Below, in pieces: positions 1 through 64,000 of a stretch of DNA of 64,000 nucleotides. The translations under genes were made by a program, and so were the position numbers. The stretch comes from a virus. Its lineage: Duplodnaviria; Caudoviricetes. The stretch's first letter is position 1. Every line of letters starts with the position of its first letter. The stretch is taken from IMG/VR virus record IMGVR_UViG_2595698393_000001, positions 1 to 64,000 of that record; one strand, written 5' to 3'. A model generated the notes under the pieces. The model searched no databases, was not told where the DNA came from, and saw only the letters and a list, made by a program, of their open reading frames with translations.

Positions 1-57
1 TTGGTTTTTACAGATAAGCGTAATATTAAGGATATAAGGAGTTAGGCACAATAAAAA

Positions 58-198
58 TTATTTCTTTATTGCTAATCCACAGCCAAATACAAATCCACCA
101 ACACCTGTACAAGCGTAACCGTACGCTTCTGGTGTAGTTGCAAATCCAAAAATTAGTAATCCAAATCCAACTGCTAATACTATCATCTTTTTTTTCAT
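58..198 (-). CDS. small hydrophobic peptide, 46 aa (MKKKMIVLAVGFGLLIFGFATTPEAYGYACTGVGGFVFGCGLAIKK)
   Basis: Translated by hand (below ORF-track cutoff); shares an identical 99 bp upstream region with 368..649. Confidence 0.65.
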   Translation of the reverse strand: MKKKMIVLAVGFGLLIFGFATTPEAYGYACTGVGGFVFGCGLAIKK

Positions 199-288
199 AA
201 TTCTAAATTGCCTAATAATTTATACCAGGACTTTATTAAGGGTTAACATTAATTTTAATTTATTCCGTATTGCGATATGCGATATTTA
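190..288. repeat. 99 bp direct repeat, copy 1
   Basis: Identical to 641..739; contains the start codon and 5' region of the minus-strand gene. Confidence 0.95.
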
Positions 289-331
289 ACTTATTATATA
301 AAACATTAAAACGTTTTTATATACTTGTGTT
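288..331. repeat. short attC-like inverted repeat (AAC...TATATAAAAC / GTTTTTATATA...GTT)
   Basis: TTTAAC ttat TATATAAAAC attaaaac GTTTTTATATA cttgt GTTAAA. Confidence 0.5.
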
Positions 332-360
332 AAAAAACAAGCGGAGATTTTACACTCCGC
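332..360 (-). terminator. intrinsic terminator after 368..649
   Basis: GCGGAG stem followed by a T-run on the minus strand. Confidence 0.7.
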
Positions 361-367
361 TATATAA

Positions 368-649
368 TTAAGCAACTAAACTACCCGAACCAGTTTTTAA
401 ATCTGTTAGTATTTTTGTTCGCTCTTTAGGTTTTGCTTCATCTTGGTTAATTGTTGCTAAATCCGCAGACATATACGCTGTACAACCCCAAACAGGAACA
501 GGAACACCAAAAATATAATTCCATCCTACGATACCCTCTGAAACACAAATTGATTGGTTGTTTCCCCCTCCTACTTGACGTGATCTCTGCGCTTCCATGC
601 TAGAAATTGATAATAATAAAAAACAAGATAATAAAAGTACTTTTTTCAT
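368..649 (-). CDS. small exported protein with Sec-type signal peptide
   Basis: MKKVLLLSCFLLLSISSMEA-Q: basic N-terminus, hydrophobic core, predicted cleavage before Gln. Confidence 0.7.
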   Translation of the reverse strand: MKKVLLLSCFLLLSISSMEAQRSRQVGGGNNQSICVSEGIVGWNYIFGVPVPVWGCTAYMSADLATINQDEAKPKERTKILTDLKTGSGSLVA

Positions 650-739
650 AATTCTAAATTGCCTAATAATTTATACCAGGACTTTATTAAGGGTTAACAT
701 TAATTTTAATTTATTCCGTATTGCGATATGCGATATTTA
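641..739. repeat. 99 bp direct repeat, copy 2
   Basis: Identical to 190..288. Confidence 0.95.
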
Positions 740-751
740 CGAATGTATGAG

Positions 752-1678
752 TTAAAATAAATGTGGTGATTTTACTTTAACTTGAGCAAAAACAAAATGT
801 TGTAATGTTTTGAAATTAATACTTGGATTTTTATGTTTTTTAACAAAATTCCAAGCATCTTCTTTTACAACATCATAATAAACAGTATTTAGTAATTGAG
901 GTATGCTTCTGCTATTAAAACCTTTATCATTTTCTATCTTAGCATAAACCTTTTCAACTAAAGCAGTAGTAACAAATTCTTCTGCAATTTCTAATTCAAC
1001 CATTTTTTTACCTTTAATTTCAGATGCTCCCATAACTTTAGAATGCTTTTCTTTAAATTCGGTAGTTACAATTTTAGCAAATGTATTTCTACCATATTTG
1101 TTTTTAAAATCATAATTCTTAATTACAATTCCTTCTCCAACACCTTTTCCATCTTCAATTAAAAAAACATTTTTCATTAATTGATTTACTAATTGCTCAT
1201 AACTTGCATTAGTAATAATGCTAATTGGTGAAATAAAATTAATTTCTTTTTCCTCAAGTAATGGTTTATAATAATCGTAAGCCAAGTAATTAACTTTGTC
1301 GTCAGATTCGTGTAATATTTCATTTTCGTCTCTGTCAACTGCAACATCAAAAACATAAAAGTTTCTCCAAGCATTTTCTTTATACGTTTTCAAAGAATGT
1401 GGCACAAGCCATTCACCGTACAACCTATGCTTTGGATTTTCTAATAAGTATTCTAATAAATTACTTTGCTCTTTAACCCAAGCGTAAAAACCTGCATTAT
1501 CGGCTTCTAATGTCAAATGTCTATTTCTACTCCCTGCCTGTATTTCTCCTTTTTCATTTAACCAAACACTTGCGTTTGTTCCGTCAATTTTTGGGAAAAT
1601 ATAAGTTTTTCCTAATTCAATGTTTTGAACTTCTGTAGTTCCAAATCTCTCTAAATGTTGATATTTTTTAAATTCCAT
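752..1678 (-). CDS. RNA ligase (Rnl2-like nucleotidyltransferase)
   Basis: Motif I KIDGTN, LYGEW, FYVFD, GEGIVIK, AKIV. Confidence 0.85.
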   Translation of the reverse strand: MEFKKYQHLERFGTTEVQNIELGKTYIFPKIDGTNASVWLNEKGEIQAGSRNRHLTLEADNAGFYAWVKEQSNLLEYLLENPKHRLYGEWLVPHSLKTYKENAWRNFYVFDVAVDRDENEILHESDDKVNYLAYDYYKPLLEEKEINFISPISIITNASYEQLVNQLMKNVFLIEDGKGVGEGIVIKNYDFKNKYGRNTFAKIVTTEFKEKHSKVMGASEIKGKKMVELEIAEEFVTTALVEKVYAKIENDKGFNSRSIPQLLNTVYYDVVKEDAWNFVKKHKNPSINFKTLQHFVFAQVKVKSPHLF

Positions 1679-1700
1679 TTTAAATTTATTAAAGTTAACA

Positions 1701-1952
1701 TTAATTTTTTTCTTTTATTTTTTCTTCCAACGCTTTTAAAGATTCATCTATACTATTAAAAGTTTCAGAGAAATCAGTATCAACCATTTTACCTAAATTA
1801 TTTTTAGATGTTATTGAAGCTAAAAAAGACCTTCCACCATCCATAGTAAAAATCGAAAGTTTCTTGGATTTATCGCTTGTGTATTTTTCATAAGCATAAC
1901 AAAATTCAGGTCTTTGTCTGTTCTTTACTAACTTAAATTCTTTAAAATTCAT
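1701..1952 (-). CDS. hypothetical protein
   Basis: ORF co-oriented with the operon. Confidence 0.65.
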   Translation of the reverse strand: MNFKEFKLVKNRQRPEFCYAYEKYTSDKSKKLSIFTMDGGRSFLASITSKNNLGKMVDTDFSETFNSIDESLKALEEKIKEKN

Positions 1953-2028
1953 AATTTTAATTTTTAAATTGTTTTCTTAATTGTTTATTTTCTTTGCGAT
2001 ATTTAACTTAGTATATAAAATATTAAAT

Positions 2029-2196
2029 TTAAAGCCTAGTTATTTGCCTTTCATCTACTTCTATAACTAAATCGTCAGTCCATTCGTTTTTAGTTACAAA
2101 AAAGCTCCATTTCTCAGTAAAGCTACTCCATAATCCTATATTCCATCCATAATTAGCATGTATATTCACCCAATAATAACCGCTTTTTCTATTCAT
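2029..2196 (-). CDS. hypothetical protein, 55 aa (MNRKSGYYWV...)
   Basis: Translated by hand; Trp-rich small phage protein. Confidence 0.6.
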   Translation of the reverse strand: MNRKSGYYWVNIHANYGWNIGLWSSFTEKWSFFVTKNEWTDDLVIEVDERQITRL

Positions 2197-2226
2197 TATT
2201 TTAAATTTAACTTAGCATATAAAATA

Positions 2227-2466
2227 TTAAGCATAGTGATTTTTAATTTGTTCTGTTCTGTGTCTAATTAATAAATCTATTTTATCCAACATTTCAATTT
2301 CTTTTTCATCCAGTATCGCAGTTGCGGTATTTGTCTTTTTATCAAGTAAATATTTAGGCGTTAAACTGTTTAATAGTTTTGTTTTTTTTCAAGAAGTTGT
2401 TTAATATCTGGATCTTCTAAAAGGCGTTTATTTAGCTCTCTAATTTTATCAAAGTTTGTTTTCATA
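2227..2466 (-). pseudogene. hypothetical protein with apparent frameshift in an A-run near 2382-2389
   Basis: Adding one A joins MKTNFDKIREL... to ...KLLNSLTPKYLLDKK...; probably a sequencing error. Confidence 0.5.
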
Positions 2467-2472
2467 ATTTTT

Positions 2473-3381
2473 CTATTTCCTTTGTGATCCTCCTTTGAAT
2501 ACTACAACATTGAACATTGAGAACAACCTATCAAAAACTCTGCTTCCGTATTTTAAACCGAACTGTTCCAATCCTTTTGATACATCGTCCGGAAACTCAT
2601 CACTAAAGTTACAAGTGGCGTAGGTTCGCTTATTTGCATCGTATCTCTTTTCAAGAATATCTTTAAAGATATTGATTTTTCCGTAATTATTAGCTTCTCT
2701 TTCCGTAAGTAAATCATCGAAATTTAAAACACCGGTAACCATGTCCTTCCAAAACAACTCTTTTTCAGTATTGGTTTCGCATGCTTCGTATTGTAGAACA
2801 ACATCGTTTGCAGTTTTTGTTTTGAAAGTGAAATTAGAAAACTTCATACTTTCCTCCATTGCTTTCATTACGGATGTTTTACCGTTTCCGTAACCGCCAA
2901 TAATTAAAAGGCCTTTGTTTTTATCTGGAGCAGAAATTGGAGAAACGTTCTTGCATTTTTTAAAATTCTCAAAATCTCCAATGAAATAATAAACCAATGG
3001 CTTAAGGTTCTCTATGCTATCTTCGCTTCTTGAATACTTGACTTTGTTTAATTCAAAATACTTTCTATTGAATACTTCCCAAAGTAATTCTTTTGTCAAA
3101 AAAGGTTTTGGTTCCTGTTTTTTTTCAGGTGTTGCTTTTTTTGCAACAACAAAAACCGTTGGATGCTTTTCTTCGTAAGCCTCAATTTTTTTTAAAGCTT
3201 CAGCAATTGTTAAATCAGGAAATTGCATATTAAAAAAACCAATAGTTTCATCGTTAATTTCTTCCAAATTTAAAGCTTTTAATGCTTCGTATTTTCTTTT
3301 TCCGATTATTTTGTTTTGATTTTCCATATTAATTTCGGTTTGTTCCAAAACTTGGTTTTGTTTTTTGTTGATTATTGGCAT
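2473..3381 (-). CDS. DnaC/IstB-like P-loop ATPase (helicase loader)
   Basis: Walker A GGYGNGKT, Walker B LNFDD, YGSRVFDRL; adjacent to the initiator. Confidence 0.85.
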   Translation of the reverse strand: MPIINKKQNQVLEQTEINMENQNKIIGKRKYEALKALNLEEINDETIGFFNMQFPDLTIAEALKKIEAYEEKHPTVFVVAKKATPEKKQEPKPFLTKELLWEVFNRKYFELNKVKYSRSEDSIENLKPLVYYFIGDFENFKKCKNVSPISAPDKNKGLLIIGGYGNGKTSVMKAMEESMKFSNFTFKTKTANDVVLQYEACETNTEKELFWKDMVTGVLNFDDLLTEREANNYGKINIFKDILEKRYDANKRTYATCNFSDEFPDDVSKGLEQFGLKYGSRVFDRLFSMFNVVVFKGGSQRK

Positions 3382-3997
3382 TGTATGTTCTTTCCCTTTC
3401 TTTCCACGTTTTTAATCTTAACGATGTACTGAAGCTTTTTTCTTTTTCTTTTCTAAATTTTTTGTCGTTATCTCCATGTTCTGACCAGTAGTTGTAGAAT
3501 TTATTTAAAAGATTACTATCGTATTTTTCTTCAAAAGCTAGTAAGGAATTTTTAAATTCCGCTTTTCTATCTTCAATACTTTTTTTTATAACTTTAACTG
3601 TATCTGTTACTGTATCTGTTACTGTATCTGTTACTGTATCTGTTACTGTATCTGTTACTGTATCTGTTACTATGGTATCGGTTGGATTTGTTGAGCTTTG
3701 TTTAACACTTTCAACATGTGTTGAATTTGAAGACTCTTGTTTTCTTTTTTCAGCACTTGCTTTACCTGCTTTAGAACGCTTGCTAACTATTGATTCATAG
3801 CGTGTTAGGTCTCTTTTTAGTTGTAATTTTATAGGTTCAAAAACTAAATCTATAATTTGGTTTTCGGGTTCAGGATTTTTATCATTTACATATCTTAGTA
3901 TGTGTTTTAGTAATTTTCCTGCTTGTTCGTCTTCTAGTTTTTCTACGGTATGGACCAAATCACAATACATTAGAAATGATTTTTTATCTTTAGCCAT
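3329..3997 (-). CDS. phage replication initiator (DUF6291-like N-terminus)
   Basis: MAKDKKSFLMYCD, RSKAGKASA, internal tandem repeat, C-terminal FYNYW...RLKTW. Confidence 0.75.
   Translation of the reverse strand: MAKDKKSFLMYCDLVHTVEKLEDEQAGKLLKHILRYVNDKNPEPENQIIDLVFEPIKLQLKRDLTRYESIVSKRSKAGKASAEKRKQESSNSTHVESVKQSSTNPTDTIVTDTVTDTVTDTVTDTVTDTVTDTVKVIKKSIEDRKAEFKNSLLAFEEKYDSNLLNKFYNYWSEHGDNDKKFRKEKEKSFSTSLRLKTWKERERTYNANNQQKTKPSFGTNRN
3597..3671. repeat. 12 bp tandem repeat (TATCTGTTACTG) x ~6, encoding DTVT repeats
   Basis: Direct inspection. Confidence 0.95.
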
Positions 3998-4010
3998 TAT
4001 TTTTAGGAAT

Positions 4011-4112
4011 AAAAAAAACCGCTAAAAACCATAGCCCTCTCACAAGCATCTGGTAATTTAGCGGTACATAATCAATATTTTTCATTGTGAGAGAATTTGA
4101 GCACCAAATGTA
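4011..4112 (-). promoter_or_regulatory. promoter (-7 box TACATTTG) and attenuator-like leader upstream of the initiator
   Basis: -7 box 4105-4112; terminator stem ACCGCTAAA/TTTAGCGGT + T8; leader CTCTCACAA complementary to loop TTGTGAGAG. Confidence 0.65.
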
Positions 4113-4141
4113 TAAAATTATTTTAAATTAAACACTATTTT

Positions 4142-4354
4142 TTATATTTTTTTTAAGCTTATTCCCCAATATCTAACATGTCGCTCTTCTTTCATGAAGT
4201 CTTCAAAGCTACCAAAATCAATTCCATTGCTAATATGGTATTCGTAAAGTGCTTTGTCTTCACTTTCTGCTTCTATTATTTTTTCTGGATATGTATCTGC
4301 TCTGCCTTCCATTCCAGTTGCTAAGTAGTAGTAACTAATTTTATATTTTTCCAT
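4142..4354 (-). CDS. hypothetical protein
   Basis: ORF in operon. Confidence 0.65.
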   Translation of the reverse strand: MEKYKISYYYLATGMEGRADTYPEKIIEAESEDKALYEYHISNGIDFGSFEDFMKEERHVRYWGISLKKI

Positions 4355-4356
4355 CT

Positions 4357-4554
4357 TTAATTATTTTTTAGTAAAAATTGCATTGTTGTAGTGAGTTGTG
4401 ATATTTCGATTTTGAAATTCTCTATATCGTTATTAGCATAGAATAGATCCGCTTGCATTTCTGGTTCATCTATTATCTTTTCGGAGTTCTTTATCTCTGC
4501 CTGAAGGTCTGCAATACGCTTCTGGATGGTTAGTATTGCTTTATAGTGTGTCAT
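4357..4554 (-). CDS. hypothetical coiled-coil protein
   Basis: Overlapping start/stop with neighbour. Confidence 0.65.
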   Translation of the reverse strand: MTHYKAILTIQKRIADLQAEIKNSEKIIDEPEMQADLFYANNDIENFKIEISQLTTTMQFLLKNN

Positions 4555-4841
4555 TTTTTATTTATTTTATCTTTTAACCCCCAATATGTCCCAAGTAAAC
4601 CACCAATTAAACTACACATTATTACAGGTAAATAAGCAAAATTAAAATCCTTCATAAGAGAATTAATACTTACAACTCCAATAGAAATACTGACTAACCA
4701 AGCTATGTGAATTATGGCCCCGCTTATAAGCGCTTTTTTCATATTTTTATCAGCTATTGCTTTTACATTTATAGTTCTACTTCCTATAAATATTATTTGT
4801 GTTAAAAAAACTACTACACTATCTATTAAAATGCTGCTCAT
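4551..4841 (-). CDS. small membrane protein (DUF5698-like)
   Basis: Three hydrophobic segments; GGLLGTYWG. Confidence 0.6.
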   Translation of the reverse strand: MSSILIDSVVVFLTQIIFIGSRTINVKAIADKNMKKALISGAIIHIAWLVSISIGVVSINSLMKDFNFAYLPVIMCSLIGGLLGTYWGLKDKINKK

Positions 4842-5365
4842 AAAATTATTTTTAATATTATATTAGTTACTTTATTTTCCAAATCTGATAATGTGCCATT
4901 GTTTGTTATTATGAAATCAGAGTACCTAAATAAATCTGCTGTATTTGATTCTTTACTTTCACGTTTTACCCTCCAATTATAAACACCTATGATGTGGTCA
5001 AATACTTTTGATTCCTTAGCTTCTTGTACCTCTAAAGCACTTCTTAGTCCTACGTATATGTTAGCTACACTTAAAACGTCTCTAACTAGTCTTAATTTAT
5101 CTAATGAATTGTATCTACAAATTTCGTTGTACCATATCTCTCTGTGATTAACTCTATCGTTAAATGCATCTTCTAAATTATCATAAAACAATCCGTATTT
5201 TCGAGAAAGTATATCTCTAAGAAAAACCCTAAGCGCAACTCTTGAACTAGAATCGTTTTTTAATCCAGTTTGATTTGTGATAAACTTAGCTAGTTCATCT
5301 TTTCCGTGTCTTGCGTCTCCGAGTATTAAAATACTTGTAGATTTATTTATTTTACTCATATCCAA
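4838..5365 (-). CDS. dNMP kinase-like P-loop protein
   Basis: ILGDARHGKD P-loop; DFIITNNGTLSDL C-terminal motif typical of phage dNMP kinases. Confidence 0.7.
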   Translation of the reverse strand: MDMSKINKSTSILILGDARHGKDELAKFITNQTGLKNDSSSRVALRVFLRDILSRKYGLFYDNLEDAFNDRVNHREIWYNEICRYNSLDKLRLVRDVLSVANIYVGLRSALEVQEAKESKVFDHIIGVYNWRVKRESKESNTADLFRYSDFIITNNGTLSDLENKVTNIILKIIL

Positions 5366-5479
5366 ATTGTTTTTTAATACGTTGTTTTTCTTTTTCTATT
5401 GATTCTATGTTTGTAAGGTATAAATACCTGTGGTACTCTTCGTTTAGCTTTACTAGTTCTTTAGGTGTTGCAAGCATAA

Positions 5480-5875
5480 TTACGCTACTTTAAGGTTATC
5501 TAATAAGTTGAAGTCTTGGACTACTACTTCGTTTAAAATATCATCTTTGCAATTAATTTCATTAATATAAAAGTCTATTTCTTGCTTTAAATCTTTATAG
5601 GTTTCGTAGTGGTCTGAAATTGTTTTATAACCATGTAGAACACTTGCGTGATCGTGAACTCTATTTCTTCCATTTTCTTTCGAAATTTTACCAATTTCCT
5701 TTAAAGAAGGTTTTGTAAATCTATAACATAGGTAAAAAAACTTCTGCCGAGTATATATTAAGTCTCTTTTTCTTGTGTTTGAAAAAAGTACTTCAGGAGT
5801 TATTTCGTTGTATTCGCAAACCAATTTCAAAATGAAATCAGGACTTACCGTTGTTTTTTCTCTAAATCTTTCCAT
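5480..5875 (-). CDS. DnaA C-terminal HTH-like DNA-binding protein
   Basis: TRKRDLIYTRQ...SLKEIG...DHASVLHG resembles DnaA domain IV. Confidence 0.75.
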   Translation of the reverse strand: MERFREKTTVSPDFILKLVCEYNEITPEVLFSNTRKRDLIYTRQKFFYLCYRFTKPSLKEIGKISKENGRNRVHDHASVLHGYKTISDHYETYKDLKQEIDFYINEINCKDDILNEVVVQDFNLLDNLKVA

Positions 5876-5876
5876 A

Positions 5877-6521
5877 TTATTGATTTTTTATGTTAATGTT
5901 TTCAGTCCATTGTTTAGCCATTGCATTTGCTATTCCTGTAAAAGTTTTACTCCTCGCTTTTCTTCTCTCCTCTTTCGGAAGTTTAAGCGTTTCAAAATGC
6001 AATCTACTATCAGTCCTTCCGCTTTTATGTATTATTATATCTGGCTCTACTATATTAGTTGGTTCTAGTTTTGGTAATCCAACAAGCCATAGGCATGTAC
6101 TTTTTCTTTCTGCATGACCATATTGATAAGGTTGTATTATTTGATTTGGCTTTTTGTATAATCTACTCATTATTCCAATAGGATTTTCAATGTATCCCTT
6201 CCCTACTTTTTCCAAAGCCATTGCGCAATTAAAGAAATGCGAAACTGCCTCTAATCTATCCTGCTGTATAGTCGGAAACCTTTCTGCATATTCAGGCTTA
6301 TAATATTTATTTGCCGCTACTGTTAGCCGTGTGCATTCCGGATGCATACCTAAAAAATCTGGATTTATTTTTTCAATAGCTTTTAAGTAGTCCATTTGCA
6401 AGTGCCTTTCTGGATATTTACCACTTGAAGGAAGTAAATCACAGCTATAAGCATCGTGTCCGGCCTCTAAAAAAGCAGTCATTACTGTCTGGCTTTCTTC
6501 ATGTGTTATTAATACTTTCAT
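5877..6521 (-). CDS. DNA cytosine methyltransferase-like protein
   Basis: AYSCDL, HPECT (PC-like), IENP, RSKTFTGIANAMAKQW. Confidence 0.7.
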   Translation of the reverse strand: MKVLITHEESQTVMTAFLEAGHDAYSCDLLPSSGKYPERHLQMDYLKAIEKINPDFLGMHPECTRLTVAANKYYKPEYAERFPTIQQDRLEAVSHFFNCAMALEKVGKGYIENPIGIMSRLYKKPNQIIQPYQYGHAERKSTCLWLVGLPKLEPTNIVEPDIIIHKSGRTDSRLHFETLKLPKEERRKARSKTFTGIANAMAKQWTENINIKNQ

Positions 6522-6700
6522 TTTAATTAATTTTTTAAATTAAACTCTGAGATAAAATTATCTACCTCGTGGCTTGGATTTGTTTTTAATTTTTTACATG
6601 TTTCCTGGAATATTTCTAGTGGTCCAGTGGTTACGCAAAAAGTTTTTGCAATCTTCTTTTCTTCTCGTGATTTTTTAATGTTTGCCATATTTTTGTTTTT

Positions 6701-7540
6701 TTAATCGGTACAACCTCCAGAATCACATCCGCTTCCAGTTCCAAAAAAGAAATCCATTTGGACTCCCATTTTTTTAATTTGCTTCATTGTAAAATTTGTT
6801 TTAAATCGGTTTTTAGTTTCTATTTCTTTGTCTTTAGCCCAATTCATTACATTTGGTGCATCGTCAAAATTCTTTCTTAATTGCGGTTCTTGCTTATGGA
6901 AACACATTTGGCAATTACTGTCTTTTGGAAAAGTCAAACCACTTTCTAAAGCCCATAGATAAATATGATAATGCAATATTTTATCATCAATTAAAGGAAA
7001 CTCACCAACACGCCATTCAATGTCTTTTTTCCAGTTTTGTCGTTTTTGTCCGTAAGTATTACAGCTTATTGGTAACTCATAAGTAGTGGTTAATCTATCC
7101 ATTCTTTCAATTTCATCAAGTCTGTAACCAATTCTCATATTTACAGGAAAATCGGTATATAAATAACACCATTCAAATATTGGTTTTAACTTCATTAATT
7201 CAGTACACCATCTTTGGTCGTGTTTTGGTAAACCTTTTTTGTATTTAATCCACCAATCAAAACTTTCATCACGTAGCCAAATAATTTCTCTACCTAATTT
7301 TTGCTCTAAATCTAAAATAACATTTAATGTTAAGTAATTTTCAGGAGTTCCAATACATTCGCCAAAACGAGAACTGTATTTTTGTAATTTATCATTAACC
7401 AATTGCATTACTTTTTTATCTGGATGCGCACATTTTTTATCATCATTACAGACCAAAGAAAATATGTTATAATCTGCAGGATAGTGCATTGCTAAATAAC
7501 TACTTGTTTTTCCTCCGCTTAAGCTGTTTATATCAACCAT
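6701..7540 (-). CDS. PAPS reductase-like / PP-loop protein
   Basis: SLSGGKTS, RWCTELMK, NCQMCFHK, C-terminal Cys cluster. Confidence 0.75.
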   Translation of the reverse strand: MVDINSLSGGKTSSYLAMHYPADYNIFSLVCNDDKKCAHPDKKVMQLVNDKLQKYSSRFGECIGTPENYLTLNVILDLEQKLGREIIWLRDESFDWWIKYKKGLPKHDQRWCTELMKLKPIFEWCYLYTDFPVNMRIGYRLDEIERMDRLTTTYELPISCNTYGQKRQNWKKDIEWRVGEFPLIDDKILHYHIYLWALESGLTFPKDSNCQMCFHKQEPQLRKNFDDAPNVMNWAKDKEIETKNRFKTNFTMKQIKKMGVQMDFFFGTGSGCDSGGCTD

Positions 7541-7712
7541 ATAGTTTTATTTTAAAAATAATAATGAAATAAGTAAAATACAAACAACATATGTAACATA
7601 CGATACAAATCCGTTAGGACTATCTTCCCCTATACTTTCATAATAATCTATTTCTTCGGTAATCATTTCTTGTGGAGTAGTCATAAATTAATATTTTTAT
7701 ATTGATGTTGAA

Positions 7713-7720
7713 CAAATATA
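7713..7720 (-). promoter_or_regulatory. Bacteroidota sigma70 -7 box (TATATTTG)
   Basis: Matches TAnnTTTG; intergenic, just downstream of a terminator. Confidence 0.55.
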
Positions 7721-7751
7721 GTTAATATATAGTTATGTTTTACGTTGAGCA

Positions 7752-7790
7752 TAAAAAAAGCATCAAGTTTTTTAATTTTGATGCTTTTTA
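7752..7790 (-). terminator. intrinsic terminator
   Basis: AAAAAGCATCAA/TTGATGCTTTTT inverted repeat. Confidence 0.75.
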
Positions 7791-7821
7791 TTAATGTAAA
7801 TTACTGATAATCAGTTAGTTA

Positions 7822-8184
7822 TTAAAATGGGAGATCATCAATTTCCTCTTCTGTATCTTCTGCAGGTGGTAGGTCTTTAGCCTCGTATTTATCTACTGCG
7901 GATTCTGGTTTTGCCTCTGGTTGGCCAAGTAGTTCAATTCTCCATCCTTGGAGGTTGACGTAGTACTTCCCATTATATTCAGATCCCCTATGGTTTATAC
8001 CAACTTTTACTGACTGACCAATCGTGTAGCTGTTTAATAAATCTCCTTTATCTTTAACAAAGTCCATGGCTAGTTTTTGCGGAAAGTTTTCATCCGTTTC
8101 TATCACTAGTTGTCTCTTGCTAAAACCGTTATTTCCGAAAGTCTCTGTTTCGCCAATTACTATAATTTTTCCTTCTAATTCCAT
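7822..8184 (-). CDS. DUF3127 family single-stranded DNA-binding protein
   Basis: MELEGKI...FSKRQLVIET...LQGWRIE; acidic DDLPF tail. Confidence 0.85.
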   Translation of the reverse strand: MELEGKIIVIGETETFGNNGFSKRQLVIETDENFPQKLAMDFVKDKGDLLNSYTIGQSVKVGINHRGSEYNGKYYVNLQGWRIELLGQPEAKPESAVDKYEAKDLPPAEDTEEEIDDLPF

Positions 8185-8459
8185 AACATTGTTTCTGTTT
8201 TTTCTTTTGGTTTATTTCTAATGTATTTTTTTATGATGTAATTTTCTGCTCCAACATCAAGCCAGTTAATAATTTTGAAAAAAGTCTCCATTCTTATAAA
8301 CTTTCGGTGACGTATATTGTATATGGTTTTACGATCTATTTCAATTTTTTTTTGTAGATACTCTAACGACTTATTTACAGAGTTTAATTTTACTCTAATG
8401 TCAGTATATAGCTTTTCAAAATCTAGCGTTGTAATCCATTCTCCGTGATTCGTTTTCAT
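8175..8459 (-). CDS. HTH (Cro/XRE-like) protein
   Basis: IEIDRKTIYNI HTH-like segment. Confidence 0.5.
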   Translation of the reverse strand: MKTNHGEWITTLDFEKLYTDIRVKLNSVNKSLEYLQKKIEIDRKTIYNIRHRKFIRMETFFKIINWLDVGAENYIIKKYIRNKPKEKTETMLWN

Positions 8460-8571
8460 TCTCTATTGTTGTAATTATACCAAAATTTAGCAACCAATAT
8501 TAATGCAATATAAATTATTATACAAGTTAAATGAATCATTTGTGTTATTAGTTTCCGGTTCCTGCTATGTA

Positions 8572-8832
8572 TTACCCATAATCAATTTCTGCGATTAAAT
8601 CTTTAAGCGTTTTTCCATCCATGTTGTTTATGGTAGGGAACTTAGATCCTTCTTCGTCTGCCAGGTATATTTCATCCCATTTACATTTTTTGATCTCTTT
8701 AACATTGCTATCTCTTAGTTCCGAAATATCTATGTTTTGTTCTTCGCAAAGAAGTATTGTTGCTAATAGTTCTGTTTCTGCGGCAACAATATCCATTTCT
8801 CCGTCTTCGTGTATAAATTTGAATATTCTCAT
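8572..8832 (-). CDS. hypothetical acidic protein
   Basis: ORF in operon. Confidence 0.65.
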   Translation of the reverse strand: MRIFKFIHEDGEMDIVAAETELLATILLCEEQNIDISELRDSNVKEIKKCKWDEIYLADEEGSKFPTINNMDGKTLKDLIAEIDYG

Positions 8833-8833
8833 G

Positions 8834-18231: not shown

Positions 18232-18693
18232 ATGAGAGATACAAGATTAGAAATTTCTATAGAATCTTTAATAGAGTACAAGTACCCTAACATTAAAGAT
18301 TTGAATGTAGAATGTATTCAGGGTGGTAAGACTGTAATTAAATACAGTAACAAAGATATTCCAAAACAAGATGTAATAGATTTTTTAGGGAGTGTTAAAA
18401 AAGAAACTGCTACTGAAGAATTTATAAAGGATTTAATTAGTGGTAGTGCCTTCGTATTCCACAACGGAAAACTTCTAGTTGAAAAAGGAAGTACCGAAGA
18501 ATCGTTTTTGAATAAACATATAATGTGTACTTCTTCAATAGATGGTGAGTTTTTTACATACACACTAGTTAGGTGCGATAAAAATAGTAGTGAAATAATA
18601 ATGTGCAAAACATTTAGGGAAGAAAAAAACTTTAAAGAGGAAGTTAATAATTTGGCAAAATATTTCAATGCAGATATACTTGAGGAAAAATAA
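18232..18693 (+). CDS. hypothetical protein
   Basis: ORF in operon. Confidence 0.65.
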   Translation: MRDTRLEISIESLIEYKYPNIKDLNVECIQGGKTVIKYSNKDIPKQDVIDFLGSVKKETATEEFIKDLISGSAFVFHNGKLLVEKGSTEESFLNKHIMCTSSIDGEFFTYTLVRCDKNSSEIIMCKTFREEKNFKEEVNNLAKYFNADILEEK

Positions 18694-18954
18694 TAATGGA
18701 TGCAATCCTGGCGAAGATCTTTAGTACAATAATTAAACGATTTTAAAATTGTGGCATCGTAACTTTAAATAATAATAATATGAAAAAATTTAAGGAAGTT
18801 TCTACAGAAAAAGAACGAAAATTAAAATATGAGGGGTTTTGTACTAAATGTAATAAGGTTTCGTTTTTTAGATTGATTAGCGGATCTGTTTTTAAAACTA
18901 ATTACCGATGCATAAAGTGTAAAAATATAGAGGTTATAAATACTTATTAAGCAT

Positions 18955-18996
18955 AAAAAAACCCTTACTAGTAATATAGTAAGGGTTTTTATTTTT
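18955..18996. terminator. bidirectional terminator between convergent operons
   Basis: AAAAACCCTTACTA/TAGTAAGGGTTTTT. Confidence 0.85.
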
Positions 18997-19016
18997 ATGG
19001 TTACCTACAATAAAAA

Positions 19017-19316
19017 CTATTTCATTAGGCTTTCATTGAAATCGTCGTATTCTATTTTGGCTTTACACATTTGCATTTTACCATCTTTAAAGTATGCCTT
19101 CCATGTATCATCATATTCTTCACCCTTACCGTAAATTTCAAAAACTACTTTAGGGTGTTCCTTGCTAACTTCTTTCATTTCCTTTTCAAACTCATACCAT
19201 TTAGTAGGCTCGTCAAAAGGGTCGTAATCTACATGCTCACTTATTACTTCTCTATAGTTTGTAATGCAATCATCACCGCTATATATATCTAATTCAAATT
19301 TTGTATAATATCCCAT
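19017..19316 (-). CDS. conserved phage protein (MGYYTKF... type)
   Basis: KWY...MKEVS..HP..VF.I.G.GEE..D.W..YF.DGK pattern. Confidence 0.7.
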   Translation of the reverse strand: MGYYTKFELDIYSGDDCITNYREVISEHVDYDPFDEPTKWYEFEKEMKEVSKEHPKVVFEIYGKGEEYDDTWKAYFKDGKMQMCKAKIEYDDFNESLMK

Positions 19317-19319
19317 AAC

Positions 19320-19562
19320 TTATCTTTTTGCGTGAAAATTAATTTCTGCGTTTATTGCTTTTAGTATTCTTGATGCCGTAACTATAGAGGGCCGTTTTAG
19401 CCCTCTGATTATCTTTGAAATATCGCCCTGACTTATACCCGTTTCTCGAGAAATGAAGCCCTGTGTAATTCCTAAATTCTGCATTCTTTCGCTTACGTAG
19501 TCCGCAAACTGCATTATTATTTCTTGTTCTGTTTCCGTGTGATCGATATAAGTCTGAGCCAT
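19320..19562 (-). CDS. XRE-family HTH regulator
   Basis: GITQGFISRETGISQGDISKIIRGLKRPS. Confidence 0.85.
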   Translation of the reverse strand: MAQTYIDHTETEQEIIMQFADYVSERMQNLGITQGFISRETGISQGDISKIIRGLKRPSIVTASRILKAINAEINFHAKR

Positions 19563-20056
19563 AATATTAAAAAGTTTTAATTCGTTCTACAAGTGCGCCC
19601 CTTTCATTTATAGAAAGTTCTTCAAAAGTTCTATTATTCATATGCCATCGTCCGTTAAAAACTTGGTAGTTTGTATTCGGTCTTGGTATTTCTTCCTTTA
19701 TTTCTCTGATTGTTTCTAATATTCCAAACATAGTATTTTATTTAGGTGTTTCTTTTTTAAGCTGCTTCTTTTGATCTCTTTTAGGCGGCAAAGTTCCGCT
19801 AATAGTTCCGCCAGTTATTAGGCACTTATTTTGTTCCCACCATGCGGGGGCCAGTTTTTTTTGTGTCGTTTCCATGTTATAACAATAATAAGATTGATAT
19901 TGATAAAATTAAAATAATAGTCCAGTAATAGACGTCTTTAAATGTCGGCTTTTTCATAATAGTAAACCGTAAATGTTAATTGATATTCCTATTGCCCAAA
20001 GAATTAGCACGGTTAAAATTACCGTGCTATCTTTAATTTTTATGTCCTTCATACCT

Positions 20057-20350
20057 TTATTTTTTTGGTTCTTCAACATTAATATATTGTTTGTACTCTT
20101 TGCCTGTTTTCTTACTGGTCCGTAAAATGTACAAACTACCGCGCGAACTTTTAAAAACTGGGTAACTAGTTCCTTTAATATCGATAGTAAACTTAGTTTT
20201 TACCGCTTCGGTTGCTGTTTTGGCTGTTTCTACCTTAACAAGCTTATCACCATCGACTATATATGTAGTTTTTTTTGATTGAGCGAAGCTACACGACGAT
20301 ATAAGTAGTAAAATTCCTGTAATTGTGCCTAAAATGTTTCTTTTTTTCAT
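20057..20350 (-). CDS. exported protein with signal peptide
   Basis: MKKRNILGTITGILLLISSCSFAQ. Confidence 0.7.
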   Translation of the reverse strand: MKKRNILGTITGILLLISSCSFAQSKKTTYIVDGDKLVKVETAKTATEAVKTKFTIDIKGTSYPVFKSSRGSLYILRTSKKTGKEYKQYINVEEPKK

Positions 20351-20368
20351 ATCTAATAAATTTTAATT

Positions 20369-20435
20369 GTTAACACCGCCCAATTAAGGGCGAACGCTTG
20401 CAGCCTAATAACCTATTTTATGCCGCTGCAACGGC
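20369..20435 (-). ncRNA. pistol self-cleaving ribozyme
   Basis: GCCG-UUGCAG-CGGC-AUAAAAUAG-GUUA-UUAGG-CUGCAA-GCGU-UCGCCC-UUAAUU-GGGCGG-UGU-UAAC: P1, 6 bp pseudoknot, AAA linker, GCGU, P3, GU cleavage site, P2. Confidence 0.85.
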
Positions 20436-20570
20436 TTCAATTTTCCATCCTTCGTACTTCATTGCCCAATGTGCACTTTGACTTTGTTTCCTTTGTAACT
20501 GCATATAACATTCGTTTTCTGTTCCTGTGAATTTAATTTCTCCGTCTTGACTTAAATTATATTGTTGCAT
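20418..20570 (-). CDS. hypothetical protein, 50 aa (MQQYNLSQDGEIKF...)
   Basis: Translated by hand; its 3' end overlaps pistol P1. Confidence 0.6.
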   Translation of the reverse strand: MQQYNLSQDGEIKFTGTENECYMQLQRKQSQSAHWAMKYEGWKIEAVAAA

Positions 20571-20596
20571 GGCTTAAATGTTTTTTAGTTCTTGAT

Positions 20597-21124
20597 TTAT
20601 TTAAGTTTTTTAGTATTTCTTATTTCGTTTGCTTGAGATTGAATGAAAAAACAATCTAACAAAATTAAATTTCCTTTATTGTCAATGGCTACATTTCTAG
20701 GTGATATTTCAAATTGAATATCACTACCATAATTGGCACAAGCATCTAAGCATTCTTTTAATAAATTACGAATTGTTTTGTTTGTAATTTTATCAAATTC
20801 TTTGTGCCATGCATCCATTAAATGATGCCTATTTTCAATAAATCCAATACTTAACCCTCTTAACTCCTTATATATTTTATATTGAGACGGTTTTAAATTA
20901 TTTTTTAAAGATTTAGGTCTATTATATAAAGGCATCTTATAAAGGTATTGTTCAATAATTTCTATTTGTGGTAAATGTTTTGATTCTGGAAACCAATTAT
21001 TTGCCATACATTCTTTAATATAATCTGTACTTTTTAAAACAACTGTTTTTTTATCCTCTTGCATATATGCTGTAGAAAACAAGCCTTTACCTATAATGTT
21101 ATTGTATGTTATTTCGTTTATCAT
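20597..21124 (-). CDS. protein kinase-like fold early protein
   Basis: IGKGLFSTAY Gly-loop, VVLK, EISPRNV catalytic-loop-like, LILLD. Confidence 0.6.
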   Translation of the reverse strand: MINEITYNNIIGKGLFSTAYMQEDKKTVVLKSTDYIKECMANNWFPESKHLPQIEIIEQYLYKMPLYNRPKSLKNNLKPSQYKIYKELRGLSIGFIENRHHLMDAWHKEFDKITNKTIRNLLKECLDACANYGSDIQFEISPRNVAIDNKGNLILLDCFFIQSQANEIRNTKKLK

Positions 21125-21171
21125 AATCGTATCTTTTAAAATGTTTATTAATTTTTTTTGTTCTGGTGAGC

Positions 21172-21399
21172 TTATTTAATTATATAGTATTTTAAAACGT
21201 GTTCAAGTTTTCCAAATGTTGATGGGCTGCAGTGATCTTTATTTTTTGGTATTGATATAAAATAACCGCTTTTAACCTGCATTAAATTCCAGTTACTATC
21301 TTCTACCTCGTAGATATTAATAATGTCTTTAGGGTAGCTTAAAACATCTTTTATATATTCCTTTTCAAATGATTTTAAAGGCCTGTTATTTAATACCAT
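21172..21399 (-). CDS. hypothetical early protein
   Basis: ORF; the true start is probably upstream across an A-run frameshift. Confidence 0.6.
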   Translation of the reverse strand: MVLNNRPLKSFEKEYIKDVLSYPKDIINIYEVEDSNWNLMQVKSGYFISIPKNKDHCSPSTFGKLEHVLKYYIIK

Positions 21400-21593
21400 A
21401 ACCCTTTTTTTGTTCCTTCCGGTGTTGTCTTCATAACCTTATTTTTATTTATTACCTAATAAATACCTTATAACGGTATTAATTTTGTTCTTCTCGTTTA
21501 ATTCTTTCAGCTCTTTAGCTGTATAAACGTTTACTCTTGCTCCTGCATGTATAATTGTCAGGCCTGTTTTTGTCTGTGCCATTGGTGAGGGGT

Positions 21594-21740
21594 TTATTTT
21601 AAGTAATCCGTGTTTAAATCTCCGTTAATTAAGCCTATTACTAAACTTCCAATAGTTACCGCAATAACTCCAAGAAATAAAACCTTAATTAATAACTCTA
21701 CTTTGTTTGTGTTTTCTAGTACTCTGTTTAATGTCTTCAT
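21594..21740 (-). CDS. small membrane protein, 48 aa
   Basis: Translated by hand: MKTLNRVLENTNKVELLIKVLFLGVIAVTIGSLVIGLING... Confidence 0.6.
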   Translation of the reverse strand: MKTLNRVLENTNKVELLIKVLFLGVIAVTIGSLVIGLINGDLNTDYLK

Positions 21741-21766
21741 AATATTTATGTTTTAAATGTTTGTTT

Positions 21767-21819
21767 TAGATTAAGATGCTTCACAGCATTTCGTCCTTCT
21801 GGACTCGTCAGTTAATCTA
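21767..21819 (-). ncRNA. type I hammerhead ribozyme
   Basis: UAGAUUAA-CUGACGA-GUCC-AGAA-GGAC-GAAA-UGC-UGUGAA-GCA-UC-UUAAUCUA: complete core, three stems, AUC cleavage triplet. Confidence 0.92.
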
Positions 21820-22162
21820 GATACTCCTCTTCTATTTCATCTTTTACAATTTCATAAACCTTTTCAATTGAAGTCGAATAAATAATTTGTTCATCCCCTT
21901 CTATGTTATATTTAAAAGGCATGTTTCCGTTCATGTCTGTCATACCATCCTCGTTTGTTATCTCGTAGTCAATTCCTTTGTAGCTTCCTATAATGCTATT
22001 CATAATCGTATCTTTTAATTTATTTAACTCTATTATTTTAAGCCTTACAATATCTATTGTATTATTCAAGTCTGTTCTGTTTATTCCTTTCAGATTGTAT
22101 TTTTTATCAAATCCATAAAGGGCATTTAATAAATCGTTATTCTCTTTTAATTCTTTTTCCAT
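21812..22162 (-). CDS. hypothetical early protein
   Basis: Its stop codon forms part of hammerhead stem I; possible internal start at MNSIIG. Confidence 0.6.
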   Translation of the reverse strand: MEKELKENNDLLNALYGFDKKYNLKGINRTDLNNTIDIVRLKIIELNKLKDTIMNSIIGSYKGIDYEITNEDGMTDMNGNMPFKYNIEGDEQIIYSTSIEKVYEIVKDEIEEEYLD

Positions 22163-22180
22163 GTCTTTAGTTTTTAAATA

Positions 22181-22375
22181 TTAATATTGTCTTTCTACGT
22201 ACTCGTTAATAAAATACTCTTGTATCTGTTGCATACACATCTTAATTCTATACTGTGTACATTGTGTTAAATAGTTTGCTCCTTCTTTAATAATGTTATC
22301 ACTATTAAACCATTCTTTGAATTCAACCTCTACCCCTAACTCTTGTAATGCTGTTAATGTATTTACGCTATTCAT
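22181..22375 (-). CDS. hypothetical early protein
   Basis: First ORF after the early promoter. Confidence 0.65.
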   Translation of the reverse strand: MNSVNTLTALQELGVEVEFKEWFNSDNIIKEGANYLTQCTQYRIKMCMQQIQEYFINEYVERQY

Positions 22376-22498
22376 AATCTTATCCTTTTATATGGTTAAT
22401 ACTCTTTAATTAGCTAGGCAGTTAGTAGCGAGCTAAATCCAATCTCTTTTATACCTTATATATAGGTATTAGATTCTGCCTAATTTTATGCTTCTTTA

Positions 22499-22514
22499 TA
22501 TGTCAATGAACTTT
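22499..22514 (-). promoter_or_regulatory. boxA-like antitermination element (AAAGTTCATTGACATA)
   Basis: Resembles rRNA-leader boxA; about 50 nt downstream of the promoter; related copy at 22660-22674. Confidence 0.5.
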
Positions 22515-22563
22515 GTGCCTCTCGCAACCCCTATAAACAGTGAGGTTATTCCCTTACACATGG

Positions 22564-22595
22564 CTAAAGTACATATTATATACAGTTATCGCAAA
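22564..22595 (-). promoter_or_regulatory. early promoter TTTG-N20-TACTTTAG
   Basis: Near-consensus Bacteroidota -33/-7 promoter with correct spacing. Confidence 0.7.
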
Positions 22596-23389
22596 TAAAA
22601 CAGAATAAATCGTTATCACTTGTTTTTATAGCTATTTTAAGATCAATAGATATTTCTTATAGGTCAATGAATTCAGGCCATTAGACGTGTTCTTATTGTG
22701 GTTTACCTGCACCTATATAATAGGACTATTTAAAGACCTGTATAAATAAGGGGTAATTGTTGTAGTTTTTAGAGGTTGGCCAATGTGTGGGTTTTGTTTG
22801 TCACTAACACAAAAACGTGCGCAGAAAATAAAAAACGTGCGCATATCTGTAGAACTAAGCGAAATCCGGACATCAATACCTTATTATAGTACGTCATTAC
22901 TGGAATATAGTTGCCCGTTGTGCATTGGTTGTTCAAATATTGCACGTATAAGGCGTAACTTTCTGTAAATTAGTAGGTTAATTGCTAAAAGACGTGCCCA
23001 TAGTAGGAGTACGCACAATTAGTATGGCCCAAAACCACCAAATTAGTACAGATCAAAAAGTCAAAAATCTAACTGGATACATATCGAAATGCACCCCCGT
23101 GGGGTAAATATCTCGAGTTTTCCTTTCGACCGGGATCGCTCGATACTAGTACTCCATCCCCACAACATTATCACGAGAGATTTTTTGGAATAAAAAAAGG
23201 CACCGACTATAAATCGATACCTTTTAGATGTGGGTCTCCTTTCTTTGGGTTAAACTTCCGTTATGTAAATATAGGTTAATTATTCTTAAAATCAGTAGTT
23301 TCTATCTATACTATATAAAGTAAGATAGGATTTCTCCTTTACATTACTGGTTATTAATAAGTTACGATATTTTCATTGGGCTGAGGGTG

Positions 23390-23464
23390 TGTCTAACTTT
23401 CATTATCTGAGACGTTTAGACATTCTGTAAAATGCTAACTTTCATCCTGAGTGAAAGTTAGACA
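23390..23464. promoter_or_regulatory. tandem palindromes built on CTAACTTTCA (operator-like)
   Basis: TGTCTAACTTTCA...TTAGACA and CTAACTTTCA-N7-TGAAAGTTAG. Confidence 0.5.
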
Positions 23465-23509
23465 TTGGAATTACATACGATTTTTATATTAGAATCAAAA
23501 CTTTTATTA

Positions 23510-23615
23510 TATATTTGTCTAGCCGACCTTCACATTAAGGCGAAAGATATTCAAGGACCTATATAATTTGGAATCAGGGTGAAGGCTGAGGAAGGGTTGT
23601 ACTAGGTCTTTTTTT
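23510..23615 (+). promoter_or_regulatory. promoter (-7 box TATATTTG) and attenuator-like leader
   Basis: CCTTCAC (23527-23533) complementary to GTGAAGG (23579-23585) inside the loop of terminator AAGGACCTA/TAGGTCTT + T-run. Confidence 0.65.
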
Positions 23616-23631
23616 AATTAAACTAGGGATT

Positions 23632-23997
23632 ATGGGAAACACAAGAGAGATTAAATTTAGATACAGATTGAAATTAGTATCGGATGACTGGGGCAGATAC
23701 AAAGAAGGGGATATTGATGTTTTTTACTTCTCACTAAACGATAAGCAGTCTGGGCTTTATAGATTCGCTATAGACGAAAGATGGGATGTTGTTAGTTGCG
23801 ATGAATACACAGGACTTAAAGATAAGGATGGGAATGAGATTTATGAAGGGGATATACTAAACAATAACACTATAGTTGTTTTTTCTTTAGAGCAAGCTTG
23901 TTATTTTTCTGGAGGCGTTCCATTATGTATGAGTCATTCACACAGAGAAGTAATAGGAAACATCCACGAGAATCCGGAACTAATCGATAAAAACTAG
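23632..23997 (+). CDS. YopX family protein
   Basis: REIKFR, YTGLKDKDGNEIYEGDIL, EVIGNIHENPEL. Confidence 0.9.
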   Translation: MGNTREIKFRYRLKLVSDDWGRYKEGDIDVFYFSLNDKQSGLYRFAIDERWDVVSCDEYTGLKDKDGNEIYEGDILNNNTIVVFSLEQACYFSGGVPLCMSHSHREVIGNIHENPELIDKN

Positions 23998-24002
23998 GGA
24001 TT

Positions 24003-24248
24003 ATGAATAAGCCAGATATTATAGGTGTTGAGGTTTTAACTCCGGATGGAAGAGGAAGTATATTGTCATTACATCCTAGAAAAGTAATAGTTCATTTGAA
24101 CTCAAGGGGAGTCAATCAATTAATGAAAGGACTCAAAAGAGGGGAACTTCATTACGCATACGATTATTCAGATGTTGAAATAATAAAAGGTCAATATTGT
24201 TTTAACGACGAAAGAATTAATTTGCAATACGATAAACTAACAAACTAA
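24003..24248 (+). CDS. hypothetical protein
   Basis: ORF in operon. Confidence 0.65.
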   Translation: MNKPDIIGVEVLTPDGRGSILSLHPRKVIVHLNSRGVNQLMKGLKRGELHYAYDYSDVEIIKGQYCFNDERINLQYDKLTN

Positions 24249-24253
24249 AGATT

Positions 24254-24565
24254 ATGAATTTTATTAAGAGATTATTTGAAAAAAAGGAAACTACTAATAC
24301 TAACATCAATAAGAGCAAGGATCCAAGCGACTATAAAAAATGTAGCCTTAGTAGTGAATGGTACAGCGATAATCACTACTGTACTAAATGCAAAAAAAGC
24401 ACAGGTCATAATGAATACATGAGTGATATATGTAATGGTTGTGGAAGCTTTGATACTCAAAAACGATTTGGAAGAAGTTATCGAAAAATAATGATAGAAG
24501 GCAAATGGAAATACCAAGTAAGATACAAAAATGGGAATGAAGAAATAATAGATAAATGGTATTAA
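24254..24565 (+). CDS. Cys-rich zinc-finger-like protein
   Basis: CTKC...CNGC. Confidence 0.65.
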   Translation: MNFIKRLFEKKETTNTNINKSKDPSDYKKCSLSSEWYSDNHYCTKCKKSTGHNEYMSDICNGCGSFDTQKRFGRSYRKIMIEGKWKYQVRYKNGNEEIIDKWY

Positions 24566-24585
24566 CAAACTAAAAGGGGAAAGTT

Positions 24586-24990
24586 ATGAATGCAAACGAA
24601 TTAAGAAAGGGTATTTATGTAAGAGACAGGAGTGGTAAAGAAATGTTAATAGATTTTATTGATATGCCTAACAATAAGGTAGGTATGAATATGTTAGTCA
24701 TGGGTATTCCTGTTCACCCTTTAACAGAATTTATTGACTACTTACAACCAATACCATTAACAGAAGAGTGGTTACTTAAGTTTGGGTTTGTTAAAAATGA
24801 TTGGACTGATGGAGGTACAATCATTTATTACGGTTGGCAAAATGGTGCTGTTTTACTAGAGACAGATAGTAATAGTAGTTTTTTTATTTTAGACGGAAAA
24901 CACGAGGAATTTAATAATATAAAACACGTACACCAACTACAAAACCTATACTTTGCATTAACTGGAGAAGAACTAACAACTAAAAAATAA
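24586..24990 (+). CDS. conserved Bacteroidota phage protein
   Basis: ANELR, PIPLTEEWLLKFGF, VHQLQNLYFALTGEEL. Confidence 0.8.
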   Translation: MNANELRKGIYVRDRSGKEMLIDFIDMPNNKVGMNMLVMGIPVHPLTEFIDYLQPIPLTEEWLLKFGFVKNDWTDGGTIIYYGWQNGAVLLETDSNSSFFILDGKHEEFNNIKHVHQLQNLYFALTGEELTTKK

Positions 24991-25000
24991 ATTTAAAATT

Positions 25001-25513
25001 ATGAAACTAAGTATTGAAACAAGTAAATTGCAAGGAGCATCACAATACAATTGGATAGCTAAGGTTGACAGCGTTAAATATGACGCCTTTAAGATGAACT
25101 ATCCAGGATCGGTTGCATACGGACAAACCGATGAACATGCATACAACAAGCTAAAAGCTATTTTAGAAAAAATGGGCCATACCGTTATAGAAGAAGAAGA
25201 CGAAACTACTCCTAGAATAAAAACGGATGAATTAGGTTGGTCGGAGATAGTCAACTTAATAGGCAACGAAGACATTAGTCCGGCAGAAATACTAACTGAG
25301 ATCGCGTTAGACAAACAGAGTGTTGAGAAGGACACATTGATTGCTGAGACAAAGCTACAGCGTTTAAAAGCTAAAGAGTTGCAATTAAAAGCTTCGGCAT
25401 TACATGTTATGAAGTATATAAAGAAGGAGTTTCCGTTGGTGGTAATTAACGACGGATTTATTGTTGTTGTAACTAGAGACGCAATAACCATAGAAAGTAA
25501 CGTAATAAAATAA
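25001..25513 (+). CDS. hypothetical protein
   Basis: ORF in operon. Confidence 0.7.
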   Translation: MKLSIETSKLQGASQYNWIAKVDSVKYDAFKMNYPGSVAYGQTDEHAYNKLKAILEKMGHTVIEEEDETTPRIKTDELGWSEIVNLIGNEDISPAEILTEIALDKQSVEKDTLIAETKLQRLKAKELQLKASALHVMKYIKKEFPLVVINDGFIVVVTRDAITIESNVIK

Positions 25514-25686
25514 CCAATGGGATATAAAGACGAGAACATCAAGCACAGAATGGGGTTTAATACTAGTAAACCTAAATACAAATGCCCTTATTGCAAGGGT
25601 GGAATAGGCGTTAAGGCTTCTTTTGTAAGTTGTCCTACATGCAAGAAGGTAGTAGACGGAGACGATTTAATAACAAGTAAATAAAG

Positions 25687-25944
25687 GTGATTATGTTTCC
25701 AAAAGAAAAAGCGAAAAATCTTGTAGATAAAATGTACAAGGTAGCGACAAAAAACTATGCAGATAATGACTATGCTCAAATATTAGCAAATAAAATGTGG
25801 TTTACAGAAGCTAAAGAGTCTGCTAAAATTTGTGTAAAAGAAATAATAACAGAATTAAATAGTATAGAGAGTAAAGATTTAAGTGATTTACAATTTTGGA
25901 ATGAGGTTGATTACGAAATAGATTCACTTCAAAATATAGGTTAA
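25687..25944 (+). CDS. conserved phage protein
   Basis: PKEKAKNLV, AKICVKEII, FWNEV. Confidence 0.7.
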   Translation: MIMFPKEKAKNLVDKMYKVATKNYADNDYAQILANKMWFTEAKESAKICVKEIITELNSIESKDLSDLQFWNEVDYEIDSLQNIG

Positions 25945-26166
25945 ATGAAACTACTATCTAACGGTAAAGTAATACTAGAGCCACAAGAATACGCTAATGT
26001 ATTAGAAACCATTAAAAGCCAAAAGAAGCTATTAGCAAACAATAACTTTTACATGGAGAAATGGACTAAAGAAATTAACTCTCTAAATAAACAATTAGAG
26101 ATTAAAGAAACTGAATTAAACGAAAGCCATTGCGGTGGATGTGTTAAAAATTAAAACAATTAAATT

Positions 26167-26526
26167 ATGAAAAAATTATTTTTATTATTAGTATTATTAT
26201 CTTCAACTATTAGTTTTTCTCAGGATAAAGCATATAATCTTACAGTTATTGAACATTTAGGTGTTGATGTGTATAATTTGCTTTATGAAGCTAAAATATA
26301 TGTAGGTGAAAATGTTGCAATTATAGATTCTGATTTATTCGATAGCGGATCTTTGAATTTTATATTTAGTTGCGTCAAGCAAGATGGAGATAAAAAGGTG
26401 TATAATGGATACATTTCTAAGGGGGATTTTAATAACTACCATTTTCATATGAGTATAACTAGCACATTAGTATATGTTAAAGTTAATGGACATGTATTCG
26501 CTTACGGTATAAAAAAGGATCAATAA
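26167..26526 (+). CDS. exported protein with signal peptide
   Basis: MKKLFLLLVLLSSTISFS-Q. Confidence 0.7.
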   Translation: MKKLFLLLVLLSSTISFSQDKAYNLTVIEHLGVDVYNLLYEAKIYVGENVAIIDSDLFDSGSLNFIFSCVKQDGDKKVYNGYISKGDFNNYHFHMSITSTLVYVKVNGHVFAYGIKKDQ

Positions 26527-26592
26527 CATGAAAAACAAAATAAAAAGAATACTAGAGTGTCTTGAGCACTATCACAGATAAAATATAAGGCC

Positions 26593-26937
26593 ATGAAGAT
26601 ACCAAAAAGCTTTAAGTTATTCGCTACTACAATAAACGTTGAGTTCGATAGTGAGACGTTAAGCTACAACTCTACATTGGGAGACTGTAGTTTTTGCGAC
26701 AACAAAATAAATCTTAGCGATAGCTATAAAGGAAATCCTATTCCAGAATCAACAATTGTTGACACGTTTTATCACGAGCGAACACATGTTATACTCGATG
26801 CAATGGGAAGACACGAGTTATCTCAGGACGAAGAATTTGTTGAGGTATTTTCTAGGCTCCTAAGACAAGCAGACGAGACTGCGGAATTTAAGAAAGAGGA
26901 ATTTGATTTATCAAAATTAATAAAAGACAGAGAATAA
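26593..26937 (+). CDS. HExxH metallopeptidase-like protein
   Basis: TFYHERTHVILD...DEEFV. Confidence 0.7.
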   Translation: MKIPKSFKLFATTINVEFDSETLSYNSTLGDCSFCDNKINLSDSYKGNPIPESTIVDTFYHERTHVILDAMGRHELSQDEEFVEVFSRLLRQADETAEFKKEEFDLSKLIKDRE

Positions 26938-26938
26938 C

Positions 26939-27247
26939 ATGAAAAATATAACACTAGCATTATTACTATTAACTTCATTTATTAGCATAGGACAAATTTA
27001 TGAGGATGATGAAGGTTATATTTCTACTATTATAAATCCAATTAGTATAGATGTTTATGATCGTACTATGGAAAACATTGTTCCCCTTCCATACAATATA
27101 AACGACCATGTTTGCGATTGGAACATTAACAACGGAGTATACAATCCATGTAACGATAGTAACGAAATAGCTAAACTAAGAATAAGAATTGAAGAACTTG
27201 AAGCAATGCTAAAACGAATAGAAGCTAAATTAGATAAAAGAGAGTAA
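26939..27247 (+). CDS. exported protein with C-terminal coiled coil
   Basis: MKNITLALLLLTSFISIG-Q. Confidence 0.65.
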   Translation: MKNITLALLLLTSFISIGQIYEDDEGYISTIINPISIDVYDRTMENIVPLPYNINDHVCDWNINNGVYNPCNDSNEIAKLRIRIEELEAMLKRIEAKLDKRE

Positions 27248-27253
27248 CCCTTA

Positions 27254-27724
27254 ATGGACGGAAGAAAACTGCTTGCGGAGATTGATGCGTACGCTTCCAA
27301 GTGTTGGAGGCGTATCAATACCCATTACGGTTATTTTACGTACAGCTTTAGTTCCTACAGGCATAAGGTTATGATTGACGATCTTAAAATGAAAGAGTTA
27401 ATCAATGACTGCGAAGAAGGAAAAATTAGTTACCAGGACATTGTATTTTTTATCAAAATAGTAACCATGCTAAAATTTAGCAGAGAATTTCACGAAGCTG
27501 CAGTGGTCCGGATAACCAAAGAAGACATGAAGGGATTCTGTAATAACAACTCCTACAAGTCTAGTAAAGAAAAACTTATAGAGTATAAGCTATTGATACC
27601 TACCATTAGCCGGAACCATTTCATAATCAACCCAAGGTATATCAATAAGTTCTACAAAACTAAGGTTGATATGTCGCCAGAGGACTTCAAAGAGTATAAG
27701 GAAAAACGATTGAATAAAGAGTAA
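27254..27724 (+). CDS. winged-helix / RepL-like protein
   Basis: LIEYKLL...FIINPRY pattern. Confidence 0.45.
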   Translation: MDGRKLLAEIDAYASKCWRRINTHYGYFTYSFSSYRHKVMIDDLKMKELINDCEEGKISYQDIVFFIKIVTMLKFSREFHEAAVVRITKEDMKGFCNNNSYKSSKEKLIEYKLLIPTISRNHFIINPRYINKFYKTKVDMSPEDFKEYKEKRLNKE

Positions 27725-27757
27725 CTATAGAATTTTCAAATAGTTACTCTTTTTTTT
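27717..27757 (+). terminator. intrinsic terminator
   Basis: AAGAGTAACTAT/ATAGTTACTCTT + T-run. Confidence 0.7.
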
Positions 27758-27831
27758 GTTCCAAATCCCGTATAAACCACTTTTTTGGTTATATTTGCTT
27801 TATACTTATTACAAATTAAACGGGAAACAGT

Positions 27832-28089
27832 ATGAATCACGAATTAAAAGTTCAACAAGTAGTATTAAGCGGAGACGATTACTTGAATCTACACAGAACT
27901 ATAACGGCATTAGAAAAACAGAATGCAGATCAGATTAAGATTATCAATAATTTGCAAGACCTACACATTAAAATGCGCGCGAATGGAATAGGTATTGATG
28001 ATAGTGCGTATGGAGCAAAAAAAATAGTTGTCTTAAACCAATTTAACGATGAAGCTACTCTTAGTATTCGCGTTCAATCTAGAGATTAA
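27832..28089 (+). CDS. hypothetical protein
   Basis: Follows a -7 box TATATTTG at 27790-27797. Confidence 0.65.
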   Translation: MNHELKVQQVVLSGDDYLNLHRTITALEKQNADQIKIINNLQDLHIKMRANGIGIDDSAYGAKKIVVLNQFNDEATLSIRVQSRD

Positions 28090-28107
28090 TCACAAACAAT
28101 AAATAAA

Positions 28108-28392
28108 ATGGCAAGATCAAAAAAATCGACTCCGGCAAGCGGAGAGGAATTAGACTTAACAACAAGTGCTAAGGCTAAAGAAGAAGTTACTCCAACCAAA
28201 GAGATTGAGGTAAAGGAACCAGAAACAGTAGAAGCTCCCAAAGAAGAGGTTGTAGCTAAACCTGCAAAGATCGAATGGGACATTAAGAAGTTAGCTACTC
28301 AGAAAACAATAACAGTTATTACAAACTATATCAACAAAGGAGCAGTAGACTCTACGGAGTTAGAAGCGTTGTTAGATAGCTGTGTAAAGTAA
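28108..28392 (+). CDS. hypothetical Glu/Lys/Pro-rich protein
   Basis: ORF followed by a terminator at about 28397-28432. Confidence 0.7.
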   Translation: MARSKKSTPASGEELDLTTSAKAKEEVTPTKEIEVKEPETVEAPKEEVVAKPAKIEWDIKKLATQKTITVITNYINKGAVDSTELEALLDSCVK

Positions 28393-28454
28393 GAATTAAA
28401 AGACCTCTTATAAAACTGTAGGAGGTCTTTTTAAAATTAATAAATCGGGAAAAG

Positions 28455-28811
28455 ATGACAAATAGATTTAAAGAGGCTAATTCAAGAGTTATACTGTGGG
28501 CGGCAGTTAAAGGAATTTTAGCTAAGGCAACTCCTTTAACTCAACACTCTAAAACAGAAGAAGAGGTTGCGGAAACCAGAGAAGCTTTATTTGCTCAAGC
28601 AAATGGACTAGAGAATTACACAAACTCTAAAGGCAGAAAAGTTAATACTAAAGAAGAAATTAAAGACGGTATAGGAGACGAATTAGTAACCATCCTTATA
28701 CAATGTGGACTTCAGGATTTAGACCCATTAGATTGTCTAGAATCGGCTTTAGATATAATCGAAAATCGTACAGGTAGAATGGTTAATGGTCAATTCGTTA
28801 AAGATGAATAA
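28455..28811 (+). CDS. MazG-like NTP pyrophosphohydrolase
   Basis: KTEEEVAE...EIKDGIGD..VT...RTGRMVNGQFVK. Confidence 0.85.
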   Translation: MTNRFKEANSRVILWAAVKGILAKATPLTQHSKTEEEVAETREALFAQANGLENYTNSKGRKVNTKEEIKDGIGDELVTILIQCGLQDLDPLDCLESALDIIENRTGRMVNGQFVKDE

Positions 28812-29106
28812 ATCCAAAGAAAACTTTACCACTATCATGTCATCTTTGCAGCAACAGCACGACTCGGATATTCAGTTTGCAAAGGATGCAAGTATACTGC
28901 TTAAATCAGAAGTTAATCCTTACAATAACTCACTACTTGTAAAACTATTGGTAGACGTTATGGCTTCTTGGTTTGGCGCAGAAGATTCTAAAGACCGCAT
29001 AAACCACTTCATGTACGGAATGGATTTTGGAAGATATAAAGAAAAAGAGGTCGTATCAATAAATGACCTATGGGATTCACTAGTAAAAAACAGCCAAAAT
29101 GAATAA
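28786..29106 (+). CDS. hypothetical protein
   Basis: ORF in operon; likely start at MNKSKE. Confidence 0.65.
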   Translation: MVNSLKMNKSKENFTTIMSSLQQQHDSDIQFAKDASILLKSEVNPYNNSLLVKLLVDVMASWFGAEDSKDRINHFMYGMDFGRYKEKEVVSINDLWDSLVKNSQNE

Positions 29107-29338
29107 GATAGAATGGATTCCTGTAAATAGCTCACAGATTAAAGAGATATGCCACGACGGGGACTTAACACTTTACATTAAGTTTAAAAGAAAAGATACG
29201 GTTTATTCATACTGGCCGATAGAAAATATACAGTTCATTGAGTTCAAGGATGCGGAAAGCATTGGAAGCTATTTCCATCAAAACTTAAAAATGAACAAGA
29301 CTCTTGTTATCACCAACGAGAGTAAGAAAAATACGTAG
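29099..29338 (+). CDS. KTSC domain protein
   Basis: PVNSSQI, LYIKF, YSY, AESIGSYFHQN. Confidence 0.85.
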   Translation: MNKIEWIPVNSSQIKEICHDGDLTLYIKFKRKDTVYSYWPIENIQFIEFKDAESIGSYFHQNLKMNKTLVITNESKKNT

Positions 29339-29784
29339 CCTAATTGGAGATTTAAAATTTACCTGTCTGTAGATTGGATTGTCGGTATGGTTGTTTCATA
29401 AGTTCGGAGCTAATTAGGTGATATATTCATAAACTCCTACAAATATCGATTTGACTGGCTTACCAGTGAAAAGTAACTGGTTTTTTAATTTCAAACAACA
29501 TTAAAACAAACATAAAATGAAAAACAGAGAACCTTGGAACTTTTGTGAAACACCAAAAGAAAAATGCACAATGAATTACTGTGACGAAAATGGATGCCAA
29601 AACCGTAAAAGAAACTGCGCAAAAGTTAAAGACCTTATAGAAGATGTTAACTTGATAAAATAAACAAATGAATTGTACATATTGCGATAAGCCAATACCA
29701 CCTAACCAAGAAAGATACTTAGGTGAAAGTGAATTGGCATTTTGCGAAGAGTGCTTTAAGATAATAAATTAAACTAAGGGAAAA

Positions 29785-30366
29785 ATGCAAAAAGAATTTA
29801 CAACAGAACAATTATTGGATCAACACATCAAGAATAAAAACGGTGTAATTTTCAATGTGTTCTTACACGAGACTAGAAACGATATTTGCTATTTAAGAAG
29901 AGCTAATAAATACACTAGGAAAAACATAAGAGAAATTAAGCAAGGAATTGTTGACGGTACCTGGATTAGAATCAATGAACACGAATTAAAAAAGTTCATG
30001 GAAGAGGATAACGATAAAATGATTAGCCTTACTAGAAAAATGGTAAAGAGAACTATAATTACTCAACTTCTATTAGAGGGAGACGACGAGCTTAAAGTGG
30101 ATTACGAAGGCGATAAGTACTTTAAGAGCACACTAGAGAAGAGTAATCGAGAATGTGAGCGCATAGCATCAAGACAATTCGATAAGGTGTATGACGCGGA
30201 TAATGTGACTTCCCAAAACCTAATGAATGCCGTTGACCGAGTTACAACAAAACTAGCAAGCCTAGATATTTCAGATTACCCATTCTTTGAAAACTTAATT
30301 GACGATTATTTCGCCAATAGAGAAGAGCACTTAAAAAGAGAAACATTTTTTACTAAAGTAGATTAA
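29785..30366 (+). CDS. hypothetical protein
   Basis: ORF in operon. Confidence 0.7.
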   Translation: MQKEFTTEQLLDQHIKNKNGVIFNVFLHETRNDICYLRRANKYTRKNIREIKQGIVDGTWIRINEHELKKFMEEDNDKMISLTRKMVKRTIITQLLLEGDDELKVDYEGDKYFKSTLEKSNRECERIASRQFDKVYDADNVTSQNLMNAVDRVTTKLASLDISDYPFFENLIDDYFANREEHLKRETFFTKVD

Positions 30367-30368
30367 TT

Positions 30369-30725
30369 ATGAGAGAGCAAGAAAAATTATCCGTAAAACA
30401 TTATTTTCCTAAATTTGGTATCACTAAAAAAAATACAAAAGAAGGAATAAGAGTTGAATTAACAACTAATGTAAGATTTTTAAGAGAAGGAATTTGGAGG
30501 GAATTAGTCGTAAATGAAGACTATATAGTGCCTTTTAAAGAAGGTGATTGTTTAGTAGAATCTATACATGGATTAATAATGAGATTAATGGATAGATGTG
30601 AACTAATAAAGATGTACACTAAGGTTGATAGGGACGATTTATATGTTTCAGAAACACAAGTATCAGAAGAAGAGAGGTTAAATATTTCTCTATTGTCTGA
30701 TCGATTTAATGTTTTTACTTTATAA
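30369..30725 (+). CDS. hypothetical protein
   Basis: ORF in operon. Confidence 0.65.
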   Translation: MREQEKLSVKHYFPKFGITKKNTKEGIRVELTTNVRFLREGIWRELVVNEDYIVPFKEGDCLVESIHGLIMRLMDRCELIKMYTKVDRDDLYVSETQVSEEERLNISLLSDRFNVFTL

Positions 30726-31242
30726 AAAAATTAACAACATGAAAATACTTGCGATTGATCCAGGAACATTAAAAAGCGGATGGGTTTTATACGATACTAA
30801 AACCCACGAGATACTAGACAAAGGAGTTACAGATAACTTTGGATTAAAGTTGTGGATCAAAAGCAATGTAGGTGAGAATACTTTTGATGCTACTGCAGTA
30901 GAAATGATTGCCTCGTACGGAATGGCGGTGGGCCGAGAGGTTTTTGAAACGTGTTTGTATATCGGTCAAATAATGCAATTGATGGATGACAATCATATTC
31001 CTTGTGATTTGGTATTTAGAAGAGACGTTAAGCAGGCTATATGCAACAACGGAAAAGCCAAGGATCCACAAATACGACAAGCCTTAATAGACCAGTTCCC
31101 TAAAACTGGTGGAGGCGCAAAACCACAAATAGGAAACAAGAAGCAGCCTGGAAGACTATACGGAGTTACTTCACATATTTGGGCAGCACTAGGAGTAGCA
31201 ATCACATTTGCAAAGAAAAAAACAAATACAAACCAGACATAG
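30709..31242 (+). CDS. RuvC-like Holliday junction resolvase
   Basis: MKILAIDPGTLKSG, AVEMI, VKQAICNNGKAKD. Confidence 0.8.
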   Translation: MFLLYKKINNMKILAIDPGTLKSGWVLYDTKTHEILDKGVTDNFGLKLWIKSNVGENTFDATAVEMIASYGMAVGREVFETCLYIGQIMQLMDDNHIPCDLVFRRDVKQAICNNGKAKDPQIRQALIDQFPKTGGGAKPQIGNKKQPGRLYGVTSHIWAALGVAITFAKKKTNTNQT

Positions 31243-31280
31243 ATACAGATATGTCACGAACATTTTTAAATTAAATAGAT

Positions 31281-32119
31281 ATGAATTACTTCCTAGATAC
31301 AGAGTTCCTTGAGGGGCCACAAAAGAAAAGAATATTTGGAATACCTTATGGAGAAACACCAAATACTATAGACTTAATTTCTATTGGAATTGTTTCAGAG
31401 GACGGAAGAGAATATTACGCTATATCCAAAGACTTCAACCTCAAAGAAGCTTGGAACAGGTATCAGTTAAAAGATTTGCGAGGACTAAACTTTTCTTACG
31501 ATATTTTTGGAGTTCCTAATGGTGTTTATAAGTATAAAAAAGAATACTGGATTAGAGAAAATGTGCTTAGACCTATCTACTATGAAATGATAGGAAAAGA
31601 TATTTCATTCCATGATTATGATAAATATTTCACATATAAAAGATTTAAAAAACTTCTTGAAAGTCACGGAAAGACCAATAAACAAATATCGGAAGAAGTT
31701 AAGGATTTTATTTCTCAAAAAAATTATTAAACACTACTTCTGATGATTTTGCTACTCATGAATTAAAATCAACTTATGAAGGAAGAATGAAAGTTGTTGA
31801 AAATAGTTTTGGATTGCCAGGATTCTACGCATACTACGCTGATTATGATTGGGTGGTTTTCTGTTGGTTATTTGGAAATATGATTGACTTGCCAAAAGGA
31901 TTTCCGATGTATTGCAATGACCTGAAGCAATGTTTAGATGAATATTGTGATTCAGTAAACGTTGTAGCTAAAACAATCCCTGGATGTCCTTTAGTAACAG
32001 CTAAGTCAGTTAAAGAAAATAATCCAAAATTTCCAAAACAAGACAAATCAAAACAGCACAACGCAATTGAAGATGCAAGATGGAATAAAGAACTTTTTAA
32101 CTTTTTGAATAAGATATGA
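31281..32119 (+). pseudogene. DEDDh 3'-5' exoribonuclease-like gene split by an A-run frameshift near 31717-31723
   Basis: YFLDTEF/LISIGIV in the first part, YADYDWV/HNAIEDARW in the second; +1 A joins them (probable sequencing error). Confidence 0.75.
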
Positions 32120-32370
32120 ATCCAAAACCAATTAAAAAACAAATATTTGCTGAGATAGTAGATAACGAGACTACACAATCTGGAATAATCATTGTTGGCG
32201 AATCTTCTGTTAAAAGAAATATTGCCAAGGTTATAGCTATCGGATCGCAAGTAGAAAATGTGAAAGTTGGTGATACTATCGACTACAACAAATTTGAAGC
32301 TACAGAATACACACACGAAGGTAAAAAGTGTATCTTTGTTAAAGAAGTAGGAACGCTATTTATACACTAA
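32116..32370 (+). CDS. GroES-like co-chaperonin
   Basis: TTQSGIII, AKVIAIG, VKVGDTI. Confidence 0.85.
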   Translation: MNPKPIKKQIFAEIVDNETTQSGIIIVGESSVKRNIAKVIAIGSQVENVKVGDTIDYNKFEATEYTHEGKKCIFVKEVGTLFIH

Positions 32371-32373
32371 TGC

Positions 32374-32622
32374 ATGATTACACTAAATGTTTTTATTTAT
32401 CCGGAAGATGATATAACTAGAATAGAAAACGACATTGATCCAATAACTCCAATGGACCAATGTGAATACTTAGAGTGCACGTTTTACCAAATAGCATACG
32501 TTAGGAGGTATGATGATAATTTTGCAGAAGTTGGAAGCAATGGAGAATCATTTGTTGTCGCGCACTCTATGGAAGAAGTAAATATGAAAATACAATTAGA
32601 CGGTGCATTATACATAAACTAA
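32374..32622 (+). CDS. hypothetical protein
   Basis: ORF in operon. Confidence 0.65.
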   Translation: MITLNVFIYPEDDITRIENDIDPITPMDQCEYLECTFYQIAYVRRYDDNFAEVGSNGESFVVAHSMEEVNMKIQLDGALYIN

Positions 32623-33245
32623 TAAAGTTTTTCCCTGAACTTATCTGGACTACGCTTAGATTCTGTTTTTAATTTAAGCATAAGTTTTTCTCTAATTCTA
32701 TCAATCCTAGAAACCTTACTACTTCTAAAAGGGTTTAAATCAGATTTGATAGTTATTGTTTTTTCTCCAGAAAGATACTTGTAGAAATCCATTACCGCGT
32801 TCAAAGACCTTTCGGTTAGCTTATAAATATTACCTGCGCTATCCACCTTCTTAACACACAACTCGATATATCCTAAATCCTCCATAGTTTTTATATGGAG
32901 GTTGTGTTGTTTTAGTCCTAGTTGCCTGAAATCATCTAATGTAAAAAACTGAATAGGGAACAAATAAAGCAATGCCTCTAGTTCCGAATAATGTTTGATG
33001 TTATATAGTTTGCATATAAATGGTTTTACAACAATCAAATGCTGCAGCAGATTATACCCTTCCACAAAATTATAGAGAACAGTCTTATCTTCTCGATTGT
33101 ATTTCCTCTTCAATTTCGGATTAGAACTACTGTTTGAAATTTTAGCCTTGTTTGCTATAATAGTTTTTCTAGTACTTTCACTTAAATTCGCAAGTGCTTC
33201 TTTATCAGATAATTCTCCTTTCTTCAATTTTAAATCTTTTTTCAT
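32619..33245 (-). CDS. winged-helix protein, possible late-gene regulator
   Basis: ELEALLYL, MEDLGYIE, IYKLT; divergent from the late promoter. Confidence 0.5.
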   Translation of the reverse strand: MKKDLKLKKGELSDKEALANLSESTRKTIIANKAKISNSSSNPKLKRKYNREDKTVLYNFVEGYNLLQHLIVVKPFICKLYNIKHYSELEALLYLFPIQFFTLDDFRQLGLKQHNLHIKTMEDLGYIELCVKKVDSAGNIYKLTERSLNAVMDFYKYLSGEKTITIKSDLNPFRSSKVSRIDRIREKLMLKLKTESKRSPDKFREKLY

Positions 33246-33307
33246 GAAATTTATGATATAATAGTTTTATATTACAAAAATACACTTATTAATATAAATA
33301 TATTTTA

Positions 33308-33315
33308 TACTTTTG
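33308..33315 (+). promoter_or_regulatory. -7 box (TACTTTTG) of the fibre/lysis operon
   Basis: TAnnTTTG 28 nt before ATG. Confidence 0.55.
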
Positions 33316-33343
33316 TAGTATTCAATAGAAAAAACCTATAGCA

Positions 33344-33676
33344 ATGTCATTAATCAACGATGAAGCAATTTACGCTTTAACACAAATGGTCGAAGGAGGC
33401 ACTGTTTTAGGCTCTTTACCAAAAACCCATCCTACTAATCCAGGAGGTACTGTTCAATATTCTGTTTCAGGAATATTAGACTTTATAACAGGAAAATTAG
33501 ATTTTGTACACTACAATAATGCAACAAGAGCAGGGCAGACTGTTTTAATAAACGATCCAGATTTACCAGAAACTTACTTGGCCGCAATAAACGATGGAGC
33601 AAAATGTATTTGCACACTTAAGGTTTATCCACCTACTTCAGATTCAGATGTTTCATTCATTGTAAAACTTAGGTAG
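33344..33676 (+). CDS. hypothetical (possibly virion) protein
   Basis: First ORF of the late cluster. Confidence 0.65.
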   Translation: MSLINDEAIYALTQMVEGGTVLGSLPKTHPTNPGGTVQYSVSGILDFITGKLDFVHYNNATRAGQTVLINDPDLPETYLAAINDGAKCICTLKVYPPTSDSDVSFIVKLR

Positions 33677-33678
33677 GT

Positions 33679-33891
33679 ATGTCAACAACAGTATTAATAA
33701 TTTCTTCTGCAGCATTAGCAATAAGCATATACTCAGCATTCTTTAAAAAACCTCACACAAAAATAGATGGTAAAAGAATACTTACAATTTTGGATTCAGA
33801 AATGAATGTATCAACTAAGATTGTTGGAGACAAAAGAGTATTGGTTGACGAGCAAGGAGAAGTTTTAGATAAAAAACGAATCAACATATAA
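33679..33891 (+). CDS. small membrane-anchored protein
   Basis: N-terminal TM segment. Confidence 0.6.
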   Translation: MSTTVLIISSAALAISIYSAFFKKPHTKIDGKRILTILDSEMNVSTKIVGDKRVLVDEQGEVLDKKRINI

Positions 33892-33898
33892 CGAAACA

Positions 33899-35527
33899 AT
33901 GAAAAATAAAATAACCATAATAATGATTTTGATGTCTATATCTTTCGGATATTCTCAGGTGTTGGTACCAGAGAATACCGGTTACGGATATGACAACTTA
34001 ACAACTGTAGAGCTAAATGCTCTTACCAAAAAGAAGGTAGGGGATATTTATTACAATGCAGATTTAGGGTATCACGTAAAATGGAACGGAGTAATCTTTG
34101 AAAGTTTAGCTAGTGGTATTTCAGGAATAGATCCTGCGGACCAAGACAAGCTTAACAATATTTCAATTACTCAGCCAGTTAATTTAGATACTGTAGAATC
34201 TTTAGCTAATTCAGCATTACAAACAGAAACCGATCCAACAACTACTCCGGCCAACATAAAAGCAAAATTAGAATCACTTACTGGAACAAATAGATTAGAT
34301 GCTTTTGCTATAAAGAACTTATCAGCACAAGAAACGGACCCTAACTTAACTAAATCTAACGTAGAAGGCTTAGGTATTAGCTATACAAGTTTAAGTGATA
34401 TTCCTGCGGTTAGTTCGCCTTTAACTTTTGGACCAGGGTTTACAAGGACTGGAGACAACATTGTTTTGGATAATCCATTTACAACGGCAAATGAAACAAC
34501 ATTAAATAGTGCTTTACAATCAGAAACAGACCCTTTATATTCTGCATGGGATAAGGATTACAATGACCTAATTAATAGACCTGTAAATTTAGTTACTTAT
34601 GACCCTTTGACTGCTCAAGATGTAGAAATCAGCGTTTTAGGCGGTAGCGATTCAGAAAGTTATATTTTAGAGTTCGACCCTAACGGATATGATTATAGCG
34701 GAGAATCAAGCGGAACCGGAACAGTAGACCAAACCATTATAGACGGATCAACTAATGCGGTTAGTGGAAACGCTGTTTTTGATGGATTAAGCAGTAAATT
34801 GAACTTGTCAGGTGGCACAATGACTGGAGAATTAGATTTAAGTTTATTAATGCCCTCTTCTGTTGTTAGTTTTATTGGATCAAACACAGACCCTTTTTCT
34901 TCTGGATCATTCAAAGACTTTAACGTATCAGATGGTTCTACTTTAATTGATTATCAATTTTCTCCAACTTCTACAGCTCTATCTATAAGAACAAACACAC
35001 TAGTGAATCAAACAGCTTATACTGCAAAATACACACTACCGCACACAGGAACACCAGTTAATGATACTGATTTAATTACTAAAGTGTATGCGGATGCTAC
35101 TTACGGCGCAAGCGGTAGTTATGAAGAAGGTACTTTCACATTGACTAATCAAGATACAGATTATTCGTTTATAAGTCAAAACAATACATTTGTTCGGTTT
35201 GGTGATTTAGTGTACTATAAGGTTTATATCACTTTAAACAAAACAACTAATACTTCTGATGTTTTTTTCACCCTTAGTTCAGCTAGTACATTGCCAGCTC
35301 ATGCTACTCAAAGTGTGAATAATATAAATCCTTATTTCTCAGACTTACTAAGTACTAGCGGAAACTTAAACGCAAATGCAACAGCACTATATTTTCAACA
35401 CAATGGTAATGTTTGGTATTTAAAGCAATCTTACGCAGGTAATATAGGTGTAAATGTTTCAAATATAGATTCAACCTCTAGCGGAAATTTTGTAATATCA
35501 TTCTCAGGCACTTACTTAACAGATTAA
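33899..35527 (+). CDS. tail fibre-like protein with signal peptide
   Basis: ETDP repeats, DGSTNAVSGNAVFD, LSGGTMTG fibre-type motifs; N-terminal MKNKITIIMILMSISFGYS-Q. Confidence 0.7.
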   Translation: MKNKITIIMILMSISFGYSQVLVPENTGYGYDNLTTVELNALTKKKVGDIYYNADLGYHVKWNGVIFESLASGISGIDPADQDKLNNISITQPVNLDTVESLANSALQTETDPTTTPANIKAKLESLTGTNRLDAFAIKNLSAQETDPNLTKSNVEGLGISYTSLSDIPAVSSPLTFGPGFTRTGDNIVLDNPFTTANETTLNSALQSETDPLYSAWDKDYNDLINRPVNLVTYDPLTAQDVEISVLGGSDSESYILEFDPNGYDYSGESSGTGTVDQTIIDGSTNAVSGNAVFDGLSSKLNLSGGTMTGELDLSLLMPSSVVSFIGSNTDPFSSGSFKDFNVSDGSTLIDYQFSPTSTALSIRTNTLVNQTAYTAKYTLPHTGTPVNDTDLITKVYADATYGASGSYEEGTFTLTNQDTDYSFISQNNTFVRFGDLVYYKVYITLNKTTNTSDVFFTLSSASTLPAHATQSVNNINPYFSDLLSTSGNLNANATALYFQHNGNVWYLKQSYAGNIGVNVSNIDSTSSGNFVISFSGTYLTD

Positions 35528-35534
35528 AAATAAA

Positions 35535-37868
35535 ATGAAAAAAACAATTTACATATTATCGATTTTATTGCTTACTATTTCAGGAGTAAGCGCACAGACT
35601 GTTATTAAAATTAAACAGCCTAATCCGCAACAGATAACAATAGCAGACGATTCAATAAAACTGAATGGTTCAACTTCTGTTCCTTTGTCTGATATAATTA
35701 AGCCTATCACATTAGCGGAGTACAACGCAATGGATGCGGCTACTAAATTAAAGAATGCAGGACGTCAAATTATAGATCCTACAGGAGTTCCTACAGCTAT
35801 AAGTATAGTTGATGGTAGTGTTAGTACTGCTAAGATTGCTAATAGCGCTGTGAGTGGGATTAAAATACTTGATGAAGCGATAACAGAAAGTAAAATAGCT
35901 GATGCAAGTATAACTGATACAAAAATAAACGCTGATACATATAAGAAATTATATTATGCTGTTCCTGATGGTTATATTTCTCCTAGGGATTATGGCGCAG
36001 TTATGGACGGTATAACTGACGATAGAATTGCATTTGTTAATACATTGACGGCTGCAAACACTTTAGGTAAAAGAATTTGGATTGATTCAGATATTAATTT
36101 GGATGTTGAGGAAACGGGAACTAAATCAATTTTCATACCATCAAACACTTGGATAGAGGGAAGAGATAAAGACGTTAGGATTTTAATAAACAACTTACTT
36201 AGCCCTGCATTTTACATTGCGCTCCAAGAAAATGTTACGTTTAAAAACATTACTTTCTCATACGACAACACTTATGACGCAACAATAAGATATACAGACG
36301 CTTCTACATTAGCAAATGACAATCAAATAAAAAACTATCTAACAGCTAATAAAAGTGTTAATTTCAACGGATTAGAACCTATAAAGCTATCACCAGTTAA
36401 CTATAGATATGGATTTAGGTTAGATGGATCTAAGAATGTAGTGTTTGAAAATGTAGTTTTTGATGCAGAGGGTGATTTAGCTAACGCATACCCGCTAGGA
36501 TGGATCAAATTAATTGAACAATATTCAGAATCAACATCAGTTGTATCTGGTGGCGCAACAACGGTTTGTGAAAATATAACATTTAAAAATATAGACTTCA
36601 ACAAGTCTATAATGGGGATTCAAGGACTTGTTCAGGGTTTTTACATGAGTGATGTAAAGTCATATTACTTCACTGATTGCCAAGATGGAGACGGATCAAA
36701 TCTAGGAGGTGAACACGCAGGATCAACAGCTTATTGGATGCCGCCACCACATTTAATTTACTTAAACAATGACGGTTCAGTAAATCATCAATCAAAAGAT
36801 ATACACATTAACAATGTTATTGATTATGGCTTTTTGGTTGGAACAACAGCTGTAAGAGCAGATGGTAGAGATAATCAAGGCTACTTAACATCGTTAAAAA
36901 CTGTAAATAACATGAGTAACGTTTATGTTGATGGTTATAAATCATATAGAAGAGATGGATTAGCAGATATTGGAGATATTACAAACGGAGTTTATAAAAA
37001 TATGTATAGTGAAAGTACTACTGATATTTTTGAGAGTTCAAGGCAATTTACACCTCTTAGGTTTGTTGGTATAATGGATGATGTTTTGTTTGACAATATA
37101 GTTATAAAAGATTTATCAGATATAGCTTCTACATATCCAATTAGCAGGTCTTACGGAGATAACGTAACAATGAATAATATTCAGTTATTTAGTAAGACAT
37201 TAAGCACTACATACACGGGCGTCATTGGTGTTTCAGGAAGCAATAACACTATAAAAAACCTAACATATACGATAGAAAACCACACGGATGCAGCATCTAA
37301 TTATCAAGGGTTGATATTCCACGACAATACAACTATGGATAGTGGATATAATAATAACTATGAAATAACTGTTAATGGTTGGAGAAATATAAATAGCGAT
37401 CCAATAGCGCTTAAGCCTAGAATGTTGTTTTCAAAAGCCATAAATCCAAACAATAACTATGCTAGATTGTATGATTCGTCAAATAACAATATAATAGAGC
37501 AAATAAACGAATTCCAAACAGATACTTGGACTAAAACTGAGGTTGTAACACTAAGTAGTGGAGTTCAACAAACATTGACAATGAATATTCCTAGTGGTTA
37601 CGCAATAAATAAAGTAATTGCTGTAACTCAAACATCTTTAGACGCAGGAACTACAGTTTCTATAGGCACGGTTTCTGGAACTGCAAACAATTTAATCCCT
37701 TTAGTCGTTCAAGCTTCTGGAACTGGTTCTATTGCTATAAACAACATAAACGAAACATCCCTTTCAACAAGCGCAAGAAGTATATATATAAGAACAAGTA
37801 CCGGAGACTTTAACTCTACTGGAAAAGTCAAAGTTACAGTTGAATTAAAAAGATGGAGATTAAACTAA
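35535..37868 (+). CDS. tailspike-like beta-helix protein (pectate lyase 3 motif) with signal peptide
   Basis: TxxKIxD stalk repeats; PRDYGAVMDGITDD; MKKTIYILSILLLTISGVSA-Q. Confidence 0.75.
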   Translation: MKKTIYILSILLLTISGVSAQTVIKIKQPNPQQITIADDSIKLNGSTSVPLSDIIKPITLAEYNAMDAATKLKNAGRQIIDPTGVPTAISIVDGSVSTAKIANSAVSGIKILDEAITESKIADASITDTKINADTYKKLYYAVPDGYISPRDYGAVMDGITDDRIAFVNTLTAANTLGKRIWIDSDINLDVEETGTKSIFIPSNTWIEGRDKDVRILINNLLSPAFYIALQENVTFKNITFSYDNTYDATIRYTDASTLANDNQIKNYLTANKSVNFNGLEPIKLSPVNYRYGFRLDGSKNVVFENVVFDAEGDLANAYPLGWIKLIEQYSESTSVVSGGATTVCENITFKNIDFNKSIMGIQGLVQGFYMSDVKSYYFTDCQDGDGSNLGGEHAGSTAYWMPPPHLIYLNNDGSVNHQSKDIHINNVIDYGFLVGTTAVRADGRDNQGYLTSLKTVNNMSNVYVDGYKSYRRDGLADIGDITNGVYKNMYSESTTDIFESSRQFTPLRFVGIMDDVLFDNIVIKDLSDIASTYPISRSYGDNVTMNNIQLFSKTLSTTYTGVIGVSGSNNTIKNLTYTIENHTDAASNYQGLIFHDNTTMDSGYNNNYEITVNGWRNINSDPIALKPRMLFSKAINPNNNYARLYDSSNNNIIEQINEFQTDTWTKTEVVTLSSGVQQTLTMNIPSGYAINKVIAVTQTSLDAGTTVSIGTVSGTANNLIPLVVQASGTGSIAINNINETSLSTSARSIYIRTSTGDFNSTGKVKVTVELKRWRLN

Positions 37869-37872
37869 AATT

Positions 37873-38784
37873 ATGAAACAAACAATTAACATAGTATTAT
37901 TTTTCATCCTTTCGTTAGGATTAAACGCTCAAACGGTTGAGGGTACAGTAGGTAGTGATGGTAGTTTAATACCTTACAACGTTTCAGGAGGTTTAGACGA
38001 AACGGCTGTAGACGCCAAAATAGAAACTTCAAACGCTTTAAATTGGTATGATATAACAGCTAACAGAGTTTTAACTAGTAATGAAGGCGGTGGATTGTTT
38101 TTGAATGAAAGTGCAAATGATTACACATTAACCATACCAACTCAAACAACAGGATTATATGAGAGCGATGTTGTCTATACAGCTATTAATTCAGGCTCAG
38201 GAAGTATTATAGTTAGACCAGAATCAGGTCTCACATTAGAATCTAAAGAATTGTTAGAAAACAAAAAAGGCTCTATAGCTAGAAAAGGTTCTAATAAATG
38301 GATTTACTTTGGTGATTGGACTGATTATGTAGTAGTAAATCTTAATTCAACAAACGCTTCTAATCCTACAAGTGAAGATAATTCAACTACGGGATTTACA
38401 CTTGTTGGATCAGGAGCTGTTTTAACTAGTGATACTGATTCTTTTATTGGAACTTATGCAATAAAACTAACATCAGCAGGTTCCGTATCTACTTACGCTT
38501 CATATGTATTTTCTGCTAATGCTGGTGATACATTTTCAGTTTCTTTCAGAATGAAAACAACCGACTCAGAAGGTAGTACTGGTTCTACTGCATGGACTAA
38601 TTCATCTGGCGGAGCTGTTGGTGATTATATAGAAGTGGCTGACGGATGGGTTTCAAGAACGTATAACATAACAGCAACAGCAACAGGAAATATATCATTA
38701 AGATTTTATGCTTCTGCATCAAGTTCAGAAGTTACTTCTGATAATATTTTTATAGATAACTTAATTATAGAAAAAACAAATTAG
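37873..38784 (+). CDS. fibre/adaptor protein with CBM-like C-terminus and signal peptide (paralog of 41172..42086)
   Basis: First ~56 aa nearly identical to the paralog; jelly-roll-like end IFIDNLII. Confidence 0.7.
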   Translation: MKQTINIVLFFILSLGLNAQTVEGTVGSDGSLIPYNVSGGLDETAVDAKIETSNALNWYDITANRVLTSNEGGGLFLNESANDYTLTIPTQTTGLYESDVVYTAINSGSGSIIVRPESGLTLESKELLENKKGSIARKGSNKWIYFGDWTDYVVVNLNSTNASNPTSEDNSTTGFTLVGSGAVLTSDTDSFIGTYAIKLTSAGSVSTYASYVFSANAGDTFSVSFRMKTTDSEGSTGSTAWTNSSGGAVGDYIEVADGWVSRTYNITATATGNISLRFYASASSSEVTSDNIFIDNLIIEKTN

Positions 38785-38785
38785 T

Positions 38786-40126
38786 ATGAGAAATATAGTA
38801 TTAATACTATTGTTTTTTAATATAAGCTTTTCTTTCGGTAAAGATTATTGTGAAGATTTGTATAGTAATTTTTCAGTTTACGGTGTAGTTGGTGATGGTG
38901 TTGCGGATGACACAGTAGCGTTACAGTTAGCTTTGGATTCAGATAGTAATTTATTAGCTGATTCAAACTCGACTTTTTTAGTTACATCTACTTTATATTT
39001 AGACACAAGACTTAATCAAACAGTAGACTGGAATAATTCTACAATGATAACCACAACAGAAAATTTATTATTCATAGAAATAGATAAGAGAAATTCTAAT
39101 GGTGGAACTACAATAATGAAAGATTTGTTTATAGATGCAAATTACATAGGTATGCAGGGGGTTAGCGCATTAAGTAGAGTTGATTTATACAATATAGATG
39201 GAATCAACTATATTCAGGGAGCTACAGCATCAAGCAGTCCATTTCATATAAGGACTGAGTTTTTAACAAATGATGATGACAGCTATGGAGAATGGATAAT
39301 TGATAATTGCGATGTTAACGGCTTAAGAGGTTATGGAAATTATTGTGATTACTGCGATGGTCTTGGAGCTGCAAACGGATATTTGGTTTATTGGAGAGAA
39401 GTTCCAACAGTAGCAACTACAATAACATTTAAAAACGGAAGTTCTTTAAATGGCTTTGGTATTGATGGACAAAATGTCGCTGTATTTAGTCCGTCTATAG
39501 ATGTGAGTAATACATTAGCTAATACTGTTTTTGATAATATAACAACAAAAGGATTCGATAGAAGAGGATGGAAATTGTTTTGCGGAAACATAACCGTTAA
39601 AAATTGTTTGATTCAAGATAATCCAGAGTCTGACGGGGTTACAACATGCGGAACAACAGGAACTGGACTTAATTGCACTCAACTTGGTGAAACTGGAACT
39701 AGTAATTTAAGTGCTGGGTTATTTACATTTGGAACAGGAAGTGGTTCTACCGGCTCTTATAATTTACTAGTAGAGAATACTACGTTTGTTGGTGAATTAT
39801 CAGGTGGAACAGATAATAGAGTTATTTTTGCAAATACAAATGATGTAAGTCTTAATAATTGCACTTTTTCAGGAGGGGCAGATTTAGCTCTAACCACAGC
39901 AATAGATGATATAAATGTATGTAATACAACATTTGGAACTAGTTCTACCTTGTACGAGTACAATATGAGTACACCATATGGAACTATAAACTTAGATATT
40001 GACAACGTATATGCAACAACACCATCTTTCACATTAACCACAATCAACAACACGGATATTAATTGCGATGTCACTATTGTTTCAACATCGCAAAAAAATC
40101 AGAATTTAATTTACTGGAGATATTAA
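38786..40126 (+). CDS. beta-helix polysaccharide-binding/degrading protein with signal peptide
   Basis: YGVVGDGVADDTVALQLALD; Cys-rich; C-terminal KNQNLIYWRY. Confidence 0.7.
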   Translation: MRNIVLILLFFNISFSFGKDYCEDLYSNFSVYGVVGDGVADDTVALQLALDSDSNLLADSNSTFLVTSTLYLDTRLNQTVDWNNSTMITTTENLLFIEIDKRNSNGGTTIMKDLFIDANYIGMQGVSALSRVDLYNIDGINYIQGATASSSPFHIRTEFLTNDDDSYGEWIIDNCDVNGLRGYGNYCDYCDGLGAANGYLVYWREVPTVATTITFKNGSSLNGFGIDGQNVAVFSPSIDVSNTLANTVFDNITTKGFDRRGWKLFCGNITVKNCLIQDNPESDGVTTCGTTGTGLNCTQLGETGTSNLSAGLFTFGTGSGSTGSYNLLVENTTFVGELSGGTDNRVIFANTNDVSLNNCTFSGGADLALTTAIDDINVCNTTFGTSSTLYEYNMSTPYGTINLDIDNVYATTPSFTLTTINNTDINCDVTIVSTSQKNQNLIYWRY

Positions 40127-40137
40127 ATATATAAATT

Positions 40138-40413
40138 ATGACAAAATTAATAGAAAAAACACAATCAAAAGCAGAGAACTATTGGATATTATTCTTTAGA
40201 ATACCTGGACTATTTTTATTCTTTCTTCCGTTTATACCTGTAACTATGGGGTATATTAATTCTAACGTTGATAAGGTTAGATTAGATGGTGGAGATTGGC
40301 AATTACTTGGATTAGGATTTTTCCTAGTTTGGGGAAGTTCTTATTTTGGTATTTTAGGAAACAAATTAGGAATGTTCTTATCTAGCAAGTTTGGATTAAA
40401 CAATAAAGAGTAA
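40138..40413 (+). CDS. two-TM membrane protein, holin candidate
   Basis: Two hydrophobic helices; near the endolysin. Confidence 0.45.
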   Translation: MTKLIEKTQSKAENYWILFFRIPGLFLFFLPFIPVTMGYINSNVDKVRLDGGDWQLLGLGFFLVWGSSYFGILGNKLGMFLSSKFGLNNKE

Positions 40414-40546
40414 GGATATGAAAACATTAATAGCAATATCTATTATATGCTTGATTATTCAATACTTCCTAGAAGACACTAAATCAAGTAGAGATAATAC
40501 ACCGAAAACAGATCCATAGAATGTACAATAAAATCCCCCCTTTTTT

Positions 40547-41167
40547 TTGGGAACAACAAAATTTGTAAGTAGATACAACTATAAAAGGAGGATTTTAGCT
40601 TTCAGGTTGCGTTGCGCAAAAAAAAGATTGAGACAGAAAGCTTGGGTAAGAAGAATAATACGTAGCAAAGTATTGGTTTATATTCCTGTAGCTATGCTTT
40701 CTATTAAGCTTTACATAGAGAGAGAGGCTAGAGTTACTGCAGAAGTAAAGGCGGCACTATACGAAAGCCAGGCAAAGAGCACTATTAAAACCTTTGACGA
40801 TATGAAGGTTAGTTATTTCGAGAAGCTTTTAAGAAAGAACTACTTCATAATGCTAGGCACTAATGATTATTACGACGAGCAGTTTACAAGTAGACTTGGT
40901 TTTGAAGGAATAGATTATTTAGGAAAAAAAGATTCAGATTTACAAGACACTACAAGCGCGTATGGCTATTCCAAAAGCGACATGAAGGTTGTATACTCTT
41001 TAGATCGAGAATGGTTCCGAGAATACTTTATAGTAAAGAAAGATACTCAGGAATTAGCTGTATTCAAATTTTGTAGAATAGAACTAAATAAAGATACAGT
41101 GGTAGGAGGACTTCCTTTTGATATGGAAAAACTAAAAAAAGAATTAAAACTTAAAGATATAGATTAA
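40547..41167 (+). CDS. membrane-anchored protein with PAS-like C-terminal region
   Basis: Basic N-terminus, TM, NDYYDEQF...YLGKKD...SDMKV; true start probably ATG 40521 across a homopolymer frameshift. Confidence 0.5.
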   Translation: MGTTKFVSRYNYKRRILAFRLRCAKKRLRQKAWVRRIIRSKVLVYIPVAMLSIKLYIEREARVTAEVKAALYESQAKSTIKTFDDMKVSYFEKLLRKNYFIMLGTNDYYDEQFTSRLGFEGIDYLGKKDSDLQDTTSAYGYSKSDMKVVYSLDREWFREYFIVKKDTQELAVFKFCRIELNKDTVVGGLPFDMEKLKKELKLKDID

Positions 41168-41171
41168 TAAG

Positions 41172-42086
41172 ATGAAACAAACAATTAGCATAGTATTATT
41201 TTTCATCCTTTCATTAGGATTAAACGCTCAAACGGTTGAGGGTACAGTGGGTAGTGATGGTAGTTTAATTCCTTATAACGTTTCAGGAGGATTAGACGAA
41301 ACTGCTGTAGACGCTAAAATAGAAACAGCTAACGCATTAAATATATCTAGCTTAACATCAGATAGAACGATTGCAAAAACTGATTTTGGCGGCATTATAA
41401 AGCATACCACAACAGGAACTAAAAGAATTAACATTCCAACGGAATCGGTGGGAGTTTTTGAAGATGATGGTGTCGTTTCTATTTTAGCTAATGGTGGCGG
41501 AAAAACTATTATAAATCATTCAAATGGAGTTACTATAGATAGACTACAATTAGAAGGAAAAGGTAAGATGGGAACTATAGCAAGAAACGGTTCTGATAAT
41601 TGGTTGTATTGGGGATCTTTTGAACCTTATGTAAATGATAATCCAGAAGTATATGTGTTTTTAAATAGCCTAAGTAAAAGCAATAACACAGATTCGACAA
41701 CTGGTTTAACTGAATACCAATCTACTATTTCTAGTGTTCTTGACGGAGGAATTTACGTTACTCAGGTGGAAAGTTTAAACGGTTCTAATATCGATAGGCT
41801 TTTAGAAGGCATACCTACAACATATGGATTAGTATACGAGTATGAATTTGAAGCAAGAAGTATAGAGGGCGCTGCAATTAGTAAACATATTAGATTTTCT
41901 ACAGTTTTGGAAAATATAAACATAACGCTTTCTGACGCATGGACTAAATACACAGGAACTTTTACTGCTGATGGTACGCAAATGACTTTTAATGCTTATA
42001 CAAATAGACTTTCTAGTGGTGCAGTTTCTGGAAGTATAGGCGATAAACTTCAAGTTAAGAATTTGTCAATTAAATTAGTAGAGTAA
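41172..42086 (+). CDS. fibre/adaptor protein with CBM-like C-terminus and signal peptide (paralog of 37873..38784)
   Basis: Shared N-terminus; LSDAWTKYTGTFTA CBM4/9-like motif. Confidence 0.7.
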   Translation: MKQTISIVLFFILSLGLNAQTVEGTVGSDGSLIPYNVSGGLDETAVDAKIETANALNISSLTSDRTIAKTDFGGIIKHTTTGTKRINIPTESVGVFEDDGVVSILANGGGKTIINHSNGVTIDRLQLEGKGKMGTIARNGSDNWLYWGSFEPYVNDNPEVYVFLNSLSKSNNTDSTTGLTEYQSTISSVLDGGIYVTQVESLNGSNIDRLLEGIPTTYGLVYEYEFEARSIEGAAISKHIRFSTVLENINITLSDAWTKYTGTFTADGTQMTFNAYTNRLSSGAVSGSIGDKLQVKNLSIKLVE

Positions 42087-43251
42087 TGAAAAGTGCATTT
42101 TTTTATTAATAATACTATCTAATACATTGCAATCACAAATAAAAACGGTTGATGACTGGCAGTTAGATTTCGATTCCGAAACTACTGAAGATGCATATTA
42201 TTTAAGCTTATCTAACTCAAATGATGATGATGATAACTACTATATAGACTTTTCGCAATACGTAAGCATGTATCAAGCGTCTGGCGACGAATCATATTTA
42301 GATGTGGCGGTAGATTTATTTGAAAACAAAGTGTCTCAATCTTCATTAATGGTTGATGGGTATTATGGATGGTTAAGGGATGCAGATAATAGCGGTGGAG
42401 GAATAACAAACGGTGGAGGTGGAAATGACGGACAAGAAATACCATTATCACAAACTAGAGGATTTGGAAGAACGGCAGCACATATGTTATGGGTTTTAAG
42501 TACTGCTACTGAATATCTATCTAAAAACGATAATCAAGCGCAATTCGATACTAATTATTTATGGTTTAAAACAAATATATGTGAGAAGTGGAGAAGCCGC
42601 GATTTAGCAAACATATACAGAATAAGGACGCATATAATGTCTCATTGGGCGCAAATAGGTTTTTACATGGATAAGATAGAATCAAACGCAAACTACAGAA
42701 AGTGGTACGATGATTTTAACACAGATATATCTGATGGAGTTTACGAGGGTAGTATGAGAGAACAATTAAGAATAGTTTCTTTAGTTGGTGGTGATGGTTA
42801 TGTATGGTCTGGAGAATGGGGTGTGACTACAAACGTGAACGATGTTTCACACGCTAACGCAGAGGTTGAGTTAATGGTTGCAGGTGCTGAAAGTTCTGAT
42901 TACTGGAGCTTAACAGATATGTCAAGACTGATTAATACTTTCGATGAAAATGTTTACAGAAGTAGCACTCAGGGATGGGAGTATATGGATGGAACATCTG
43001 TATCACTAAACGTGCAATTATGGGAGCAAGGATGGATTAAATTAGGTAGATTTGACTATAATTTACAATTGAAACTTAATGATATAGTGTTTAATACTCA
43101 TTCGCAAAAGTATAAAAAAAGGGGGTTATCAGAAATGGCATACAATAAAGCCTATTTAGACGGTGTTGTTTACCCTTTAGAATACACTAGTCCAGAGACC
43201 GAACCAAGCACATCAACAAAAAACCAAAAATTAATTTATTGGAGATATTAA
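42086..43251 (+). CDS. alpha/alpha-toroid glycan-active enzyme-like protein; signal peptide separated by a T7 frameshift
   Basis: MYQASGDESYLD motif; C-terminal KNQKLIYWRY; a T8 run would give MKSAFFLLIILSNTLQS-Q. Confidence 0.6.
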
Positions 43252-43262
43252 ATATAGAAATT

Positions 43263-43769
43263 ATGAAAGTTTCAGGAATAATTGCATTTATCTTAGCTAT
43301 AGTAATGACCATTATAAGCAAGGCTCCTAGTTTTTCACAACTAGCGTTAACATTATACACACCATTGTTGGACGGTTTTTTGTTTTGTATTGCATTAGCT
43401 TTTTTAATACGCTCTAAGGATGCTTTAAATAGAAACGATGTGATACTATGGAAGTGCGAAACGAAGTACTTTGACATACTTAGCTGCGTGTTTTTTGGAC
43501 TTATATTGATTACTCCGGTAACACATACAGAAGAGTTTATTCAAATAGCGCACATGATAGCTACCGGAATGGCAATATTGATAAGCTACACAGCTTTAGT
43601 TGCTCAACAAACTGATAGAATGATGAAATCAGGAAGTATTCTAGGTGTTGTTGTTGGAGGTGTTGGATTTTTGATTGGATTCTTAACTCCATATTACAGC
43701 ACGGGAGAAGGCGAATTAATAGCTTCATTGCCGTTGGCAGTTCATATATTTTTTACCAAAACAAAATAG
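43263..43769 (+). CDS. multi-pass membrane protein
   Basis: About six TM segments; ATG 43263 matches the paralogous start context at 40138. Confidence 0.65.
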   Translation: MKVSGIIAFILAIVMTIISKAPSFSQLALTLYTPLLDGFLFCIALAFLIRSKDALNRNDVILWKCETKYFDILSCVFFGLILITPVTHTEEFIQIAHMIATGMAILISYTALVAQQTDRMMKSGSILGVVVGGVGFLIGFLTPYYSTGEGELIASLPLAVHIFFTKTK

Positions 43770-43814
43770 TATACATAAAGCTATATTTTAAAATATAAAA
43801 ACATACATATTACT

Positions 43815-44360
43815 ATGAACTTAGATTATTACAAAAATATAGTGAGAAATCACCCAGAGGAATTTGAGCTATTTAAGAATAAGTTCTTTCCTATTGTGAT
43901 GAAGTGGGAAGGTGGAGGCGAACTACACAACGTTAAAGGTGATTCAGGCGGTTGGACTATTTGGGGAATAGCATACAACTACAACAAAGCTCTATTCGAT
44001 GATTTTAATGACTTTAAAGACACAACAAGAGAAGAAGCATCTTATATTGCATTTGTAAAGTATTACTTGGCGGCCAACGCAGAATTGGTACCAATGGATG
44101 CGAAGCTATACTATTTTGATATGTGCTATAACATGGGCGTATCAAGAGGTATTAAGATACTTCAAAAATGCATAGGTGTTAATGCCGATGGTAGAATTGG
44201 AAATATTACTAAGTCAAAAATACACAATGTAACAGAGTGCTGTTTGATGATTGAAAGAAATAAGTTCTATAATAGGCTAGTTGAAAACAACTATAAAATG
44301 GGGAAATTCATTAAAGGTTGGTTAAATAGAAGTAAGGGAATATTTGATTTTAAATACTAA
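43815..44360 (+). CDS. endolysin, glycosyl hydrolase family 108
   Basis: WEGG...DSGGWTIWGI, FDMCYNMG, ADGRIG, GWLNR. Confidence 0.9.
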   Translation: MNLDYYKNIVRNHPEEFELFKNKFFPIVMKWEGGGELHNVKGDSGGWTIWGIAYNYNKALFDDFNDFKDTTREEASYIAFVKYYLAANAELVPMDAKLYYFDMCYNMGVSRGIKILQKCIGVNADGRIGNITKSKIHNVTECCLMIERNKFYNRLVENNYKMGKFIKGWLNRSKGIFDFKY

Positions 44361-44525
44361 TGTTATGACAGACGATGAATGGTATGGTGAAGTATTCAAA
44401 ACAGGAACAATGCAAGATGTGATGGACCTAAAAAGCATCCTAATAAAAGAAGGAGACTTTTTATTGGCAGCAGCTTGTGATGGAAGATTAAAAGAATTAC
44501 GAATTAAAAATTCAGACTGTTAGTT

Positions 44526-44807
44526 ATGACAAAAACGATAGCAATAATAGCAATTACAATACTAATTACATCCTTAATTTGGTGGTTTGGAATAAATCCA
44601 GTATCAGATAAATCGTACATTAATGTAATAAAAGAGAAAGATAGTATAATTTTGGTGCAAAAAAATATTATCTTAGACGCGTATAAGGATATTAACGACT
44701 CAATACAATATGGAAAAGACATCCAACACATCAAAAAACTTCATGATCGTTATCCTGATGATGCTATTCTCGATAGCTTGCTTCGCGCAGGACAAGAATT
44801 ACGTTAG
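44526..44807 (+). CDS. spanin-like membrane protein
   Basis: N-terminal TM plus helical domain; overlaps the next gene; follows the endolysin. Confidence 0.45.
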   Translation: MTKTIAIIAITILITSLIWWFGINPVSDKSYINVIKEKDSIILVQKNIILDAYKDINDSIQYGKDIQHIKKLHDRYPDDAILDSLLRAGQELR

Positions 44808-45078
44808 TGTTCATAGAGATAGTTTGTATAACGCTTTACTTAATATTTCTGAACTAAAAGTTGAGAATGCATTTTTAAGGAAAAAGAACGATAATCAAAA
44901 AGTAATCATAACTGCTCAAGAAATAATCATTTCCGAAACAGAATTTAAAACTGAAATACTGACTAAGCAAATAAGCATAGAACAAAGTACCGGCACTAAA
45001 AAATGGTGGAATGGTTTTGGTAAAGGAGTTGCTACTGGAGGTGTAATAGTTTTAGGATTATTCTTAGGGTTAAAATAA
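44710..45078 (+). CDS. spanin-like protein
   Basis: Signal/possible lipobox (SIAC), coiled coil, C-terminal TM. Confidence 0.45.
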   Translation: MEKTSNTSKNFMIVILMMLFSIACFAQDKNYVSVHRDSLYNALLNISELKVENAFLRKKNDNQKVIITAQEIIISETEFKTEILTKQISIEQSTGTKKWWNGFGKGVATGGVIVLGLFLGLK

Positions 45079-45083
45079 GTTTT

Positions 45084-45686
45084 ATGAAGGGATTAAATCA
45101 TTTTATAGTACACATACCGGAAAAGTGGAGTCAAACATATAAGACCGAAAGCGGACTTGAATTGCATGCAGACAGAAGGTTTTCTTTAAGACAAGTAGGT
45201 AATACCATTGTAAAGGTAATTGAAACGCCATACAACTACGATGGTCCCGTTAAGATTGGAGACACACTATTTATCGATGTAAATGCATTGTCTCAACAAT
45301 CGTATGTTATTGGAGGTGAGTTAGAAAACCAACATCTAATTGATAGGGAGAAAAAATTATACAAAATTGATTCTTCTTTGATATTCGCATATAAAGAAAC
45401 TGATGATTCTGAATGGATAGGTTTTGAAGAGAGTATTTTATGTAAAAGCATAAAGGAGGTTAAGGTAGAAAAAAAACCTAGCCTTATCTATATTCCAGAA
45501 GACAACAAGGAGAAAACTATTGAAGGTAAGTACATTGTAGATGTTCTAAATCCTATAGCGGAATCAATGGGAATAAAAAAAGGAGATACTATTTATGTTG
45601 AGAAACATTTATTTTTAGATGTTAGGTTAGAAGATAAAGAGTATGTAAGAATTAGAGTTAGAGATATTTTGGGATTAGCAATTTAA
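45084..45686 (+). CDS. tandem GroES-like domain protein
   Basis: KTESGLEL, VKIGDTL, GIKKGDTI, RIRVRDILG. Confidence 0.6.
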   Translation: MKGLNHFIVHIPEKWSQTYKTESGLELHADRRFSLRQVGNTIVKVIETPYNYDGPVKIGDTLFIDVNALSQQSYVIGGELENQHLIDREKKLYKIDSSLIFAYKETDDSEWIGFEESILCKSIKEVKVEKKPSLIYIPEDNKEKTIEGKYIVDVLNPIAESMGIKKGDTIYVEKHLFLDVRLEDKEYVRIRVRDILGLAI

Positions 45687-45696
45687 AACACAGAAA

Positions 45697-45996
45697 ATGA
45701 GTACGGAAAAGGAGTTATCAAAATACTACAAAGAAAACATTCCTGATTTAATATTAGATTTGAAGGTAGCGGTTAGAAACAATAGAAGTGTTATTACACA
45801 ATCTGTAGATAGTGATTTAAGTGAGGATAAATATGTAAATGTGCTTAAGGCAAGAAGAATGGCGGCTGATGATACTATACACTTTTTAAAAGAAATAGAT
45901 CGTCTTGAAAACGAATTAAATGAAGTAGAAGAAGTGGGTGTTTCTACTAAAAAGAAAATTACAAACCCTGCTAAAAAATACGCAAGTAAAGAATGA
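45697..45996 (+). CDS. probable terminase small subunit
   Basis: Small helical protein overlapping the start of terL. Confidence 0.5.
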   Translation: MSTEKELSKYYKENIPDLILDLKVAVRNNRSVITQSVDSDLSEDKYVNVLKARRMAADDTIHFLKEIDRLENELNEVEEVGVSTKKKITNPAKKYASKE

Positions 45997-48320
45997 TATT
46001 TTATCTAGGAGAAAAAGTTAAGGGTGTTGTCGATAATAAGACAAGATTAACCAAGAACAAATTACGTTCTTGGGAGTACGGCTATAATCCTGATTTAGAC
46101 ATTGTTATAATTTCAAGAGACGGAACATTAGGAGAAGTATTCAATATCCAAGGACTAAAAATTGGACTACCTCAACAGCCTGATTCTGAAGAAATAATCA
46201 ACCACGGCAAAAATACATTCAGCCAAAAATGGAAACGAATAGATTTACCAACGGCATTAACCGACAAATCTATAGATAAAAAAGTTTCTGAAATATATTC
46301 TAGCGGTATTCCTAAAGATAAGGCTGAGGAAGAGGTTAACGAGTACATGATAAATCTATTCGACGAACACGAAGATTTTATTGCTACTGAGTACAAAAAA
46401 AGACACGAAGGCATTTGGATATACGTAAACGGGAATCCTGTTTATGTTCCAGGAACCTATTACTTCGGAGTTCAATGGGTTAAGGAAACAACTGATTTTC
46501 CTAACTTTAGAATAATACAAAACGAGTTAATGATATTTTGGGAGGCTTGTAAGGCCGATTCAAGATGTTATGGAATGCAGTACGTTAAGAATAGACGTAT
46601 GGGAGCAACGCTACTTGGGATATTTGAGTTCTTAGAATCAGGAACTATTACCGAAGACAAGATTTTAGGTATGATTTCTAAAAAAGGGGATGATGCAAAG
46701 AAGATATTTAGAAGACTTGTAACCGCTTTTAAGAGATTGCCGGCATTCTTTAAGCCAGTTACCGACGGCACCAACACTCCAAAGAAAGAACTAGTATTTG
46801 AGGAACCAACAAAAAGAAGAGGTCGTGGAGACGTAAGCACTAATGAAGGGTTAAGCACTTATATTTCTTGGCACAATACCGATATGAACTCGATGGATGG
46901 GGATGCGATATTCAGATCCATACTAGACGAAAGCGGTAAGTACCCACCAGATGTAAAATTTAGCGAATATTGGTCAATTGTAAAAACTTCTCACCGTAAA
47001 GGAGTTAAGATTACTGGAAAATCCATGGTAGTTTCTACTGTAAACTCACTAAAAAAAGGTGGTGGAGAATACAAAAAAGTATGGGACACTAGCGATTTAC
47101 TTGATAGAAACCCTAACGGACAAACAAAATCTGGACTATACAGAATATTTATACCCGCAAAATTCTGTTTAGAAGGAATGTTTGACGAGTATGGATTTAG
47201 TATTATTAAAGATCCAGAGAAGCCAATTAAAACAGACGAAGGAACCATTGTATCTATTGGTTCAGAATCTTGGTTAAGAAACGAAGAAGAAGCATTAAAA
47301 GGTGATCCTGAAAAGTATAACGAACAAAGAAGACAGTTTCCAGACACTATAAAAGATGCGTTCAGGGATGCAAGTAACGATTGTGAATTTAATCTACCTA
47401 AGATTTTAGAACAAATGGAATACTGTGAATTTGAGTTAAATGACAGATGGACTATTGAAAGAGATTTTTTAGGCAACGATGACTTAGAGCGCGGAAACTT
47501 TACTTGGAAAGACGGTATTAAAGACACAGAAGTTGTATGGCGTCCAGACAAAGAGAATGGAAGATTCTTTATAAAAAAAGGATGTCACCCACCAATAGAG
47601 TACAGAAACAAACATGAAGAAAAGTATAAAAACGGATCCCTTGGCAAAGCTCCTTTAGCAGAACATATAGGTGGTTTCGGAGTCGATCCATATAACAGAA
47701 GTATTAATGCAGATGGTAGAGGTTCTAAGGGTAGTATTATTGGCACCACTAAAACAAATACAGCAGATAACTTCCCTAACGACTTAATGTTTTTAGAATA
47801 CATAGACAGACCAAAGAAAGTTAAGCTATTCTTTGAGGACGTAATTATGTGCTCCGTTTATTTCTCAATGCCATTTTTAGCAGAGCAATCTAACGACCAA
47901 TTTTTGGCATACGTAAAAGACCGAGGGTATAGACATTATAGCGCGAACAATCCATTTAAAGTTTATAATGATTTAACTCCGCAAGAAAAAGAATTTGGTG
48001 GAGCTCCGCAACAAGATTCTAAAATTGGAGAAGGACAGTTTTATGCAACGGAAGCATTTGTAGAAGACCAACTAGGAGTTGCTAGGGACGCAAGCAATAG
48101 AGCTGTAGGGAAGATAGGGGATATGCCATTCACTAGGACACTTATTCAAATAAAAGACGTAGAAACATCAAACAGAACGAAATACGATGCATATATCGCA
48201 TTCTCACTTTCAAGGTTGCTTAACCAAAAAAGAGTAAAAAAAGAAACAACAAAACCTCAACCAGTATTTATTCCATTCCAGAAATATGACAATTCAGGTG
48301 GAATGTCAAAAAGATTATAA
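45993..48320 (+). CDS. terL: terminase large subunit
   Basis: KNRRMGAT Walker A, ILDESGK Walker B, STVN, GVDPY nuclease motif. Confidence 0.9.
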   Translation: MIFYLGEKVKGVVDNKTRLTKNKLRSWEYGYNPDLDIVIISRDGTLGEVFNIQGLKIGLPQQPDSEEIINHGKNTFSQKWKRIDLPTALTDKSIDKKVSEIYSSGIPKDKAEEEVNEYMINLFDEHEDFIATEYKKRHEGIWIYVNGNPVYVPGTYYFGVQWVKETTDFPNFRIIQNELMIFWEACKADSRCYGMQYVKNRRMGATLLGIFEFLESGTITEDKILGMISKKGDDAKKIFRRLVTAFKRLPAFFKPVTDGTNTPKKELVFEEPTKRRGRGDVSTNEGLSTYISWHNTDMNSMDGDAIFRSILDESGKYPPDVKFSEYWSIVKTSHRKGVKITGKSMVVSTVNSLKKGGGEYKKVWDTSDLLDRNPNGQTKSGLYRIFIPAKFCLEGMFDEYGFSIIKDPEKPIKTDEGTIVSIGSESWLRNEEEALKGDPEKYNEQRRQFPDTIKDAFRDASNDCEFNLPKILEQMEYCEFELNDRWTIERDFLGNDDLERGNFTWKDGIKDTEVVWRPDKENGRFFIKKGCHPPIEYRNKHEEKYKNGSLGKAPLAEHIGGFGVDPYNRSINADGRGSKGSIIGTTKTNTADNFPNDLMFLEYIDRPKKVKLFFEDVIMCSVYFSMPFLAEQSNDQFLAYVKDRGYRHYSANNPFKVYNDLTPQEKEFGGAPQQDSKIGEGQFYATEAFVEDQLGVARDASNRAVGKIGDMPFTRTLIQIKDVETSNRTKYDAYIAFSLSRLLNQKRVKKETTKPQPVFIPFQKYDNSGGMSKRL

Positions 48321-48323
48321 GCC

Positions 48324-50762
48324 ATGAACACAACAGAAAGAAAATTTACCCTTGCTTCTGGAATTACTCCGGACCCGTTAGCCTCTTATGCCGAAAAACT
48401 AGATCCTCAATACGGATTAAAATACGCCATGACTATTCAACAAGAATGGTTTAATGGAGGTATGATTACTAAAGACTGCGATTTTATGTCTAGGCACAAT
48501 TGGGTTAGAGAAATGCGTCTTTACAATAGAGGTGAACAAGGAATACAACCATACAAGGATATTGCTGCGAGACAGAATGAAGACCTGGAATGGATGAACA
48601 TGGATTGGACTATCATAAATGTTCTGAACAAGTTCAACAATGTTGTTCGCAATGGTATTTCTGATGAAAACTACAACCTAGACATTCGTTCTGCAGATAG
48701 ATTTTCTTTATTACAAAGAGAAAAGAACATTTTACGCCACAAAAAAAACATGGCTAACAAGGAAATGTTTGAAAAAGCGAAAGCAATGGGACTTCCTGAC
48801 CTTATGCCACAAGGATTTATACCAGAAGACGAGGAAGAAATGACTCTTTATTCTGAAATAAAAGAACGTCCAAAGCAAGAAATAGCAGAAGAAATACTAA
48901 TTAAGTTCGTTAAAAATGTAAGCGGATGGAACCATATCAAAAAAGAAACTGATAAGGATGCTGTATTGGTTGATTTACAAGTAGCAAGAGTTTACACTGA
49001 CCCTAACAACGGTGTTATGGCAACTTATGTTGATCCAGAAAACTTCGTACATAGCTATACTGAAAAGAATGATTTTTCTGATACATACTATTTCGGTGTT
49101 GTAGATACTATAACTATCAACGATATACGAAGAGAAAGCGGATATTCTGATACGGTATGTAGAGAAATTGCTAAAACTTACTCTGGTGATAATTCTCAAA
49201 GTGGAATAGCAAATTTTGATGAATGTGATATGGATCAATTACTTGATTTTAAAATTCAAGTTCTACGATTCACTTTCAAATCTGATAAAAAACAAATATA
49301 CAAAGCATACTACGATAGAAAAGGAAAACTTAAAAAAGTATCTAAAAGAGACGAGAACTATGAAGTTCCTGAAGGATCTGAAAAAAGTAAACTAGAACAA
49401 GGATTAGATACTTGGTACGAAGGAAACTATATAGTTGGAAGTGATAAGTATGTTTACGGATATAAAGAGTCTGAGAACACTACATTCGATGATATGGATC
49501 GCGTATTACCTCCATTCATAGCACAAGCTTCTGAATTATATAAGAACAAATTAAGGTCATTCCAGAGTAATGTTATTCCTATAGCTAATCAAATGCAGTA
49601 TGTGCACTTGAAAATGCAACATTTAATGTCTGAGTTAAAGCCTGACTTGATTGAATTAGATATTGACCAACTAGCACAGTTAACTACTGACATGAAAGAT
49701 GGAGATTCTAAGCAAGAGAATTGGAAAATGGCTTTATCCATATTAAATGCTAAGGGTGTTGTTCTTAAGAAAAGAATACAGATGGGTGACGAAGGCATCA
49801 AAGACGGTGCTAGTGCAAGACCAATGGGTAACCAACAAGGTTCTGCATTAACTATCCTATTAAATCTTTGGGCACACTACTACAATTTAATCAGAGAGAC
49901 AACAGGAATTAACCCTGCTATGGACGGTTCTTTATCTGAGGATGCTCTTGTAGGTGTAAACCAATTAATGAAGTTAGCAGGTAACTCCGCAACAAAACAT
50001 ATAGCAGATGCAGCCGTTTCATTCGATAAAAGAGTATCAGAAACTATAAGTTCTAGGCTTAAATCTATCTTCACTTTAAAGAAAGAAGCATCCCATTTAA
50101 TTAAGATGTATGAGCAAGCTGTAGGTAAGCATAATGTGGATGCATTAGAAACTTTGAAAAATAGAAGCAATTTTGAGTTCGGATTTACCGTAGAATTAGT
50201 ACCTTCGAAAGAAGAACTAGCAGAACTTAGAGAAGATTTAGGAATTGCACTAAACGAAGGGACTATAGATGTGTCTGAAAAATCTGATATTATGCGCATT
50301 GCCAGAGGTAATATGAAGCAAGCTGTAGAGTATATGAGGTTTGTAAGGACTCGTAAGATTAAAGAGCGAATGAAAGAAAATGCATACAATCAAAAATTGC
50401 AATCTCAATCTAATGCGGAAGCAGCACAGGTTAAAATGCAGGGAGATTTACAATTATTGCAAATGAAAGCTCAAATAGAACTTCAAAAAGAAGGAAACTT
50501 ATCAACATTAAGGGTAAAAGAGCATTTCCAAAAACTACAAGTTGAAGCACCTATAAGACAAGAATCTTTCCAACAAGACGTTTATATAGAGCAAATCAAA
50601 AATTTACAAACAATAAACTTAACAAAATACAAAGAAGACGCTAAATCGGATAGAGAAATCGAGAATAGTACTCGACAAAGTAAAATGATAGACCAAAGAT
50701 TAAAAGATAAAGGTCCTATCGATTTTTCTAAAAAATTCAGCCTAGAAAGTTTAATCGGTTAA
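48324..50762 (+). CDS. portal protein
   Basis: 812 aa directly after terL; IRETTGINPAMDG; long C-terminal coiled coil of podovirus type. Confidence 0.85.
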   Translation: MNTTERKFTLASGITPDPLASYAEKLDPQYGLKYAMTIQQEWFNGGMITKDCDFMSRHNWVREMRLYNRGEQGIQPYKDIAARQNEDLEWMNMDWTIINVLNKFNNVVRNGISDENYNLDIRSADRFSLLQREKNILRHKKNMANKEMFEKAKAMGLPDLMPQGFIPEDEEEMTLYSEIKERPKQEIAEEILIKFVKNVSGWNHIKKETDKDAVLVDLQVARVYTDPNNGVMATYVDPENFVHSYTEKNDFSDTYYFGVVDTITINDIRRESGYSDTVCREIAKTYSGDNSQSGIANFDECDMDQLLDFKIQVLRFTFKSDKKQIYKAYYDRKGKLKKVSKRDENYEVPEGSEKSKLEQGLDTWYEGNYIVGSDKYVYGYKESENTTFDDMDRVLPPFIAQASELYKNKLRSFQSNVIPIANQMQYVHLKMQHLMSELKPDLIELDIDQLAQLTTDMKDGDSKQENWKMALSILNAKGVVLKKRIQMGDEGIKDGASARPMGNQQGSALTILLNLWAHYYNLIRETTGINPAMDGSLSEDALVGVNQLMKLAGNSATKHIADAAVSFDKRVSETISSRLKSIFTLKKEASHLIKMYEQAVGKHNVDALETLKNRSNFEFGFTVELVPSKEELAELREDLGIALNEGTIDVSEKSDIMRIARGNMKQAVEYMRFVRTRKIKERMKENAYNQKLQSQSNAEAAQVKMQGDLQLLQMKAQIELQKEGNLSTLRVKEHFQKLQVEAPIRQESFQQDVYIEQIKNLQTINLTKYKEDAKSDREIENSTRQSKMIDQRLKDKGPIDFSKKFSLESLIG

Positions 50763-50784
50763 AACAAAAACTAAACATTACATT

Positions 50785-52266
50785 ATGAAAATTCGGAAAA
50801 AGCTGTACAAGGAAGAGGCGGAACTATTGGGGTTTCCGCCAAAACCAAACATGAAAAACAGAAATCAAGCAGAGTATTACATCGAAAAAGATGATTGGGA
50901 ACAAATTAAAAAAAGTAGACGAAATCCAACAAAAAGAGAAGCGTTAGAAAGAGAACCAAAGAAAAAAGGCATTGAAATAATAAATGACAATGCAACTGTA
51001 AACCACACAACAGGAACAGTTATTTCTGATCTAGGTGAGTTCGGAGTGTATTCATGTAGTAAAAACATGCACGGTGCTATCATGCGCGCATATTCAGACT
51101 CCTACGAAGGTAAAGGAGATACGCAAGCAATGATAGCAATGCGATACAACTTTACACATGCCAAAGCAGTAGCTAAGTATATGCGTATTCACGGAATGAC
51201 TAAATCAATGATAGGTCAAACCGATATTGAATTTGCTGATGGATTAACGGTAGAACAAGCCGTAGAAGAGAATATCCAATCAATGAAGCGTCAAGTCACT
51301 AAAGACACTGAAAAAAGAAAATGGATAGAAATACAAAAAGGATATGACAATTGGAATGAGTTCAGGTACGGTACATTAAAACCTTTCCAAAACTACATAG
51401 AAGAGTTTATCCCTAAATACAAAATAAAGAAAGTAAATTTAAAAGGATATAAGCACGAAAATATCGCTAGTGTTGTAGGTTCTAGTGATGAACATTTTAT
51501 GAAACTTTGTTATAATGCTTATGGTGAAGTTATCTATGACAGAGAAATAGCACTTCAAGAAGTCGTTAATCACACGAGTAGACTGATACAGAAACAACTT
51601 AAGCAGGGTATTCCAGATGTTTTTTATGTAACTATTGGAGGTGATGATTTACATATAGATAACACAGAACAAACTACAACCAAGGGGACTAAGCAAGCTA
51701 ATTCTACAGATGGTTCTTATAGAATGCATTTAGGCCAATACTTAGATATGACCTTGGCAAAGATTGATACTTATGCGCAAATCGCACCAGTTAAGGTTAT
51801 TAGCACTCCTGGGAACCACAACGAACATACAGCGTATTTATTAGCAGAGTTCATAGAAAGATACTACCAATTGAGCAACAAACATACATCAACAAATCAA
51901 GTGGAGGTTATAGTTAGGTATAGCGAACGTGTTTATATTCAGTACGGAAAAAACTGCTTCATATTTAATCACATGTCTAAAATGTCTTTAAATAGAACTA
52001 AGAAGGAAATCCATAAACTTATTATGTCTGAGGCTAGGCAACAAGGTATTAATATACAAAAAACAGATAGCTTTACAATGTTTAGCCAACATTTACACCA
52101 TGAATTGCAAGAAGATTTAGGCGGAATTGCTGAGTTAATAATATTTAAAAGTATATCACAGCCTGACGATTGGCATTCTGATAGTGGTTATGTAGGGTCA
52201 AAATTAGGAATGTCTATTTACGGTTACAATAAGTTTACCGGTAAAGATTACGTTTTTCATTCTTAA
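50785..52266 (+). CDS. metallophosphoesterase (calcineurin-like) protein
   Basis: SDEH, GGDDLH, PGNHN, HLHH motifs. Confidence 0.8.
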   Translation: MKIRKKLYKEEAELLGFPPKPNMKNRNQAEYYIEKDDWEQIKKSRRNPTKREALEREPKKKGIEIINDNATVNHTTGTVISDLGEFGVYSCSKNMHGAIMRAYSDSYEGKGDTQAMIAMRYNFTHAKAVAKYMRIHGMTKSMIGQTDIEFADGLTVEQAVEENIQSMKRQVTKDTEKRKWIEIQKGYDNWNEFRYGTLKPFQNYIEEFIPKYKIKKVNLKGYKHENIASVVGSSDEHFMKLCYNAYGEVIYDREIALQEVVNHTSRLIQKQLKQGIPDVFYVTIGGDDLHIDNTEQTTTKGTKQANSTDGSYRMHLGQYLDMTLAKIDTYAQIAPVKVISTPGNHNEHTAYLLAEFIERYYQLSNKHTSTNQVEVIVRYSERVYIQYGKNCFIFNHMSKMSLNRTKKEIHKLIMSEARQQGINIQKTDSFTMFSQHLHHELQEDLGGIAELIIFKSISQPDDWHSDSGYVGSKLGMSIYGYNKFTGKDYVFHS

Positions 52267-52276
52267 TACAAACTAA

Positions 52277-52816
52277 ATGAACGATGAAAATAAATTAGAA
52301 CCATTATGGCTAGATATTTCTGGTTATGATGGTTTATATCAAGCAAATAGAAGAGGAGATATTAGAAAGTGTAATAGTAAAATTTTAGTCAAACAAATAT
52401 ACAGAAGTGGTTATTTATGTGTATTTTTACTAGACTCGAAAGGAAAACAAAAAAGCAAGCAAGTTCATCGATTAATTGCAGAAACATTTATTCCTAATCC
52501 AGACAATAAACCTCAAGTGAACCATATAAACGGAATCAAAGATTGTAATTCTACTGGTAATTTAGAATGGAATACAGCAAAAGAAAACGTAAAACACGCA
52601 ATAGACAATAGATTGATGAAAACTGGTTGCGAAAGAAGCAACAGTTATTTTGACTCAAATCAAATAGAACTTATAAAGCAATGTATAGAAAAAGGGATTA
52701 GTCAGAAATTAATAGCTGATTCTTTTGGAGTATCAACTGTTACTATAAGTGACATTAAATTAAAGAAAAGATACAAGAGCGAAAAAAGGTTAACAGTAGC
52801 GAATAAAAACCAGTAA
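52277..52816 (+). CDS. NUMOD4-HNH homing endonuclease
   Basis: WLDISGYDGLYQ, VHRLIAETF, VNHINGIK..N...NLEW. Confidence 0.9.
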   Translation: MNDENKLEPLWLDISGYDGLYQANRRGDIRKCNSKILVKQIYRSGYLCVFLLDSKGKQKSKQVHRLIAETFIPNPDNKPQVNHINGIKDCNSTGNLEWNTAKENVKHAIDNRLMKTGCERSNSYFDSNQIELIKQCIEKGISQKLIADSFGVSTVTISDIKLKKRYKSEKRLTVANKNQ

Positions 52817-52986
52817 CCTCGAAATACCCGAAGCACATTTTAAGTGTAGTGAAGCTGTTAGTTATTCAACCCGTGTATTAATTTGCATGGGTTTCTTTTT
52901 TTTATTAATTTCATAGCTTATATAACGGATATTTATATTATCTTTGGTACTAGCTTTTTTAGTTCTATATACCCCCCGTAATGTTT

Positions 52987-53017
52987 AAAACCCTTCCTAA
53001 TCTGGAAGGGTTTTTTT
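52987..53017 (+). terminator. intrinsic terminator
   Basis: AAAACCCTTCC/GGAAGGGTTTTTTT; another terminator-like hairpin at about 52868-52903. Confidence 0.75.
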
Positions 53018-53080
53018 GTTCCATATACTATTTAATATAAAAATATTGATATTTTATATCTACTATAAGTAAAATTTATA

Positions 53081-53088
53081 TAACTTTG
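53081..53088 (+). promoter_or_regulatory. -7 box (TAACTTTG) of the capsid operon
   Basis: TAnnTTTG; the same 8-mer precedes the tail operon at 59003-59010. Confidence 0.6.
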
Positions 53089-53113
53089 TATTCATATAAG
53101 AAAAATTTATAGT

Positions 53114-54325
53114 ATGGAATCTATCGGGAAAAACTTTTTAAATGACTTTGATTTTACAGATGACAACGCGGCAACCCAACCAGAGGCGGCAGTTCCTGAA
53201 GTAAAAGCTGAGGAAGAAACTACAGGAGAGGTAGTTGAAACACCAGAAGTTGTTACGGAAGAAGTGGTTGAAGAAACTACTACAGAAGTAAAATCTGATA
53301 CTGAGGTTAAAGAAAAACCAGAAGTAGAAGTTAAGAAGGAAGAAAAAGTTGTAGAAGAGGTTAAGCCTATTGAATTAGACGACGATGCTATAAAAGCTTA
53401 TTTTAAGGAGAAAAAAGGAAAAGACATTGAATCAATAGATGATTTGTTTAAAACTCCTGAGAAAGCAGTAGATCCATTAGAGGGATTATCTGATGAAGCT
53501 ATTCAGTTCATAAACTATTCAAAGGAAACCGGTAGAGGTTTTAGTGATTTTGCAGAATTGAATAAAGACTTTACTAAAATGACTCCGCTAGAAATAGCAC
53601 AGAAGAAAGCAATAGATTTTTCTGATGGTGAGTTTACATCTAGTGAAGCAATAGAGTTCATTGAAAAAGAATTGAATATCGATTTATCTGAGGATTTAGA
53701 TAAGTTTGATTTAATAAAATTAAAAGGTTATGGTAAAGATTGGTTAAACAATAAAATCCAAGACCAAAAAAAATACAAGCAACCTATTGAGAGATCAGCT
53801 TCGCAACAAGGACCAGAAATGGTAACACTTGAAAACGGAGTTACTATCCCAAAAGAGCAATACGAAAATTGGACTCGTCAAAAAGAACAATACTTAGAAG
53901 GACTACAGAAGTCGCAGGATAATATCACGGCATCTACTTTCCAAGTTACAATTGACGAGAACGGAGAAGAAATTAAGATGGATATATCTTATGACTTTAG
54001 CCAAAAAGATAAGCATAATATGTTATCGGCAGCTTCAGACACGGATAAGTTTATTCAAGAATCATTCTCAAAAGACGGTGTAGTAGACTACGCTAAACTT
54101 CAAAAGGCAATGTTCTTTGCTCAAGAAGAAAACATGGGAAAAGTAATCAGTTCCGCAGTGAATAAGGCTAGGGCAGAATGGATTGAAGAATCTGTGAAGA
54201 ACAAAACCAATGCGAACTTTAGTACAAAATCTAAAATGCCTTCCGAACAACAGAAAGGTAGAATTGTTCCAATACCAGGAGCATCTTCAACAAGTGCGAT
54301 ACCATTTTCAGTTAACGATTTTTAA
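53114..54325 (+). CDS. capsid scaffolding protein
   Basis: Very acidic N-terminus; immediately upstream of the major capsid gene. Confidence 0.7.
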   Translation: MESIGKNFLNDFDFTDDNAATQPEAAVPEVKAEEETTGEVVETPEVVTEEVVEETTTEVKSDTEVKEKPEVEVKKEEKVVEEVKPIELDDDAIKAYFKEKKGKDIESIDDLFKTPEKAVDPLEGLSDEAIQFINYSKETGRGFSDFAELNKDFTKMTPLEIAQKKAIDFSDGEFTSSEAIEFIEKELNIDLSEDLDKFDLIKLKGYGKDWLNNKIQDQKKYKQPIERSASQQGPEMVTLENGVTIPKEQYENWTRQKEQYLEGLQKSQDNITASTFQVTIDENGEEIKMDISYDFSQKDKHNMLSAASDTDKFIQESFSKDGVVDYAKLQKAMFFAQEENMGKVISSAVNKARAEWIEESVKNKTNANFSTKSKMPSEQQKGRIVPIPGASSTSAIPFSVNDF

Positions 54326-54334
54326 TAGACAATC

Positions 54335-55666
54335 ATGGCATTCGATTTACAAACCAATAACCTTAGCGGAATTTCCGTTATCGACAAACCTGCAGGAGCA
54401 ATTGCAGATGCTTCAACATTCATTACTTTAAGCTCTTATGCTGATAAGTATGTACCAAAGTTGAAGCCAAAATTACACATGGCTAATGGCCGTGGAAAGA
54501 TCACTAAGCTTATTAGCTTAATGGGTCAAGAAGAACTTTACGCAAATGATCGCGTACAATGGGCTGAGGAAGGTCAGTTAAACACTATCATTAAAGGCGT
54601 AACTTATGCGCTTGCTTCTGGATTTACTTCAACTTCAGATCACAATTTAAGAGTTGGTGATATTGTTTTGATTTCTGATGGTGAAATCAACAAGCAAGCT
54701 ACAGTTACCGTTATCACTTCTTCTAAAATATTTGTTGCCACTCCGGATGACGGTGTTGCTTTTTCTTTCGCAGGTACAGTTTCTGTTATTTGTGATTTCT
54801 CTAACTCTTTTGCTAAAGGGACAGGAAACTTTGAAAAAGGTAAAAGATGGAATCCAGATGTTAAGGAGAACTTTTCTCACATTATCAAAGAAACTTATTC
54901 TATCGAAGGATCAGATATGTTTCACGATACTTGGATTGATACTCCTGATGGACCAAAATGGTACAACCATGAAGTAGAAAACACTGGTATCTTATTTGAT
55001 AACAAGGTTGAAATGACTTTCACATTATTTGAAAGAAAAGCTTCTGGTGACGCAGCAGGTATGAAAGGTTTTGTTCCTCAAATCGAACAAGGCGGTAACA
55101 TTGCTAACGAGTATATCACTGATATCGAAGAGTTATCTAAGGTTGCTTTAAGAATCAAACAACAAGGAACTGGATGTACTGAGTACACTATCTGGCATAA
55201 CCACGAACAAGGAGCTTACCTAAGACAAATGATGTCAGGTTTAAATGCGCATTACGCAGCAGGAAGCAACTACGGTATGTTCAACAACAGCAAAGACATG
55301 GCTATTAAATTAGGTTTTGCTTCTGTTTACATCGATGGTATCACTTTCCACTTTACTCCTTGGGATTTATTGGATAAACCGACATTACTTGGTAACCTTC
55401 AATTTAAAGCTTCAGGTATTGCTTGTTTAATCATTCCTTCTGGAACGACTTCAGTAATGCGTGACGGTAACACAGTAAGTAAGCCTTACTTATCTATCCT
55501 TTACAGAAACGCTGCTCGTAAGAGAGAAGTTAAAGTATTTGGACCAGGTGGAACTCAGCACAGAACCGATAATCAAATTACTGATTTTATGTCAGAATGT
55601 ACTAACATGTTAGTTGGTGCCAATGCATATTTCGTAGTTAGAACAGGCGCAGATTACTACGCATAA
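54335..55666 (+). CDS. major capsid protein
   Basis: 443 aa, strong codon bias, VQWAEEGQL; between scaffold and a terminator. Confidence 0.85.
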   Translation: MAFDLQTNNLSGISVIDKPAGAIADASTFITLSSYADKYVPKLKPKLHMANGRGKITKLISLMGQEELYANDRVQWAEEGQLNTIIKGVTYALASGFTSTSDHNLRVGDIVLISDGEINKQATVTVITSSKIFVATPDDGVAFSFAGTVSVICDFSNSFAKGTGNFEKGKRWNPDVKENFSHIIKETYSIEGSDMFHDTWIDTPDGPKWYNHEVENTGILFDNKVEMTFTLFERKASGDAAGMKGFVPQIEQGGNIANEYITDIEELSKVALRIKQQGTGCTEYTIWHNHEQGAYLRQMMSGLNAHYAAGSNYGMFNNSKDMAIKLGFASVYIDGITFHFTPWDLLDKPTLLGNLQFKASGIACLIIPSGTTSVMRDGNTVSKPYLSILYRNAARKREVKVFGPGGTQHRTDNQITDFMSECTNMLVGANAYFVVRTGADYYA

Positions 55667-55684
55667 TCAAATAGTAACATATAG

Positions 55685-55712
55685 GCAGGAGATTAATTTC
55701 TCCTGCTTTTTT
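55685..55712 (+). terminator. intrinsic terminator after the capsid gene
   Basis: GCAGGAGA/TCTCCTGC + T-run. Confidence 0.85.
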
Positions 55713-55729
55713 TAATACAAAGAGGAAAA

Positions 55730-56662
55730 ATGGCAAACAAAAACATCGTAACATTCAGGTTAACTAAAGGGAGATCTCCAGTGAGTTTCTCCATTCCAAC
55801 AAAAACAATGATGTTGGAAAAAAAGAATGAATCAGGTTTAAAAACTTTAAAGAGGGTTCATTATATTAAAGGAGTAGATAGTATTTGGGTAGAAGACTAC
55901 AAAGGAGATCAAAAACCTAACCCAATTGTATTTGAAGATGGTATTTTAGAGGTTGAAGCACATAACAGACCTTTACTAGAATTACTTAAGAAGCACAAGT
56001 GGTATAATAAAGAGTATGAAGTAATCGACGAAGACCTTCAAGCGATTAAAGAACTAGAGCAATTTGAGTTAGAGGAAGCTGCTTTATCTCGCATTAATAT
56101 TTCTGGTGAAGATGAATTAATGGCTAACGCTTTAATTTTGATTGGTGAACACGCTATTTCAATGTCGGAAGCTAAAGTTAAATTAGAACTTAAGAGAAAG
56201 GCTAAGGCAACTCCTCAAGCTTTAATTGACGAAATGAATAGTAGTGATTACAAAGTTAAGTATGTGGGTGCACTTGGTATTCAAAAAGGAGTGTTGAAGA
56301 TTGATCCATCAAGGACCCAGGTTCAATGGGCAGACGGTAAAACGATTATCACTGTTCCAGTAGGTCAAAGTCCTATCAAAAAATTAAGTGATTTCTTAAG
56401 CGAGAACACTGAAGCTTCGCAAATTACACTTCAAGAAATTGGAATACAAAACACTAGGATGTACAATAAAAAGAAGGAAGCTGATTTAGGCGCAGCAGTA
56501 AACGAAGTAATTACTTCAAAAGATGTAACTTTGTCAGACGAAGAGAAACATCAAAACGATCTTGAAGAGGCAAGACAAATGTATAAGGAACTAAATAATG
56601 GGAAAGAAGTTCCTAATGTAAAGAAAAACGATTTAGATTGGATTATGTCTAAGCTAGATTAA
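55730..56662 (+). CDS. conserved protein downstream of the capsid gene
   Basis: PIVFEDGILEV, IITVPVGQSP. Confidence 0.7.
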   Translation: MANKNIVTFRLTKGRSPVSFSIPTKTMMLEKKNESGLKTLKRVHYIKGVDSIWVEDYKGDQKPNPIVFEDGILEVEAHNRPLLELLKKHKWYNKEYEVIDEDLQAIKELEQFELEEAALSRINISGEDELMANALILIGEHAISMSEAKVKLELKRKAKATPQALIDEMNSSDYKVKYVGALGIQKGVLKIDPSRTQVQWADGKTIITVPVGQSPIKKLSDFLSENTEASQITLQEIGIQNTRMYNKKKEADLGAAVNEVITSKDVTLSDEEKHQNDLEEARQMYKELNNGKEVPNVKKNDLDWIMSKLD

Positions 56663-56711
56663 CAATAAACCGCATAGTTTTTTAGATGTGTGTTTGCTTT
56701 TTCCCGAAAGC

Positions 56712-56742
56712 ACAAAGCCCCTTAGTTGGGGCTTTGTTTTTT
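56712..56742. terminator. terminator between convergent genes
   Basis: ACAAAGCCCC/GGGGCTTTGT + T-run. Confidence 0.8.
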
Positions 56743-56869
56743 ATACCATCCAATCATCTTCCTCTACTTTATCTCTATAATCCGGAGACTTTACGAGCTT
56801 AAGTTTGCCGCATACTATTACCGCTAATATCAATCCTATCCAAAACAATGTTATTGTCATAATTTAAGT

Positions 56870-57160
56870 TTATAAGTCGAATAATTTTTTGTATTTACAA
56901 AATAATTGAGCGTAAGTGTAAAGGCTATCTTCGTAAAAATACTTTCCATCAACACCTTGTTTCAGTTTGCTGCCTTTAATAAATTGTTCAAACGTAGGCT
57001 TGTAAAAATTATTAAACGTATTGTTAGCACCAGATAAAATTAATTTCTCGTAACGTTCAATCGCTGTTAAATAACCTTTTCCATAGTCAGTTAATTTATT
57101 GTTTTTTTTAATGTATTGTTTTTCTTTTAGGTCTTTTTTAAAATCCTCTATTCCTTCCAT
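56870..57160 (-). CDS. hypothetical protein
   Basis: Part of the antisense island. Confidence 0.65.
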   Translation of the reverse strand: MEGIEDFKKDLKEKQYIKKNNKLTDYGKGYLTAIERYEKLILSGANNTFNNFYKPTFEQFIKGSKLKQGVDGKYFYEDSLYTYAQLFCKYKKLFDL

Positions 57161-57173
57161 TTCTATTTAATTT

Positions 57174-57566
57174 TTACAAACAAATTACAGCCACTCCAGT
57201 ACCTATCTTAGTATATCTCAATACCCTCATTGGATTTCTTTCATTAATCAAATCAAATCGGTATCTATCCATATACCCTACAGCGGTGTAAAGTTCTGTT
57301 CCTTGCTCGTCTATTAATACTAGTTTTGTTATTGTGCTTTTTCCATCTTCCACTAATATGCCATCCATTTTCCAACCTCCTGCTATCACATTTAATTTTG
57401 ATTGATGCAATACACCGTTAATTACTAATATCGCTTCTGTAGGCTCTCCGCATTTACCTAAGAACGTAGGAACTGTAAAAGACATATTTAGTTCTTCGTA
57501 TTGTGTTTCGTGCTTACCACAGGATAGTAGGGTTAAAATCGCTAATATGTATAGTAGTTTTTTCAT
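57174..57566 (-). CDS. lipoprotein
   Basis: MKKLLYILAILTLLS-C lipobox. Confidence 0.75.
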   Translation of the reverse strand: MKKLLYILAILTLLSCGKHETQYEELNMSFTVPTFLGKCGEPTEAILVINGVLHQSKLNVIAGGWKMDGILVEDGKSTITKLVLIDEQGTELYTAVGYMDRYRFDLINERNPMRVLRYTKIGTGVAVICL

Positions 57567-57748
57567 TTTCTATGTATAAATTAATTCCCAAGAATCACAC
57601 ACAAAATCATTTAGTTTTATTATTGATGTGTGTTTTTCTGAATTTTCATTTAAACAAGTATGTTTTTTTAATTTTCCATCGTAAAAACTTTTACAAAATT
57701 TACAATCCTTGCATTTAGCAGGTCTTGTATGTGTTGTTGTTCCCATAA

Positions 57749-58231
57749 TTATATCTCTTTAGTTAGTTTCAGTTTGTAAGGTATTAAATCCTCTATTGTG
57801 TTTATTTCGTCATTAAAACAATCAATCCTATCTTTTAATTTATAGAATATTAAATCTGTAGAAGTTGAATGCTCTGTAATCCAATAAGAATACTCGCTAT
57901 CATCACAAATCATAAAACCTGCAAACAAAACCTTTTCTTTTGCTTCCTCATATTCTCTTAAATCTTCCTCGTAACATTCTTGCGGATATTTTTTCATTCC
58001 GAACTCTGGATTATAATCTGTACTTATAACTAAGTTTAAAGGAACTCCATCTTTACAGGGAACAAACATTTCTAGTTTTATTTCTTGTGATAGAAACTTA
58101 GCGTATTTGGCTATATCAAAATATCTTTTAGCTCTATTTGAGTTTTGGTGAGATAAAGATTGAACTTCGTAACCTTTTTGGTTTTCCATTTCAATAACAT
58201 ACTCAACCATTGTTTTATCTAGTACTTTCAT
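57749..58231 (-). CDS. conserved Flavobacteriia phage protein
   Basis: YAKFLSQ, MFVPC, YEEAKEKVLF, TIEDLI. Confidence 0.7.
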   Translation of the reverse strand: MKVLDKTMVEYVIEMENQKGYEVQSLSHQNSNRAKRYFDIAKYAKFLSQEIKLEMFVPCKDGVPLNLVISTDYNPEFGMKKYPQECYEEDLREYEEAKEKVLFAGFMICDDSEYSYWITEHSTSTDLIFYKLKDRIDCFNDEINTIEDLIPYKLKLTKEI

Positions 58232-58251
58232 AATTTACTTATTTAAGTGTT

Positions 58252-58512
58252 TTAGTTCCATAATTTATTTTCACACATCTTTAAAAGAATATTTAAGTCG
58301 TCTATATCTTGTTTGTAATCTGTATTTAAACCACAACTCAAATCTTTATATATTTCATGCTTCTGAAGGTTCAGAGCTTGATTCATAAGGCATTTTTCAT
58401 TTTCAGAAAACAGATACTTAAATAGTTTTATTTTAAATCTATCAATTAACTTTATTTTCTCAGGATAACAATCAAATTTTATTTTCCTTTTTCTAATTAT
58501 TAATGATTCCAT
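58252..58512 (-). CDS. hypothetical protein
   Basis: Part of the antisense island. Confidence 0.6.
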   Translation of the reverse strand: MESLIIRKRKIKFDCYPEKIKLIDRFKIKLFKYLFSENEKCLMNQALNLQKHEIYKDLSCGLNTDYKQDIDDLNILLKMCENKLWN

Positions 58513-58528
58513 AACTCCCCTTATTTTT

Positions 58529-58729
58529 TTATTGATTATTAATTTCTTCTACTATATTTTTAACTAAATCTCTTGGACTGCAGGTTTTTATCCAGAAGTC
58601 GAACGATTTTAATTTTGACATTGTACAACCTAGTCTAATTTCTTCTACAGGACCTTTTTTTAAGGTCATAGTTTGCTGCATTTTATTTAGCAGATTGAAT
58701 GTTTTTGTTTCTTTTATTTGTTTTGTCAT
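58529..58729 (-). CDS. hypothetical protein
   Basis: Part of the antisense island. Confidence 0.6.
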   Translation of the reverse strand: MTKQIKETKTFNLLNKMQQTMTLKKGPVEEIRLGCTMSKLKSFDFWIKTCSPRDLVKNIVEEINNQ

Positions 58730-58950
58730 GGCTTAAATAATAAATAACTGTTATTTCCTTCTCTTACTTTAATCAATTTATTTTCGTATAAATGATTCAA
58801 TATGTCACGTAAAGAAGAAAAATCAATGTTCAACTGCATAGAAACTTGAACCGGAGTAATACCTGATTTGCCACCTGACTTTTCATGGTTAGCACCTATA
58901 GACTCTAATACCTTAGCAATTAATTCTTTATCCATAATACATATTAACAA
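58726..58950 (-). CDS. small winged-helix protein
   Basis: LRDILNHLYENKLIKVREG; probable start at MDKELI. Confidence 0.55.
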   Translation of the reverse strand: MLICIMDKELIAKVLESIGANHEKSGGKSGITPVQVSMQLNIDFSSLRDILNHLYENKLIKVREGNNSYLLFKP

Positions 58951-59041
58951 ACTTATACTAAAATTTGATACAATATAGTAAAAATGTATTGATTGTTTTT
59001 ATTAACTTTGTTTTTAATATAAGTTTTATCTATACTACAAC

Positions 59042-59746
59042 ATGGCCTATTTAATTGACAGGATATATTCCACAGTAAAATTCTTTGTAAACACTGATGT
59101 TAGGGGCAATGTGAAGCCTTCTGATTTCGATAAAGCATTATTTGATGCTATACAAGGACGAAATGAAGAGTACTTTTCTGACATAAGTAGATTCATAAAT
59201 AAGCAGAATAGAGGTTTAATGCCTAACTTTTTAGAGAATCTAGCAGATAGATTTAGAGAAAAAGTAAACCATTACCTGGTTGACGAGGAAGATTTAGTGC
59301 TTGCATCAGAATCAACTAACAAATATGTGCTACCTGAAAACTATAGATACATAGACGAAATTTCCATTGCTGGCACAACTTCTTTTGAAGAATGCAAGAG
59401 CTCAAAGGAATTTAATATTGTAAAAACATTAGCAACAACACAATATCCTGCATTGCTTAAAGTAGGTAACACAATTAAAATTTATCCAGAAACAACGGAA
59501 GCCGTATCGATAACATACCTAAGAACAGTAAACTATCCTAAATGGACTAACGTTGTTGTTAATGGAACCGCATTGTTCAATCCTTCTGCTTCGGATTTTT
59601 CGGATGCAGACATACATCCAAGCGAAGAATTTGAAATTACAAGAAGAGTTTTGTTGGCGTTTGGAATAAACCTTAAAGAGCAAGATATTCAACAAGTAGC
59701 AATGGCTCAGGAAAATACAGATTTCAATCAAGATAACGCTTCATAA
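59042..59746 (+). CDS. tail ring / head-tail connector protein
   Basis: LPENY, IKIYP, ITYLR, PKW motifs; position after capsid operon. Confidence 0.7.
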   Translation: MAYLIDRIYSTVKFFVNTDVRGNVKPSDFDKALFDAIQGRNEEYFSDISRFINKQNRGLMPNFLENLADRFREKVNHYLVDEEDLVLASESTNKYVLPENYRYIDEISIAGTTSFEECKSSKEFNIVKTLATTQYPALLKVGNTIKIYPETTEAVSITYLRTVNYPKWTNVVVNGTALFNPSASDFSDADIHPSEEFEITRRVLLAFGINLKEQDIQQVAMAQENTDFNQDNAS

Positions 59747-59748
59747 TT

Positions 59749-60558
59749 ATGCCGATCCAAACAGCACAAACATATCACGAAAACGAAGACCTTCACGGAG
59801 GCTACCAATTTATAACGCTAAAAAGTGTTGTGGATCAAATGCTATTAAGAACTACAGACTCAGAAAACTACTTAGCGAACACTAAGCGAAGTCTAATCGT
59901 AATGCATCTTAAGGATGTTCTGCAAGAGCTAACTCATGAAGTACAGAAAAACATAAAAGCTGTAGAAAGAACCGTTGGCCCTTCTTTGAGATTTCCTTTA
60001 GAACAAGATTATGTTGATTGGGTTTCGGTTTCATTGGTTGGAGAGGATTTCAAATTATATCCCTTAAATATAAACAACGATATACCGACAGCTATAAGCC
60101 ACTTACAAGACAGTAACTATAACTTACTATTTGATAGCGAAGGAAACACGCTTAACGCTAATGGTATAAACGCATACGGCAAACCTTATAAGAAGTATTC
60201 TTTTTGTTTTCATGGTAGCCAAGGAAACTTAGACACTTCTAAGTTATCAATGTATGGTGAATTTGTAATAGACAAAAAGAACATACTTTTTTCTTCGGAC
60301 TTACTAGATAAAGAGGTTGTTATTCATTATTTATCTGATGGATTAGAGTTGCATAATTTAAAAGAAGAGGAAATTGAGATTCCAAAAATGCTTAAAACAG
60401 TATTAACTCAATGGGCTTACTTCAATATTATATCTGAAAGGAGAACTGTTCCTGCTAATGAAAAAGACAGGGCAAAAAAAGCATACCAATCATCATTGCA
60501 TAAAGCTAAAATACAGAAATCCAATTTCAGCTTAAGAGAAATATTTAGACTAGCGTAG
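59749..60558 (+). CDS. tail ring / tubular protein
   Basis: LEQDYVDWVSVS, VVIHYLSDG; position. Confidence 0.65.
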   Translation: MPIQTAQTYHENEDLHGGYQFITLKSVVDQMLLRTTDSENYLANTKRSLIVMHLKDVLQELTHEVQKNIKAVERTVGPSLRFPLEQDYVDWVSVSLVGEDFKLYPLNINNDIPTAISHLQDSNYNLLFDSEGNTLNANGINAYGKPYKKYSFCFHGSQGNLDTSKLSMYGEFVIDKKNILFSSDLLDKEVVIHYLSDGLELHNLKEEEIEIPKMLKTVLTQWAYFNIISERRTVPANEKDRAKKAYQSSLHKAKIQKSNFSLREIFRLA

Positions 60559-60577
60559 TCAACCAAAATTATATAAA

Positions 60578-63500
60578 ATGAAGAAGTCTTTCGTAAATGG
60601 TAGAATGAATTTAGACATCGACAACAGATTGTTGGAGGATGGAGACTACCGCGAAGCAACCAATATAGAAGTTGTTAACTCCGAGGGATCGGATGTTGGG
60701 GCTATAGAAAACTCTTTGTCTAACAAAAAGCTGACTTCTATTGACTTTGGTTCCAATCCTATTGAGATAGGAAAATACGAAGATGAATTTAGAGACAATC
60801 TGTATTGGTTCGTAAAATCTGATACAGGAACATTTTTAATTGAATGGGATGAAACCAACAAAGTTTCTAGTACTGTACTTAAAGATACTAGAACCGAAGA
60901 TGTTGATAGGGTTTTAAATATAAAAGAAGATTTTTTAATAACCGGCATTGTTAAAGTACTAAGCGAAGATCCAGAAAAGGATTTACTTATGTGGACTGAC
61001 AACAATATGAATATTTGTTGCATTAATATTTCCAGAGCAAAAACATGGGGCGAGAACAATTTTGAAGAAGAAGATATTTTCTTAATCAAAAAGCAACCAA
61101 AATTCGCCCCAAAAATTACACCTACATACTCTTCTGAGGAAAGCAATTACTTAGAAGAGATATTTATGTCTTTTGGCTACAGATACAAATACTTAGACGG
61201 CGAAAGAAGTGCTGTTTCTACATACTCCAACTATAACTTTAATCCAGGTAAATTCAAAATGGATTATCAGTCTATGGAAAACATAGGCATGGTGAACGCT
61301 TTTAACGCGGCTAGAATCACTTTTGATACGGGACCAAAACAAGTTACTGATATTGAGATTATATCAAAGCAGAGCAACTCTAATAACCTATACCTTATAA
61401 CTTCATTCAATAAAGAAGAAGAGGGATGGGCTGACGACGTAGATAAGAACTATGTATTCTCTAACAATAAAATCTACCAAATTTTGGCAGAGAAAGAGCT
61501 ATACAGAACTTTTGACAATGTGCCTAGAAAAGCTAAGGCATTAACCTTAACGGAAAACATACCGACAATAGGAAACTACGTAGAAGGATATGATATTGTA
61601 GACGAAGACGATAACTCAATTAAAATGGACTACACTATAGATGTGAAGTCAAATGATGTAAGTGGTGAGGAATTATCAAACTCTATAGGAGCAACGGAAA
61701 CTACTTTTACATTTACAATACCAACAACAATAGAATTAAACCAAAATACGCGTCTTATTTTTAACTTAGACCTTGGTAATTCATTATACGATGGTGAATA
61801 CTTAGACACACTAGAGTATATTCTTACAGAAGATTTTGATAACGCAGCAGGTTTGGCCGCTAATGATGATTTTAAGTTTTTTATAGGAACCATATTGACC
61901 GCTAAATTTATAACTGAATACGATATTGATGTTGATGATGCATGGACTTTATCTAGTAACATTCCTTTTTCTGTATCTGGAAGCACAACAACTACAATAA
62001 CTATAAAGGCGATAACCTTAGTTTATACCGTAGATGATACTCCTAATGATCCTGGAGATAACCCTACTAATACACATACAGAAAACCTATTGTTTAAATT
62101 CAATAGCGGATCAAGTGCATTTTTTAGCAATGTAGAGACAGTATCAAGTTGTAAAACGAATAGAGAATATGAAGTAGGTATAATTTATCAAGATAAATGG
62201 GGTAGAAAATCTACAGTTCTAACATCTTTGAATAATACTATTTATATTCCTCAAGAATTAAGCACTTTACAAAACAAGCTGCTAATAAACATAAACCACA
62301 ATGCTCCTTATTGGGCAGACTCTTATAAATTAGTAGTAAAATCAGATGCATTACAGTATCAGACTATCTATGCTACAGTTTATTATCCAGATGGTGTTTA
62401 TAGATGGGTTAAGCTAGAAGGAGCTAACAGAGACAAGGTTAACGAAGGAGATACTTTAATTGTTAAATCTGATCTTAATGGACCTATAACCTCTTTACTT
62501 AAAACAAGAGTGTTAGAAGTTGTAAATAAGGATAAAGATTTTATAGAAGGAAATACCGATTCCGAAGACAACGATATTATTGAAGAATCTGGACTTTACA
62601 TGAAAATAAAGCCTAGTGGATATGATATGTCTTATTCTGAAAATGCTATTATAAATATTGACCAAGTAAGATCCGCAGGGAAAAACAGGCAAGAAAAATT
62701 TATTAACGAAAACATACTAGAAGCATTTTTCGGTGACGAAGCCAAAAGAACAGCCTGGAAAAACTCTACCGATAATAATGATTTAAAGAAACCTGCAGTA
62801 GTAATAAAAGACTTCAATAGCTATAGCGAAGACGGTACTTTTGAAAATGCTATTGAAATTGTGGCAGGAAGTAAAATAAACATATTCCTTAAAGTAGCAG
62901 AAGACGGTAATGGTCCAGACTTTAATAAAGAATACATTGTTGCTTCTACTTATGACAACATAAAAGATTGGTGGGAAGAGGAAGTTGTAGACTTAGGATC
63001 TGTAGATGATGAATTTGACATTAATTTTGAGGAAGTAGGAGGTGAAGTAAGAATACTTATTCAAGGAGATAATACCGGAAGTCCTGCAAGCAAAAAACAA
63101 TCTGTATTAACTGTAGTTATAGATGCGATACTAGTTGAAGGACTTGTTGTTTTTGAAACAGAAACAAAACAATCAGAAGACTTTAAGTTTTACGAGACTG
63201 AACAAACTTTTGAAATAATAGACGGTAAGCATCAAGGTAATTCTCAGAACCAAACTAGCTCACTACCTGCGATTATAGACTTAGATTTCTTTAATTGTTA
63301 TGTGCAAGGAAATGGCGTTGAAAGTTTCAGGATTAAAGATGCTGCAAACTCAAACTTCCTAAACATTGATTTAAAGCCTACTGCAACATCTATAGAAAAA
63401 TATAAAGAAACTAGAAGGTTCGCGGATTTAACATACGGAGAAGGATATGTTGAAGAAACTAATATGAATGGATTGAATGTATTTAATACCTCCCAATTAA

Positions 63501-64000
63501 ACTTTAAATTATTAGAAAAACAGAACGGACCTATACAATTCTTATTTACAAGAGATAGAAATATAGTTGTTTGGCAGGGAGATAAAGCCGGATATGTTTT
63601 ATTTGGAAGAGATTTGCTTACAATGGCTAACGGAGATACTGTTATTTCTGGAACCCCTGAAATATTAGGTGAATATGTTCCATACCAAGGAGAAAACGGA
63701 TGTGGAGAAAATCCAGAAAGTATTGCATGGGATTCTTATAGATTCTACTATGTAAATCCCAAAATGGGAACACCAATTAGACTATCTATTGACGGTACCA
63801 GTGAGATAAACTATGGAATGGTAAATTTCTTTAGAGAGTTATTCATTAATAACCCTAGTTCTAAAAAATTAGGTGGATATGATCCATACCACAAAAAATA
63901 TGTTTTATCAACAGAAGATGAAGACTTAACAGTATTCAACGCTTATTGCGGAAACACAATAACAAAAGACATTACTGAGGCTTTTACATACATATTGAAT
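60578..64000 (+). CDS. tail stabilisation / muzzle protein (P22 gp10-like, crAss type), partial
   Basis: Absent from the ORF track because it runs off the window; MKKSFVNGRMNLDIDNRLLEDGDYREATNI, LMWTDN, FGYRYKYLDGE, GGYDPY. Confidence 0.8.
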   Translation, partial: MKKSFVNGRMNLDIDNRLLEDGDYREATNIEVVNSEGSDVGAIENSLSNKKLTSIDFGSNPIEIGKYEDEFRDNLYWFVKSDTGTFLIEWDETNKVSSTVLKDTRTEDVDRVLNIKEDFLITGIVKVLSEDPEKDLLMWTDNNMNICCINISRAKTWGENNFEEEDIFLIKKQPKFAPKITPTYSSEESNYLEEIFMSFGYRYKYLDGERSAVSTYSNYNFNPGKFKMDYQSMENIGMVNAFNAARITFDTGPKQVTDIEIISKQSNSNNLYLITSFNKEEEGWADDVDKNYVFSNNKIYQILAEKELYRTFDNVPRKAKALTLTENIPTIGNYVEGYDIVDEDDNSIKMDYTIDVKSNDVSGEELSNSIGATETTFTFTIPTTIELNQNTRLIFNLDLGNSLYDGEYLDTLEYILTEDFDNAAGLAANDDFKFFIGTILTAKFITEYDIDVDDAWTLSSNIPFSVSGSTTTTITIKAITLVYTVDDTPNDPGDNPTNTHTENLLFKFNSGSSAFFSNVETVSSCKTNREYEVGIIYQDKWGRKSTVLTSLNNTIYIPQELSTLQNKLLININHNAPYWADSYKLVVKSDALQYQTIYATVYYPDGVYRWVKLEGANRDKVNEGDTLIVKSDLNGPITSLLKTRVLEVVNKDKDFIEGNTDSEDNDIIEESGLYMKIKPSGYDMSYSENAIINIDQVRSAGKNRQEKFINENILEAFFGDEAKRTAWKNSTDNNDLKKPAVVIKDFNSYSEDGTFENAIEIVAGSKINIFLKVAEDGNGPDFNKEYIVASTYDNIKDWWEEEVVDLGSVDDEFDINFEEVGGEVRILIQGDNTGSPASKKQSVLTVVIDAILVEGLVVFETETKQSEDFKFYETEQTFEIIDGKHQGNSQNQTSSLPAIIDLDFFNCYVQGNGVESFRIKDAANSNFLNIDLKPTATSIEKYKETRRFADLTYGEGYVEETNMNGLNVFNTSQLNFKLLEKQNGPIQFLFTRDRNIVVWQGDKAGYVLFGRDLLTMANGDTVISGTPEILGEYVPYQGENGCGENPESIAWDSYRFYYVNPKMGTPIRLSIDGTSEINYGMVNFFRELFINNPSSKKLGGYDPYHKKYVLSTEDEDLTVFNAYCGNTITKDITEAFTYILN

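Follow-up and report, generated by a model that had tools for sequence, protein, structure and literature searches.

A contiguous cassette of fibre and spike genes in a complete, Pachyviridae-like podovirus genome (75,994 bp; 76 kb) of a marine Cellulophaga phage encodes proteins that begin with export signals, suggesting extracytoplasmic maturation of these virus parts. The window analysed is the 64,000-nucleotide stretch at positions 1 to 64,000 of this record; the cassette, a putative part of a late operon, is contiguous on the same strand with the endolysin and terminase genes, and we name each gene by its first nucleotide. To our knowledge, the textbook view of tailed phages has all parts made and assembled in the cytoplasm. 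Our preferred reading, to which we give a probability of about one half, is that the cassette proteins are exported, cleaved and folded in the periplasm and joined to particles at lysis.

Results

An earlier sequence-only reading had described Sec-type signal peptides on the five intact genes, and the leader anatomy, judged with a home-made heuristic, agrees. The N-termini of 33899 (MKNKITIIMILMSISFGYS↓Q), 35535 (MKKTIYILSILLLTISGVSA↓Q), 37873 (MKQTINIVLFFILSLGLNA↓Q), 38786 (MRNIVLILLFFNISFSFG↓K) and 41172 (MKQTISIVLFFILSLGLNA↓Q) are canonical Sec/signal-peptidase-I (SPI) leaders (arrows mark the cleavage site). Each has one to three Lys/Arg residues followed by 13–18 uncharged hydrophobic residues in an n-h-c layout, with a small residue at −1 and a small or aliphatic one at −3. 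The h-regions are rich in Leu, Ile and Phe and strongly hydrophobic (Kyte-Doolittle sums 33–37), and the cleavage site then follows. Gln at +1, previously counted in five proteins, is found in four of the five intact ones, 38786 having Lys; a further S↓Q site occurs only in the broken leader of a sixth gene.

These leaders are restricted to the cassette. The heuristic, run over all 159 ATG-initiated ORFs of at least 50 aa in the genome, flagged 15, and the only flagged ORFs of at least 300 aa were the five cassette genes. A leader was therefore present in 5/5 intact cassette proteins versus 0/13 other proteins of that size (Fisher P = 1.2e-4, or 5.2e-4 with 42127 counted as a miss). The same scan found none among the eight other PHROG-labelled portal or virion structural proteins of the genome. 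No Cys, and hence no lipobox, occurs in the five leaders of the window, and an NCBIfam search of nine proteins, with E values allowed up to 1, matched no model for the C-terminal sorting domains (types A and B) of type IX secretion. Lacking both signals, the mature proteins, if exported, should stay in the periplasm.

Table 1 Features of the cassette and its flanks.
Positions	Strand	Feature	Leader	Match or basis
33344..33676	+	First gene of unit, 110 aa	none	phrog_19366, function unassigned
33679..33891	+	70-aa single-pass membrane protein		phrog_20294
33899..35527	+	542-aa fibre protein	1–19 (GYS↓Q)	phrog_17619 'virion structural protein', E 0
35535..37868	+	777-aa tailspike-type protein	1–20 (VSA↓Q)	phrog_11548
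37873..38784	+	303-aa short fibre	1–19 (LNA↓Q)	phrog_16053 'tail fiber protein'
38786..40126	+	446-aa beta-helix-type protein	1–18 (SFG↓K)	phrog_22767
40138..41167	+	Three membrane-protein genes between two fibre pairs		sequence
40138–40413	+	Membrane protein, 91 aa
40418–40519	+	Membrane protein, 33 aa
40547–41167	+	Membrane protein, 206 aa, basic N-terminus and one membrane helix
41172..42086	+	304-aa paralogue of 37873, CBM_4_9-like C-terminal domain	1–19 (LNA↓Q)	phrog_16053
42086..42126	+	Broken leader of sixth gene	broken	ATG overlaps 41172 stop; T7 run 42098–42104
42127..43251	+	374-aa ORF, TTG start as listed, ends NQKLIYWRY		phrog_33201
43263..45078	+	Lysis region
43263–43769	+	Multi-pass membrane protein of lysis region
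43815–44360	+	Endolysin, GH108+PG_binding_3	none
44526–44807	+	Protein with N-terminal membrane helix, lysis region
44710–45078	+	Protein with N-terminal leader and C-terminal membrane helix, lysis region

The same kind of leader recurs in relatives. Six cultured phages encode 23 cassette proteins with leaders, which fall into at least nine unrelated leader sequences; the +1 residue is Gln in 22 and Lys in one, and phi19:1 gp101 has an ambiguous LLSC in its leader. The leader is thus conserved by function rather than by sequence. Gln at +1 is described as a Bacteroidota mark of SPI substrates (PMC5837995, PMC10653852). This residue would count only once the leader has been removed. The n-h-c layout, the −3/−1 rule and Gln at +1 across many unrelated leaders support leaders that appear functional and cleaved, and we consider export and cleavage of the cassette proteins likely.

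A different possibility is that the N-terminal helix stays uncleaved and acts as a signal-anchor, as in SAR endolysins: it would tether fibres to the inner membrane on its periplasmic side and free them at the holin-driven collapse of the potential. Non-cleaved export signals are known among phage late proteins (SAR endolysins; PMC6116005), and a tether would hold fibres concentrated for docking. However, the leaders here are not weakly hydrophobic, and small residues at −1 and −3 together with Gln at +1 in 22/23 relatives are sensible only with cleavage, so that we judge a signal-anchor improbable.

The region 33899–43251 is best explained as the receptor-binding and depolymerase cassette of the phage, comprising a long fibre (33899), beta-helix spike enzymes (35535 and 38786), short CBM-ended fibres (37873 and 41172) and an (alpha/alpha)-type enzyme (42127). 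The ETDP, TxxKIxD and pectate-lyase-3 GAxxDGxxDD motifs that had been noticed earlier were found again in the translations: 33899 has ETDP three times, together with VDQTIIDGSTNAVSGNAVFDGL, a motif widespread in fibres, 35535 has (S/T)xxKIxD repeats and GAVMDGITDD, and 38786 has GVVGDGVADD. Among 98 homologues of 33899, 20 carry a leader, which in every case ends in a small residue followed by Gln at +1, while the other 78 are leaderless fibres that have only the motif VDQTIIDGSTNAVSGNAVFDGL in common. The AF2 model of 33899 was poor (pLDDT 40.6).

Protein 35535 consists of a phage-specific N-terminal module (residues ~21–140) followed by a predicted right-handed beta-helix and C-terminal beta-sandwich (141–777; AF2 pLDDT 82.5). 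Foldseek and VIA place the modelled body close to the tailspikes of Sf6, HK620, CBA120 (TSP2-4) and phi29 (gp12), with Z 22–27, rmsd about 3 Å over 340–400 aligned residues and only 10–17% sequence identity, scores that tie with those to alginate epimerases (AlgE) and polygalacturonases. The earlier assignment as fibres and spikes is thus upheld, both by this likeness to solved tailspikes and by near-identical orthologues labelled structural by MS/MS. Chromosomally encoded proteins of Cellulophaga, Maribacter and Zobellia with lipoprotein or SPI+Gln signals are 44–47% identical to this body, so in the host it works outside the cytoplasm; those homologues have their signals on a different N-terminal domain and are not virion parts.

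The second spike enzyme, 38786, ends in NQNLIYWRY and belongs to a family sampled here by 99 representatives. Among the 86 of at least 300 aa, 34 carry SPI+Gln leaders, 18 a lipoprotein signal, 15 another leader and 18 none, and one is partial. Its mature part is Cys-rich, as had been noted (11 Cys). The suggestion that disulfides point to export did not hold up, because the conserved Cys columns of the family are retained equally in leaderless relatives and do not discriminate.

In 37873, about 30 conserved residues form the N-terminal module, and the C-terminal domain is CBM-like. For its paralogue 41172, the 66% identical phi46:3 gp082 scored 25.6 bits against Pfam CBM_4_9 (E 1.7e-5), marginally short of the 25.9 cut-off, and a leaderless collagen-like fibre, phi12:1 gp50, has the same C-terminal domain as 41172. 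The sixth gene had been credited with a leader once a single T was repaired. Its ATG at 42086 reads MKSAFFY and then stops, while the frame of ORF 42127–43251 reads ...CIFLLIILSNTLQSQIKTV upstream of its TTG, so that the hydrophobic stretch and S↓Q site are in frame with ORF 42127 and out of frame with the ATG. One extra T in the T7 run would fuse the two frames, as proposed; in the present record the leader is broken. The segment of the sixth gene absent from the leaderless phi12:1 gp51 measures 50 nt, 1 nt under 17 codons; over a global alignment the two proteins have 267 identical residues in 375 columns. From its model, 42127 is probably an (alpha/alpha)-toroid glycan-active enzyme; the resemblance of the Atlas model to GH76-like clusters (TM 0.83) is a lead only.

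Orthologues of these proteins, or the same cassette, occur in the Assiduviridae siphoviruses phi19:1 (gp101–104) and phi10:1 (gp091–094) and in the Pachyviridae phi18:3 (gp085–087) and phi46:3 (gp079–083). The phi19:1 gp102–104 proteins and related Cellulophaga 'structural proteins' have the same leaders as the present cassette. Eleven leader-bearing proteins carry the label 'experimental MS/MS proteomics' in GenBank (phi18:3 gp085–087, phi19:1 gp101–104 and phi10:1 gp091–094), so that virion presence of the cassette proteins rests on record annotation of orthologues. These orthologues are close: phi19:1 gp102–104 are 97.8–98.9% identical to window proteins, with 35535 matching gp102 at 97.8% (and phi10:1 gp093 at 97.4%), 37873 matching gp103 at 98.3% and 38786 matching gp104 at 98.9%; the 33899 orthologue is phi18:3 gp085. 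The GenBank records of cultured relatives that we examined carry no leader annotation, and our literature search found no paper discussing leaders on these fibre and spike proteins.

The labelled proteins might instead be secreted enzymes or lectins that co-purified with particles in debris or vesicles and so came to be labelled structural. The record labels are the sole source for virion presence, and the host homologues are surface or periplasmic proteins. Against this, three independently purified phages carry the MS/MS label, and in phi19:1 and Nekkels_1 the genes come directly behind those for the tape-measure and distal tail; in the siphoviruses the tape-measure and two tail proteins without leaders come ahead of the leader-bearing fibres. 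No other fibre gene was seen in the stretches of relatives examined, the fibre motif of 33899 is common to 78 leaderless tail fibres, and in phi4:1 a 35535-type body is mounted on a fibre shaft that lacks a leader. We find co-purification hard to credit, and true virion membership very likely.

Leaderless homologues of the cassette bodies are found in phi4:1 ('structural protein' P0004, P0007 and P0053) and phi12:1 (gp50/gp51), which infect the same host species. P0004 has a 35535-type body (48% identity over 84% of the query), and gp50/gp51 pair a 41172-type C-terminal domain with a 42127-type partner, as in the cassette. Their N-termini are ordinary fibre shafts, one of them collagen-like. 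The leader therefore goes with the N-terminal module and not with the enzyme body, as a switchable feature, and export is unnecessary for folding.

Because cytoplasmic folding evidently works in these phages, there could be two pools of each cassette protein: the exported, cleaved copies would serve only as free periplasmic enzymes, clearing the dying cell of receptors or capsule, promoting release and keeping progeny off debris, and the virion copies would be late escapees from export with the leader still on or otherwise trimmed. Such a division would need no joining across a membrane and would suit the enzymatic bodies among the proteins. But leaders are also found on the non-enzymatic fibres 33899, 37873 and 41172, it would be strange for 11 MS/MS-labelled virion proteins to keep an uncleaved hydrophobic leader, and strongly hydrophobic h-regions give no sign of inefficient leaders. 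We regard two pools as unlikely.

A further line of evidence comes from the Bacteroidota O-glycosylation sequon, given as D(S/T)(A/I/L/V/M/T) in PMC8550257. The six window proteins contain five sequons in total versus 16.1 expected from shuffles, a depletion of about threefold (P about 0.002) where O-glycoproteins should have sequons at or above chance; five control motifs showed no depletion in the same shuffle test. Sixteen further leader-bearing Cellulophaga phage fibre proteins have 17 versus 48.4 expected, compared with 20 versus 27.1 in the leaderless virion module of the present genome and 15 versus 19.2 in leaderless relatives. The pooled contrast between leader-bearing and leaderless proteins gave P = 0.002, although these P values overstate independence, as the compared proteins have sequence modules in common, and within the present genome alone the contrast is weak (0.31 versus 0.74 of expectation). 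In the 38786 family, members with SPI+Gln leaders have 52 versus 96.2 expected and lipoproteins 33 versus 49.6, whereas leaderless members have 48 versus 47.1; this contrast may be partly taxonomic, the leaderless members perhaps coming from other phyla. The depletion, which matches that of exported family members, is a second, independent signature in favour of export.

It also bears on whether the leaders are functionless relics inherited with host-captured genes. The bodies of 35535 and 38786 do have exported host-type relatives. However, the N-terminal modules that bear the leaders in the phages are phage-specific and differ from the host N-terminal domain, Gln and the n-h-c layout persist across unrelated leader sequences, and sequon depletion implies continuing exposure. 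We therefore give the relic explanation very little credence.

The neighbourhood of the cassette is also conserved. The 33344 gene is kept ahead of the fibre genes in phi18:3, phi13:2 and phi46:3, and its product shows a weak pairwise likeness (E 0.04) to the MS/MS-labelled phi10:1 gp090. The small membrane protein encoded next also stands ahead of leader-bearing fibres in the siphoviruses phi19:1 (gp100) and Nekkels_1 (gene 52). The three membrane-protein genes at 40138–41167, which may be part of lysis, are likewise found 3' of fibres in phi46:3, phi18:3 and phi13:2. The present genome differs from its cultured relatives in that a second fibre pair (41172 and 42127) is inserted between the membrane-protein genes, with its second leader broken.

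Discussion

We infer export, cleavage, periplasmic folding and, above all, late joining of the cassette proteins, and the route could run as follows. Each intact gene would be made as a Sec preprotein, which host signal peptidase I would cut after the small −1 residue, exposing in four of the five a Gln that Bacteroidota would cyclise to pyroglutamate. The mature fibres and spikes would fold in the periplasm and probably assemble with each other there, and heads and tails would be built, fibreless, in the cytoplasm. As the endolysin has no export signal, lysis would need a hole-forming holin. Once this opened the inner membrane, fibreless particles would meet periplasmic fibres at high local concentration, and the conserved N-terminal modules of the mature fibres would mediate docking, either ahead of outer-membrane failure or just after it. 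Before lysis, the exported enzymes could work on surface glycans of the dying cell itself.

Given export, cleavage and virion membership, we put joining at lysis at slightly better than even. We know of no mechanism for attaching periplasmic proteins to tailed-phage particles made in the cytoplasm, and dilution at lysis could render late joining inefficient. The earlier reading had offered three fates, namely late addition to virions, action as secreted capsule depolymerases and receptor masking on lysogens. Sequence does not discriminate among them, and masking finds no support in the present analysis.

The classical tailspikes of Sf6, HK620, CBA120 and phi29 are not known to have a signal peptide and assemble in the cytoplasm. 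The side-by-side spikes with short conserved N-terminal modules may resemble branched spike sets. Other systems share single features with the cassette. The secreted endolysin Lys44 of phage fOg44 and the SAR endolysins of P1 and phage 21 are late proteins that use host Sec and wait outside the cytoplasm for lysis; they are lysis enzymes and not virion parts, and the SAR signals are uncleaved (PMC6116005). Like the host homologues of 35535, the exported tailspike-like enzyme WceF of Pantoea (PMC7949094) has a beta-helix glycan-active body outside the cytoplasm. WceF uses Tat and is not a virion part. Prophages of Porphyromonas gingivalis have genes with Bacteroidota-type (Q-rule) leaders, which PMC10367356 leaves without assigned function and does not describe as fibres. 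Filamentous phages export virion coat proteins by Sec, as PMC4823517 describes. They assemble at the membrane, however, and are not tailed.

More tentatively, and with less confidence than in the route itself, we suggest that tailed phages of Bacteroidota may run a second, extracytoplasmic assembly line, in which the whole host-recognition apparatus would be Sec-exported, SPI-trimmed, pyroglutamate-capped and put together in the periplasm, under selection to manage host O-glycosylation there, in this phage by avoidance. It would be clipped onto finished, fibreless particles only in the moments that follow opening of the inner membrane by the holin, and it may double as a receptor-destroying activity on the dying cell. 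On such a line, docking through short portable N-terminal modules would make the cassette swappable between podoviruses and siphoviruses; the cassette is common to a podovirus and a siphovirus at 96.5% DNA identity.

The present cassette is well suited to testing, as its host and near-identical phages are cultured and virion MS/MS data exist for them. For recombinant expression of the depolymerases, the leader is best omitted. Annotation pipelines and host-range predictors that read a signal peptide as non-virion would misfile the host-recognition genes of Bacteroidota phages. Were export of the virion fibres proven, tailed-phage assembly would gain a new step in which parts are joined across the inner membrane at lysis, the holin would take part in morphogenesis, and the movement of host-range cassettes between unrelated tail types would be explained.

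Signal peptides on the fibre cassette

The sequence-only reading held that the fibre-type genes of this phage start with signal peptides, and for five cassette genes (33899, 35535, 37873, 38786 and 41172, named by window start) translations and a home-made scan confirmed this. The scan covered all ATG-initiated ORFs of at least 50 aa in the whole genome (a record of 75,994 bp, rated complete, whose first 64 kb form the window) and required basic residues in the n-region, a hydrophobic core lacking charges and a cleavage site fitting the -3/-1 rule. It flagged 15 of 159 ORFs, five of them cassette genes. The remainder comprised small ORFs (four to five with Gln at +1, the first residue after the predicted cut), one lipoprotein-like ORF, two lysis-region membrane proteins, and two antisense ORFs that are probably spurious. 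Among proteins of at least 300 aa, all five from the cassette carried a leader, compared with none of 13 others (P = 1.2e-4); in the head-tail module, neither the portal nor any of seven proteins that PHROG labels 'virion structural' has one. The five small leader+Gln ORFs outside the cassette may encode small exported phage proteins. One virion structural protein, phrog_13764, has a Gly/Ala-rich, uncharged start (MAVGTAALIAGGIGAAQGG...) without basic residues, which fails the scan criteria for a leader; this protein may be a membrane-active ejection protein.

The PHROG labels of the six cassette proteins were tail fiber protein (two), virion structural protein (two), pectate lyase (one) and unknown (one). 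Pfam and NCBIfam gave no match above cut-off for any of them, no type-IX sorting domain was found with NCBIfam, and a PDB sequence search with four of the six found no meaningful match. Searches for terminators and for promoter patterns of the sigma-70 and Bacteroidota types gave hits at chance frequency. Two Cpn10 co-chaperonin genes flank the unit, the second with an N-terminal extension of 115 residues.

Features located in the phage genome and in related loci (G000:C1, full-record coordinates)
Feature	Location	Strand	Remarks
Small leader+Gln ORFs outside the cassette, 67-119 aa	window 368-649(-), 20057-20350(-), 26167-26526(+), 26939-27247(+); G000:C1:67521-67724(-)		leader scan
130-aa ORF, lipoprotein-type start MKKLLYILAILTLLSC...	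window 57174-57566	-	inside head-tail module, opposite strand; leader scan
phrog_13764 virion structural protein	G000:C1:67866-68549
Cpn10 co-chaperonin genes (two)	window 32116-32370 and 45084-45686		flank the unit
N-terminal leader (...SIACFA|QDK, possible lipobox) and C-terminal membrane helix	window 44710-45078	+	adjoins endolysin
NQ(K/N)LIYWRY ends	window 40085-40126 and 43210-43251; L001 about 10960-11002; L009 about 5020-5059
Three consecutive leader+Gln ORFs, 394, 625, 1407 aa	L018 and L019, 8482-15770		after leaderless tail-like genes
Leaderless 222-aa protein	window 3329-3997	-	sequon-rich

Leaders recur in related phages

Megablast of window positions 33000-46000 matched only Cellulophaga phages, the best being phi46:3 (Pachyviridae; 66% covered, 96.0% identity), followed by phi13:2 and phi18:3. 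The siphovirus phi19:1 (Assiduviridae) is 96.5% identical, in three pieces, to the 34337-41342 block, and phi10:1 is 93.2% identical to part of it. Since both phi46:3 and phi19:1 match, the fibre cassette is common to phages with short and with long tails that infect one host species.

A survey of related phages, proposed from the sequence alone, showed that the leaders recur. Six cultured relatives encode 23 leader-bearing cassette proteins with at least nine unrelated leader sequences, and the +1 residue is Gln in 22 and Lys in one. Leaders are present in 20 of 98 homologues of 33899, and in all 20 a small residue is followed by Gln. Gln at +1 has been described as a Bacteroidota signature of signal-peptidase-I (SPI) substrates, where it is turned into pyroglutamate (PMC5837995, PMC10653852). 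Selection for this residue implies that the leaders are cleaved. A wider locus survey with 33899 as query gave 12 loci, chiefly from cultured phages. Two of them, the near-identical uncultured viral contigs L018 and L019 (49 and 69 kb), have three leader+Gln ORFs in a row; their likeness to 33899 is limited to one 21-residue motif.

We considered whether the leaders are relics of host gene capture. The body of 35535 has chromosomal homologues (44-47% identity) in Cellulophaga baltica, Maribacter, Zobellia and others, yet these host proteins bear lipoprotein signals (such as ...SC|KKDTEF and ...SC|AKDADLL) or SPI+Gln leaders on a different N-terminal domain. The phage leader and N-terminal module of 35535 are also found on quite different bodies (P0057, P0058), and the same body without a leader sits on the fibre shaft of a phi4:1 'structural protein' (P0004) and occurs in P0007 and P0053. 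Judged by these domain combinations, the leader goes with the phage N-terminal module. On this ground, and because leaders of unrelated sequence all keep Gln and the sequon depletion described below points to continuing exposure, we rejected the relic reading as unlikely. Most Cellulophaga, Maribacter and Zobellia chromosomes encode a ~750-aa protein (P0005-P0056) in which a lipoprotein signal precedes the 35535 body and is followed by K/A-K-D-x-D/E, which we take to resemble the Bacteroidota surface-export motif. Because of these chromosomal homologues, the phage spike may have a host surface-glycanase counterpart.

Cassette proteins as probable virion parts

In GenBank, phi18:3 gp085-087, phi19:1 gp101-104 and phi10:1 gp091-094 are marked 'annotation based on experimental MS/MS proteomics analysis', and all 11 of these proteins have leaders. 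Three cassette proteins are nearly identical to those of phi19:1 (35535 to gp102, 97.8%; 37873 to gp103, 98.3%; 38786 to gp104, 98.9%). In phi19:1 and Nekkels_1 the cassette genes come after the tape-measure gene and the genes for two tail proteins that lack leaders; in phi19:1 these tail proteins are also MS/MS-labelled. The motif VDQTIIDGSTNAVSGNAVFDGL is common to 33899 and 78 leaderless fibre-like proteins. Annotation thus supports the cassette proteins as virion parts. Virion proteomics also exists for phi38:1 (PMC13288928).

An AlphaFold model of 35535 (50-row alignment; pLDDT 82.5, residues 141-777 confident) shows a right-handed beta-helix followed by a C-terminal beta-sandwich. Phage tailspikes ranked first in Foldseek, and VIA-align superposed 300-400 residues on the Sf6, CBA120, HK620 and phi29 spikes (Z 22-27, rmsd about 3 A); alginate epimerases and galacturonases scored equally well. 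The AF2 model of 33899 (12-row alignment) reached a pLDDT of 40.6, too low for it to be of use.

The sixth gene

A leader had also been claimed for the sixth gene after repair of one T, and this stood in part. A hydrophobic stretch is present together with an S|Q site, but both lie in the frame of ORF 42127 and not in that of ATG 42086, which overlaps the 41172 stop, coupled as in the other genes, and meets a stop codon after seven codons. The sole close relative, phi12:1 gp51 (267 identical residues in a 375-column global alignment), lacks a leader, its coupled ATG leading directly into the shared sequence; here the window is longer by 50 bases, one fewer than 17 codons would take. The frame mismatch therefore points to a leader that was disrupted recently, a homopolymer error, or slippage during reading of the run of seven T (42098-42104). 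When viral contigs were scanned for the exact pattern of the frameshift site, there were no matches, and a protein scan for relatives of 42127 found only phi12:1 and a fragment of 34 residues. In its Atlas model, 42127 is similar to (alpha/alpha)-toroid GH76-like clusters (TM 0.83), which is no more than a lead.

In each fibre pair the final gene ends in NQ(K/N)LIYWRY, on two unrelated bodies, and so does the leaderless phi12:1 gp51. In phi46:3 and the Ingeline phages the surrounding 66-100 bases match at 95-99% identity, and the remainder of the query is unmatched. The shared ending may mark a recombination joint or serve as a C-terminal tag.

Cysteines and glycosylation sequons

The abundance of Cys in 38786 had been read as allowing disulfides to form in the exported protein. 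Conserved Cys columns 175, 379, 427, 359 and 274 are occupied in 35/55, 36/55, 40/55, 27/55 and 28/55 exported-type relatives, and in 5/6, 6/6, 6/6, 3/6 and 2/6 leaderless ones. Since leaderless relatives keep the conserved columns, the 11 Cys are no argument for the periplasm, and the existence of leaderless homologues means that folding without export is possible.

The Bacteroidota O-glycosylation sequon D(S/T)(A/I/L/V/M/T) is described as used on extracytoplasmic proteins (PMC8550257). Against 600 composition-preserving shuffles, it was depleted in the six window proteins (5 observed, 16.1 expected; P about 0.002), with five control motifs, including reverse, Glu and Asn versions, at expectation. 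Sixteen other leader-bearing Cellulophaga phage fibre proteins had 17 sequons against 48.4 expected (reverse motif 44 against 49.3), compared with 20 against 27.1 in the leaderless virion proteins of this genome and 15 against 19.2 in five leaderless relatives. The pooled contrast between leader-bearing and leaderless proteins gave P = 0.002, a significance inflated by shared modules. Within the 38786 family (86 representatives of at least 300 aa, pairwise identity at most 50%), observed and expected counts were 52 and 96.2 for SPI+Gln proteins, 33 and 49.6 for lipoproteins, 23 and 37.7 for other leaders, and 48 and 47.1 for leaderless members. In the 35535 family the exported classes stood at 0.48, 0.52 and 0.45 of expectation, and the 'leaderless' class, contaminated by mis-started lipoproteins, at 0.74. 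By this depletion across the window, other-phage and family sets, the phage proteins resemble exported members, although the contrast may be confounded by leaderless members from other phyla. The leaderless 222-aa protein carries seven sequons where 1.0 would be expected (P about 0.001), probably a repeat.

Export and assembly

Sec use is established for phage endolysins (PMC6116005) and filamentous-phage coats (PMC4823517), and Q-rule leaders are reported on Porphyromonas prophage genes of undescribed function (PMC10367356). A survey of phage DGR target proteins took missing signal peptides as support for phage origin (PMC6199706). A limited full-text literature search found no published description of signal peptides on tailed-phage fibres.

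Export of the cassette proteins is well supported in silico. The five intact proteins have neither a sorting domain nor a lipobox and are therefore predicted to be soluble periplasmic proteins. Because the endolysin (GH108 + PG_binding_3) lacks a leader, lysis should rely on a hole-forming holin, for which the membrane proteins encoded at 40138, 43263 and 44526 are candidates; the protein adjoining the endolysin may be a one-piece spanin.

Short mature N-terminal modules are conserved between paralogues, and also between podo- and siphoviruses, and are likely docking pieces. A candidate docking target is the leaderless 110-aa protein at 33344, the first gene of the unit; it matched MS/MS-labelled phi10:1 gp090 at E 0.04 only, and no likeness to phi19:1 gp99 was found. 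It is plausible that the fibres join the particles late, at lysis: the inner membrane would be breached and the fibres would then dock. By our rough estimate, concentrations would be micromolar (~100 particles, with fibre chains numbering a few thousand, within ~1 fL), and docking could then take place within seconds, provided that the outer membrane persists briefly.
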